Source: Perkinsus olseni
Lineage: Eukaryota
Direction of reading: 5' to 3'
Assembly (NCBI GenBank): GCA_013115125.1
Contig: JABANN010000012.1
Coordinates: forward strand, 1-64,000
DNA: 64,000 nt
Shown: one piece after another, positions 1 through 64,000 of the stretch
Position numbering within the stretch: position 1 is the first letter of the stretch
Layout of the letters: the number at the start of each line of letters is the position of its first letter
Translations under genes and position numbers: made by a program
Notes under the pieces: model-generated
The model's input: the letters and a program-made list of their open reading frames with translations, nothing else
The model's database searches: none
Told to the model about the DNA's origin: nothing

Positions 1-1651
1 CACGCGTATCGCTTAGACTAGCACTCTGATCAGTGATCACGTCATCGTGACGGATATGCTCTTCGAGTTCGTCATATTTGTTGTCTCATTCTCAATCTCG
101 TTGACAACTCAGTGCGATTGTTCTTCGGTCATACGGAAGTTCAGTGGTATTTTATTGGGCGTCGGTGTGCGAGGAATGTTTCTCAAGCGGGTACGGATAC
201 CCATTGGGCACTGGACGTTGAAGATGTGGTATGTCTGGTGTCTGAGCACCCAGAGACTTCATACCATCACACTCTACGAAGGGCTGCGGTGAATATCATT
301 CCTCACATGGGGGTCTTTCGTCGCTTCTACCAGCCACTCAGCATCACGTCTACGAGACACCTCACTGCAGATAGAACGCGTCATTATCAGAAATGCATAG
401 AACCTGTATTACTCTCAGAGAGCATTATGAGCAGACTTCACCGGCACCGAATAGTTATCAGAAGGACCTCGTGGCAAGGTCAGAGCGGGAAAGCCGAGTT
501 CTCGGCTGCTGAAACCTTCGGAGTCGAATCATCACTGATGATTCATCAGTTACTATACTTATTTAATTGCTGTTAGTGTGGGCTTTGCGCTGACATAGGC
601 CGGCTTTGACAAGCAAAATCATGGATCAAAACTTGAATCGAGGCAGTTGAATACTGTTCAATAAACGCATTGACAAAGCTTCGTTGAATACATAATACAG
701 TGTATTAAATACACCCAATGGTTCTTTGGGTGTACACCCAATTCATAGGCTTCTGAAGCCTTCGGCGAGAGGGATGAAGCTTGTTCACTCAAATGGGACA
801 CTATTGTGTAAGAGCCCTCGACGTCTCAACTTGAGAATATCACAGAAGAGTGTAGTAGCACAGACGATGTGTAGGAAACATGGTATAAATGAAGGTTCTG
901 CCAGACGGACTATGTCTGCCCTGGACACTGTCCAGACCCTGGGGAGTACGCGAACACGCCTAGTCTAGGCGTGTTAGTCTAGGCGGCCTAGACTAGCTTC
1001 GCTATGGTCCTCGTTTTGTCCTATGGAATGAACATGCATTGGTCTGTCATCCGCCAGTGCTCCGTGGAATGAATGGGAAGCAGGCTCCACGGTGGTGCAA
1101 GTTACACCGTGGCGTAATCTGCCACTTTTGCCAACTTGGCAGAACCTGCGTTCATCACGAAAACGCCAAAATGTCCAAATCTGCCGACCCCAACCCTAAC
1201 GGCGAAACACGGCGGGGGCATGGATTTCAGACAATGATTCCACTTCGCCAACAAAGTCAGGAATCCGCAGAAAAATTCTGCCATGTCTGTTCCCATTTAG
1301 AGGCCGCCAAGTTGGCCTTCTCCGGTCTCTGCCACCGTATTCCGCCTAAAAATTATACTTGTGCCCCTGGAAATCCGGTTGGCAACGATTTGGCGGAATT
1401 CGACTCGGCGAAACCTGTTACACCCAAAATTTCCGAGGGACGAACCTCGCTCGCCCAACTTCTCGACAAATGCGCTGCCAACGGTGCGGTCAGCGCTCAA
1501 GTTCAGGGAATTGTTAACATACCGGTGGCTGTACATAGACGTGCGAGCATCCGCACGCTCGTCAGCCGAGTGCTGCAGCCCGTGCGCTACGGCCTAGTAC
1601 GAGACGCGCCCCCGATGGCGCGCCTCGTTGTTTAACCATTGCTTCATTAAT

Positions 1652-1793
1652 TTGTAGTGCAATATATTGCACGAAGATACAATTCGACAACCTGACACAT
1701 TGCTGTGTAATTGAAGTACTATTGTGTTAGCTGAGCTATAAGGTTTCTGTTGTTAGTTGTCCGTTTAGCATGATAAGTTTACGTTTCGTTTTT
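1652..1793 (+). repeat. Split direct repeat A1 (142 bp)
   Basis: TTGTAGTGCAATATATTGCAC...ACGTTTCGTTTTT, identical by eye to 6486-6627. Confidence 0.97.
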
Positions 1794-1802
1794 AAAGGTT
1801 GA

Positions 1803-2451
1803 TCCTTCCTGGTTGATCCTGCGGATGGGCCGAGGGTGACGGAGACGGACACGAGGTTGAAGGTTAGCCACTATATTGATGGTCTGGCGGACGGTAACTT
1901 TTCGGTTATCTCGCAGCAAGCATACGAACAACACCTAACGGCGTTGAGAGCCCGGTTCGGTGAGGTCGCGGATGAGTCTGTCCCTAGCCAGATATGCTGA
2001 AGTATGAGAGTGGTATCAGTGGCCTATTCAAGGTGTATGGTACAACTTACTGGCCTCAGATCTACGCTCTACCAACACGTGGGGTGACGCGTATGCCAGC
2101 GGTATGGGGGATTCTGCCTTTTGGATGGAACGAGTGGATAGAGTGGTGTTCCAACTTCAACGAGTTGGTAGGGAGTCTCAAACTCTGCCGTCAACAACAT
2201 CAAGATCATCGGGAAAGCGGGCCAGAGCTCCGAGGAGTGAGCAAGTGTGCTATGATTACCAAGGTGGTCGTTGTCCGGATGACCTTTGTCCAAATGGTCG
2301 CAAGCATATTTGTCTGAAATGCAGGACATCACACCCGTTGCCCAGGGGTAATAGAGATTGTAAGGCAGCAGGTACGGGAAAGACGCCCTTCTCGCCGTCA
2401 TCGGAAGTTCAGAAGCCTCGTGAAGGAGTTACGGTGTATCGTGGTGGTTAG
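1803..2451 (+). pseudogene. gag-like region (frameshifted, probably 5'-truncated) with C-terminal Cys/His zinc knuckle
   Basis: Three consecutive frames (about 1803-2000, 1994-, 2104-2451). The last contains CYDYQGGRCPDDLCPNGRKHICLKCRTSH, a C-x7-C-x4-C-x5-H-x-C-x2-C-x3-H array resembling Ngaro-type gag. The first segment has no in-frame ATG. Confidence 0.7.
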
Positions 2452-2502
2452 GTTCAAGTTCAGTCCAAGAAGCCCAGAACGGACTGAGTAGGGTATGCAG
2501 GT

Positions 2503-4643
2503 GTGAACTCTCCTATGATGGGTCAGATGACGGATGAAGTTGTTTGTGGTACGGAGGCCTCTCCTGATGAACAACTGAAGGTGTTATCGACAAATCCGTG
2601 TTTGGGAGGGTTACGGAGTCCTCATCTCTCTACTATCTGGCTACCTCATGGTATTATTTTATTTAAGCGTATTAAAGAAAGGTTCGAGTCTATCCTATCT
2701 AAAGATGGCGTCGCGGACGCGTTACTTTACGGTGAGGATCCTTTGGCGTGCCCGTTGGTGGTTACAGCCATTGACGAGGCGTCGGCGGCGCTGTTGGCAA
2801 TAACTGACTGTTCTGCAAGTGAGGGTAAACCCTCGCATGAACACTCTCCCGTCAAGGGCTTCCTCCTCCAAAGACTGGTATCCTTATGTGGTGACTGGGA
2901 CGTGGATGTGCCCCGGTGGTTTATCGAAGGGGCCCCTGTTGGTTTGAGTAAGGAGATTGATTACTGTAATATTTTCCCACGGAGTGGGAGGCCAGAATTG
3001 GAGCCGGATGGGTCTGACCGGTTCGAGAAGCTGGAATTTATTGATGAGTGGAGTAACGGCTCTTGTTTAGTAATTATCCTTCTACGTATGAGCACTACGA
3101 CGAGGTTTTGAAAGTGTTGAAGGCGGAAGAGGAGCGGGGTTTCTGTAAGCTATGCTCTACGTTTGAGGAGGTGAAGACATTGGTTCATGGTGATGATATT
3201 GTGCTCACCCCGTTGGCAGCGCTTCCCAAATCCAACGGGAAGTTGAGATTAGTTTCTGATTGTAAGGTTAATCATTTGAATGACTATTGTTTTGTAGATG
3301 AACATGTTGAACTTCCTCGGGTATTTGATCTGATAGAGGGCATTGTACAATTATTGAATTCTGCCAACGATCACGGTGAGTTCGTAGAGGTAGCGGTAAT
3401 AGATTTTGCGGACGCCGTCCGCACCATTCCGTTGGCAGTGGAGGAACGACCATTCCACGTGCTGCGTGTGGGTGGGTATTACGTTGTTTTCTTCTGTTTA
3501 TTTTACGGCCTCTCCTCTTCTCCGCTGTTATGGGGGAGAACTGCGGCATTATTGAGTAGATTAGGCCAACTTTTCTTTGTGACTTCAACTAATGTTCCTC
3601 TCGGTCGAATTGAGACGTTTGTAGATGACCCGGCAATGTGTGCCAGGGGACCAACTATTCAGGTGGCTCGGAGGCGTCTCTGGTTACCGGTACTCTTGTG
3701 GCTGGCACTGGGCTTTAGGCTGTCGTTTGGAAAGAGGCAAGTGTCGCTTCCAGTAAGGTGGATAGGGTTTATGATATCGAAGAAGGATATGAACGTTGTG
3801 GTGACTTTGCCCCTCGAAAAGCTTCGGGTTATATTGGAAATGGTTCGGCCACTACTGGTGGGGAAGGCCCGCATTGCTACGAAGAAGTTGCGAAGCTTAT
3901 GTGGTCGATTATCGTTTGCTGGTCAAATCGTGCCCTACCTGAGAGCGTTTGTCGCACTGTTATGGTCGAGACTGGCGAGGGCAGATGCGTCGAATCAGCA
4001 GTGGATTACCGTTGGTGATCTGGTCACCCCGCTGAAGTGGATTTGGTGTTTTCTGAGCAAGGCCGTGGCCAAGGACATGTCGAACACCGGTGATGGTGCG
4101 GATAATTACCTACGGTACTTTCCTGTTGAGAGGTTACATGTGGTGAGATGGTGTATCTGCGTTGATGCGAGCCCTACGGGTCTAGGAGGCTTCCTCCGAA
4201 AAGGTGAGGAGATTGTCTCTTGGTTTGCGGATCCGTTAGATGAGTGCGACTGTTTGAAGTTCGGTGCAGTTATAGGTGACTGTCGGTGGCAGTCGGTGTG
4301 GGAATTGCTGGCCGTCTTAGTCGCAATTCGGCTATGGTCGTCTCGGATACCCTCGAATGTGAGAGTCATGTGTGAGTCTGATTCGGTGGTTGCCCTCTCG
4401 GCAGCTTCCCGATTGCGCTCAAAGTCGCCCAGTTTGAACTGTATTGCACAGGAGTTGGCTTTGCACTGCGCCGTAGTGGGTGTATGGTATCAAATTAAAT
4501 TTGGACATGTCGCCGGTGTGAGGAACCAGATTGCTGATGACCTTTCTAGGTTGAAGGAAGGTCGGCAAGTCCCTAGCTGCCTAGAAGGGGTGTCGCGGAC
4601 GAAATGCGACAAAAGAGATGGTTCTTTTTGGTTGGTCCCCTAG
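2503..4643 (+). CDS. Reverse transcriptase-RNase H (pol), split by a frameshift near 3060
   Basis: ORF 2503-3111 (DVDVPRWFIEGAPVG...IFP) continues into ORF 3063-4643: NYPS, KLRLVSD, IDFADA, FYGLSSSPLLW, TFVDD (about 3615-3629), WIGF, then RNase H motifs VDASPTGLGG, WELLAV, ESDS, NQIADDLSR. Confidence 0.92.
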
Positions 4644-4933
4644 GCGTTTCTTCTACTCTCTTGGTTGACAAAGGAGAGTTGAGTTGTTGACGGCGGGGAG
4701 GAGAATAAGGTACCTGATATGATTGTGCTCGTGCCTTGTGGCCGGGTTCGACTCTAGATGATGGTCATTGGGGCGAGGGTTGGTCTAGAGTCTTCCACGC
4801 CTCATGTGTGTTGGAGATAGGCGACTAGGCGCGTGATGAGGCTAGCGGTAGTACCGCAGCAGTAAGTAGGACGTAAGGGGGGCATTTTCTCTCTTTCAGT
4901 AGTAAGTCTTCTTGGCCTTAGGAGAGGGAGATT

Positions 4934-6125
4934 ATGGCTCCTTACCGTCGGGGGAGCCCAGCTCAAGCGAAGTTGTTAGCAGATCCAATTAATCGGAAGC
5001 AGCTCACTGGCATAGTGGCGAAGTTCAAGGACGAGGAATACGCGGCGAGCACTCGACGTACCATGGAGTCAAGGTTTAAACTGTGGGCTCGCTTGGCGAT
5101 GGGTCTGGGGTGTTCTCCGCTCCCGGTTACGGTGTATTTGGTTACCACCATCTCGGCTATCTTGAAGTACTCAGGGTATCGGAGCGTGTGGAGCTACGTC
5201 CAGACAGCTATGAACTATCATGTGGAGGCGGGTTATGATTGGACACCGGCGGAGTCGGCCGCCGTTAGAAGAGCCCGTCGGGCGAGTGTGCGGGGCATCG
5301 GCCCCCCCCAGAAGGATGACGCCGTTATCTATGAAGCACTTAGATGATTTGGTGGAATGGGCTAAGGGGAGCTACCCAGCGCAGTGTAGAACGAGCTTGT
5401 ATGTCCTCGCGTCGTGGTTTCTGCTGAGGGCATCAGAAGTGGTGGCATTGCTCTGCCAGGATTTGGTAGTGGACGAGATCAAGAGAGAAGTGTCGGTACA
5501 CATAAGGACTTCGAAGACTGATATCGAGGCAGCTGGGAGCCGGCGATCTCACGGCTGCGCCTGCCAAGGCGACGAGGCGACAAGAGAGCTGGAGGCCGCT
5601 CGACCTCAAGATCAGTTAGTGGTGGAGAGATCGGGGCAACCGATGACAAAACGTAAGTTGTTGGAAGATTTGCGAAGTGACCTTGGTGAGTCGGGAGCGA
5701 TAACGTCGGAGGAGGAGTTGAGACCAGAATGCTTTGGGACACATTCTTTCAGAAGAGGAGGTACACAGTTCCTAATTCGCTTTATCAGTTGGGAAAAGGT
5801 GCAGACGTTTGGGAGATGGCGAAGTCCGAACTCGATGAAGCGGTATGTGGAAGAGGCCAACTTAGCTGACAGCTCTCAGTTTGCAAAGCGAGTGGTGAAG
5901 GGCTGGTTCCAGCAGCCTGCTGGTTCCACAAGCAGCCAGGAGCAGAAGGCCGACTCAATGTACAAGGGAGGCGTGGGTGTCAGTCTTGGAGGTTACCAAG
6001 TGGAACCAGAGCCTGAGGTCCCGGCAACAAGTGTGCGAACCTGGGTGAGGAGACGCTATGAGTTACCTACAAGGAGTTGGCTACGACCCGGGTGCAGCAA
6101 GGCATGGGTGAGGACCTCTCCGTGA
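4934..6125 (+). CDS. Tyrosine recombinase (phage-integrase fold), split by a frameshift at a C8 run (5302-5309)
   Basis: N-terminal core-binding part (YAASTRRT...LKYSGYRSVWSYV...RGIGPP) plus catalytic motifs FLLRASEV (R), SKTD (K), THSFRRGG (HxxR), GRWRS (W) and RYV (Y). Removing one C fuses the ORFs as RGIGPPRRMTPLS. Confidence 0.92.
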
Positions 6126-6171
6126 GGCGATAGAGGTATGTGGTCCATATCTATCCGGTAGCGTGTGAATT

Positions 6172-6485
6172 GGGGAGTTTTGGGGACTAAGCTGTAGTAC
6201 CAGAATTTATAGACTGTCTGTATGTGTACTGGTCCGCCAATCAGTGCTCGATGTGGTTAGCCCGATCGTGACTGCTGATGTGTTGGGATGGGATTCAGTA
6301 TCCGCATCAGTACGAGTAACATCAGCGGTGTTGGTGTGAGCGATCTATCGACCATTGGCGGCCACCACCTTTACTACTACAGCTGAGTCAACACGTTACC
6401 GGGTTTCGGATATGGGCCAATTACTGATGATATATGTGTGATTGAGTTGATGGGTTTTTGAGTAGTGTGGAGGGAAAGGATTGTA
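6172..6485 (+). repeat. Split direct repeat B1 (314 bp)
   Basis: Matches 6652-6965 except A/G at 6243 versus 6723. Confidence 0.97.
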
Positions 6486-6627
6486 TTGTAGTGCAATATA
6501 TTGCACGAAGATACAATTCGACAACCTGACACATTGCTGTGTAATTGAAGTACTATTGTGTTAGCTGAGCTATAAGGTTTCTGTTGTTAGTTGTCCGTTT
6601 AGCATGATAAGTTTACGTTTCGTTTTT
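6486..6627 (+). repeat. Split direct repeat A2
   Basis: Identical to 1652-1793 and directly abuts B1 (...GGATTGTA|TTGTAGTGC...). Confidence 0.97.
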
Positions 6628-6651
6628 TTAACCCACCCTCTCCGCCCGGGG

Positions 6652-6965
6652 GGGGAGTTTTGGGGACTAAGCTGTAGTACCAGAATTTATAGACTGTCTG
6701 TATGTGTACTGGTCCGCCAATCGGTGCTCGATGTGGTTAGCCCGATCGTGACTGCTGATGTGTTGGGATGGGATTCAGTATCCGCATCAGTACGAGTAAC
6801 ATCAGCGGTGTTGGTGTGAGCGATCTATCGACCATTGGCGGCCACCACCTTTACTACTACAGCTGAGTCAACACGTTACCGGGTTTCGGATATGGGCCAA
6901 TTACTGATGATATATGTGTGATTGAGTTGATGGGTTTTTGAGTAGTGTGGAGGGAAAGGATTGTA
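6652..6965 (+). repeat. Split direct repeat B2 (element 3' terminus)
   Basis: Copy of B1; ends ...AGGGAAAGGATTGTA followed by unique flank GCAGTGACGG. Confidence 0.97.
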
Positions 6966-7349
6966 GCAGTGACGGGAATTGAGCGATTTCAGCACGCCAC
7001 GCTAGTAGCAACTGTCAGGATAAAACTAGGATTTGATAGTCCAAACCTTATAGTGTGATCGGTCGGATAGCTAGGAATGACAGGTACTCCCTTCGGTCAG
7101 TTTTCGCTTGATACAAGTGGGGACAGAATTGCGTGCTGTCGGACGCGTAGAGTCAGTACTACTGACTTGTCGCGCCTTCTGGTTTCGCAGCAACCAGCGA
7201 CTGCGACGAGTTGGAGCCTCGGAACGAAAATGCGGGTGACTTTTCCCCGCCTTTACATTGAGTTGCGCCACGTCGAGATCGAACAAGGTACGTGATAAAC
7301 CGTTGAAGTTTCTACTAATCCAACTTTACATGTATGTGCATCGCAGGTT

Positions 7350-9100
7350 TCGTCGTCACTAGAATATCACACTGTGCGTGTCTCTCAGAGCACTCTACTG
7401 CGACCTCAAGTTCCAACAAGGAGAACTGCGGAAGAACATGGGTCTTTGTTGAACATTCACCATTATCCTCTGTGAAATCATGCTATTCTCCATGCGCCGT
7501 TGAGATGTGTTGAATACGTACAGAAAATAGTACTCAGCCTCTCGGGATAAACGGTGACCGCGCCTGAACAACAGCGCACAGCACAATCCACATGCGATTC
7601 CGGAGCCGTCCATTGAACAAACGATACATCGTGGGTTCTGCGTTTCAGATCACCGTGCAAAGCATCTGTCTCATCGGCTCTTCATGGTAAATTCTCACAA
7701 AGAAACTGCGGCCATCCCTAATTTCCTTCCGCTGAAGGCGAGGGGTGATCTTAGTAGGGCGGTGAATCCTCCTGAGAGTGTCTGCGACGGACGAGTCATC
7801 GTCGTCGGCGACAGCGGTGAGTTCAGCATAACACATTGTCATAGCTGACCACAACGTGGGAAGATTCGTTCTGGCCTCTCTGGGTGTCCGAGGGGATCTT
7901 CCATGACCCCCACGAACGTGTTGATCAACATTCAGTGAGAGCCATCAGGTGTGGGCAAGACGAAGCTCGTATCGTTGCTGAGGAAACTGTTGAGTGAGCG
8001 GAACACAACGTTCCCCGAGGAGCTCTTGAAGAGGAAGCATCCAATAGCCCACTATTTCATCCCAGGGAAGGCCACAATTGGAGTGGTGAGGTATCGCTCT
8101 TACACTTAGTTGGCTTCCATCGTATGGCGGATGTATCAGCTTGCGAGTCTTTGACAGCCTCTCGCTTTCGTCACTGTGTTTGTCCCGCTCCGTATTTGAG
8201 TAGCTCGTAGGACTACGTTCCTCTGACGTTAAGCCATGGGAAGGATGAGAAAACGATAGGTGTTTGGGACTGCGGAGGCTATAGTGGGTGAGCCACCCGC
8301 GTCCTCACGAATGCAGACCACCCAGTTATCATTTCAGCTTTGCCGAGATACGAGGCGAGTTGTACAAGGAAAGCGACTTAGTGATATTTTGTTACAACAG
8401 TGGGTTGAGTCAGCCAGGCCCTCTGCCTCGCTACCTAATCCCCGATTGAGTAGCTTTCTACAGTCCGCTGCCTCAGTACATGACAAGCATTCCTACATCT
8501 CTCTAGAGGGCTGGATGAAGGAGGTGGCGAGTTCCGCTCCGAAGATAATGATGTCCAAACAATCCATAGTGAGACTCGGAGAAGCGGGTAGAGTGCTTTC
8601 CGAGACGGAGGCCGTGGGGGACTTCATCGCCCGGAATCAGCGCAGGGGATGCACCCTCATTCACGTGTTCAGGGGAGCGACATCGCAATAGATGATGTCT
8701 CGTTCCGCGTCTGTGTCCTCCTGCATCACTTGCCCAGATTGTTGGCCTTGGAGGGCACTCGGCTTCCGTTGGCCTAGCGAAGCCACGACAAGTTTCGTTC
8801 AAACAAGCGAGAGATTGGGCAGTCGGAAGCAAAACGTGTTGCGAGTAAGTTTCATGACTGCGTAGGACCCTCACGTCATGCGCACGCTTCATGTACTTCG
8901 ACATTCCTTCGTTCGGCACTGACGAAGAGACGGTAGCTACTCTCCACACGCTTGGGGAGGCCATCCTCATGGCCCTGGAGAAGATAGCATCTTGAGCCCT
9001 TGTTGCTCGACCCGTCGCTGCAGTGGTGCGATCCATCAACGATGGGCCATGTGAAGACCACACTCGTTGGTTCAAACCTCATTCATCGCCTTCCAGTTTG
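7350..9100 (-). pseudogene. Possible highly degenerate DNA-transposase (hAT-like) remnant
   Basis: Broken minus-strand frames with weak hAT-like patterns: IWASDAGG, IYCDVAPLN (cf. CxxHxLN), TNLPTLWSAMTMCYAEL, VECSER. Many stops and no TIRs identified. Confidence 0.25.
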
Positions 9101-10072
9101 TCGACATTGCGAGTTAGCCAGTTGCGTATCATCGCAAAATGGTTTTCTGTTGGGTTTTAGTCAGTTGTCACGGCGTCAACGTCCTTCCGTGACATTCCGA
9201 GATCGGAAAAGAGAGACCGCTGCATCTACGGGGTATAGATTAGAACGTAGCATCCCGATCTGGCTGATCGCTGGCGAACTGCGCATCAATTTCAAAATTC
9301 TCCCACCGCCACAAGGCCAACGGCCGGGACTCGGATGGGCTCTCGCGACTACTCGGCGTCCGATATCTCCATGAAAATACAATACAGTAGGTATCGGAAG
9401 CCACGTGCGTTCGATGGTTAAGGCTGATGCAAGGGCAGACTCCCTGCCAGTGTAGCGCTTGCGTTGTCTACTGAGTAGTATGTTATTATTGGTCGTGACT
9501 CACGGCCAGGAGAGGCAGGGCTGAGCGGGGTGCTATAGGATTCCTCAGGGAACGATATCGACATCATTCCTGTCATCATCACCTGCATATTCTGGGCCAG
9601 AATTTCTGGCACAGTATACGCATAGATAAACCTCAACACTACCGTTTGCGGCGAGTGCTTGTTCTGCGCTTTGTTTCTAGGCAGTTGTTATTCGAAACTT
9701 TCTTGGAGGTTCGCTTGTGAGAGCTACTGTCTGCATCGTCTCAGCGATCCCCGCATAGTGCGTACTCCGATCTCTCAATCGACTGTTTTGCCACTGGAAC
9801 ACAGGGCTCCAAGTATAAGTATCCGGGTGTCTGTCCTTGGCCTTCGAGTTACGACTAGCAGCTACACTCCCATGTTGCCTTTAGTTCGCAGCTGGCGTTG
9901 AGCACGTAACGGGAGTGTCCTCAACTAAGGGAGCCGAGGCTGCCGGCCTTTACCTTTTTGGATTCTGACTGAACTCTAACGCTGGTCACATGGATTTGCA
10001 GTAAATGAACAACTTGATAAATTGCATGAGTCAAAGAATTCATGTACCGACGATGAGACCCATCTTCAGAAA

Positions 10073-12170
10073 TCACATTCTTCGCAGTTTGACTCGCCGA
10101 AGACGAAGAACTGAAAGGCACGAATAGCAAGAATACAGGAGCGCAACCACAGAGTCGGGCGAGAGTCTACTAGGGTCAAGGAGACCATGAATCGATGCCA
10201 CACTTACAATGGATTCAACTGAGTAGGGTATCTCGTCCGCGGGTTCTTCCCCGCATGCTTTCATGACGCATTGATGAAAAGCGGGAGTACCCTCCACTCC
10301 TGCCGGCATCAAGCCAAACATTTGCAGAAGTACTGTGTTTTCTTGAGTGCTCATTGTTCTGCTGCCATCGAGGTCCATTGCGGAATATGTTGCAAAGGTG
10401 CTCCTACAAGCCGGCAAGCATTGTGTGGGAGAGCCTTTCGATAGCCATTTCTGACAGTATCCTGTGAGGGTTTGTACTAAGCCAGTGAGAGCACTTTCAA
10501 CCACACAAGCATCCTCGGACTCTGAACCGCAGTCCACGATGCCGCTTGTCCACTGGGGAAAGTTAGCATTTGTACAGATAGGGTTGCCGGCCAAGCCAAG
10601 ATACTCGAGATGGCGCATTTCCTTAAGGGAATCGAATGGTAGGTCTTGGATTTGTGATAGCTCGAACTGGAAGGACCGGATGGAGGGCAAGCGTTGATGC
10701 ACATCATCTGGGATTGTAGCTAGCCGCGTCGCTGTTATGGCGAGGACCTCAAGGTCGTCCAATGTCCCCAAGTTTAGCTCCTCTATAGGGACCGCCACCA
10801 TGTTGAGGACTACGAGCTCCTCCATCGCCGAGAGCGTATCAAGGAGAATCTGCGGTTGATCCGTGCACGTGGTCGACGAGGTCGGGTTACGGTCGGATAT
10901 CCTGAGATACTCTATCCTGTTGTAAAGTGACAAACGGGCCATGTCATCCTGCACACATGGGCCATGAAGATACATGGATGCCATCCGACAGTCGCAGGAG
11001 TTGGAATCTAGTATTGGATACACCGGAAGCAAACACTCATCATCGAACCGCGGGATATACTGCTCACAGTCTCCCGTTAACTGTGTTATTGTCACATAGA
11101 CGAAACCGCCGATACCAACGGCCCATAGCGTGAGAGCGATGAGATAGTAACCTGGGCTTGATCTTCTCGGAGCGCGGGTGAGCGCAGGATTCTTGGCGAT
11201 CTCCAGAAGGTATCGATCGATGCCTATAATGTTATCCAAGGAGAGGACGGCGGGGACGAGACTCGAGAGGAAGGATACGAAGGTGGTGAAGTATAGAGCA
11301 GGCCAAGTATCGGGTTCAGCTATGTGACCGGAGACAATAAGGTAGGCAGCAGTGAAGCTGAAGGCGGCCATAACGTCGAATAGACAAGCCCAGACTCTGT
11401 TGTTGAGAATGAGCGTTGTTGGGCCGACGATCAGTACCAACATAATGAGAGTAGCCTGGGTCATGATGGCTGTACGGTCTGCCACAAGAATCTTCTCCCC
11501 TGTGACGGAACGGCCACCAAGTTCAACCAGACGGATGATCTGCAGTAGGATATCCAGTATTTGCAAGGTGAAATAGCCATGCCAGAACCATTCTCCGGAC
11601 ATTTCAAACTTTCCCCTAAGAGCCATGAATATGTTGACCATTCGCTCCTTGAGGGTACGATCGGATCTTTCTCCAGACTCCTGAACTGTTTTGGCTCGAT
11701 ACTTCGAGAAATTTAATTTGTCTTTGTCGCTCATCAGCAGCGTTTTCACCACCATCGCTGCTCGCACCAACGACATGAGCCCAATGGACCCGAGAATGAT
11801 AGCCTCGATCACAGCCACAGCTTTGATTTCATAACGCGTATTCTTTGGGTTCGTAAGCGTCTCGGGGGTGAGAGTGTCGAGCTCGTCAGGCGAGGGAGGT
11901 ACTGCTATGATGAATTGAGCGTAGCACTGTATACCACAAATAAAGGCGAGGAGTATCTGATGGCAAGAGACGGTATTATGTCATGGTGAAGGACCATAAT
12001 TTGCACAAATCTTCGAGAGAACCTCGGGGCCACGAAAGTATCTCGCCCATGCTTAGTCCAGAACAGACGTCATAGGGGGAGGGCTGAGTCCTTACCAGTA
12101 AAAGCAAAAGAACAATCCTGTAGGCTGTGTTGTACTTATCTACCAATACTATGGCTATGTTCTGAAGAGA
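10073..12170 (-). CDS. Multipass membrane protein with leucine-rich repeats and an EF-hand-like loop
   Basis: 581-aa ORF with several hydrophobic helices, a Cys-rich linker, LRRs (LEVLAITATRLATIP; IRSFQFELSQIQDLP; LEYLGLAGNPIC) and DLDGSRTMSTQE. The frame extends upstream to an acceptor near 11957, with a further exon near 12096-12170. Ends are approximate. Confidence 0.75.
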
Positions 12171-13961
12171 GGATCTCCTAGCGGCGATACGACGTGCTCC
12201 CTGAGAGCAAATTCCAGATTGAGTGACTCTCCGGAGAGCGAAGGCGCTTACGCGAGCTGCTCTGGTCGAGGGTAACTGGGAGCTTGCTTCCTCGTTATCG
12301 ACTTCAACAACCTCGACAGTTGCTTTGCGGGGCTCGGGATCGTGAGCCTGATGTAACTCTGATCTGTTATCTCCAGGAAGACCTGAACAGGCTGAAAGTA
12401 TCAGATGGCCCTGTTGTGTGTCTGGGACAAGTTATACGGCCGTTTCGTGGCAAAGTTACAGCTAGACTTACCATCATCTTGACATGGGTCCGGCCGCAGT
12501 GTGCCTTCATCAGCATGCTCGGCCGGACTGTGGACGGCGTCTCCAGGCTCAGACGGTATAGCGAACTCGGCGGAAGTTTGCATGGGATGTGTGCACTGAT
12601 GATTCACGAGGGTTTAGGCAGTCCTAGCGGGTCCAGACTGATCCCATCGAGTACTGGCTTCTCCAGGCAAGCAATGCGATCGGGGCGAATCTGAAGCGCC
12701 CACCCCTGCCAGCGAGAGGCTCCCGCTGGGCATGCCCTGGCAAGCCCACAAACTCTCATCTCAAAGTCACGGGCGGCGCCCCTTCAGCGGTGATTTCACT
12801 AGAGCGGTTCCAGCCACGATTCATTGGTAAATTCCTGCCGCGCGAAACGGCGCACATAAATCGATCAGTTGGGCGCGCTTGACGTACGTCGCAGTTACGC
12901 CTTTTTTGTAAAATTGTGGCATATACATGAGCCGTCAACAACTGCGAAGATCTCGTCTTACAGGTTTCAAATGGTGACTGTAGAAACCTCGTCGTCTTCA
13001 CAAGGCCAGGCATCCCCTAATCCCGCAGCAGTAGCAGCTCGCTATACTACCACCTACCAGGAGTACCATCCATTCTGGCGTTCCCTTGCCAACAGTCATA
13101 CTGTCGAAGGCCACAACGTCCCGACTATCAGCCAGGTCCAGAGGAGGCCTTGGTAACCAGAATCCGGAGTATATCCCTGCAGGTTCTCGAGAAGAACTCA
13201 AAGTCACGGTTAGTGCAGCCCCCTTTTAAGCTGCAGATCGACATGGCTTCCTTCAAGATATTGGACGACTTTCGAAGGGTGCGTGCGTAGTGGCCGTTCG
13301 ACTTGCTAACGGTTAATTCAGGCCGCCCGGGAACGGCAAGCTGAGAGGATTCTTTCGGCTCATACCATACCGAGTAGTGCATGGGGATTTGGGGAAGGAG
13401 TGGTACGTGAGTGTTTTCAGAGAAATTCCCAGTGACTGAGGAAGCGGTAGCCGGACATGTTGATAGTAGAATCAATCAGCATCCATTGTAACACGCCAGT
13501 AGCGGGAGGACGGTGAATCGATGAGAGGCCGCAGGTACGCCACAACCAGCGCGTTGGTGGGGAAGGACCGACCGATGCAGCATCAGTTGGCAGAGCGGTA
13601 AGGCTGATTCAATTTTGTGGCGCAGTGAAGGAGAATCCTGGCTGTAGGTATTTCCCCATGAACAACGACTTCACCAACAAGTTCACCGATTTACGGCCGA
13701 GGTGCAACCCGGCCATTCAGTTCCCTCTGTCTTGCTGTCCGCCCCTTACAGGTACTATGGGCTCAATACCAAGCCGCGGCCCAGCAAGATCCATAAGGAC
13801 TTCGACGAATTCTACTGATCCCATCAGTCAGCATGAAAACCAGATTGCATTGGTGCCGTTGTTGTCTGTCTAGCTGCCTTGTGTTACTTGTAGGCTTCCG
13901 CTGCTGTTAAGAAGGCGTCCTTGTTTTTCAGGGGCTCTGTTACTATTAGTTTCTACCAGCA

Positions 13962-16484
13962 ATGAAGCCCCCAGCCGGGCTCCTCACCCTCACCTTTCTC
14001 CTGATGGTGAATCTGATCTGTTACTGTACTGCCTTGACTGCTTCTCACGACTTGTCTACGACCCGGCCAAGCCCAGAGCCTGTAAAATTGAAGGGCACTT
14101 TGCGTGACAGGGGAAGGAGTTTGCACGTCATTGTCGAGAGGGTCGTGGATGCTGGCGATAACATAGCGGTCAATTTCGACCTTCTTGTCGAGGCCACGAG
14201 CAACATCCAGAACGAGTATCTTTGCCAACTGCCAAACTCAACGGAACTCTTCGCCCAGGCTGGTTATCAGTTCTTGGAGGTGGATCCTAGCCAGGGCACG
14301 GAGGAAGTGCAGGTAACAGCGTGTGAGCGAACGGACACGAATGGAGCGGGCACAGTCCCACCCTTGCCTGACCAACCACAGGCATTGGCATTCGGTAGTA
14401 TGGGTGGGAGGGGGTAGGTCGTTAGCTGTGGGCCGTCGAGGATTGAAAAGGATATTTGTGTTGAAGTCTCTGGGTAGGCGTGTGAAGGAGATGTGTTCAG
14501 GGTGCAGCGCGTTCGAGGCGACCTCGTCGATCGCGCCGAACCAGCTGTGCATGGATGAAGGGCGGATGGCCTACGATTACTTTCGCTCACCCGTCCCTGC
14601 TGGCTTCGACAGTCGGTGTAATTGTCAGCAGGCAACGAGGTCATACAGGGCAGGGCACGTATATCGATTCATACCAACTCTTCCGTAACTCTCAGATGTA
14701 AGAACGGCGAATCATGGCCTGTAGATAAGGCAGGGAACACCTATCCAGGCCGAACGGCTGCGTCTGCTTGGTGGGAGGCGACTCGCGATGATGAGTGGAA
14801 GTACGAGGTACTAACAGTGGGCGGGTCGTAGTGGTTAGACCAATCGGGAATTTCGTGGCGCAGTGACGGTAAGGCATCCCCTGTCAGACAGCCGTTTGCA
14901 CCACTACCGGCTGCTCCTGCTGGCTTGCGTGTACTCAAGAGGAATACGATCCCTGCAAAGGGGAGTTCAGGGGCGACGGGCAGCTGACGGTTAACCAAGT
15001 TAATCAGTATTTATACGACGGTTATCCTTTGCCCCCGACGCATGGTGGTGCCTCGGCTTCGGCGGAGTCTGCGACCAAGCCGCAATTCAGGATGCGATAC
15101 AGGCTGTCCGGATACGCTGACGTGAAGGCCGCGGTCGCGGATGCTAATAGAATAAGGAAGTTGGCGCCAGGGCTTGGTGCTTCTGTACAGAGAGCGTTCG
15201 AAGCAGCAGCCAACGTCGCATTGACTGCGGAAAATTCGATTGAGCTGTTGGAGGTCGACAGCCCGGTATCGAACGACAACGATCAGAGCTTGTTGGGTAT
15301 CTTCACTTACGTTGGGATACTACCCTCGGCCTTCGAGTCATGCGCAAGCAACATGGCTGGCAGCGCCTTTAACGGGGATAATAAGAACACCAACGTTGCC
15401 GTCGAGAACGGTGCCAACGAGGTTAAGGTGTACACAGAAGTGTCGGCTGGAGGGGATCGGGAGGGCTCAGCGAACAGGATGGAGACCTTGATCACCGGAT
15501 CGCTCTTGACGAGCTGCGCAAGCCCTGCAAGTATAAACCCCGCCGATATACCGATGCTGGAGTCACGGCAGGCTCCCCAGCCGACCACTGCCCCTGCCAA
15601 GAAGAATCCTGCTTTACCATGGTAAGCCAGGGAGATGGGACTGGGGTGACAGAGAAGGGGAAGTACCTTTGGTTGGCTCTGCTGGTTATTGTGCAGGTAT
15701 GCATGGCTGCTCATTGCAATCGGTATCGTCCTCGTGATAGCAGCGTGCGTGTACATCTGGTGGATTTTGGCGTCGAGGCGGAAACAACGTGAAAATCGAC
15801 TGAAGCTTTCGGACGAAGCCGACGGGGATGGCTGTTGTAGTGAGAGAGGACTAGTGCCTGGCATTGCTCCGGCGACAGGATACGTAGATGATGATGCCGA
15901 CACGGCCACCGTCACAGGAATTGGGGTAAGCCGCCGGGGTCAACGTCTAGAACCCGTCCACGCTGCTTTATCGTCGACTTGGATGATGGTGAATCGGGCC
16001 GTGTTGGTGCCAGCGGTTTGGGGCGGCATGGCTAGTCTGTAAGAATCGGGTCTAGCCTTGCCATGAGTGAAGTATTCATAAGCTCTCTCCGAGGGTTCCT
16101 GGGCGTCCAGTGGTTCATCCGGGTTTGCTCGTGCTGGTCTACGCACGGCCTTGTTGTCGTTTCTACAGCGGGCGGTGGGTCATTCAGTGATTACCTTCCT
16201 CGTCAGAGCATCTCGACCCACGCAAGGCTCCCGTCATCTGCCACACACCGGGCGTCGCCAGTCGACGTCCCCACGGCAGTGGTGTCAGTGAACCCTGACG
16301 GATCCCTGTAAGCATCATTAAGAAGCTGCCATTTCTATCATGCTTCTCGCCCCCCCTCAGCACCCCTCGGCTGCCCCTAGCCCCCAAGAACCCTGTGGCC
16401 AAGTCCTCCAGCTCCCTGATCACCACAACGCCCGATACTGGCGGCCATCGCGACAGTACTCGGTCGCATGAAGCTCCTTATTAA
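13962..16484 (+). CDS. Type I membrane/surface protein, paralog 1 (multi-exon)
   Basis: Signal peptide MKPPAGLLTLTFLLMVNLICYCTA, Cys-rich ectodomain exons, TM YAWLLIAIGIVLVIAACVYIWWIL followed by RRKQR, low-complexity tail. 3' end approximate. Confidence 0.65.
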
Positions 16485-16944
16485 TTTATCCTTCACCGCC
16501 TAGCCCTGTCATATTACGATTATTCGTTTGGCAAGAACAACAGTCGTCACAGCATCACCTGCTGTCGCGGCTGCTGTTGCTGTAGATTTCTCCTGTGCAT
16601 TAAGTACCCCATGGGTCGCTCCACTGTCGTTAGTTAGATGTTTTCACCGGCTCATGCAAGCCCGCTAAGTTGTGCCTTTTACTCGGTTGTCTGAAGGACG
16701 ATGAGGCACAGCGACCGTAATCAAGCCGTCCCTCCCGTTGTTGGTGCTCCGAAATTACCAGCGTCATTTTTGCCATAATTCCGTTAGCCCAATCTACGGT
16801 AGATTTTCGAGTCGTGTGAAGCGAGCAGTGCAGTGGCGCCTGAGGGCATCCTCTCTTGCTGTCATTACTGATCTCAATCTGTGCGAATTAGAAAGACAAG
16901 TTCACCTAGGTTGGATGGACCGTCGCTTTGTAGAGAGTTCGCAC

Positions 16945-17091
16945 CACCGCCGCCGTCGTTGTTGTTGTTGTTGTTGTTGCTGTTGCTGTTGTTTGCGGCC
17001 GTCATCATCATCATCACTACCACTACCATTGCCGTTATCATCACACGTTACTCTTCGTAAGGCTTTTCACGACAATAACAACAATAACAAC
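16945..17091. repeat. Compound trinucleotide microsatellite (CCG/TTG/TCA/CTA/AAC)
   Basis: Directly visible runs in the gap between the two surface-protein genes. Confidence 0.85.
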
Positions 17092-17293
17092 AGAGGACCG
17101 ACTGTTGGTCACACACCGTCATCAGTCAATTCTTCTCCTGTCTTCTCCATCTCGGCTCATCACCGCCATTATCGTTGTACTTGTACTTTTCTGATGCAGT
17201 CGATGAGGTTTTGCGTTGCTCGTCAACGTGTATCGCCACCCATGCCTTCTCTCACAGTCTATGCAAAGTACCCAGCCTCATGTTCCGGTGACT

Positions 17294-19150
17294 ATGACTC
17301 TCAAGATTCTTCTCCTACACTTACTCTTATTGACGACAACAACATCATCATCGCCGGCGCCGGCAAGCACCAGGGAGAACGCAGCAGCCTTGCAGGTTGA
17401 CCTCAGAGTTCCCTTCATCGACGTTGGTCCTCACGGATTCTGCGGCTGGGCCTCCGGCTTCACCAAGCTCCTGATGAACGGCAGTCAGACCTACACTGTC
17501 ACCGGGTGCAGCCGCACGGGCGCGGTTCTGCCCAGTTCTGCGAAGGCCCTCTTCCAGGAGTGCCAGACGCCGTCGTGGATTCCAGGCCAGGAGCTCCCAA
17601 AAAACCAGTATTGCAGCTCTCAGTGCTCGGCTGTTTATGAGCATCTACGCTTGAAGCCGGTCGGCCGCAAAAGCGAGAGTGTTTGTCAATGTGAAAATGC
17701 TGTTCGGTGAGGAGTTGGAAAGGGCCGCTTTCCCCGACTAGCCATGGCTTCCCTTCAGGTGTGTGGGTGGTTTACTGGTCCCTAAGATCCCTAAGGTAAA
17801 TCCGCACGAGACGGTCCCGGAGATGTGGCAGCGTGCCATAGCACAAGCTGATTGGCGCTTTCGGGTGGGCCAGCTCGAGTTAGTCGGTCTTGAGGTTATC
17901 ATCTCTCGGTTGTTTCAGACTGCGACATGCGCGAGTTGCGGCTGTTCTTGCTGGTTGGCGTGTACACCCGACAAGCTGATTTGCGGGAAAGATGGTACTC
18001 TGAATTATACTCAAGGGCTCACATATAATGATGTGTCGAAGTACATGTATGACGACGCGACTTCGTATGCTGGGCTGCCTTCGAATACAAGATCCGGGGT
18101 TTACACACTGAGAGTTCAAAGACCGGTACCTGACTTTCTCACGGGCTCGAAATCCATGGCGGGCGTTGCAGACTGGGCCTCGAGAAATTTTTCGGAAAGA
18201 ATAGAGGCGGCTGCGATTGCTGCGAGTAGCGCTGCCATGCTTAATGAGGGGCAGGGCAGCCTGCGGAGTCTGATATTGCGAGATGAAAACCTCTCCGAGG
18301 GCGAGCTGCTTCGGATCATTGTCACTGTGGGGTACATGGGCACCTTACCGCCACATTTTGGCGACTGCAGCAAGGACATGGTCTCCTCTGTGGTCCCGAG
18401 CAGCGATGAGGTCTCGGTGTTAGAGGATGGCAATGCTAGTTTAAGAGTCGGCATAACAACGAAGATAGAAAAGTCCGTGTACACGCTGATAGAGGCGGCA
18501 ACAGATGGGGAGATGGGCACTATATTCACGCAGTGCGGCGGCATGGAGGCCTCCTGGGACTCCAAGGTTCCCACCGCGACTATGCGAGCTAGAGGCAACC
18601 GTGGGGACGTGACACCGACGGTGGCGAAGGGCTTGGGGTGGTGGGCGTGGATGCTCATTGGTCTCTGCATAGTGCTCTTCATCGGGCTTATCATATCGCT
18701 GCTTTTGGGGAGATGTGGACGACGCCAAAAGACGACACCAATGCCATTCACCAACTTCGTAAGTATACTTCCTGCGCCCCTGGGGTTTCTAATTCCGCTG
18801 GTCTCGATTGTTAGGACGACGGCCCCTTAGACAGTGAGGCCCAGAACAACCGACTGGAGACTCCGACGGCCGCTGTCGATCCGGCGTCTGGGTGAGTGAA
18901 GGAAAGTCGACTGCCGCTAGGTATCCGTTGTTCTCAGGGTCCCCGTCCTGCCGTTGGTTAAGAAGAACTCCATCACGCCCAATACTAGGTCCTTCAGTCA
19001 GATATCGAGCGGCGGTGCATCTTCTATTATTAACCCTGCTGGCCGAGCCGTCCGCGAGTCTCCTTTTTAGCTCCCCTAGATGTAGATTTGTTCGTATCAC
19101 TTCGACCCTTTCACCTGAGCCTTCAGAGCCCTGCTCTCCGCGCTGATCTC
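17294..19150 (+). CDS. Type I membrane/surface protein, paralog 2 (multi-exon)
   Basis: Signal peptide MTLKILLLHLLLLTTTTSS, Cys-rich exons, TM WWAWMLIGLCIVLFIGLIISLLL then GRCGRRQK. Shares a block with paralog 1 (YMGTLPPHFGDCSKDM versus YVGILPSAFESCASNM). 3' end approximate. Confidence 0.65.
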
Positions 19151-19302
19151 CCACAAGGGAATTCTAGACGGACCTTTCAGACAGGAAATCCTCATCTGCT
19201 CGAAACTGGCTTCTGGCCAGATCATCTTTATTCGACCAATGGACCGCTGTTGCGTCTGTAGTGAATGAAGGGTGGCCTTGAGCTCGTAGCGAGGGTTCTG
19301 GC

Positions 19303-20680
19303 ATGAAGACGGACTTCGACTGCTACGAGGCTCTAGGGGTCGCCTGGTCGAAGCGGTCGTACCAGATAGTCCTGCTAGACTCAGACAGGGTAGCAGCACT
19401 CAGTTTTGGTGAGGTGCGCATCGTAAGACCACAGGTTCGGAGCTTGTACTCTACCGAGGCGCAGAACGCCCGCCAACGATACAAGCAAGTGAGAGAACTT
19501 TCGTCTGTTAACAACTTGCGGAAAGCAATCAGCAGGAGCGAATTCAAGAACATCTCGAGCAGCTGATCGAGGGACTCGGCGTTGAGAGTGCCAAAGCACA
19601 AGTAGAGATCAGTGAGGATGGCCGAGATGGAACGTGCTGCTGTCACCGCAGGGCCTACGTTCTCCAATAACAAGCCTGATGCACCTACGAACTTCCGACT
19701 GTCGAGTGTATCTTTACGTGGAGAGGCATGCAGCTCTCGGCTTACTCAAGGTGAGACCTTCGGACGATTCCAGACTGTGAAGACTTCTTCTGTAAGGTTG
19801 GTCCGAAACGACTTTTCGTTGCCAATGAGGACTCGCCGCTCATCGAGATCAACCCGCTGTGTGTAAGAGTAATGTTCAAACACTCAGCGACCGCCATGGG
19901 TGCAGGTCCTGGATTTCTATGTCCATGAGAGCCGTCAGCGCTGCGGTATCGGCCTGGCCTTGTTCGAGGGCATGCTCAGTCGAGAAGAGGTCCAACCATC
20001 GAGCATTGGTATTCGCGTGGTCCGGAGCAACACCTCGCGACGCCGCTATTGTTACTCAGCGTACGACAGGCCCTCGCCGAAGCTTCTCAGTTTCCTGCGA
20101 AAACACTACGGACTTCACGAGTACACGCCCCAAGCCAACAACTTCGTAGTCTTCTCTGAGTGAGGCCAACTGAGGACAATGCCCGTTCTGCCTCGACTCG
20201 TGCTATCAGATATTTTTCGGAGGCCCGGCAACCAGCAGAAAACTCTAGCAGAAAGACGAGGTCCATCGACGCGTTCTCGACCCCACCCCGGACGCGGGGG
20301 CTCATCGCTTCGTCCGGGCTGAGCACAGATACTGCTACTGATGTCGGTCTCAAGTCCGCGGCGACAGAGGACGAGAGCGCATGTTCAAGTCAAAATGAGA
20401 ATAGCGGAGAGCTCAACCAACAACGGGTTGAAGGAGGTCCCTCCACCAAAACTAACAGAAGCCATACGGTCACCGTAAGGACTCGCTGGCATGCAAGAAT
20501 TCTACGCTGAAGACCTCAGACTACCACCGGCGCTCGATCGAGTGTCGATGCATCGCTGGCGAGATTTGAGAGGCAGCATCAACGCGAGATGATGCTCCTC
20601 CAGAAAAGTCTATCGGAGTCTCAGAAAAAGCTAGACTCTTTGCACGTGAGCAATCGAAGCGCCAACCGAGTAAGTTGATG
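19303..20680 (+). CDS. ATAT1: Alpha-tubulin N-acetyltransferase (MEC-17/ATAT1), multi-exon
   Basis: Spliced reading gives [21 protein letters not shown]...[14 protein letters not shown]...[29 protein letters not shown]...[19 protein letters not shown]...QANNFVVF, the hallmark ATAT1 motifs, with GT-AG introns. 3' end approximate. Confidence 0.93.
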
Positions 20681-21043
20681 CTTTCTTCCGAGTGGTGGAA
20701 GGAATCCCCGACCCTCGAGAGACCCGTGAGTACATTGATTTGCCGTTGCAGGTATCTTCTTATGCCCTACGGCGACCCTTCTAGATAATGATAGTTCGAT
20801 AGTTCAGTAACGAAACACTGATGATCATGCGAGTTTGACAGCGAACGAAGTCTTCTGAAGGTGCTTGATGTAGCTGCGTTAAATGGAGTCGCGATGCTAG
20901 CTGGAACTTCTCGTATTAAACCTTCGCGGCGAGTTTTTCGAGTGCGTGTTGGGTACACGGTGTAACACTGCTCGAGGATGATGAGGATCGCGCGTGCCGA
21001 CGTTGAGTGACACCCTTCCAGGCAACACAACAGTCTTTGGGTA

Positions 21044-22334
21044 TCACCCAACCCTACGACGCTCCATTGCCTCCACTTGCTTCTGTATAATGGGGAAACA
21101 CGCTTTACACGCAATAACATCGCCTTCATGAGGCGTACTGTGTTCAGACAAGAATGAACGGCAATCGTCATCTGTACAGAACCGCAACCACCGAGTGACC
21201 ACGGGCACTCTCAGTTGCATGTACGCCTTGGTGATGCATCGAAGGAATCTTAGTCGGAGGTCACCCACGAAGAGCTCGAGAAGGGCCAACATGTGAGATG
21301 GCACCATTGACCCGAATCGCTGCGGTCGTTCACACAGACACCCGTACACTTTGAGAATCCGGAAGTAGTCGCCAACCGCCGCCCAGGAGCGGACTTTAAG
21401 AGCAGAGCGAACGAACTTGTGCTTTCTGATGCATCCGGGCATACTGTTAAGGCGACGAAGGAACCTCAGTTGGTCCGCATGGAAGTTTTGTAACGCGCTG
21501 TAGACAATCTCGTAGGCAAGAAACTCGGCCTGGACGTCTTCGGACAGGACGGTGGACCCCACATGGATCTGTCGCGTCACGGCAGACAAGCATTGGATAA
21601 ACTGCACCAGATCGTGAGAATCGAGTGCCCATCTGGCGTTAGTAGTGTAGACACTCAAAGACAGCTCAGAGCCATCGAGGCCTTGGACCTGAACCCACTG
21701 ACTCCGGCTGGTTCAATGATAGAGGGACACTGCACCTTTATATCCTGACGGATGGCTCGGAGTTGGCCGCTGACGTACTCCCAGGACCTCTCAAGATGTA
21801 TCTCCTGTAGTCGATCGAAGGCCGCCGTTAGCACGGACGGAGGACCTATCTTCATGGTAAGCAAAAGAAGACAGCTGACTCGAAACGCCCGTCGGATTGT
21901 CATCCGCGGCGTTTCCCAGTAATCATGATTATCGTATCCGGCTCAGTAAAGGATAATGAAGAAGACTAGCGCAGGACCTCTCAGTTAGACATAATTAACT
22001 TACGCACGAACTCTGCCTTCGCTGGGCCAGTCAGTCGGAGATACTCCTTTTCCAAATGACGGTAAGTACCTTTCACATACTTCTCGGGTGTGGGAACCTC
22101 ACCGGCGTCATCCGTCTCTACAGTTCGGGTATCTGATTGACCAGGCGCGTTCACCGACCGTGTACTGTAGCCCATCCACAGCTAGTAATAACTACCTGTG
22201 GCCTGGTCGATCTGACGGAAGCGCGCAACTCGGGCAGCCCGACGTTTACGCTCCTCCGCGTCTACTTGTGGCAACCGACCACTACCTCCCGAGGAGTAAA
22301 CCGTGACTCTTTGGCCGAACTTTTGCCGCGGCAT
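21044..22334 (-). CDS. SAC3/GANP/THP3 family protein (LENG8/Thp3-like)
   Basis: MPRQKF...RRAARVARF, KGTYRHLEKEYLRLTGPAKAEFVRP, YVSGQLRAIRQDIKVQ, VYTTNARWALDSHDLVQFIQC and a PCI-like C-terminus. Confidence 0.88.
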
Positions 22335-22424
22335 TCAGAATAGGGTTCCTTCGCTCCGCTATCAACACCAACTGTTAACACAAAAAGGCCGCGTTAAAAG
22401 AGGAAACGTATAAAATATACACAA

Positions 22425-24008
22425 CTAATGACCGGACAACTGTCTTGAGAACTGCCCAATGACCGGAGGTACCGACCCTGCATGGGTCGATTCTACGGCA
22501 GCGACCAGGTGCTTTGCGAAGGACGACTTCCTCAACGCCGGTAGCTGTTCTTTCAACTTCCACACCAGCCGACTCCGTTCGATCATCTCGCTCGGTGCTA
22601 ATTCAAGTAGCCGTGACACGATGGCGCATCCGTAGCGATCTCGCAACATAACAGACAGGGCCGCAGCCTCTCCAGCACTGCCACCCCACGCCACAATGGA
22701 AGCAGCCTCATCACCAGAGTCTCCAAGTACCACCGAAATCACGTGTGCCAACTCGGACATGCTCAAATGCTGCAGACACTTGTCCACCACATTCGTGGAG
22801 AACTTGTGGCACGACGCGGCCGCAAAGTCCTCCATCACGTAGCTGTATATTGCCTTGCGGTCTCTCTGTGTGCCATAGACGATGACATGTTGGATAACAT
22901 AATTGCCAAATGAATTAGTACTCAGTTCCGCGCACGCCCTGACAATCGATGTCCGCATCTTGGTAATCATATCAGTCGGACAAGTCTCGAGTAACCTCTG
23001 TATCACCCTACAGCCGCACGCGTGAGCCGCAAGCCAGCTCGCTGAGGGCGTCACCGCATCCACTATAAACTGCAATTTCTGCACCGGCCGCTCCACTTCA
23101 ATGACCTTCTGAATCACATGATTGCCATGAGCATCTTCCACACACTCCTGTATCCTCCCTTTCAGCTCACTCACCAACAGCGCGTGCTGCTGTGGCAAGG
23201 GCACACACGTTGCCGCTACGGCCCGCTGTATCACCCGACAACCGTACACATGCACTGACAGCCGGAAGACCTCTCCAACAAGTTGCTCGACTATCAGGCC
23301 CAATCGTGTCTCGTTATCGGCGCTCGCTTCAATCATCTTCTGAACAACATAATTACCATAACTATCAGTCGACAAATCAGTGACATGCTCCAACAACTCG
23401 GACACTATCAAATTAGCCTCGCCCTCGTCAACTGAATCCAGCCTGAGTTGGACGAAACGACACCCCCATTGATCAGTAGCTAGCTGCAAGATGTGCCCTT
23501 TCACATCATAAATCGTCTTAGCGTGCTGCCACAGTTCCTGAAGCTCGCTCTTCACCGCGTCTTTCCCACCATCCCTTTGCTGCTGCTGCCCCCGTTTCTT
23601 GCGTCCCTTCCCCGCTACTACCGGCACACTAGTCGAGACCTCAGGCGATACCAGTGGAGGGGTCACCAGAGGCGCTTGCCGATGAGGTTTAATGATCCCA
23701 TCTTCGACAACACTGCCTGTCGAACCCGTCGGTGCTCCATCCGAATCTCCTGGCGACAGGGACGGCCTGGCATCATCCCCACGAGTCGCGGGCGCTGGAG
23801 GCTCTGGAGTGTCTGAACCCAGCTGTCCTCTGATGTGCTTCTCCAAGACCAGCGGTATTTCCGTGGTTGGCAGGTACTTGAGGATATCCACCCAGCCCAT
23901 ATCTACCTCCGCCTCCGGTGTGTCTGAGGCTTCATCCGGCGAGTCGACAAGTTCCAACAAGACGTCCGAGGCGAGAGGACGACGATCATTGTCGTGCCGT
24001 GTAACCAT
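22425..24008 (-). CDS. Pumilio/PUF RNA-binding protein (intronless)
   Basis: Eight PUF-like repeats (DQWGCRFVQ, DSYGNYVVQK, HVYGCRVIQR, DAHGNHVIQK, HACGCRVIQR, NSFGNYVIQH, HKFSTNVVDK, DRYGCAIVSR). First in-frame ATG after the upstream Met taken as start (24008); the ORF is open to 24215. Confidence 0.93.
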   Translation of the reverse strand: MVTRHDNDRRPLASDVLLELVDSPDEASDTPEAEVDMGWVDILKYLPTTEIPLVLEKHIRGQLGSDTPEPPAPATRGDDARPSLSPGDSDGAPTGSTGSVVEDGIIKPHRQAPLVTPPLVSPEVSTSVPVVAGKGRKKRGQQQQRDGGKDAVKSELQELWQHAKTIYDVKGHILQLATDQWGCRFVQLRLDSVDEGEANLIVSELLEHVTDLSTDSYGNYVVQKMIEASADNETRLGLIVEQLVGEVFRLSVHVYGCRVIQRAVAATCVPLPQQHALLVSELKGRIQECVEDAHGNHVIQKVIEVERPVQKLQFIVDAVTPSASWLAAHACGCRVIQRLLETCPTDMITKMRTSIVRACAELSTNSFGNYVIQHVIVYGTQRDRKAIYSYVMEDFAAASCHKFSTNVVDKCLQHLSMSELAHVISVVLGDSGDEAASIVAWGGSAGEAAALSVMLRDRYGCAIVSRLLELAPSEMIERSRLVWKLKEQLPALRKSSFAKHLVAAVESTHAGSVPPVIGQFSRQLSGH

Positions 24009-24598
24009 AGAATTAGAGAAAAATAGTAACTGCTGGTCGACGGCCTTGGAATCAGTCCGCAGGGTGAGTAGAAAGATTGACCCAACACTAGGACACCAAG
24101 TCGAGCGGAAGCGGAGAATCGCAGCCTGACTCCAGCCGTGACCACTGCACTGATAAGCAGTCCAAAATAGCATTCTTGTCGCAACATTTAATAACACTTT
24201 CACGGGTTCCAACAAAAGGATACTGTTGGTCAGGGTTATTATTCTACTGGAGAGTCGCGTAGAAGAAGGCCATCACGGCCATCGAGACGGCGACTCCCAC
24301 GACGTTGACCTGTGACAGAAGTAGCTGGGGGACACGATGGCGACGGTTGGTGTACTACCGGCTGTCCCCTCGGTGAGCATGCTAATCCCATCGCAGTCGC
24401 TAAGCCATAGATAAGGACGGTGTCAGACGTTTCCTTCACGACGGACTTCCTCGCTGGTCCTCTTAGTGCACTGATATTTCGAATGCATACTCGATAACTG
24501 AGATTACACAACGGACGAAAATGCCCACGGGAAGATTTGAACCACAGACCTAATGATTAGTAGAACAGGACTCTAATGGTTAAACTATACGACGATTA

Positions 24599-26613
24599 TT
24601 ACATCTGCCACAGGGATCTCGGAATCACCAAGAAAGTAAGAAGAAGGCCGGGACAGTTGTACTTGTCCATAAGCCAAGCTGTAATGAAATGAGGCGCCAC
24701 CTGCAGCGTTGCGAAGTACCTAACATTCACCCGCCTGCAACGGACATTCCACACAACTGGCCAGATTTCGTTCGCCAGCGTTTCTAGACAGGGCGAGGTG
24801 GCGAACCGAAGCTTACACGCGGCTGAGCTTAGGGCCCAACATCGATGCAAGGGTGTTCACTCCCATGGCCTTGTCCTCTTCCATGTCTCGAATATTATTG
24901 GAGTTGAGGATCTGATGCACCATGAATGAGGATCAAGGTAGCTCGAGAGGGACTCACCGCCACGACCAACAGCAGGATGGGTAACGTGAATAAGAAAATC
25001 TCGCCAAAGATGGGCGTGGACTGATCCGGGTTGGTGAGGCAGAGAAGGAAATAGTACGTCGTCATCGGGCCGAAGGTGATGAAGCTGAAGCGAGGGGCTA
25101 TGGAGACTGGACTGAGAAGTGCTGAGAGACTTACATAAGGAGGTCACCAAGGCCGATGTATTTGAACGGGAGAGGACCGGCAGTGTATATGAACTGAGTA
25201 GAGGAACGGTGGGAGCCGCAGCGAAGGTCGCCGTGTCCCTTACCGCAGCGAGACCGCCCACGGTTGCCAAGACTGTAAGTGATAGCTTGTACTCAGGGGG
25301 GACCATCATGCCACAACGGACAAGTAGAGCGACGAACAACCCGAACAGAGACGCCGCCGATGCTATCTGCACATAACAATCAAGTGACGCAGCTGGCCAT
25401 CCCGAATCTAGTATCCGAGTTCCCAGAAAACATCGGGTTAGTACATATACGAGTACGCGCCAAGCAGCATTGCTTCTGCAGCAACAGAGCTGTTTCGATC
25501 CGTACTCAACATGATCATGGGCCCCTCTCAGCCCGTCTTATTACCATAGTTCGCATGGACATATGACCATCAACGATCGACCTATCGGCTGCCGTCTCGA
25601 CGTTATCAACTCCGTTCCACAGATCCGCAATCGAGTTTATCTGATTCGCGGAGGCTTGCACCGCCACGAGTGAAAAAATCTGAACGACGCGAACAGGTAT
25701 CATCGATCTGGGAAAGTGTCAATCGTATTATTACCAACTCGGTCACGTGGGGCACGCTCGAGAGCTCCAATCCAAGCCAATTGACCACAGCAGCCGTGAC
25801 CAGCAGTGGAGCGAGAGCCGCGGGAAAGGTCCAAGGCCGAACGGACACGAACTAGGATGATAGACGATGCTGCATCGAGGAGCGGTCATGGGATGGTAAC
25901 GGTACCCAGGTGAGGAAGAGGGAAGGCCCTTGCGAGATCTTGGACAGCCTAGCAGCTCCCTTCAATGCCACTATCAGCGCTAAACGTGGAGCTAGCTGTG
26001 TTGTGTTGAACCCTAAGGAGAAAAAGCAGGCGGACGGTCGGTTGAGCGAGAGTATAGAAGCGCTTACCCATGGCTAGCACTCTAACGAGGCACTGACACG
26101 CTGTCGCCACGGTCATTAGTTTGGTACCGACCATGAACACGGTCCTGTTGCCGAGCACAGGAACTGGACCGATGAGCGTCGCAATGCATGCACATCCACT
26201 GATGAGGGTGAATACCTGAATACCCGTTCGCCTTCAACAACACACAAGAGCTCCAGCCGGCTACTACCCAATGGATGACGATGCAAAATTGTCTCGGCAG
26301 AGCGGGGAAGGCCGGATTCACGAGCTCGTCCACAGTTCCAGCGAAAGACCTGCGGGAATTTCCGAAGTTAAAGGGCGTGAGTCTCCGTCTCACCTTTCCT
26401 CGGTCCATCCGCAGGACCAAGCGAACCAGGCGGCCAAGGCTCCCGACACGACCATCTCCACTACAGGCAGCATCCTGATAAAGATCGTTGCACAAGGCCT
26501 GCCTCAGTAATCCCCTACTTGCTCTCCTTTGCGACGTGCGGCTTCTCCTCTACCTTCTTTGACTTGCTATTCCCAGCAGCAGCGGCAGCTGAGGACTTGC
26601 TCTTGGCGACCAT
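24599..26613 (-). CDS. UbiA-superfamily prenyltransferase, MenA/UBIAD1-like (multi-exon; 5' exons uncertain)
   Basis: SVRPWTFPAALAPLL, VQASANQINSIADLWNGVDNVETAADRSIVDG (NxxxDxxxGxD motif), hydrophobic downstream exons. Linking to the MVAKSKSS exon at 26613 is inferred. Confidence 0.8.
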
Positions 26614-26766
26614 TCTATGCAACTTCTGGAACAGCACTGAGGAGATAATTGACGCTTTGTAAACACACGGCCAATACAATCGTTGTAAGCAGATTCGAAA
26701 CACGTGGAGAGAGGCACATGCGTCGCACGTACCCAAAAATTTACGTCCCTCCAGAAATTGTCAAAA

Positions 26767-26841
26767 TGCCGGGTGCTGGAATTGAACCGGGACCTTCCGG
26801 TTGGCAGAAGACGCTCTGCGTTACCGTCTTACCCCGTGGGC
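26767..26841 (-). pseudogene. Degenerate tRNA-Gly(GCC)-like sequence (tRNA pseudogene or SINE head)
   Basis: Minus strand GCCCACGGGGTAAGACGGTAACGCAGAGCGTCTTCTGCCAACCGGAAGGTCCCGGTTCAATTCCAGCACCCGGCA followed by TTTT. Has a B-box GGTTCAATTCC and a CTGCCAA loop, but acceptor and anticodon stems pair poorly. Confidence 0.6.
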
Positions 26842-27572
26842 AGTGAGGGTCGTTACTGATAATCTTCGAGACTCAACTAATAATTTCATTACTGAACGGT
26901 AATTATCGTTCACTCCGGTCAAGAGTACATCGTCGCCGACGCCGAGTCACAAACAAGAAAATCGTATGTCGCGGATGAGGCACAGACCGCGGCGGCCAGC
27001 CCGACGAGGTATTCCTTCGGTGAGAGGAGAACAGCTCGACGAATACAGTGAGCCCTGTGGCTCTTCTTCATAGTGTGATGTATGGTAAGAGCTCAATGGA
27101 GATGCAGATAAGCTGGCATGCGTCCGAGTTTCGATCGGTGGGAGTCGTACGTACGCCACTGGACACAACTTCATCATGATGAACGCGATGAAAAAAGTCT
27201 CTTGACTGCAGTTATCTGGTTACGGAAGTATGCGCAGAGCAACTGACCGGAAGAACTGCAATCGTGGCTGCCAAAGCGAAACTTTTCAGCGTTCTCTGAA
27301 AACCAAACTTGCTGCATCACGCTTATCTCACGTGAGACCAACAAGTCAGAGGTGCTCATTGGTCGAAAGTGGGGGAAGCCAAGCCGCAGTGATAGATTCC
27401 GTTTGAACGAATCGACTTCCGAGAGGCATGACGATGCTGCGCAGCAAGGTTGCGAGGAGGTTGAATAAATCGATACATAAAACAAGTCATTCGGCTGACT
27501 GCAGCACAACAATACGCAGTCCGTATCTTCACGGCTACCCGATCCGTTCGGCCGGTGCGTGCTGACCAAATC

Positions 27573-28832
27573 TCAGAACTGGAGAACTGCACCATAAACC
27601 CCTATGACGATGACAACTAAGCCGATCGCAATGAGTAATACATGCAGGAGAAGTTCCCATTTTGCGAAGGGTAACTTGTGCTGCCTTTTTATTTTCATAT
27701 AGCACGCGATGGGAAACAGAATAGAGATCTGTGTCACACAGAGGGCGCCTATCATGCTCACCAGACTACTGACGTCGGGGACGACTATCGCTATGCATCC
27801 ATCAAGAATGACGAGACAAGTCCGACCGACAAGACAGGCGATCTTGGTGTGCGAGGCAGACGATTGCCTCCTCTCACCAACGTTAGAGCTCAGCACGTCG
27901 ATCTGCTTCGCCGTCGGCGTAAACAGAACGAGGAAATGTGGTAACATGACTATTAGTATCACAATATTGATGAGCCAACCGAAGACGTCGAGAGGCTGGC
28001 CGGGTGGGGATATCGCGTCTACGATCGTATCGACCTTCGTTAGGAATTGGCCATACGCCGCGTAGCCGAGCTCCATAACGGACATGTACAACAGAGTTAT
28101 CAACAATACCGCGGCAATTAACGTTTTGGGGAAATCCATGGGCCTGTTCATGTGGTAGCACACCGTGGGACTCGTCGCCGTGAAAGCAAAGACGAAGAAG
28201 TAGGAGGCTAAATTCGACAAGAAGTCGATAGCTCCTCGAGGCGCAGTTACAAGGCTGTCAGGGGCGCTACCAGAGATTAACCTGTTAGCCGAAGCAACGA
28301 GAATAACAATGACCATGGCCGAAGCAGATGTGACACCAACAGCCGCGACGAGACCGACGTCCTTGACCTCCTTGATCCACGAGAAAGGTATGCCGATAGC
28401 GGTCCAGATCAACGCCCAAATGCGCTTATGAAGAATATGGGTCATTGCATAACACGTTGATCCGAGCAGTACGAGCATCGCGGAGCACACTGATACTAGG
28501 AAGACATGGATGATGACCCCAAAGTAGATCGAAACAGCGGTACCGTAAGAGGCTCGAACAGCTTCCTCGTAGCACCTAACCACTTGATTTTCGCCATCAG
28601 CGGCAAGGTGCAGAGTTTTCCACAGGAGGATGTTGTTGTAGAAGGTGACGGCTGCCGCGAAGGCGAGGCCGATAAGACTGCCGAGCCACCCGGAGCGAGT
28701 GGCTGTACCCGGTAGCGCCAAGATGCCGACGCCAACACAGCCCATAACAATAGTGCAAGCAGCTCTCATCCACCCTAGGCCGGTCGCAGTGTTTGGCACA
28801 TCAGCAGGAGTTGTTTTGATGTCGTCTGTCAT
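27573..28832 (-). CDS. Amino acid transporter (AAAP/Aa_trans family), copy 1, 419 aa
   Basis: MTDDIKTT...IVMGCVGVGILALPGTATRSGWLG; about 11 hydrophobic segments; HMNRPMDFPK motif. Confidence 0.92.
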   Translation of the reverse strand: MTDDIKTTPADVPNTATGLGWMRAACTIVMGCVGVGILALPGTATRSGWLGSLIGLAFAAAVTFYNNILLWKTLHLAADGENQVVRCYEEAVRASYGTAVSIYFGVIIHVFLVSVCSAMLVLLGSTCYAMTHILHKRIWALIWTAIGIPFSWIKEVKDVGLVAAVGVTSASAMVIVILVASANRLISGSAPDSLVTAPRGAIDFLSNLASYFFVFAFTATSPTVCYHMNRPMDFPKTLIAAVLLITLLYMSVMELGYAAYGQFLTKVDTIVDAISPPGQPLDVFGWLINIVILIVMLPHFLVLFTPTAKQIDVLSSNVGERRQSSASHTKIACLVGRTCLVILDGCIAIVVPDVSSLVSMIGALCVTQISILFPIACYMKIKRQHKLPFAKWELLLHVLLIAIGLVVIVIGVYGAVLQF

Positions 28833-29819
28833 ATGGCAGCACGAGGAGAGGCCGTACAGCTGCAACTCGCGCATTCGGAAATTGAGGACAAGGAAAGCCC
28901 ACCGATATCCACGGGCACTACTCGAGTACTTCCTAACTGCTTGATATTCGTACAGTGGCTGTACTACAGCCGTCATAGTTCGCCACGCCCCTGTACATGC
29001 GTATCCATGCCCTGTGTGACGCGAGTCAATCGATCCCTCCAAGTTAGCTACACTAGCGCCTCTTCTTTCCAATGGAAAGTTTCCATACCTCGGATCGTAT
29101 CGGCAGTGCTCATCTGTTAATGACGCCATGGTCGCAACTCGATCGGCTTGCTCTTCGCGCGCAAATCTTACGGCGTGAGGCTTCGGGGTCCGGAACTCAA
29201 GGGCGCTTGTACGCCTCAGCCCAAGCCAATATGTCGTCGGTAAAGTCAACTTGACTGTAAGTGGCTGTGCGAAAGCAGTTTGCCCCTGTACTTTGGTTCA
29301 TAATCACTACGAGTTGAAAGGCGGGAGGTAGACTCCCATTCGAGCTCGCCCACGCGGGGAATTAACTTTGCACGCGTGCACATCGTGCATCGCGCACGAC
29401 CGGGTAATGTTCGTAATTGGCGCCAAGCGAGGCCGACACAGGCCGAGGCACCGACCAAGTCGCGGTAGCCGGGCGTTGCGGGATACACGAGAATGGCCCG
29501 GAGGGTGGATATAAACTTCTTAGGCCGGTAACGTTCGATTAGCTCTACAGCATCGCGTGGAATACAAGTTGTATTATACAACCGCCGACTTGCTGGATGA
29601 ATTTCCGTCCGCCGTATCGCTGGGTCGGCCCCATTAGGTAGCCCGCCGTTATCTGAAGCACTGCTCCCTCTCGGATCTGAAAGACTCAGTCGAACAATGC
29701 ATTGTACTAGAACTCGCAGGTCTCCAGCCTTGCAACGCCTCTGGCCGCCTGCTACCGAGACCCTGCGGGCAGGGCAACAGAAATCTACCACCACGAAGGG
29801 TGAATGGAGGCACGACCCT

Positions 29820-30440
29820 TTCGGATCCCAGAATCTGATCTTCGAACCCCTTCCCGGATATGAGCGTACCTGTGGGCCGTGTCTGGTTAACCAGCGGGTG
29901 CTGGTCCAGCACCGCTAGATCTCCCCCTGGGCCCCAGGGCCTGGGGTCCTCCCAGTGCGCGAAAACATGGTCCGCCGCTCTGGTTAGCGTGTCAGATACT
30001 ACACGCCGCCAGCCAACCGAAGAGTTGATCACACAGTAAGCTCACAGAGCATTCAGCAGCCTCCTTGCTTTCACGCGGTCACTTCACCATCTGCTAGCAT
30101 ACGCGGCTACAGCTAGCCGCTTAAGTTAGTTCCACAGGGGAGTCCACAGCGTCTCTTATGGGCGGCACTGGTAGTGTGGGACGCGCATTCCATCCAGTGG
30201 CTTTTGCTCATCAAGCAACCAGGCCGGAGGTTCTCCTACTACAGCGGTACCAGGGAGGGTTTTTGGCCTACATGTTGCTCAGGTGCGCCTGTTGACTCGC
30301 GTAGCAGTTTTGATGAGCGCACTCGCTCGGCATCCCTGACAGTGCTGGCTGACCAGTCTCAGGACTCGAAGACCTCTGAAACTTGGTGAGCACTAGAGCA
30401 CGATAGTTCGCAACGTACAGTATATTGTGAGATCTCCGAT
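29820..30440 (-). pseudogene. Degenerate duplicate of the 3' exons of the coiled-coil gene (33451-34220)
   Basis: Collinear nucleotide blocks such as GGATATGAGCGTAC, GGTCACTT..CCATCTGCTAGCATAC..GCTACAGCT, CGCGCAT.CCATCCAGT.GCTT and CGCTCGGCATC. Confidence 0.75.
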
Positions 30441-30468
30441 TGGTGGTGGTGGTGGTGGTAAAAATTTT

Positions 30469-31896
30469 CTACTTATATGCACAGAAGACGTGACACAACG
30501 CAGCCAGGCGGCGCAACCTCGGACTCGGGGGTCGAATTTGTTGATTCGGAAAAATCGAGCCGCGACAGAAAGACGAGAAGCCGATGCCGTCGAGGCGGCC
30601 AGACTTCCCGACTCCCCAAAATTTGTTTAAAGAACCTCCGAAATGCACAACCGCACCGTAGAGCCCTATCACGATCACCATGAGCCCAATCACGAAAAGC
30701 AATACGAGGAGAGGCACTTCCCACTTAGGGAAGGGATACTGGTGTTGCCTCTTTATCTTGACGTAGCACGCGATGGGGAACAAGATAGAATTCTGTGTCA
30801 CACAGATGGCGCCTATCAGGCTCACCAGACTGCTGACCTTGGGGACGACAATGGCTATGCATCCATCAAGAATGACGAGACAATTCCGACCAACAAGACA
30901 GGCGATCTTGGTGTGCGAGGCAGACCATTGCCTTCTCTCACCAACATTAGAGCACAGCACGTCGATCTGCTTTGCCGTAGGCGTGAACAGAACGAGGAAA
31001 TGTGGTAACATGACTACCAGTATCACAATATTGATGAGCCAACCGAAGACGTCAAGAGGCTGACCGGGTGGGGATATCGCGTCTACGATCGTATCGACTT
31101 CCGATAGAGATTGACCATACGCCGCGTAACCGAGCTCCATAACGGACATGTATACCAAGGGGATGAAGATCATCGCGGCAATCAAAGTTCTCGGGAAATC
31201 CATGGGTCTGATCATGTGGTAGCACACCGTGGGGCTCGTCACGGTGAAACTGAACACGAAGAAGTAGGTAGCCAAATTCGACAAAAAGTCGATAGCACCA
31301 CGAGGAATGACTGCGATTTCTTCAGGAATGCCATCAGTAAGCATTTTGTCGGCCGAAGCGGCAATTATAATGATGACCATGGCCGAAGCAGACGTGACAC
31401 CAACAGCCGCGACGAGACCAACGTCCTTGACCTCCTTGATCCACGAAAAAGGTATGCCGACAGCGGTCCAGATCAACACCCAGATACGCTTATCCAGAAC
31501 GCGAGTCATTGCGTGACTCGTAGACCCCATCAAAATCAACATCGCGCAACATACTGAAGCTAGAGAGACGTGGATGACGACTCCCGAGTAAATCGAAACA
31601 GCGGTACCGTAAGTGGCTCGAACTGCTTCCTCGTAGCACCTAACCACTTGATGTTCGCCATCAGCGGCAAGGTGTAGAGTTTTCCACAGGAGGATGTTGT
31701 TGTAGAAGGTGACGGCTGCCGCGAAGGCGAGGCCGATAAGACTGCCGAGCCACCCGGAGCGAGTGGCTGTACCCGGTAACGCCAGGATGCCGACGCCAAC
31801 ACAGCCCATAACAATAGTGCAAGCAGCTCTCATCCACCCTAGGCCGGTCGAAGCGTTCGACACATCAGCAGGAGTTGTCTTGATGTCGTCTGTCAT
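30469..31896 (-). CDS. Amino acid transporter (AAAP/Aa_trans family), copy 2, C-terminally extended
   Basis: Collinear paralog of copy 1. The codon equivalent to copy 1's TGA is GGA (30637-30639), extending the ORF to 30469. Confidence 0.92.
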   Translation of the reverse strand: MTDDIKTTPADVSNASTGLGWMRAACTIVMGCVGVGILALPGTATRSGWLGSLIGLAFAAAVTFYNNILLWKTLHLAADGEHQVVRCYEEAVRATYGTAVSIYSGVVIHVSLASVCCAMLILMGSTSHAMTRVLDKRIWVLIWTAVGIPFSWIKEVKDVGLVAAVGVTSASAMVIIIIAASADKMLTDGIPEEIAVIPRGAIDFLSNLATYFFVFSFTVTSPTVCYHMIRPMDFPRTLIAAMIFIPLVYMSVMELGYAAYGQSLSEVDTIVDAISPPGQPLDVFGWLINIVILVVMLPHFLVLFTPTAKQIDVLCSNVGERRQWSASHTKIACLVGRNCLVILDGCIAIVVPKVSSLVSLIGAICVTQNSILFPIACYVKIKRQHQYPFPKWEVPLLVLLFVIGLMVIVIGLYGAVVHFGGSLNKFWGVGKSGRLDGIGFSSFCRGSIFPNQQIRPPSPRLRRLAALCHVFCAYK

Positions 31897-33450
31897 ATGG
31901 CAGCACGAGGAGAGGCCATACAGCTGCAACTCACGCATTTGAAACTCGAGGACGTGAGAAGCCCGCCGGGATACAAAGCACTAGCCTGGAACCTCCACCT
32001 GAGAGTTAGTGAATAGCGGTTCGATGAAAGGAGGCCCACTAGGTTTCAGCACGCCTGAATCCAGGCGGGAACATGACGGTGATAAGAGTTGCTAGTAGAG
32101 CCGTCCAGGTTCGGCGCGTCAATGTATATGCGTACACATACAAGTTGATCGATCTTCACGAGTTAGCTATTCTCGTAGTTGCCCCGGCATTCAGCTCGCC
32201 TCAGGGTGCATCCTCTTGTACATGCGTACGAACTCATGTATATGGGTGCAAGGTCTGGGGACCCTACAACAATTCATGGAAAACACCCGCTCTGGAATGA
32301 AGGGCTGCAGCGTCATAATATCGCGCAGCTACGGCGCTCCCATCGTGATCGGTTGAGATCCGTTCCCTCATTCGGAGCCGTCTGTCTATCGGTAGATCAG
32401 TTTATCAAGAGTGCCTCAAAACGTTGAGTAAACCTTCGTATGCCTTCATGCGCAGTCGGGGGTCCGACTCATAATGAACGGAACGGCACACTGCAGTTTT
32501 TCCGCAATGTTGCTCTTGCTGTTGTTGAAATGTTGCACCTTTTGAAGTTCCGCCGTGGACCCAAATGATCTGGGCCAAATCGCGACAGCGATTCCGGAGC
32601 GCGCGCTCTCAGCTTCGAGGAATCGAACACTTGCTCCGCCAAATTTGCAGGGACTGTAGTATAGGTGTACTTTTCCAAAGATAATCCTCGCCGCGGCATG
32701 GCGGGTATCGGTATATCGTCTGAAAGCTCGTCCTATCCACAGAGAATCTTTCGCCTCACGGAGCCCGACTATGGGTCACAACTATTGTCAACATGTAATT
32801 CGAGGAATGATACAGCAGACGCAGCTAACTTCATGCAGGTTTGCCAGGGATTATTAGCGGCTTGTCTTCAAGCCTTCAATCGATACTAATCCATATTGAT
32901 TCCATCGCCCATTCCACAGACCACTCGAGCCATGGACCTCGAGTAGCGTCAAACTACATCAAACACGATGATACCGTGATGGTCGCGGTACTCAGTACCA
33001 GAACGGGTCACCCCAACACTGCCAGTGTTGGTGTTACACTGGGTTAACCGACTCAGTACGAGCTAACACTTGCCAGACCTCTAGAACCGCGTCGTGTGGC
33101 GTTTGGCCCACTGCCACGTGTCACCATGGCTTAACGCTTGTACCGGGACACCAATGTAGAGCATCGTACCGATTGTTTCTACGCCAAGAATGATTCACAG
33201 AATACAACCGTACGTTGGCTGGTTGAAATTCAAATGCAGCTTCTCATCAAGCTGTCACCCTTAGGCATCCCGGCGTTATCCGGAGAATTCGCCCCCTCTC
33301 TGATCTGTGAAACTCTACTGCGTCTCAACTCGCTTATTTTTAGTCAAACGTACTGGAACAACAGTCAGACAGGGCAGCGGGCATCGAGTCGGGTGAAGCG
33401 ATACTCATCGAGCGCTACCCCCGGGAGCAGTGAATGGAGGCGCAACTCTT

Positions 33451-36400
33451 TTAGATTTCTGGATCTGTTCTCTGAATCTCTTCGCGGATATGAGCGTACT
33501 TGTCGGCAAGCGCATGCCCAGATGGATGTACCTGCAGACTGCAGGCTTCAGTCCATAGAGTCCGGAGACATAGCATGACCGCTCATGGAGGAACCCGTCG
33601 TCATAGTGAATCGTCCATTTTCTTAATAGAGGTGGTGCTACCAGCCGCGCTCAAGGAAACTCAGGTTAATACGAAAGCTTCCACAAGTCAACGGCCCAAG
33701 CGAGCACATAGGCTGCTCACACAGCATTTAGCAGGTCGATGATTTGTATCAGGTCACTTTGCCATCTGCTAGCATACCCAGCTACAGCTTGGCGCACGTT
33801 GCCTGCACGGAGAAGTGTTGCATCCGTGTCGCATTGGGTTTCCCGAGTGTCGTCTCAGGGTCGGACGACATAAGAACAGCCATCTCACTTTCGACATTGC
33901 TTTCCAAGCGGTCTCGCCACCGCTCCTCGCCAAAAGCATCAGTAACTCTTTCCATACGGTCGCGCATCCCATCCAGTTGCTTCTGTCTACGAACAATCGG
34001 ACCGGGCGGGTTTTGAATCCTCTGGAATCGTGTCAGGTTCCACATGAGCCGTCCCTGCCTACACTTTTCTCCAGTGCTCCTGCTGACTCTCGCGAAGCTG
34101 TTCTACCGAACGCACGCGCTCGGCATCGCATCTTTGCATCACCTGAGATTTGCATCCGATGGGCCCTGACAACTCGCCATGGTACGCCTCGATGATCGTA
34201 CATATTCTTTGAGATCCTCAACCTCCTGTCTAAGCTCTACTGCATCCTGTTTGCATGCGTCATATTGACTGTCGACCTGAAACGGCAGACTTCTCATTCC
34301 AGAGCTGTGTTAGGGCTAGGGCCAACGCACCGCAAGTACCCTTCAACAAAACATACCTTTTTCGATCTCGATTCTATGGCTCCTTCGATCCGTTGCAAGG
34401 CTCTCTGTAGCGAGCGAGCCATGCGAACCTCCGATTTGGAGCTGAGCGACGTTATCTGCGAACGAGGAGCAACCGTGAGCTGCTTTTGACTCACGGAGGT
34501 GAACTCCACCGTCATACGGAAAATTCACGCTCGATGGGTTCGTGTGCAGCGCGCTCTCGACCAATACTTGCCATTGCGGCTGAACCTATTCATTTCAGCC
34601 CCAAGGCTTAACTCTCGTTTGAGTTCGGTGCGCTCCACTTCCGTCTCCTTCAGTACAGTTGCGCACCTGATAGAAGTCCTCCTCGCCTTGCACTCAGCGA
34701 TCGCCGTAGCGCCTTTAGCGCTTGCATCAGAAGGCAGGCGCAGACCAGATGCGGTAATCACTCCGGAGACCCCGTGCTCGGCCTCCTATCACCTCTCCTC
34801 AAGGCTCGAGCACTGCGCATTTAAGGTGCTGATTTGATCAGCGAGACACTGGTGGACCGACTTAATCTCGGAAGTTAGCTCATCGGTGCGAGTAGCGCTA
34901 ACAGGGGAGTAGCAGTCAGAACGGCTACCACAGAGACCACGCGTGGACGACAGGGAAGTTCCGAGGACCTCTTCGAGATCTCGGCCTGGATCAATGTAGT
35001 CAAGTCTGCCTCTACCCTTCGAGCCTCTCCTTCGGTCTTATCTAAAAATGGCATTGCCGTAAATCATAGCTCAAACCACCAGTGGCCATTACGTTCGACC
35101 TCTTCCACTTTCGTACGTACCGTGTCCACCAACTCATAAAGAGGTGATCGTAACTGCCAATGGATATAGCTATTATACCTAATCCTGCTGACTGCTAACT
35201 CGGCTTCCCAGCTCACCCGCTGTACCGAGCTCGATAACTTTTCCTGAATGTGCTTTGAATGCTCATCCAGGCGAGCGCCCCACTTCCTTTCGACCTGAGC
35301 AAGGACCACTAGCTCCTAATGCCGTTCACGTTAATTAGCCAAAGTACTTCAATCACTGTCTCGTCCGTCTTCTTAGCTCGGCTCTTGAGCGCTGATACCT
35401 GACAACCCGGAATCTACGAGTCGAAATGTTGGGTTTCGACGGTGCAAGCGAGATACTCGAAAGCCTTCACGCATGAAGGCGGGCATGTGGGGTACTTGAA
35501 TTGCCGTATCTTTCTGCAGCTTCTCGAGCTCCATCAGTCTCCGTTCTACTGCTCGGTGTGACCCATCACGCTCTTCTAAAATAGTAAATAAGAAGCTGGT
35601 AGGTCTACCGAGCCCGTCCGTGGACTGCTATCAGAGAAGCTCACCATCCTGCACCCCACGAGTCTGTAAAAGTGCATCGATGCCCTCCTGCACACCTCTA
35701 GCCAGCTCCGCCATGCGTGAAATTGATCTAGAGAAGAAGTGATAGGAGATGGTCGTACCTCGTGCCCGGCTTCAGGCTTTAGGGTAACTTTTCGGTTCGT
35801 AGTAGTGCACCATCACGACAACCATCACGCAAACGCGTCACCTGTCTGTGATTTCCTGAGCGCGCGATGTCGCCTCTTCCACCCGCATCCGAACCCGATC
35901 CTCCAACCCCTCTATATCTGCCTACGGCACAGAATAGACTATAAGAGTTAATTGAAACTAGGGCACAGGATTGGGTGATGAGCGGTCCCACCCGATTGAA
36001 CATCCTCAGCTGTCGCCGCTACTGTCGCTAGCCTCGAATCAATAGTAGAAGTCGCTCTACCTGAAATCACTCTGGGCCATGAGTCTCCTTCCGCTGCTCT
36101 CGGACCATGGAGATTCTCTTTGTCAGACTTACTGGCGGATCGGCACAAGTCACTGCATTTGGTCACCTTCTCAGACAGGTCATTGAAGCAAGCGCCTGAA
36201 GGAGCGGCAGAGGCTCTGTCTCAATCCAATGCTGTGTTCCTTGTCAACGGCGGGAGCCAAGAATGGCGACTGCTCCCCGTACCAAGTTGACCAACACCAG
36301 TGCTCAATCGAAAGCGAGCATCACTTTGAATTAAACATGACATGTTCGCCATAGGGCTTACTATGTTTCTGATCCAGGTTATGTATTATTTTCTCAAGGC

Positions 36401-36629
36401 GCGCGAGCCTAGCGTCGAACTCCTCTCGCAGAAGACTCGAGTTGCTGTCGAGCACCTGGCTATCGAGAAGTCGGTGACCATCGGTCGTGAGCAGTCCTGC
36501 CTCGATGAAGTGCGCGGACAGGGCTGAGCTTGGACCAACCCTTGGTGATTGATAGAGGCTGCCATTCGTTGCTACTGCTTGACGAAGACTGTTGCTGATC
36601 CCGGAAGGTGGCGGTGAGGGAGAAGACAT
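33451..36629 (-). CDS. Multi-exon coiled-coil protein of unknown function
   Basis: Start MSSPSPPPSGISNSLR; E/R/K/L-rich heptad exons separated by short GT-AG introns; ends ALADKYAHIREEIQRTDPEI*. Confidence 0.6.
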
Positions 36630-37096
36630 TGGCCGTTGAAGATGCCTTATGAGCAATTCATGTTGGACTCATACCGCAAGAACCAGTCATGCAGCGATGG
36701 CGCCTTTGAATTCCAATTCAGTCGCATCACACTGAGAGGGAAGCGGAGGTATACCGTGTCTTACGGGTTGCTCTATCGTGTGGCGAAGGACCGCTAGTGT
36801 CCATGGAGCCTTTTCCCGTACACGAGCAACGCTCGTCTTGCGCATGACCGTGGTGACCATTTCGAAACCGATGAACAACAAACGCGGGGATGACGTCGAA
36901 GTTGCTTTGCCATAAGATCAGAATATAACGTCGCCGCACACATTCTTGGTTAACCTCAAGCCTTGAAGCTCAAGATTTTGTCGTGAGACTCATGCTGCTT
37001 GATCAAAGACTGTCATGTTCCTGTTAACAGCGGCAGTTTCCTTCCCCTCAAGTAATTGACTAACATCATTGAGAAGAGAGAACCGAGTGAAACATC

Positions 37097-38836
37097 TCAC
37101 GCCACCTCAGCTGTGGACGGAGTGCCTTCCTCCATCCACCACCACATGAAATCCATGCCGAGGAACAAGTCCTGACCAGCTCGAATCTCGTTCACTCGAC
37201 GGACCACACCCGGCCACTTATCCGAGAAGTCATGACCGCTCATGATGCCGCCTGGACGAACGACAGAAATCAGTTGACTGGAGCTCATTCAGATACCAGG
37301 GGAGGTGTGGAGAAAGGAAGACAGACGACGACGCTCACCGGGCCTGAGCTTGGGCAGCCATAAGTCGATGTCCTCTCGCACGCAGTCGTACTCGTGGCAA
37401 CCATCAATGAAGATCTGACAAGCACAAGAACGCAACCCATCGGAAGGTGGGCTTAAGAAAGACGAGAGCCCTACCAAATCGATGCTCTCGTCGGGTATCA
37501 CTCTACTAGCCTCCTTGCTTGTAGTGGCCCAGAGCTTAGCCCGTTCGCCATACATGCTGTACCGCTCCTTCGTCTGCTCGTACACCATGACCGGATCAAG
37601 ATGCGCCAACTCCGGAGGGAAGGTGCCTGATCGGGGGCGGCTCCACTCTCCACCCAGCCGCTTCGTACCGTCGTCGCCGTAGTACGGGTCGATGCCGATG
37701 AGCGTCACATTGGGCAGAGCGCCGAGGACGAAGTCGCTGAAATGACCAGAGAAGACGCCGATCTCGACGACGGCAAGATTGGGGCCTCGGTGGACTGCCA
37801 TCTCCTCCAGTAGCGATATCGCCTGAGTACGTTTCGAATGGTGCAGCAACTGTTGAGAATGCATACAGTATCCCAGCGCATGCCTAGGTCCCGTCTGAAG
37901 TGATAGAAGGGCAGATCCTGGGACAGGTTCCTCGCCATGTCAGCGCTGTGCATCCACAAGAAGTGATTGGTGGACCACACCATATGCCGCACGTGGTCCG
38001 CTGTGTCTCGCGTAATCCTCTCCGTGTCCGATATAACCTTGAGGCAACATAGACGACGATTAAAAACAACGCTGTAGAGATTCGGGCATGTATCGCAGAA
38101 TCCATCCGGACGGGGTTGGCATAGCTCATCGTCGACGGCCCATCCAAGCCGGTGACGAAGTTATAATGACAACTCACTCTGTATGGGTCGGGGTTCAACG
38201 CCCCAATGTAGCCCTCGAAGCCCTCTCTCAGGCCGTTTATGTACATACCCATCGGAGTCGATCCATACCCTTCGAAAAGGCGGAGCGCCGGAGTGGCTAC
38301 CTCATTTCGCAACCTGTGACCGAAGACTGTGGAAGTTGTCCGAGCATATGAGAGGCATCTTATTCATATGGTACTGATCGCCTTGACTGATGTGCTAGTC
38401 TCAATCGCTCCAGCACTAGCTCACTCAGCAAAGTTGGGGCACTCCAATGTCTCCGACCCCTCACTATCGTCAAGGCACTCACTGACGTAGCTATAGCCCG
38501 CAGTGAGTGTACGCATGGACAGCTCATTGAGGAGCTCACAGGCTACCATTGGGACTCCACCAAAGGTGCCTGATACCAACCATCAACGACCTTCAAACCG
38601 CCAAGCTACTCTGGTCGCCTCTACGATCCAGGGCAAGCTCGCTTCTTACGGCACGTGATCTGCGTCTCGTTAACGTACTCGAAACTCTCCTTGAGCAGGG
38701 GTGATGCCAGTAGCTCGGACACACGATCAACACAGTTAGCGAGCTTTTCTCCGGAACATATGTTCCGAAAGGATCTGCCAAGCGCTAAGACCCCGAGGGC
38801 TGAAGCTATCAAGAAGCAGCGGTTGATGGCGAGCAT
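37097..38836 (-). CDS. Signal-peptide-bearing class I SAM methyltransferase (Methyltransf_24-like)
   Basis: N-terminal MLAINRCFLIASALGVLALG; C-terminal VVEIGVFSGHFS, IGIDPY, IFIDGCHEYDCVREDIDLWLPKLRPGGIMSGHDF. Confidence 0.82.
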
Positions 38837-39295
38837 CAGTGGGGTGAACTAAAGTTAAGACTTTCGTCGGACGCGTTCTGGGCAGGACATCGCCTCAGTG
38901 GTCATTCGAAGAGACTCTCCCTTCCAGAGGGACAGCGAAATAGCAGGGCGATAGGCAGCTCAGCCGATATTTAGAGAGACTACTGATCACTTGATAATGA
39001 AGCCTAAAGCGGAAAAATGCCACTCTCCTGTGTGGCTGTAGGATGGGCCGCGAGAAGATGAGGATTCTATCATCTTCGAGCTGAGCCGAGCCGGGTCGGA
39101 CCACGAGTCTGGAGCAGGCCGATATCCACAATGGTGAATCAGAGCGCGCCAGGATCGTATTCGACTTTCTTTGGTCACAATAATCAAGGAATCGGCAACC
39201 GTGATTGCGGCTCTTGCCTTGCGAAAACAAGAGAACTGCCCTCAGGGAGGACGCCAAACGCATTGACAACTCTGGAGCGAACCGCGGAAACAGGT

Positions 39296-41901
39296 TCATG
39301 ATGAAGGGAATCCGTCTTTGACGTCGACGCCCACTGCCTCACTGACGTGACTGTAACCGTCTCTCCGCAGCAACTCGGCCAGACCATGATTGATGTCTCG
39401 GAAAATCCAGGGCCCTTCATATATCATACCGGTATAGACCTGTAAGGCACTACAGCCGTCGGGCGTGGCATCAGCATGCCCGTCGATTCGGTTCATCGGA
39501 GAATCATCACTGCTTGGAGTTTATTATTAATCCGTGATTAGCGACGTCGTGAGCAGAGAAGATCAGAGGGTCGCATAAACCCGGGGTGTCACTAGGTGAG
39601 CGCTCCAGCGAAGCAGTACAGCATTCGTAGTCTCGATCGGAAATTTCATTCTAGACGTCACAAGCTAGTCTTGCCTGGACAAGAGAGGCTCCACTCCGTA
39701 TCAGGCGGTAGGCGTCTTCGGCTGTGAAGACTCCTCCGCAGCCAATGATGGGAATCTGATCACAACGGATGAGCGCCAGCTGACCTGTGCGGAAGCCTAC
39801 TTTCCCTTCGGTCACTCTGTAAACATGTCGCACAAGATTGATTGCTCGTTGCCGTACAGGCTTACCACTAATGCCGCCCTTCTCGCGATGGTGAACGTCT
39901 CCCATTGTCCTGGGAGTGAGTGTGGCGCTACAGACCCGACAAAGAGTCTCCGAAGCTCAGGCGGCCCACCTGTCCAAGCCAAGGTCCTCTGCTCGGTCAG
40001 AAACAGTGTTGACCATCACGAAACCGTCGACACCAAGCTCCACCGCTTTCCTCACCATTGCGGAGACCCCTTCGTAATACCTGCCGCCGGCAAGTCACGA
40101 TGTCGCCACCAACGACCAGCGAAAACACAGCAGCGACCTAGCCTTTCCCAGACGGTTCGACTGGCAGTATGAGCAGCAAGCGCAACGGTGAGACGGCGCC
40201 ACTCGGACAACAGAAGGGTTATGCGTAGTGGGTTAGACGACCTCACTTCTCATCGGCTGCAGCAGGAGGAGGACTCAGCTTCACCAACACGGCCTTATCC
40301 GGGAAGTTATCCCGCCTCCAATTGAGAAGAGCTCGGAGGAGTTTATCGAGGGCCTACCACGCAAAAAAGTGTCCTGAGTTATTCTGCACCTCCCACCTCG
40401 GGATCTTCGAACGTCTTCCCTTCTGCAGTGTTGGGGCAGCTGATATTAACATTGATGTACGCTGCGTATGGGGCCACCTCGTCGAAGGTGGCCAACATGT
40501 CCGCCACGGCTGCATCATCCTCGATGCTTGGAGCTGAGAGCAGCTAATATATGGGTATGGGAAGTAGTAGCAGCAGCCACAGTTTCAGTAGGGATCGCTC
40601 GGAGGGCGACCCTGCTTGCCGTCGCTCACACGGAGTCTTGGTGATGTTCACTCCAATCGGTGGCGTGTGTCTTCTGCCGCTCAACAAGGCGGTCATACTT
40701 TGTAGTTTGCCACGCAAGGACTCCGCTCCTCTGAAGCGAGAGCAGAGCTAGCCACTGATTTCCCTTCATATAAGCCCCGATACGAGCATTCTCCAAGAGC
40801 CCTGCGAACTTCATTGAATGATTCTAAGTCTAAGAGATGACCAAAACGGCGAAACGCCTTCACAAAGAAGAGTCTGGGGGCTACTGAGGTTCACAGCGCG
40901 AGTGGGTAGTCCTCATCGGCCTCCCCACTTCGAGTAAAAACACAACGGGACGAGGAATGCCTCCCAACCAAGACCGCACCTGTTGTTTAAGCCCATGCGA
41001 TTTATCACCGCGCCATCTCGAGGTAGTCGGAACAGCCGAGGGCGCGGATTGCCAGGCCAGGCCTCCTTCGAGACAGACCCGACCTAAAGTACCAGTATGA
41101 CCGACCATTCTGCGCTAACCACCCCCAGAGATCACCTCGGCGAAGCCGTTCCCGAGTACTGCGGAGGTGAAGAGATGTAGCAGCTCTCCATTCTTGTCAA
41201 AACCAGCTGCCACTCCCTAAGAGAGCCTCAGCCCATCACCATTCACTACAGCCTGGTAGTACCACAGGTCGAGGGAACTCGACACCGAAGAGGGTTTGCT
41301 TCAGGGGATCCACACCTTGCAATGCTGCGTAGGCCGGCCTTCGAGTGTCGCCATCGAGAAGAATAGCAGCGAGTCGATCCATCACACGCTTCCGATAGGC
41401 CTGGCATGAGATCCACTTGGGCGCACACACAGAACGACTACACTGTACTCTCTACGATGAGCTATGCGGCCCAAGCAACGGCGACATCATCCCGTACCCG
41501 CGGCCAAACAAGGATACCCGAAATAAGTTCTCAGCCAGACTATCCTTATTACATCGAAACAATTCCAATAGCGGTGGAAAAAGAACGCCAGTTTCCCGTA
41601 GACAGCTCCGCTCGTGATAGCCATTCGGTGTGCCACCTCAGGGTCACTAGCTGTCAAGGGAAAGAGGACAGGCCTGAACCTTGATGCTCAGAGACGGTAA
41701 ATCCGCCGCCCTGGACTACGCTATGAGGCCCTTGTAGAAGCGCGTCCCCCAGCACACTGCTGCTGCCGGTGCTGCATCAGCGTGATGCATCTCGCGAAGT
41801 ACTCCCGCCTCCCGAACCGCCAGGATGTAGTATGCTACTGCCCCCGAGACGGCCGTGACTCCTACCGTGTTACGTAGTCTACGGACGGTGTAGAAGGTCA
41901 T
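39296..41901 (-). CDS. DHODH: Dihydroorotate dehydrogenase, class 2 (quinone-dependent, mitochondrial), multi-exon
   Basis: Targeting/TM N-terminus; [78 protein letters not shown]. Confidence 0.95.
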
Positions 41902-44764
41902 GACTGTGATAGGAACCGTCCTGCATCAACGGCTAGGCTCCTTCAGCCAGAATGACTCAGGCCGATAGACGACCGTCTTACACAAACGCATGATGAACCT
42001 CACACGCTCCCTCCCCCTTACTCCAGTCACTAACTCAGATCACAGCACCGCACCCGAATGACAACCACACTATGCACGCCGTCTTGGTCCACTGAAATGA
42101 TGAAAAGCTATCAGTCGCGGCAGAGAACAGCAGCATAGGTTGGCCTTGGCGAAGGGACCAAGTGGTCTACTAATGAAGGCATAAAACCGCCAACGAATGG
42201 CCACTGGGGGCTCCAGCGGGGAAAAACAATGCGTATCACACGAATTCCCATTATCCTCTAGAATTGTTATGCTCCTGAAAACTTCGGCGATAAGCGCGCG
42301 TTACGCAGTCATATTTTCTGAAATTGCCTGGAGCATTGCTACTGTAGCCGGAGGAGGAAGGCAGCCAGAAAGCAACTTCGTACCGCTGCATTGCCGATAT
42401 CTCTACAGTCATCGTGATGCTCACGACTGTCAAACGCTCATCAAGCATTCGCATCATGACCCACTGTATGTCATCGATTTGAGACGCTGAGCTGATGTAA
42501 GGCCGCAACATCCCAGCCTCCTAAGACAGTGTTAGGACGAAACTAAAGTACGTCCCTATGAATCCCAGGTACGCGTCATGAGTTAGGTCGAGAGCTCGAA
42601 GCCGAAGGAGACGCCTGCCGTCGATTTCTTCGCATCACCTGAATCCTGAGAGGCGCCTCAGGATTTAGCATTCAGCCTAACCCCAACTCATAATTCAACG
42701 TCCGTACTTCGTTTCAAGCCACTTCGACGTCAGGTATGCTGTTGAACACAGTCATCGTTCATGACAGCGCGCATAGCAGCATGAGCACCAGTCATGCCAT
42801 CCTCATACGGCATGTAACATCAGGATGACACGGTTGCCCCTTGAAGAGTTTGGAACTACAGCATGGTGATAGGTGAACCGCCATGCTTGCACCGTGGAGA
42901 TTTATGAGAACTCAAATACAACTCGCGGGACAGGTGTTGGAACAACAGCAGGCAGCAACACACGCAGCACATCGATTATTAGTCATGAAAGAACAACTCT
43001 CCCTTCTTCATCAGAATGCGCAAGTCCAGCTAGCATTAAAACAAAGCCCATTGATTCTCGTGCGACTCCGGCCACAATCCGGTGAAGAACCAAGGGGGAT
43101 AGTCATTTTGCGGACTTGAAACTCGATAAACTGGGCGGCCGACAGGTACGAAGTGGTCTTTGATATTCGGGTCCGAGTTGCCTGTGAACAACCACATCAC
43201 TATACGCCACAGGGTTTCGCTCCATCTATCCTCAGTGACAACTGGAGCCGCTCCTTTGCCATTGTTCTTGCCCAAGATATAGAACAAGTAGCGATTCAAC
43301 GGCCTGGAGCATACAGATGCACGGTCCGGGTTCGCCGGGTGCTCTGTCGAGTTGGGGAGGAACCGTTCAGCATTAGCTTCCAGCTCCTTCAATCGAGGCA
43401 GGCTGAACTTCAGCTCCAGTCCTCTGAATAACAGAATAGCAATCCAAAAGAAGATTAAAAGAGTCCACCATGACAGCGGAGCACTACAGCAGACTCGAGT
43501 TCGAGTGAACTCTCCGCTGTAAGCTTGGAGCCCTCTACGAGTCTCTTACGGAATGTCACTCGAGATGGTGGTGGAAACTCTACTCATCCTGAAGCCTTCC
43601 TCGAGCACGGGAGCGTCCAGTCTGATCCATATACTCCAAGAGACCTGAAAAGGACAGTCAATTCGATCAAATTAGCACCAAAGGACTTGCTTTCTTCCTG
43701 CTGCCAGTACGGCTTCTTAACGACCATGTTTGGAAAGCTTCGCAGTCGAAGGAGTCCTTCTTGAGCTCCATCTCAATGTTTGAATGTGATGGATACGGGA
43801 GCGGTAATTCGCTATCATTAAGCTCGCGCCTCAACGCTCGTAGCATTTGCCTCTCCCATGGTGCTGGGCCAGTAATCTTCTCCATGGCTTGTCCCTGCAG
43901 GGAGGGGGCTCCATCCACCTCATCCTCGCCCCCCTCGTTCTGCTCTCCCCCCAGTGTAGAGTTTCTTCTTGCCATGCTTTGCAAGCTGCTCACCAAAGAC
44001 AACATCATACAAGTATCCGTACCTGAAACGATCCCTCTCACATAGCCCCCCATCTCGAAGACTACCTCGGGCAAATCATACGACGGTCAGCGAGCGTCAC
44101 TGCCCCGTCAGTATCACGATGTAGAGTACACTGAGAGAGGTCGTTCGGTCAACGATTATGTGCCGAATGGAAACGCAGGGGCTTATCACATGTTCGGTGC
44201 CGCCGTCAGGAGTCCTATTACTCAGGTACTGTACAGTCTGGGGCTCGCTCTCCTGCCCTTGCGATGTAGCATGGCTCTGAGCCAACAAGGACGCAGCATC
44301 GAATAGCCTGTATACCCCCATAATGAGCTTGACCCACCGCTGAAGACACTTTCACACCATCGAGTACACGACCAATTCTGTCCATCTTCGTAATGATTTT
44401 TCCCTCTACCACGTAGAGCGCCAATAACGCTGATGCGATGGAGAGCGGCGAGCTCGAGATGATGAAGGCCATGAACGAATCTACTGTGGAGACCTCCATG
44501 GTCCGCGCATGGAAGCGTATTTCGTCCTAGTCCACTGTGTGTTCCATCCCGATTGTCCGGTGGCACGCACAGGCGGCTCTCCTCCTGGGGTCCCTGTACA
44601 GCTCGGCCTCTCCGCCACTGCGGCCGGAGTTTTTGGTCTCAAGTACTGGAGTTCTCTCAATTGATCGTTGACATCCCAGTAGAGACTCTGCGGGTTCGCC
44701 AAGTTTTTACATTTTCTCGAGACTGATTTCCGCTGCGGCCGAAGGTGGGTTCAAGACCATTCCG

Positions 44765-45150
44765 CCCTATAGTGACGAGCTATGCGCTAGAAGAACCGAC
44801 TCTATATGGCTGCATAGGGGCGCTCAGAAGAGAAGGAATAGACAGACATCCGTCATTACATAAAGCAGTTCCAATAGCGGCGAAGGAAGACCACCTCCAT
44901 CCCGTAGACAGCTCCGCGTGTTGTGTGCCACCTCAGAGTCACAGACTGTCTAGGGAGGGAAGCCAGACCCGACTCAGAGATTCACTTCTAGATCACAGCC
45001 CGTCAGATTCAGTACAGCTCCAACCGTATTGTCACGCAGGTCACGGAGGGTCTCGGCCGGCATGGCTGTGATAGCAGCCAACGGTCGGATGACATTAGAG
45101 GAAGTACAGGATTAACGAGAGCTGTGGCTCCTCATGAAGGTAAAACTGCT
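44765..45150 (-). pseudogene. Degenerate duplicate of the DHODH 5' end and upstream flank
   Basis: TTCCAATAGCGG...CCCGTAGACAGCTCCGC...GTGTGCCACCTCAG.GTCAC matches 41563-41647 (exon DPEVAH...GAVYG...RYWNCF), with a deletion and frameshift. Confidence 0.75.
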
Positions 45151-45686
45151 GCCCCTCCACGTTGACCTCTCCTCCGCGGAAATTTACCGTTACTCAAGCC
45201 TCGTACGAGTATAAGAAGTACAATTATACTATGGACGCCGTCGCCGGCAAGGCCACTAGGATGATGAAGGACTCCCAATCATGACAGAAATCAACAGCCG
45301 ATGATGCAGACCCTCGGCCGCCTGGTCACAACGACGCTCAAAACAGCGAGAAGGAGTGGCATTAGTCCAGCACGAATGACTGGTCCTTCAGTATGATTGA
45401 CGACCATGGAAATGATACATTTTAAACCACATGAAAACCTCAACGGTAGCGAGCTACGAGCAGATAGTCGATAGACAAGCGAAGGTGAGTGAACACTCAA
45501 CCTGCTTGCAAATACTCTAAGTGAAGGGGAACAAGTATATGGCAGAAGAAAGAAGCAGCAGCAGACGCGATAACACGACTAGAATGCAGCGGTTCTGAGC
45601 GCCCACCGCTGAGGGCTTGGGGCGACTGTATCAGGCAGCGGCAGTGGTTGTACAACGGCTACCACGAACAGTGGCACACAAATGAG

Positions 45687-48209
45687 TTAAAGACTCTGTC
45701 GAGCAGTACTACCACCAGCATCTATCACCTTTCTCTCACAACAGTCGACGTCCTTTGATATCTCATCCAAAGATTCCTGCTTTGAGATCGGCAGCTTCAC
45801 GTCATCTCTCCCCGCAGCAGAATTTGCCGACGTAGACGTGTTACATTCGTCCACTGCCCCTCCTTCCTTATCTGCTGAGTAGACGGTCCAGTCCGCCTTA
45901 GCATCATCTACGAATTCATGAGAGAGCTCCAAGATAGACCTCCGCTCCGCTGCTGTTATTCCCGTCCGCGATGGATCGATTTCCACTGGAGGGGGTGGTA
46001 TCATCTCATCGCACCCGATCTTCCCATAGATGTCCAAAGATGCTCGACAGATGGTCGGCCCCTTGGAGCCGTGGAAAAACACGAAAAGTTGCCACACTCT
46101 TCCGTTAACTGCAACGAAATGGTGGCGAACCTTGCAAGGCTTCCTGCTCTTCACTATCTCCACCAATCGAGAGTTGTCGATCGGCCCAGGATCGTCTGAC
46201 GTGTCCGCCAAACTCGGGCCATCGAGGTGTGCCTTCTTAATATAACTCTTCCAATTATTCACCCAAACAGCATCAACCATATACCAGTACTCGCCGTCCT
46301 TGATGTCCTTGGTGTCGTACTTAGTCACCAGCGCTTGCTCAGCCGCACGCCGTCGTAGATAGGCCTTAACGTAGTTACTACACTTCTCGCATGGCTCCAA
46401 GCTGCTCAGCAACGGCCCTCCACCATACAGCGTCTTAAGCTTCTTGCCAAACTCCAGCGGAACCGGAATATACCTCTGCTCGGCATCCTCCTTCTCAACC
46501 TCTGATACACATTTATCAGGGCATACCATAGTGTACGTACTGATAGGGCCTGGATGGCTCATATATTGCAGCTTCACCACCCACTGCCTCGGTATGTATA
46601 CCATTGGAGTGTCTCCAGGCGACTGGCCCTCTTGCACCGCTCTCAGGAGCTCAGCAACGACGTTGGCTCTAGCCGGACTCGCCACTTTCTGGTAGAACAG
46701 AACGTAAGCCTCAAAACCTGCAACTTGTGCAGAGTCAACCTTCGTAACCTTAGCATCATCATATTCCAACCACTCGTCGGTCTCTTCGTGACGACAATAA
46801 GCAACGTAATGGCCCGACCCGACTGAGCCAATGTGACGTATAAGTCCCGTCAAGCGATAGGCAGTAGTCTGATTACCAACACCACCCACTACCTCACTCC
46901 TGTTCGCCACCGCAGAAGCCGAATCCATGTGCATGAACTGCGCAATGTTCAGCTCCTCATCAACCGGGAAGGTCACCACGCGAGAGTTCTTCTGGCCAAA
47001 CCATCCTTCGTCATAGCGAAATCGGTTAAGGTGAATGACCAAAGTCTCAGGCGTGGAATAGAATCTTATGAATTTTCTACCGTCACACTTCTTCTTACAA
47101 AAATCACAATGATATTGTTCGCTACCAGTAAGCTCCTCATCCTGGCAGAACGTAGCCAAACAGTCATACAGTGAAACCTTAGCATCCCCAAGATACGCCC
47201 TGGCCGAACTCATCCACCCCCAAAAACCTCCGCACACTTTGGTCGACGGATTCGTACCCAAGGAACCACCAGAAAACTTCGTGAAGTCCACCGGTGCAGA
47301 CGGTATTGGTAAAGATACGTCGTAGACCGGCTCGATGGTAGTGCTAGTGTTGTTGCAATGCATACACCGCACTGTACTTATAAGTTTGCCCTGGAAAGCA
47401 TCGCTCACAGGACTTGACCAGGTCGTCTCCTCAGCCAACTTTTCGACAGAAGGCGGTGGATTAGGACTCCCTGAGCTCGCCTGATCACTAAAGGACTCCC
47501 TGTATTCCGAACCCGCGGCTTCTGAAGCAACGCTGGAGTATGCGGTCGGTGAAGGCAACTCTTCGGGCATGTGGACAGCAAGATACGCTTCCGGGTACTT
47601 CGGTACTCGTCTCCGCAATTCCTCATGCATAGCATCCAGAACGCAGCGAAGAAACTCCTGAGAATCTTGCTGATGGTAGCCCTGGAACGTCGGGTTAAGC
47701 GCTTGCACAGCCTTGAGCATCGCTTCCGGATTATACGCATCGGACGTCGCTCCCCTCTCGGGCGAATCCGTACTCCCCCATTGCTCTTCCATTATCGTCC
47801 GACAAGCCTCAACGAGCTGTCTGGCCGGTGGCAGCGAGCCATGGACCTTTGGCGCCGGCATGTTCCGTAGCGCCTTTTGAAGCGGTCCCGTATGAACGAG
47901 GCATTGTAATGCTGCGTTCATGAAGCAGGTATTACCCAAATTAAAGAAGCCTCTTGTCGCTCTCGTTGAAGAGCCGCTGTGCTCCCCTACAGTAGTAGTG
48001 GTATAGCTTCTACTCACAGCCCCTCCCTCGGGCAACGATAACGGGGAAGGCGTAGACCCCCCATTTGCCACCACTCGACCGCCGCCTCCTCCGTTGAGAG
48101 CCCTCGCCTGCTGATGGACCTTCACAGAGGCCTCCTCTTCTTCCTGTGTGACTGTACCAGTTGCCGTCACATTTCTGTCTGACTCTGAGGTCCGTGATGA
48201 TAATGACAT
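45687..48209 (-). CDS. Ubiquitin-specific protease (C19) with C-terminal DUSP domain(s), USP20/33-like (intronless)
   Basis: GFFNLGNTCFMNAALQCL, QQDSQEFL, GSVGSGHYVAYC, WLEYDDAKV, AYVLFY, then DUSP-like WVNNWKSYI...PGPIDNSRL. Start at MSLSSR inferred; the ORF is open to 48338. Confidence 0.93.
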   Translation of the reverse strand: MSLSSRTSESDRNVTATGTVTQEEEEASVKVHQQARALNGGGGGRVVANGGSTPSPLSLPEGGAVSRSYTTTTVGEHSGSSTRATRGFFNLGNTCFMNAALQCLVHTGPLQKALRNMPAPKVHGSLPPARQLVEACRTIMEEQWGSTDSPERGATSDAYNPEAMLKAVQALNPTFQGYHQQDSQEFLRCVLDAMHEELRRRVPKYPEAYLAVHMPEELPSPTAYSSVASEAAGSEYRESFSDQASSGSPNPPPSVEKLAEETTWSSPVSDAFQGKLISTVRCMHCNNTSTTIEPVYDVSLPIPSAPVDFTKFSGGSLGTNPSTKVCGGFWGWMSSARAYLGDAKVSLYDCLATFCQDEELTGSEQYHCDFCKKKCDGRKFIRFYSTPETLVIHLNRFRYDEGWFGQKNSRVVTFPVDEELNIAQFMHMDSASAVANRSEVVGGVGNQTTAYRLTGLIRHIGSVGSGHYVAYCRHEETDEWLEYDDAKVTKVDSAQVAGFEAYVLFYQKVASPARANVVAELLRAVQEGQSPGDTPMVYIPRQWVVKLQYMSHPGPISTYTMVCPDKCVSEVEKEDAEQRYIPVPLEFGKKLKTLYGGGPLLSSLEPCEKCSNYVKAYLRRRAAEQALVTKYDTKDIKDGEYWYMVDAVWVNNWKSYIKKAHLDGPSLADTSDDPGPIDNSRLVEIVKSRKPCKVRHHFVAVNGRVWQLFVFFHGSKGPTICRASLDIYGKIGCDEMIPPPPVEIDPSRTGITAAERRSILELSHEFVDDAKADWTVYSADKEGGAVDECNTSTSANSAAGRDDVKLPISKQESLDEISKDVDCCERKVIDAGGSTARQSL

Positions 48210-48572
48210 TACAAAAACAGCCACTGTAGGATCCGTAACATCACATGAAGATACTTTGCTATAGACGAGTGACTCCAACGCTATACTGGAGCTGCTCAAT
48301 CGCCAGAAAGGCAGCTCCGGGCGGCAGCCCTCAGCCACGCATACCGAGGAGGACTCTCAGGGGCAGATACGATTCAACTCAACGGGAGCCCACAGCAGGT
48401 TTCACCGGACGTCCTACAGCAACGCAAGCATCGGCACACTGTCGGGTATTCGACAGGCCGCGTAAACGCGTCACGCGCCACGAAATTACGCGCTCGCCCC
48501 TATCAGAAATTGACAACCAGGCACCTGTGTCTTCTTGTGAAACATCACAACTCAGAAACGATGACTCAGGCT

Positions 48573-51500
48573 TTAAGCCTCATGATAGAAGCGAGGCTTC
48601 TTCATAATCCCGAACAACGGTGGGCGCTCGGAACGTTCGAACCCTTCCAGCACGTCTCCCTCCTCGAGATCATCAAAGTCCTCGAAGAGGATACCTGGAG
48701 GTGAACCATCAGCCAACAACCCACTGGGCGGAATATATGATCCTACCTGCTTCCTGGCCCTTGGGGACTTGCTTCACAGTCATCCTGTCCACCGTTATAC
48801 TGCGCAGTTTCAACTGACACAACATATTAACACTACTTGTGAGAGAATCTTTCCTTGTGGAGGGACCTACCCCTTCTCGTACGACTTCGACTCGCGACGA
48901 GTCGCCGCCCACTTTCCTCAGTAGGTTATAGCTGACCTTATCCCCAGTAGTCGCCACACCATCTCGAAGAGTGGCTCGGCCAATCGTCCGAGTGCCCTCA
49001 CCCTTGATAAAGAACCTGTAGACGGGTACATCCCACGACTGTGCACGCCTGCTTCCTTACGGTGCAGGTTTGCCGAGGTTCAGTCGACACACTCGCGTCG
49101 AGATCTCGCGAGGACCATAATGGAAGTCATAAATGTCCTCCACGTCCTGGAACAACCTAAGTCCAGTACGATGAGAATCTCCAGCCGGCACCACAACGGT
49201 TGCGGTCACCTGTAGATGATCTCGCTGTGGCGCAGGACGAGATCAGCAGACCGCATCCTGTCTATGACGGCTTGCTTCGGTGGCTCTTGGAAGCTCAGGA
49301 TCTGATGCAGCCCACAGATACGTCGAACCCCAATATGGAGTGAGGTCCTTACGAATGATCCCGTCTGCTTGGCAAAGTCAACATCGTGATCTGTCGGCTG
49401 GCCCACGGAAGCTCCGGCTATGTAAAACGACCGCGAATGGGCGTACCTAGGATATGGCCATGACCCACTGGAGCCCCCAACGCAACGACCCTCACTCCTC
49501 GAGCCATGTACGAAGGACCTTCAGCTGGCCCTCAGAAGCGGCCTTGAGGATGATGCCAACCTGTCTATCCGTACCCTCAACCATCCGCTGAATCTGTTCT
49601 TCATCTCTGCAAGAGAGACGAGTCGACAACGTCTACCGAGGAGTCAACGAGACTCACTCATATTCTTTGAGGTCCATGTAGGTGTCCTTTTCTCGCCAGT
49701 CGTCAATCTTCCGCTGCATCGTAGGGTCGTTACGAGAGAGCACTTTCTTGATGTGCCTGACACTCATCGCTCCGCTACACCCGGGACGAGGATCTTCACT
49801 TTCCAGCTGCCCGCTCGCCCTGGTCCTGTGGTGTTGTCTTCAGCTCCTCTTGCATCCTGGTTAGCCTGGCGGACTTGGCGATCTCCTCGGCAACTCGCTG
49901 GTTAGGGTGAGCTTCCCTGAGCGGGACCATCAACAGCGGGTTCTGTGAAAACTCTCAAGGCCTCACAGTAGGTCCCCAGCGGATCCAACAACTCCGCCGT
50001 GCTTGGCACTCGTGATCGTCCACACCACAGAAATGTCCACAGCGTCAGACGGCACAGCCTCCTCGAGATCGCCTAAGGCAGCGTATGGGATATTGCCACG
50101 CACGCAGCGGCTGCTGCTCACCTTCATTGGGATAACTCTCACGGCCTGCATGCCATATGGTACGGACTCGTCCAGCATTCTCGCCGACCGTGACCCATTC
50201 GCCGACCTTCAGCGTCCCATCTCGCATCTGAAGAAGTCGGCTACGAACCGTCACACATCTCGCAGCCATCCCTACGACTAGATTGAGGATCCTCCCCTGG
50301 CGATGGTGGACACGTGCCTCCAATATGAAAGCCTTGGCCGGCATGCTCTGACGTGAAACTACGATGGGAGGAAGTAAGAAGTGACGGCGGTACCTTGTCG
50401 AACTCGAGCAAGGTCTCGTCCTTCTCGTCGATGACGGAGGCCTCGAGGAGCATGGCCTCCTCCAACTCAACCAGCCCTTCCTCTTTGGGCGCACATATTG
50501 GCACAACCTAAGAAGCACAAGGCAATCGCCGCAGTCATCGACTCAGGAAACTCGCCACATGACTATCTCAGTTCCGTACCTACCTGTACCGTGCCCCCCA
50601 GATTCTCGCTGACGAGGCCCAACCGCTCCTTCAGCTCTTTCTCTAGAGTCTGCACTCGATTCTCCTCGGCCTGAAAGCGTCCATGATCAGCCAGCGCTGA
50701 CCACCTCACTGCCTTACCTTATCAATCTTCGATATTGCCACTATGATAGGACACCCCGCTGCTCTAGCGTGATTCACAGCCTCTACTGTCTGCTGCCTAA
50801 TGCCATCATCAGCGGCAACCACTAGTATCTACCATGAAGCGAGACAAAGACGGCGAACGAACAGCAGACCAGTTTCGAGAACACACCCGTATGATTCTCA
50901 CGAACTTGATATCACTGTCCCCGCGGAGACCTACCACAATATCAGTGACATTAGCCCCTCTCTCCCGCATAGAAGAGAAGGCAGCATGCCCTGGTGTATC
51001 GATAAAGGTGATCCTCTCGGCAGTTGCAGGGCCCATCATAGTGAACGCTCCGACCTGAATCTTGAATGGCCCAAGGTCAGCACTAGAGGAGGCCCACCCT
51101 TTGAGTGATGCCACCAGCTTCTGCAGCTGCGATGTTACTCTTCCTCAGAGCATCCAGCAGAGTAGTTTTTCCATGGTCCTGAGTGAGATCGTCCACGACG
51201 TACGAACGAACACGAGATATCACGCGTCAGGAACATATCGAACACGTCTCGAATACGATCTCTCATACGAACACGTATAACGAACATATCGCCCACACGG
51301 AGCCACGTGGAGCACAAGTGAGGTACTCACCACATGTCCCATGACTGTGATGACAGGCGGTCGAACGCGGCCTTCCGCCCGACGCAGATGCTGTCGAAGG
51401 CTCCGACGAGTGAGCTCCTGACCTATAACGAGGCAATCAGACCATTATCGACTCGCATGACCCTAGGCGAACACAGCCAGATCGGCGAAGTAGGATAGAC

Positions 51501-52000
51501 TGACTCAGTGTCCAAGCGACGAAGTGAAGGGACCTAGCTCAGTTATAGCGGGAGACCCACGATGGAGCGTACTAATCGCTTCCGCCATATCCTCAGGATA
51601 ACGAGCTCTTGGCAGGAGGAGAAAATCATCTCTGAGCAGGTCAGCGACATCCTCAACCTAAGAACAAGCCTTGCCAGGGTTGACAACACCCGTGATGATA
51701 CTCACCTCCTCGACAGGTACCCGCAGTAGTTCAGCCAGCTCAGCTTTCGAATAACCCTGCACGTCCAGATCCCCTCGGTGACCGCTGGACCGCGTCCGCT
51801 TATCGTGGAACACCGACATGTCCAGGACAAATCGCTGGCGGGCTTCAGACCGAGGCTGATATCTAACAGTCGACCGCGGCCAAACTGCAGCATTCGCAAA
51901 GATACGAGCTTACGGTATGGCCGCCTCCGCCTCTGCCAGTTTCTCCTCCATTTCATTTCGAGCGGCTTCAGCTGCCTCCGCTACAGTGGCTTCATCCTCA
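48573..52000 (-). CDS. infB: Organellar (bacterial-type) translation initiation factor IF2, multi-exon; 5' end uncertain
   Basis: [88 protein letters not shown]. Confidence 0.9.
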
Positions 52001-52399
52001 TGGATTCCCCTACGCTTCTCTAGAGCTTTCTTCACTTGCTCTTGCAACTGAGCATTCAACATCGACCCTCACTTGAGAGTCTCAAGTTGAGACAGCTTGA
52101 TATAGATTTCCCCAACTGTGGTGATCGGGTATCCATATTCACATTCTTGTGCGCGCAAATTCTTCAAACAGACTAAAAAACTAGGACCTCTGGGTGAAGC
52201 CCGAGTCATAGTTTATAGTAAGTGTCGCTAGGACAATCTCGATTTTTCACAACGAAATCGTACGCACAATACAGTGGCCGTTAGAAAGTGAATTTAGAGT
52301 GGCGAGAGATTGAGGAGAAAAGCAGCGAAACTGTCCCCATCACCCTCACCTTCTGCTCCATAGCACGGACCTTCGACTCCTTATGCTCCATTATCTCCA

Positions 52400-53600
52400 C
52401 ATGGCTCTGATACCTGATAAGCCACACGCCTGCATCACTCGACAGTTCCGGAACATCGCAACAACAGGGACATCATCTCAAAGCCCGAGCTACTCCACCA
52501 AAGAAATCCCACCTTACTTCCCAGCGACACCCCATTCCTCCAGCCTCTCAGCGACAGCTCCATAGGAGGTGCGACTGAAACAGAGTGAGCAGCCCCATCT
52601 CCTATAACATCCACAGCTTCAATGGTCATGCCAGAGTACTCGAATATGAACTGGCTGATGGCGTCCTCGTCCTTCAAATGCTTATCAAGAGCGTTGAGGT
52701 CGAGAGAGGTGTTCGACAGGCGGCTCTTGTAAACACGCTCGACGGCAGCTGAGGGAAGTTGGAATGCCATGAAGGGCGCCAGGACTGCCGTGAGTCTCAC
52801 CAGGCTGCATCGCTGCCAGTGAACGAAGGTCGTAGTATCTGGACGGTGAGCGACGCACTTCCCCTTCAGGAGGATTGATGGCAATTGAGTGCTGCTCCAT
52901 GGCCTTCGCCGCCAGGACCCAACTGAGTTCGGCTGAGACAAGATACTAACAATGGCTCTTAAAACATTGTGCCTACTGCGCTTCTCTGGGTCTTGGCGAC
53001 ACAGCCGAAGAAGCCGGTTGAAGCACTGAACAAGAGCACCGTTGCGTGAGGGGATTTAGCCTTCCGGTACCTCTTCAGCATCTACAGTTGAGGTCCCTTC
53101 AAGCTCTTTATTGGCCTCTATATTATCCCGTCGACTGAAGTAGGTGAGATCCTCCCCGTAATGGCCACGACCTGTGGTCACGATCCTTCACGCCAATCCT
53201 GAGCGCGTCTACCTGTATCCGGATCGAGCATGCAATTCCTTGTGTACTGAGCCTGCCTTATGATCCTTACCATCATTCGTCCGTACTTCACATACCTGAG
53301 CGAAGAACAACCTGCGGGCTTTCCGATTGAATTCCCTGCAGAAGTTCCACAACGGTATACCAAGTGATAATTTTGGTGAGATAGGGCAGCGCGCGATCTC
53401 CACCTCCCCCCTCCCCCTCCCTACGCTTCCTCGGCATCCCTCAAAACCGTATGCACCTGCGTCAGGTACTTGAGTAGACCCGATAAGTTGTTCTGGCGGA
53501 AAAGGGTATTGATAGTCGCCACCTCGTGATCAAGAAGAACCTGACCGAGCGAGTACAAAGCTCTGGAGACCAGTCCAACACAGCATCATAATAGCCGACG
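52400..53600 (-). CDS. Multi-exon coding region; possible uL11-like segment or IF2 N-terminal extension
   Basis: Exon LSLGIPLWNFCREFNRKARR resembles uL11 GxNIxxFCKEFNxxT; other exons unassigned. Confidence 0.3.
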
Positions 53601-53761
53601 GACGAAAATCGAGTGAGCATGACGAGTAGGCTTTTCACTGGTCGTGCAAATCTGATTTTGACGGCTCGAACTCTTTTCACTGAGACCACTTCAAGCCGTC
53701 AAACCCGAAGAGGGAATCTTGACAGCCCGAAATCTCTCGAACAATAGCCAGTGACTAGATG

Positions 53762-56435
53762 TTACCGCTGGAATCGCCCTCCTCTCACCCCGGTCGGATC
53801 CGTGAGCTCTCTCTCCATCGCAGGAGGGATGACACGTGCCGTCCAATGCTCCTTGAACAGGTCCAGGCATCGTTGCATCGGCATGTAGTAGGACAACTCA
53901 GACAACGGCGTCTCCTTCACTTCCTTAGTCGGGACGGCTGCAGCCGCCGCCGACTTCTCCTTGCCGGCCAGCAACTTCTCAAGTTCCGAGGTACTGGATA
54001 CAGCACATCTAGCACCACGCGAGCTCCGAGTCTCGGAGAGGCCCTCACCTGTAGCTGACAAGACCATCCAATTGCACCGCCATGCGTGACCATGTCTGAT
54101 GCCTGAGGGGCAAGAAGGGCCCGGTAGAGTAACAAGGCTAAGACTCAGGACAGCCTTACTCTGCAACAAGCATCTCGACATTAGCCGGGTCCAAGAAGTA
54201 CTCGTTGAACTTCTCCATCGGCACATGCAGTCTCATAACCTCCCCACGTACCATCTTGGTCGTAGATTCTGTAGAAACGCTAGTCCAGGGGCGCAAGTCA
54301 GGAGGCCCACCACCCACCAAGGTCCCTCCGGATCAACGACACCGGATCCACTAGTCTGGATGGAGCCCGCTGCTGCCGCCTGCCCCCCGTCGGGGACAGG
54401 GCAGCCTTGTGCAGCTTACATGCCTTCAGCACTGCCCCCCAAGGAAGCGCCTCTGAAAACTTCGTGTCAAATCTAACCCACCTCAGTCGATACTACCTGC
54501 TGTGCTCGGATCAACCCTGCACAATCTACACAAGCGCCCGAAGAGCTGACAATGAAGAGAGGATGAGAGGGGCGGTGCGGCGACCAAGCATTCTCACCAG
54601 TTTGGCATGGAGCTCGCTCTCTATGCTCTCAACATACGGCACGACTGCCGTGAAATCGCTAAGGTACATCTCCCCCTTCTCCGCACCGGGAAGGGGTCGT
54701 CTATTATTAGCGGCATCCACAAGACTACACATCTGACAGCCTGCCGCCACATACCTAATCACACTCTTTTACTACATGTTCGAACCCTCGTCACGACTTA
54801 CAGCTCATTATGATGGCTCAAATTACTGTGAATACGATAGAGCCACGTGAGAGTGTCGATGAGCATGTCAGCCTCGATGCGCTTAGTAAGCTCCTCCCTT
54901 TCCCAAGGCAGGAGTATCTGTCCGTCGAGCAATTCGCCGATGCTGCGCTCTGCCCCGAACTACCCAGCTAACGTCGCCTTCAGCATTCTCCTTGCGCCCG
55001 GCTGGGGGAATTATCCGAGGCCTCCAACACTCTACGAAAAGGCGCTGCAGCCTGTCCATGAGCTCCTGATGCTGTCGCTCCTCCAACGGCACTGCTACGA
55101 ACCGAGCGTTCTCTGCCTCTCTGGCTGCCAGCCGAGCTGAGTGGGAGAGGACTGCCGGGTATCCGCGGAGATGGTTGATGCCCCAGTCCCAATAACAGCA
55201 GCCCCTGCAGTTATTCTATCGGTCATCGAATTAGAGCTAGAACAACAGACACAGAACAACGACCCCGCCGCAGGAGGGGTTTGATGTTGTCGCCGATTTC
55301 CTTGAAGCCCCGAAGATTTGACTAAAGCATGTGTCAGGCTGAACCATTACCCGCTTTAAGCTGACGCTCCTCGGCCTGCCGTTCCAGCATAGCCTTCAAC
55401 CGCTCTCTCCGCAGACGAGGATCCGCCAAACGTTCAGGATGCAGCCAATAGAAACTGTTCCCACAATGAAGCTCTGAGAGTACCCCGATAGGACATACCC
55501 ATCGGGGTCAAGGTCAGCCTCTGTGAGCTTTTGGGCATTCGAGGAGACCACGCTTTGAGCGGGCAGCTCAAAGTCCTCTCCCAGTAGCTCCTCCACGCTG
55601 AAGGACCGTACCTTCGGGGACGTCTCCAGCTCACCCGAGTCCCATATGAGGTCCTCACTTGAAGTTCGGCAGCATCAGGTCGACGCTCTAGTATTCGAAA
55701 CATCTTTCCTACATGAGCCTGCCTCGAGGCCTCGAGCGACTCATGTAGCAAAAACATCGGCACTTTGCCCGCTTTTGAAACGATGGCGAGCAGCCAGGAT
55801 ATGCCAATGCGGCCAACTAAAGCACATTCGTCCTTTCTAATGTCCGACTGTGAACGAATCTTGAGAAAACATGAGGCCTGTTGACCCACCTCCTCCCTCC
55901 GGGTGAGCCCCACTCTCCCCCTCATTAACTTGACCACTCTCAATCTGCTGCATCAGAGCATTGTGGACATCCACTTCGCATTCCGTTGGAGTCGGGTCTT
56001 CCAAGAGGTACTACGGCAAAACATTCTCTATGATTTACTCCTCGAGGACGCTGGAGCCGTATCGGCAGCAGCGAATCATGCCCGGAGACCCATTGCACAG
56101 ACATACCTCATCAGGCGGTCGCCTCCACCCAGCCGCAGCATATCCAACGGGTTTATGTGCACCCTCGATGAGAATTCTTTTCCGGGTCTGAAAACCATTC
56201 TCTACTTTACCGTGAGGATTCTCATCGCAGACTTCGACTCATTATATCCCCCGTGTACGCTATGCTTGAACTCCTATCACTACCTCAGTAGGATGGTGGC
56301 TCTGGGAATCGCAACCAATGTCGATCATCCCTTCTATAATGACCTTTCGACGAGGCTGCTTCTCAGAACCCCTGTTGTACTCTAGACTATCGTACCTGTC
56401 CGTACGGATATCCCCGGGATATCAAGTAGACCCAT
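53762..56435 (-). CDS. Hypothetical multi-exon protein with internal repeated motifs
   Basis: Regular exon/short-intron pattern; repeated motifs LFVECWRPRIIPPA / LFKEHWTARVIPPA and RRKVIIEG / RKRILIEG. Confidence 0.5.
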
Positions 56436-58779
56436 CGTAGTACACCGTAAGGGAGGGGCTGCTTGGATTCAGAAGACGTTGAGCGTGGTGCGCTGCCGAC
56501 AGTTGAACCCCTCGCCTCCCGCCAGGCATGCATCAATTCAACTTCACTGAATTACAACTCCCGTGCCCCATGAGTGACTACAAACTCAACAACACTCCAT
56601 TCTAGAGCCCCCGCTGCAAGCGGATTGCACTTGTCCATGAGGCTACTTCCTCTCTAACAGTCATAGTTTTTAGGGTGTAGCACCACGTCTTGAAATTCTG
56701 GCGCTGCCTCAACTGAAGGCGCTCACCAGAAGCGTACAAGTACAAGAACAAATGAAATTCTCAGTGCGATTTGAATAGGGTTACCTCTGACAGCAATGCC
56801 GATGCATCACCAGAGAGACTCTCTTCCAGTAGCATCGAGACAGACGCTGCGTATCGTGTTGGATTTATGAAGTCCACAATACCGCCCTATGATAGATAAA
56901 AGTGATAATGCTGGTGCGTCGCCATTGGCAACGATGCAAGACCCACTTCAGAGGCGTGCCTGAATCAAGTTGATATGGCTGAAACAATGAACGGAGTTGG
57001 CTTCGATGCGACCTTAGTAATACGAGTTCCATTATATGAAGCAGTTTCCGGCGACTTGTTGCCACTATTTAATGAGTTCGACACACAATTTTATCCTCCA
57101 AAGGCCCAAATACAACACCGAAGTTCATGATGAAGAGAAACTATCAATTGCCCGATTATAAAATGCTCATTCAGAGGACACGGTTTACGATGTCGGTCAA
57201 TACTACCAAGGGTGAGTTGTCGTCCACGTCCTAGACGGCGTCGAATTTTACGGACGTTATCTCGATTAACGCAACTGCCTTCTACCAACTTCTCCTCGGA
57301 CAATCGCCTGGCGTTACTGCGAGTCCATAACAGTCCACTTCTGAGCCAGGATAAGACTCTAGCCAGTCTCTTCGTCCACGAATCCTGCCTCGTGAATTCC
57401 CCTCTACCACGAGTCGTCGATCAGCTTAGTGAAGAAGCCTCGCGCTAGGCTTCTCAGGCTTAGAGCCTCAGCTTGGTGGAGGTTCCATCCGATCGCCGGT
57501 CGTGCTACCACGGAAACTAGACGGCAGCAGAATCCATAGCAACGCGTCTTTCATCCATTCGCAGCGAGGCTCGGGTTCTTTGGAATACGGATCAGTGAGG
57601 TAAATGTATCGCTGAAAACTTCATCTGCAACTTAATGAAAAGGAGTTGTGTAATGACGGCGTAATTATGACGCTACGCAGAACCTGTAAGATGACTCCAC
57701 ATTTGGGGCGGTACGTGAACTAGTGAACTCTATCGTGACGATGCGGCGAGCTGCCTCCCTCATATTTGGATTTTTGAGCCGAATACGAAAGAGCCTGGAT
57801 AAGCTCGAAACGTGCCGATTTCTCAACCGTGGGCAAAATGCTCACGCCTTGAGCTGCTTGATTTACCCCGGTATATTACCAGAAATTCACGCGCACCCTC
57901 CTTATCGTCCAGACTGGATGATCCAGCTGCTGGGTCAATGCTCCTCGTGGGCCACGAGGCATGGTTGACAACGTTAAAAAGTCCCTACTAAGAACTCACT
58001 GAATGGTAGCTCGTCTTGAGAGCTGTTCCCAACTCGGAAGCATTTCTTCGAGTCATCCGAAGTATCGGCTGACGGAAGATGGGAAACCCCTTGTCGAAGG
58101 TGGCAGAAAAGTCTCGCTGACTTGACTTCAGGGTCACAACGAGGAATATTGTCACTGAAGATGATTCACCGAACCTGGAATGTTGACCAATAGAAGGGAT
58201 CCTGCGTTTCAGGCACGAGAATCCCAAGAAGAAAAGAAATTCTATTACAGACTTTGTATTATAGAACCGCTGATAGTATCAGCCAGGTACATAGAGTCGC
58301 TGTGATATCTTGTTCAACCTTGCCCTTCCTCAACGAGGATACGCCACCATAGTCGAAGCTTCTCTACTTCATTGATCGTAGTAAACTTGGAGACACTGCG
58401 CACACAAAAAGTTGATCGAGCTCAAATCTTTCCATCCGAGGCCTCTATTCGCTCATCACCTTACGCTCGAAGATTCGAGTCGAAATCTATCGATAGCTCT
58501 AGCCTGGGCACCAGTCGACTCACCAGCGATTGGAGTTCCGTGTAACAGTTTCCTCTCTGGTTCATTCGCTCGAAGACGCAGAGTTACTGCCCAGCCGAAG
58601 ATGGCATTTTTAGCAGGACTTCGTTTTCTCTAGCGATTAACGCACATCGTTTTGGGGGTAACTTGGATGCTGAAGTACTCTAGCAAGCCGTGGGAAGTTT
58701 TTCTCGTCAGAACGACAAATCAGGCGATACATGCTGGGATGTTCCGTCGATAGATTCTACTTATTTGATTATTCCGACT

Positions 58780-59555
58780 ATGGCCAACAAAGGATTTGTT
58801 CCAACATTCAAAGATCTCTATCACGCTGCCGATGGTGAAAGGTACAATTGGAAGTACGGCATGTTCACCGACTGGTGCAAGGATCCCTGGATGGCCTTGG
58901 TGAGCAATTCACAACAATGGAATCTCGTTTCGTCTCCCACTAAGCCTATTACGCGGTGACCAGGTTATGTCGTTGGCATGGCATCGCTCGACTTGTTTGA
59001 TTACGTGCTTGCTCAGGGTTCCTTCTTCTGTATCCCGTGTGCTCGAGGGATGCTGAGTCAAAAAACAAGTACTGGCGATTTCATGCCCTCATGCCTGATG
59101 AACTGCTTCTGCCCTTGCTTCGCGGACTGCAGTCATAACATAGCGGCCCGGCAGCAAATCAGGGGGGAATACGGAGTCGAAGGTGAGCTTACCATACTAA
59201 GGTTGCCTGGCATAAAGTCCGGGTATAAGGATCAGTGGGGTAGGTACAATATTAGAAGACTTCTGTCTTCTTGGCTGTCGCCCTTGCTCTGCCGCACAGG
59301 AGTTCAATCAGCTCGGCGTAACAGTTGATGATGTCGAGAACGACGTAGGTCATCAACGCATCTCTCTAATCGTCATCGGTCAGCGATCGATATGGAGTGG
59401 CTATCTATCAGGTACGGCGAGCTGTGGACAATGCCAAGAGCAGCGGCAACACTCCTGAAACGAGCACGCACCAACAGGCGTTCGGCCAGGCCGCCGAGGG
59501 CTCAACTCCAGCACCGGCCGCAGCTCCCGCACAGAACACCATGAATGCCGCATAA
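58780..59555 (+). CDS. PLAC8 family Cys-rich protein, copy 1
   Basis: Spliced: NWKYGMFTDWCKDPWMAL|GSFFCIPCARG...AARQQIRGEYGVE|GTILEDFCLLGCRPCSAAQEFNQL. Confidence 0.85.
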
Positions 59556-60126
59556 GACCGGTCATTGAGAAAGAGCTATGCTCTCGTAGCTGATCCAAGG
59601 CTGAGGATTGACTTCTCTCGGTATCCTCTTTGGGATACCTTATTCATCGATGTATTTGATACCCACTTAACCATCGCGGATTTCTAAATTGAGGGACCAT
59701 TGCGTTGAGATTGTCTTTCAATATGATCCTTGGGTCGGACTAACCTGGGGTGGCCTCCGGAACGCACACCGGAGCGTAGCTTGGCATTCTAGGGAAAATC
59801 TCAACTCACAGATTTGCAACTTCAACTCATCGCTAGATGAGTGCTTCAAAAAATCTTCACGGGTGTATAGTTCATTGTGGTTATGAAGCACACCTTGTGG
59901 CGCTCCCCCGTTCTATCACGCGTTGGACGCTGGCTGTGATGTGTGCCAGGACTGCATCGTGAGCGTGTCGGGAGGAGTTTCGCGAGGCCCGCGGTAGGCA
60001 GTCGTGGTTAACTCGCGGCTTCTCAGGGTCGATCTCTTCGTTACCTTCGTCGCTGTGTGATCTTGGTGCTGGTCGCATGGGCTGAGCAGCTCTGGGTAGT
60101 TGTATTGGAGTCCATTCAAAACAGCA

Positions 60127-60860
60127 ATGAGCAACAACCCCGGTTTCCGCCATACCTTCAACGATCTCTACGAAGCGTCTGATGGGAAGGAGTACAACTG
60201 GTCCAATGGCCTTTTCAGCGGATGGCTGGGGAACATCCCAACATGCCTGGTGAGTCATTCAATGGTCAACAAAAGATACTATCTATCGGACGCTTGCTGG
60301 TTTCCTGAGCCCTTGCGCTCAGCATTCTCTCCTCGTGCTCTCGTCGCTGCGCTCAACCTGCATCTTGTCTTCCGTAGGGATCGGTATGCTGCTTCCCTTG
60401 TTCTCGCGGGTACCTCACCACGAAGGCCGGTGGGAAGTTCTGGCCCTCATGTCTGATGAACACTTTTGGTTGTGGTCTCGGAGATTGCAGCCACAACATC
60501 GTAGCAAGACGTTCTCTACGGGAGGAACGCGGCATCCGAGGTTAGTGCTGACCTCAAGCCATTCAGCGTTGTAGGATCATTCCCCTTTCACAGGTACAAT
60601 AATTGAGGACTATTGCGTACTGGCGTGCTGCAATGCGTGCGCTGCTGCGCAGGAGATGAACGAACTGGGTGTTACCACCGAGATGGTCAAGAAGGATGTA
60701 TGCCTTTATCCTTCTGTTCTTTCACAGCGGTCATTTCTCTCAGTTCCGCGATCGCAAGAGCACCGCCACCAGCAGTAGTTCTCCTAGTCCTGCGCAGGGT
60801 CCCGCCGTGGCCGCCCCACCTCAGTCGGCACCAGTGCAGAAGGAGATGAGTAACATTTAA
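60127..60860 (+). CDS. PLAC8 family Cys-rich protein, copy 2
   Basis: Spliced: NWSNGLFSGWLGNIPTCL|GSVCCFPCSRG...VARRSLREERGIR|GTIIEDYCVLACCNACAAAQEMNEL; same intron positions as copy 1. Confidence 0.87.
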
Positions 60861-61540
60861 CGATTCAAACTTTTGGTACATTAGTTTTCTGCTCCGTAAA
60901 CATCTGCCTATATAAGCCCGATAAGGTCTATAATTTCATCTCTTGCATCAAGTTGATCCACTAAGTTGTGATGTTTGTTGTCTTGAGTTTTTGGACAGTT
61001 TCAAGATTCGGGCCGTAGTTTCGCCCTGGTTGAGCTCAACGGAGACGAAGGTAATTGGTCAAGATATGGCCTTTGTGAGCGGCGAGCCAGCGGTTCTGCC
61101 ACTGCTATCAGAGGCTCGGTTTCACAATTCTTGACGTTGACTTCGGCTCAAGCACCCGAGTCAGTGGCTTGATTTTAATGGTGCAGTGCGCTCAGCGTCT
61201 TCGATACCATGGTGTAGGGCTCGCTATGGCTGGGTATAACTCGATGGCTGGTATCGGGGGTATCCTCGGGTTTCGTAAGCGAGGCCGAAAGGCGTCGAGG
61301 CCTGCCCTAATCGTTCGTCAACAGTAAAGGGAGGCATTGGATCGCGGAATCGCGGAAATTTCATGACTGATTTGTGATGGACCGTTGAGTGCATGACGGT
61401 TGTCATAGTAGTTTATCCCGGTGTGAGTTGGGACGCTTAGCGGAAGTCGCTTCGACCAATGGATGCTGCTTGCGTTCGATTAATTCTGTGGGTGGGGATT
61501 GAGCCGGGCGAAAAGTTGGATCCCGGCTCCCGGTTGACAC

Positions 61541-62400
61541 ATGGAGAACGGATCATCATCGGAGGAAACTCTCGAACGCCGAGATGCTCTCCTCTTAGCC
61601 GGTCGCAGGCTCAGAGCTACTCTCACCGGTCTGGCCGCAGCGGCTACGGGTCCTGCCGATGGTCAGAGGAACTCCACTGTACCCGGATTGTATGGGGACC
61701 AGCAGGCCCTTCCATTACCCTGTGATGTCTCTCCTCGAGTTAGTTATGGTGGCAGTAGAAGCAACAGTGAGTGCCTTCTGGCCGTGTTGGCCAGTGATAA
61801 TGTAACAGTTTGGCCTCTTTCAGGAACCTCGTCTACGGATGGGACGGCATCGGTGACCTATTTGGACGAAACTCCGCCTGACGATGCGTCTGTTGTGGAG
61901 GAGTGCGCCACCCAGTTGATTAGCAGCCCTCGATCTCCACAGGAACGTCGAGTGTCGCTGCCAAGACTACCTATCAGAGGCTTCCAGTGGGGAGGTTCAG
62001 CCACGTCACAATCGGCCACGACGACGGCCCAGACTCGACCTCGACCAGTCATAGAGAAAGTGAACGATGTATCGTCCGTCAGCAGCCCTCACACGACAGC
62101 GATCCGGCCGAGCCCTGGCATTGATGCTCGTGATAGACCAGCAGAAGTTTCCCCGTCAGCAGCAGAGCTTGCGAACCTTGTGGATCAGCGACTCCAAAGT
62201 CTGGAGCAATCTCTGGCCCATCAGCTCAGCGAGCACATTGAGCGGGTAGAGCGCCGATTAACAGCCATCGAGGGAACTTTGGCGAAGCTACCGGAACGTG
62301 ACCCGGGTAGGGAGTGCGCTTCGATATTATCACTGTGACGCCGTGGCTGTTCTCTCAGATGCTCAAGTCCAACCCCAAGTGTATCGCATTGTAGACATCT
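61541..62400 (+). CDS. Hypothetical protein with C-terminal coiled coil
   Basis: 265-aa ORF, S/T/P-rich middle, heptad LQSLEQSLAHQLSEHIERVERRLTAIEGTL; possible last intron near 62308-62358. Confidence 0.55.
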
Positions 62401-62525
62401 GGCGACATCCGCATCATGTTACTCCTGCCACATGATTACCCGGGCTTCTCGCTCACCCGGCCGCCGAGTTGCCTTCATAGTGAAGCTCCCCGTCACTCTA
62501 GAGCGCTCGTCAGCTTCGGTTATAA

Positions 62526-64000
62526 ATGCCTCCTTCGTTTCACCGACGAGCCTCCAGACCTGTGGTGAAGTCCGGTGCAGCCGCGGGGAGTCGACGAGAG
62601 TCTCTTCGACAGGACTTTCCTCGTCTCTTGTCGAAGCGTGAGCAGGATTTCTTGCATAGGGACATGGAGCGAGAGCTAATGGAAGCGCCATCTCTACCTA
62701 CTATAAGCCATCGGCCTCCTCCCCCTCTATTGAATCCCTCCACGACATCCATCCAGGCGAAGTTTGACTTGTGCCTTGATCAAGCAGTCAAGTGCACCGA
62801 TGAAGACCTCGAAAGGGCCGTCAAGAACGTCTTTGATGTGGTCGAGTCGCTCCCGTCTCGAGGGGGCCTCACCACTCCCGACCCCCGTATGCAGGCTTTA
62901 CTGGCTCGAGTCACCGCAAGGACTGACCTATCCTCTGTTGACACGCTGTTCTACACAGCAATGCTTGGCCTAAGCGTCGGCGGCACGAACTGCGACCGTC
63001 TGTTCGAGGAGATCTTGTCGGTCGGTCGAGTCTACGAGGTTGCACCAACGAACCTTGTTCGACTGTTTCGCGCCAGGTCCTTGAGAACCTCCCTTGGTGA
63101 TCTCGAGTGGCAAATACTGGCTTCGATGGTTACCAACGATATCAGACTGGTGGCTCTGGTCCCTTTATTGGAGCTTCTCGCCCTTGCTAAGGTCGAAGAG
63201 GCCACTTCTTGGGAGCTAGCTCTTGGGTCGCTCTCCTGGCTCACCTTGTCCGTCCCGGAGTTCCTCAGCTGCCTCTCTGCCTTGAAGGCCTGTCCCGATG
63301 TCGAGCTTGCTGCCAAGCATTGTGCCAGAGCAGTGCATGCCCTGGACGATGGCCTTGTCTACGAGCTGCTCTCATTGGCTGACCGAGACTCTCTTCTCTT
63401 CACACTTGCCATCCTCAAGCACCGCTTCGAATCGCGGGTTCTCTGCCCTCACCCGTTACAGGTGGAGGTAGCAGACGGACCTGCACGACTGCTGGCTCGG
63501 AGGCTAGCCTCAGATATGAACCTCGATCAAGCGGGGTTTCCGAGGATGTGCCGAGTTTCGATGGCACTCGTGCAGCTCGGTCGTCTACCAGACTGGACTG
63601 TGAAGGCCATAGAGAAGCGCCTGGCGTCGCCGAGGCTGGTGCTCCTCCCATCGGCCGGGGTTCAACCCACCGATCTGCTTAGTTTGATGTGGGCGTTACA
63701 TCGATGGCCAAACTCATGGCGCCGGCGATCCGAGTGGGGTGCCCCCGACGGGCTCGGTGCCCAGCTCCACATGGCCCTCAGGGCACATTTAACCTCGGGT
63801 ACCATGTCTGCTCGGATGCTACTAACGGCTGTCGAGTGCCTGGCGTCAATCACCACGAGGAAGACCAAACCGGTACTTCTTGATGCGATGCGAGAGGCGG
63901 CAAGACTGGCGCTGGAGGGTAAGGAGGACCTCACACTGAACGAGATCTGTATGGCAGCCACGACCTACACTGTTCGACTGCAGTTCGCCTCGATTGAGCC
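62526..64000 (+). CDS. Long intronless ORF (at least 491 codons, runs off window); helical-repeat-like protein
   Basis: Manually translated from ATG 62526 (MPPSFHRRASRPVVKSGAAAGSRR...) with no stop to the window end. Leu/Ala-rich, with segments such as QPTDLLSLMWALHRW and LTLNEICMAATTY. Confidence 0.75.
   Translation, partial: MPPSFHRRASRPVVKSGAAAGSRRESLRQDFPRLLSKREQDFLHRDMERELMEAPSLPTISHRPPPPLLNPSTTSIQAKFDLCLDQAVKCTDEDLERAVKNVFDVVESLPSRGGLTTPDPRMQALLARVTARTDLSSVDTLFYTAMLGLSVGGTNCDRLFEEILSVGRVYEVAPTNLVRLFRARSLRTSLGDLEWQILASMVTNDIRLVALVPLLELLALAKVEEATSWELALGSLSWLTLSVPEFLSCLSALKACPDVELAAKHCARAVHALDDGLVYELLSLADRDSLLFTLAILKHRFESRVLCPHPLQVEVADGPARLLARRLASDMNLDQAGFPRMCRVSMALVQLGRLPDWTVKAIEKRLASPRLVLLPSAGVQPTDLLSLMWALHRWPNSWRRRSEWGAPDGLGAQLHMALRAHLTSGTMSARMLLTAVECLASITTRKTKPVLLDAMREAARLALEGKEDLTLNEICMAATTYTVRLQFASIE

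What the first reader, a model, noticed from the sequence alone, without database searches (positions are those of the whole stretch)
1652..6965. Ngaro-like tyrosine-recombinase retrotransposon with both termini preserved in a protist genome
Seen: A1-[gag knuckle, RT/RNase H, YR]-B1-A2-spacer-B2, all on one strand. Established: split direct repeats plus YR without a methyltransferase domain define Ngaro-type DIRS-order elements, thought to integrate via a circular intermediate. Inference: the host is a Perkinsus-like alveolate, where I do not know of such elements being characterised, so this may be a new family or lineage.
Basis: partly seen in the sequence, partly recalled or inferred. Interest (0 to 1): 0.85.

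Follow-up and report, generated by a model that had tools for sequence, protein, structure and literature searches.

The report
Ngaro-type tyrosine-recombinase retrotransposon in Perkinsus
This is a real jumping gene of the tyrosine-recombinase (DIRS/Ngaro) kind in the clam parasite Perkinsus olseni, with both ends intact but broken genes inside, and it belongs to a large group already seen in related dinoflagellates, so it is a new example rather than a new kind.

Summary
Window 1652-6965 (+) is one element: A1 (1652-1793), gag-like pieces, Pol (N-domain, RT, RNase H), tyrosine recombinase (YR), B1 (6172-6485), A2 (6486-6627), a 24-nt spacer and B2 (6652-6965). A1/A2 match 142 of 142; B1/B2 match 313 of 314.

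The host is Perkinsus olseni. RT/RNase H is supported by a confident fold (pLDDT 89.8) matching retroviral and Ty3 RTs. The YR keeps R..HxxR..W..Y. There is no methyltransferase and no target duplication.

By layout it is Ngaro-type. Placement in the Ngaro clade could not be tested, because no labelled references were available.

This copy is coding-defective. Gag is in three frames with pieces missing, Pol has a -1 shift near 3063-3072, and the YR is shifted at a C8 run. It is nevertheless present in RNA contigs.

Relatives are abundant: 1391 representatives at E<=1e-30. They include three dinoflagellates and a second P. olseni family. Symbiodinium DIRS elements with the same A-coding-B-A-B layout were published in 2018.

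Verdict: a new member of a known kind, of modest interest. Extras are conserved end signals and a spliced RNA form.

The parts
1652..1793 (+). A1, the 5' split direct repeat. It starts TTGTA, followed by the perfect 16-bp palindrome GTGCAATATATTGCAC, then TACAA. It ends in a T run.
   Evidence: 142/142 identical to A2. Sequence read. Hairpin z-score -2.53.
1803..2451 (+). Gag-like region in three frames: 1803-2000 (f0), 1988-2068 (f2) and 2044-2451 (f1). It lacks about 100 N-terminal residues plus segments of about 81 and 14 residues that are present in the P. marinus relative P0003.
   Evidence: tblastn of P0002/P0003; frames shown.
2248..2361 (+). Conserved Cys/His cluster of gag (CX7CX4CX5H plus CX2CX3HX8C). 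It is knuckle-like but not canonical CCHC.
   Evidence: The same pattern occurs in P0002 and P0003. No Pfam match.
2488..3072 (+). N-terminal helical domain of Pol (GGLR motif at 2605-2616). In this copy it lies in frame 1, one frame away from RT.
   Evidence: P0004 aligns to 2548-3063 (f1) and then 3072-4640 (f0). The region is helical with pLDDT >90 in the model.
3057..4643 (+). RT/RNase H ORF. RT motifs are DFADA (3402-3416) and FVDD (3618-3629). RNase H motifs are DASP (4164), E in WELLA (4299-4313), ESDS (4374-4385) and ADDLSR (4533-4550). The stop is at 4641-4643.
   Evidence: Invariant D/E columns. Relatives pass Pfam RVT_1 and RT_RNaseH cut-offs. Fold matches retroviral, CaMV and Ty3 RTs at E 1e-12.
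4204..4549 (+). A 346-nt GT..AG segment (AAG|GTGAGG ... TTTCTAG|G) skipped in RNA contigs. The joined form stops right after the junction and lacks 3 of the 4 RNase H acidic residues.
   Evidence: Joint in X6 (side 255) and X17 (side 26); 0 contigs in DNA runs X1 and X3. Sequence and product.
4934..6125 (+). Tyrosine recombinase in two frames. The N-terminal part is 4934-5311 (f2) and the catalytic part is 5304-6125 (f0), with the shift at the C8 run 5302-5309. Catalytic motifs are R in LLRASE (5421-5438), SKTD (5511-5522), HSFRRGG (5742-5762), GRW (5811-5825) and Y in KRYVEE (5838-5855).
   Evidence: Pfam Phage_integrase E 3.8e-5, 24.0 bits, cut-off 27.1. Halves mapped with P0010. Alignments. 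Profile matches Cre at E 0.004.
6172..6485 (+). B1, the first copy of the 3' repeat. It starts G-rich (GGGGAGTTTTGGGG) and ends GGATTGTA.
   Evidence: 313/314 identical to B2. Read.
6486..6627 (+). A2, the internal copy of A. It abuts B1, so the B1|A2 joint equals the joined ends of the element.
   Evidence: An X6 contig carries B followed by A.
6628..6651 (+). C-rich spacer (TTAACCCACCCTCTCCGCCCGGGG) between A2 and B2.
   Evidence: A C-rich spacer with a CCCACCC core sits at the same place in 4 of 4 complete elements (window, L037, L040, L052).
6652..6965 (+). B2, the terminal repeat, ending GGATTGTA before the flank GCAGTG.
   Evidence: The right junction is bridged by DNA contigs of two studies.

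Best explanation
Window 1652-6965 is one integrated copy of a DIRS-order tyrosine-recombinase retrotransposon of Perkinsus olseni. Its layout is Ngaro-type: A1-[gag, Pol = N-domain/RT/RNase H, YR]-B1-A2-spacer-B2.

It belongs to a Perkinsus-specific branch of a very large RT/RH family shared with dinoflagellates.

Likely mechanism (inferred from published models for such elements, not shown here):
1. An RNA running from A1 to B2 is reverse-transcribed.
2. The internal B1|A2 joint, which equals the joined ends, lets the complete unit be rebuilt.
3. The YR recombines the B|A joint (core TTGTN) with a TTGT-containing, AT-rich target, leaving no target-site duplication.

This copy has near-identical repeat pairs, so it inserted recently or was homogenised. 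Its gag, Pol and YR frames are all interrupted. It is therefore most likely non-autonomous and was moved in trans by intact relatives. It is still represented in RNA.
For: Structure. Repeat pairs match 142/142 and 313/314, and B1 abuts A2. There is no duplication at the flanks...CATTAAT | element | GCAGTG....

RT/RH.
- The catalytic D/E columns are invariant.
- 5 of 11 relatives exceed the Pfam RVT_1 cut-off and 2 of 11 the RT_RNaseH cut-off.
- The model has pLDDT 89.8 and pTM 0.89. Its best PDB matches are foamy-virus PR-RT, MoMLV, CaMV and Ty3 RTs at E about 1e-12, prob 1.00.

YR.
- Phage_integrase E 3.8e-5.
- R38, H143, R146, W168 and Y177 of P0008 are invariant in 12 sequences.
- The profile matches Cre over its HxxR-W-Y part, E 0.004.

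No methyltransferase. None was found in the 6 ORFs scanned. Pol stops 31 codons after ADDLSR, and only about 290 nt separate it from the YR start.

The linkage is a family trait.
- RT/RH is followed by YR in P0012 (P. chesapeaki), P0095, P0045 and P0092.
- The YR lies downstream of RT in 27 of the 28 metagenome loci that hold a YR, out of 53 loci in all.
- Three complete relatives (L037, L040, L052) show the same A1..B1-A2-spacer-B2 layout.

Defects. Relatives' Pol aligns across frames 1 and 0 with the switch at 3063-3072. The YR halves switch at the C8 run. Gag is in three frames. The Pol shift is present in the contigs of both DNA studies, and RNA contigs carry the same letters across both shifts.

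Other copies. A contig in X1 and X3 enters A at 1647 from a different flank, and variant contigs with indels exist.

Trans action has precedent: the section headings of PMC7192593 state that DIRS-1 RT and proteins act in trans (abstract and outline seen).
Against: - Pfam scores for this copy are below the curated cut-offs (RVT_1 E 0.22; Phage_integrase 24.0 against 27.1 bits).
- The YR fold model was poor (pLDDT 53). Its tyrosine-recombinase matches are weak (best E 0.023, TM <0.2).
- No intact P. olseni copy was seen, because no genome is held. Trans-mobilisation therefore has no identified helper.
- Near-identical repeats alongside broken ORFs could also mean that recoding rescues the frames.
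- In this copy the B1|A2 joint carries TTGTA twice, whereas each end carries it once. A simple one-core exchange does not predict this.
- Experimental work on DIRS-1 found mostly linear single-stranded cDNA, so a circular intermediate is not established for the order (PMC7192593 abstract).
- No piece of any run spans the whole element.
Confidence: 0.85

Rival explanations
1. The copy is autonomous. The frame breaks are read through by recoding: a -1 ribosomal shift between the N-domain and RT near 3063-3072, and a +1 shift or polymerase slippage at the C8 run in the YR. The short gag is the normal form for this P. olseni family.
For: The Pol shift is in the retroelement-typical -1 direction. 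It is present in both DNA variants and in RNA contigs. The YR break sits exactly on a homopolymer. Repeat pairs are near-identical, as expected of a recently active element. Passages of PMC3783388 say the YR ORF of such elements can be frameshifted and overlapping.
Against: - There is no canonical X XXY YYZ slippery heptamer at the Pol site.
- Relatives read straight through: L037 and L040 have single Pol ORFs of 1670 and 1750 aa, and P0004 and P0012 are continuous there.
- Gag needs two further frame changes and lacks segments conserved in three Perkinsus gene models.
- RNA contigs show the same C8 as the DNA, with no slipped consensus. A C6 variant in DNA does not restore the frame either.
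Confidence: 0.1
2. It is not Ngaro in the phylogenetic sense. It would belong to a separate, Dinozoa-wide (Perkinsus plus dinoflagellates) superfamily-level lineage of the DIRS order that shares only the split-repeat layout with Ngaro.
For: - The RT is too divergent for Pfam (E 0.22). de Mendoza et al. say the same of Symbiodinium DIRS RTs.
- The family is huge and, where named, comes from dinoflagellates or Perkinsus.
- Pol has a conserved helical N-domain.
- The cis details are shared by 4 of 4 complete elements.
Against: No labelled Ngaro, PAT, DIRS1 or VIPER sequences could be brought into a tree here, so distinctness is untested. By the operational criteria used in the literature (A-pol-B-A-B and no MT; PMC3783388, PMC8547959) it is simply Ngaro. 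Atlas neighbours by features are RVT_1 clusters labelled Mollusca and Cnidaria, which hints at kin outside alveolates.
Confidence: 0.3
3. It is an assembly artefact or chimera: an RT element and an unrelated YR gene or Crypton joined by collapsed repeats.
For: No single contig or read spans the element. The repeats break all short-read contigs. The window has one G more at 6648 than every DNA contig laid, so the assembly does have homopolymer-level differences.
Against: Both flank junctions are bridged with 0 differences in the DNA runs of two studies, and interior contigs tile it. The same gene order on one strand recurs in P. chesapeaki, in three dinoflagellate proteins and in 27 of 28 metagenome loci with a YR. 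Three relatives have the same repeat layout.
Confidence: 0.02

Closest known systems
Ngaro-like elements (DIRS order), e.g. those of Cafeteria burkhardae (PMC8547959, passages read) and of fungi (PMC3783388, passages read)
   Same: A1-[ORFs]-B1A2B2 split direct repeats. ORF order is gag-like, RT/RNase H, YR. There is no methyltransferase, protease or DDE integrase. Size is about 5-7 kb.
   Different: RT is only weakly recognised by Pfam RVT_1. Pol carries a conserved helical N-terminal domain. There is a C-rich spacer between A2 and B2. Clade membership is untested. This copy has broken frames.
Symbiodinium DIRS elements, with (SymbioDIRS-Dnmt3) or without DNMT (de Mendoza et al. 2018, PMC5890265, passages read)
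   Same: The host is from the sister lineage (dinoflagellates). They share the A-coding-B-A-B repeats, a Pol ORF plus a separate YR ORF, and an RT too divergent for Pfam seeds. Named relatives of the window's RT/RH are dinoflagellate proteins.
   Different: No DNMT domain was found in the window's Pol. I did not test whether the named dinoflagellate relatives are the published SymbioDIRS families. Their supplements were not seen.
PAT-like elements (PAT, kangaroo, TOC)
   Same: Split direct repeats and the order gag, RT/RH, YR.
   Different: PAT-like Pol carries a methyltransferase domain after RNase H (PMC3266345 passage). Here Pol stops 31 codons after the RNase H ADDLSR motif.
DIRS-1 of Dictyostelium (DIRS1-like)
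   Same: YR instead of integrase, RT/RNase H, and no target-site duplication. An internal sequence reproduces the joined ends: the ICR there, the B1|A2 joint here.
   Different: DIRS1-like elements have inverted terminal repeats plus an ICR, a methyltransferase domain and overlapping ORFs. None of these is present here.
VIPER/TATE of kinetoplastids (PMC6681497, passages read)
   Same: Split direct repeats A1..B1-A2-B2, with repeat pairs up to 100% identical.
   Different: By my recollection VIPER places the YR before RT/RH. Here, and in 27 of 28 related loci, the YR follows RT/RH.

Membership tests
DIRS order (tyrosine-recombinase retrotransposons) | Pol with reverse transcriptase and RNase H | tested here: met
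   Motifs DFADA and FVDD, and D370/E416/D442/D494, are invariant. Relatives pass Pfam cut-offs. Fold matches retroviral, CaMV and Ty3 RTs at E 1e-12. This copy alone scores only E 0.22 for RVT_1.
DIRS order (tyrosine-recombinase retrotransposons) | Tyrosine recombinase in place of a DDE integrase | tested here: met
   Phage_integrase E 3.8e-5, below the cut-off. R..K..HxxR..W..Y is conserved. The profile matches Cre at E 0.004. No rve or protease family was found in the 6 ORFs scanned. The fold check was inconclusive.
DIRS order (tyrosine-recombinase retrotransposons) | Insertion without target-site duplication | tested here: met
   The flanks CATTAAT and GCAGTG share nothing. The same holds for L037, L040 and L052, so 4 of 4. 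Only one insertion of this family could be examined.
Ngaro-like | Split direct repeats A1-[ORFs]-B1-A2-B2 | tested here: met
Ngaro-like | ORF order gag, RT/RNase H, YR on one strand | tested here: met
Ngaro-like | No methyltransferase domain in Pol | tested here: met
   No Pfam methyltransferase family. The Pol stop at 4641-4643 is 31 codons after ADDLSR. 0 of 32 relatives scanned carry one.
Ngaro-like | RT/RH (and YR) fall inside the Ngaro clade in trees with reference elements | not testable with these tools
   No labelled Ngaro, PAT, DIRS1 or VIPER sequences could be obtained. The tree holds only unnamed, dinoflagellate and Perkinsus rows.
PAT-like | Methyltransferase domain after RNase H | tested here: not met
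DIRS1-like | Inverted terminal repeats plus an internal complementary region | tested here: not met
   The only inverted pair in 1-10000 is the palindrome at the start of A. The ends are direct repeats.
VIPER-like | YR ORF upstream of RT/RNase H (order recalled, not from a call) | tested here: not met
   The YR lies downstream of RT/RH.
SymbioDIRS-Dnmt3 | Cytosine DNMT domain inside the Pol polyprotein | tested here: not met
   No DNA methylase family in the window's ORFs.
LTR retrotransposons (Gypsy, Copia, BEL) | Two identical LTRs, a protease and a DDE integrase | tested here: not met
   The repeats are split (A at the 5' end, B-A-B at the 3' end). No protease or rve family was found.
Crypton DNA transposons | YR without a reverse transcriptase | tested here: not met
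   RT/RH and YR lie inside one repeat-bounded unit, and they are linked in relatives.

The most novel reading that the evidence does not exclude
The Perkinsus element and its dinoflagellate relatives form a distinct, ancient lineage of the DIRS order, separate from animal and fungal Ngaro.

It would have its own conserved cis-machinery:
- a TTGTN recombination core at the B|A joint and in the target;
- a hairpin at the start of A;
- a CCCACCC-type spacer unique to the A2-B2 joint.

It would also have a conserved helical Pol N-domain, and a regulated splice that removes most of RNase H to make a second Pol product.
Probability: 0.25. Interest if true: 0.55.

Novelty: new member of a known kind. 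Interest (0 to 1): 0.35.

Why it matters
It gives a clean, repeat-bounded reference copy of a tyrosine-recombinase retrotransposon for Perkinsus. There the two genes are filed only as 'hypothetical protein' and 'Tyr recombinase domain-containing protein'.

It links the Perkinsus elements to the very large dinoflagellate DIRS radiation.

The four-way comparison of ends suggests testable cis-signals for a class of elements whose integration chemistry is still mostly inferred. These are the TTGTN core, the terminal hairpin and the C-rich spacer.

For genome annotation of Perkinsus it marks FOL46_000804 and FOL46_000805 as transposon genes, not host genes.

It does not open a long-standing question.

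Tried and rejected
- Whole-genome copy census: no genome is held for this window.
- Loose-end letters of other copies (after 4829 and after 5376/5480) were searched in the window with up to 3 mismatches. There were 0 matches, so those variants diverge into sequence not in the window.
- PDB by sequence with the single YR ORF: 0 matches at E<=1.
- YR fold: pLDDT 53, pTM 0.30. Foldseek gave no match at E<=0.001. The top rows are tyrosine recombinases at E 0.02-0.3 with TM <0.2, too weak to count.
- Viral contigs: 0 relatives of RT/RH.
- tRNA and Rfam scans of 1-12000 and 1-9000: nothing.
- Complementarity between the C-rich spacer and the start of B as a hairpin: judged by eye across the four elements and found inconsistent, so dropped.
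- A circle or tandem reading of the X6 contig 'A-end, spacer, B, A' (joint 6650 to 6172): rejected. B1 and B2 collapse in a word graph, so the genomic order B1-A2-spacer-B2 gives the same path.
- No joint skipping 1652-6965 (an empty site) was listed in the four runs. Contigs show presence, not absence.
- Contig depths were not used as copy numbers.
- The intron in the GenBank model P0001 that bridges the Pol frameshift is not seen in the RNA contigs, which are colinear across 2854-3284 and 1764-4201.
- Atlas look-alikes gave only unnamed RVT_1 clusters labelled Mollusca or Cnidaria, which are not informative for placement.


Full report
**1. What is in the sequence**

Repeat search and self-BLAST find two direct repeat pairs on the + strand. 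A1 is 1652-1793 and A2 is 6486-6627 (142 nt, 100%). B1 is 6172-6485 and B2 is 6652-6965 (314 nt, one mismatch at 6243/6723).

Reading the joints shows four things:
- B1 abuts A2 directly (GGATTGTA|TTGTAGTGC).
- A 24-nt C-rich spacer (6628-6651) lies between A2 and B2.
- The left flank ends CATTAAT and the right flank starts GCAGTG, so there is no target-site duplication.
- A starts with TTGTA, then a perfect 16-bp palindrome (GTGCAATATATTGCAC), then TACAA.

No second copy lies in the 64-kb window.

**2. Host**

The RT ORF (3057-4643) is 100% identical to P. olseni FOL46_000804. The YR ORF is 100% identical to FOL46_000805, which UniRef names 'Tyr recombinase domain-containing protein'. Relatives at 57-61% identity occur in P. 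chesapeaki and P. marinus.

The rest of the window carries ordinary eukaryotic genes: PUF, two amino-acid transporters, UCH/DUSP, SAC3/GANP and LRR. No whole genome is held for this window.

**3. The proteins**

*Pol.*
- The 528-aa ORF alone scores only E 0.22 against Pfam RVT_1.
- It aligns end to end with relatives. RT motifs (DFADA, FVDD) and four RNase H acidic residues (D370, E416, D442, D494) are invariant.
- 5 of 11 relatives pass the RVT_1 cut-off and 2 of 11 pass RT_RNaseH.
- A model of the GenBank protein P0001, built with 46 relatives, has pLDDT 89.8 and pTM 0.89.
- Its best PDB matches are foamy-virus PR-RT, MoMLV RT, CaMV RT and Ty3 RT (E about 1e-12, prob 1.00).
- Upstream of RT lies a conserved, confidently helical N-domain (GGLR motif; window 2488-3062). 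Relatives encode it in one frame with RT. I could not assign it a function.

*YR.*
- Pfam Phage_integrase scores E 3.8e-5, or 24.0 bits against a cut-off of 27.1.
- In an alignment of 12 sequences, R38, H143, R146, W168 and Y177 of P0008 are invariant, and the SKTD lysine region is nearly so.
- The profile finds Cre over its HxxR-W-Y region at E 0.004.
- The fold model was poor and adds nothing.

*Gag.* There is no Pfam match. A Cys/His cluster at 2248-2361 is conserved in the P. marinus and P. chesapeaki models. Metagenome relatives end their gag ORF with a canonical CX2CX4HX4C knuckle.

*No methyltransferase.* None was found in the 6 ORFs scanned, and none in 32 relatives. Pol stops 31 codons after ADDLSR.

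**4. State of this copy**

Relatives show where the frames break:
- P0004 aligns to frame 1 up to 3063 and to frame 0 from 3072. This is a -1 shift inside Pol, with no canonical slippery heptamer.
- P0010 aligns to frame 2 up to 5341 and to frame 0 from 5301. The shift falls on the C8 run at 5302-5309.
- Gag homology runs through three frames: 1824-1991, 1991-2068 and 2065-2433. It lacks about 100 N-terminal residues and two internal segments of P0003.

Relatives L037 and L040 have uninterrupted Pol ORFs of 1670 and 1750 aa.

The near-identity of the repeat pairs contrasts with about 2% difference to a variant contig (19 other letters and 8 gap letters in 1228 nt). Passages of PMC6681497 say that the A and B pairs should be nearly identical at insertion. 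My reading is that an already defective element inserted recently. Trans action of DIRS-1 proteins is reported in the headings and abstract of PMC7192593. Recoding remains a rival.

**5. Public runs (all laid as contigs)**

*DNA.* DNA contigs of two studies (X1, X3) bridge flank-to-A1 (1376-1681) and B2-to-flank (6936-7700) with 0 differences. X1 may be the source sample of the assembly.
- A contig in both runs enters A at 1647 from a different upstream sequence. At least one more insertion site therefore exists, and it shares TTAAT before TTGTA.
- Variant contigs carry indels at 2118, 4680, 5222, 5281 and 5302.
- At 6648 every DNA contig has one G fewer than the window.

*RNA.* RNA contigs (X17, on record as RNA; X6, guessed to be RNA) cover 20 and 29 of 30 bins.
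- X6 has a 2745-nt contig colinear over 1764-4201 that then skips 346 nt. With the cut shifted by 2 the skipped segment is 4204-4549: AAG|GTGAGG ... TTTCTAG|G.
- X17 shows the same joint, but with only 26 letters on the short side, below the tool's 31-letter rule.
- Neither DNA run shows the joint.
- The joined RNA would end Pol at ...GFLRKG*, removing E416, D442 and D494.
- Unspliced contigs are present in both runs.
- In X6 the contig over gag-RT has depth 205 against about 5 over the YR. The tool warns that such depths are a poor measure of expression.

**6. Relatives and placement**

A profile of five RT/RH sequences finds 17173 representatives at E<=1e-3, 6972 at E<=1e-10 and 1391 at E<=1e-30. 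The best 150 all score above 400 bits.

Of 30 proteins looked up, 4 carry organism names: Effrenium voratum, Prorocentrum cordatum, Polarella glacialis and a second P. olseni protein, P0149. The three dinoflagellate proteins have a YR after RT/RH.

A metagenome scan gave 53 loci. Of these, 28 hold a YR on the same strand, and in 27 it lies downstream of RT. Three loci from one metagenome are complete and repeat the window's layout.

Shared in 4 of 4 complete elements:
- a TTGTN or TGTC core at the B end, at the A start and at the left flank;
- a left flank that is AT-rich in 3 of the 4;
- a C-rich spacer with CCCACCC between A2 and B2;
- a G-rich start of B and a T-run end of A.

A hairpin at the start of A is better than shuffles in 2 of 4 (z -2.5 and -3.3; the others are -0.7 and -0.9).

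A FastTree of 152 RT/RH rows puts P0001, P0012 and P0149 in one clade (support 100) on a long stem. When rooted on P0014, this clade lies among rows that include the three dinoflagellates. That root sits on a very long branch, and supports along the path range from 42 to 99. I do not read direction of descent from it.

**7. Literature**

- Ngaro is defined by A-pol-B-A-B repeats and the lack of the DIRS methyltransferase (PMC3783388 passages; PMC8547959 passages; PMC3266345 passages).
- Symbiodinium DIRS elements with A-coding-B-A-B repeats, a Pol ORF and a separate YR ORF are described in PMC5890265 (passages). Some carry DNMT and some do not. Their RTs fit Pfam poorly.
- Ngaro is listed among the TE classes of Amphidinium in PMC11572971 (passages).
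- P. marinus appears in a 2011 table of species with DIRS1-like sequences.
- Searches for Perkinsus with 'tyrosine recombinase', with 'retrotransposon' plus 'DIRS', for 'Ngaro' with 'alveolate', and for 'Perkinsus olseni' with 'transposable elements' found no paper describing this element. The library lacks most subscription journals. The P. olseni genome paper was not among the hits.

**8. Verdict**

This is a real, well-bounded Ngaro-type DIRS-order retrotransposon of P. olseni. It is a coding-defective but expressed copy. It belongs to a Perkinsus branch of a radiation that is abundant in dinoflagellates.

It is a new member of a known kind. The conserved end signals and the splice inside RNase H are the parts most worth a follow-up.

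Noticed in passing
window 4204-4549: A 346-nt GT..AG segment inside the RNase H coding region is skipped in RNA contigs (X6 firmly; X17 with only 26 letters on one side). It is not skipped in the two DNA runs. The joined form stops Pol right after the junction. Unspliced RNA contigs coexist with it.
   Followed up: partly
window 6628-6651; L037 11179-11195; L040 8589-8614; L052 8880-8911: A C-rich spacer with a CCCACCC core sits between A2 and B2 in 4 of 4 complete elements, although their RT is only 26-31% identical. Its role is unknown.
   Followed up: partly
window 1647-1656 and 6480-6490; L037, L040 and L052 ends: The B end, the A start and the left flank share a TTGTN core (TGTC in L052). 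The left flank before it is AT-rich in 3 of 4 elements. A second P. olseni copy has the same TTAAT before TTGTA. In the window the internal B1|A2 joint carries TTGTA twice.
   Followed up: partly
window 6648-6655: The G8 run at the spacer/B2 border is one G longer than in every DNA contig laid (X1 269.6 of 269.6; X3 227.2 of 227.2). This is a likely homopolymer-length difference in the assembly.
   Followed up: no
window 900-1580: The left flank has several times the contig depth of the right flank in both DNA runs, and contigs branch away after 1425. The element seems to sit next to, or inside, another repeat. ORF 997-1635 has no Pfam match.
   Followed up: no
window 4829 and 5376/5480: Contigs of DNA and RNA runs leave the window's sequence at these points into letters not found in the window. 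Other copies or rearranged variants therefore exist, and the strongly represented RNA form (X6) ends at 4829.
   Followed up: partly
P0149 and P0010 (not in the window): P. olseni carries a second, divergent family of the same lineage. Its RT/RH protein is FOZ60_003793, and the YR FOZ60_008832 is 33% identical to the window's.
   Followed up: partly
L037/L038 (one contig), 14400-15605: A second copy of the same element lies in inverted orientation about 3 kb downstream of the first.
   Followed up: no
P0011, P0013; L052 4120-4803: Many relatives have 400-1000 extra residues before the Pol N-domain, with short motifs that recall cytosine methyltransferases (my recollection). Pfam reports no methylase there at E<=0.01.
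   Followed up: partly
window 27573-29297 and 30469-31980 (- strand): Two neighbouring amino-acid transporter genes (Aa_trans, E 1e-43 to 1e-44) look like a tandem duplicate.
   Followed up: no
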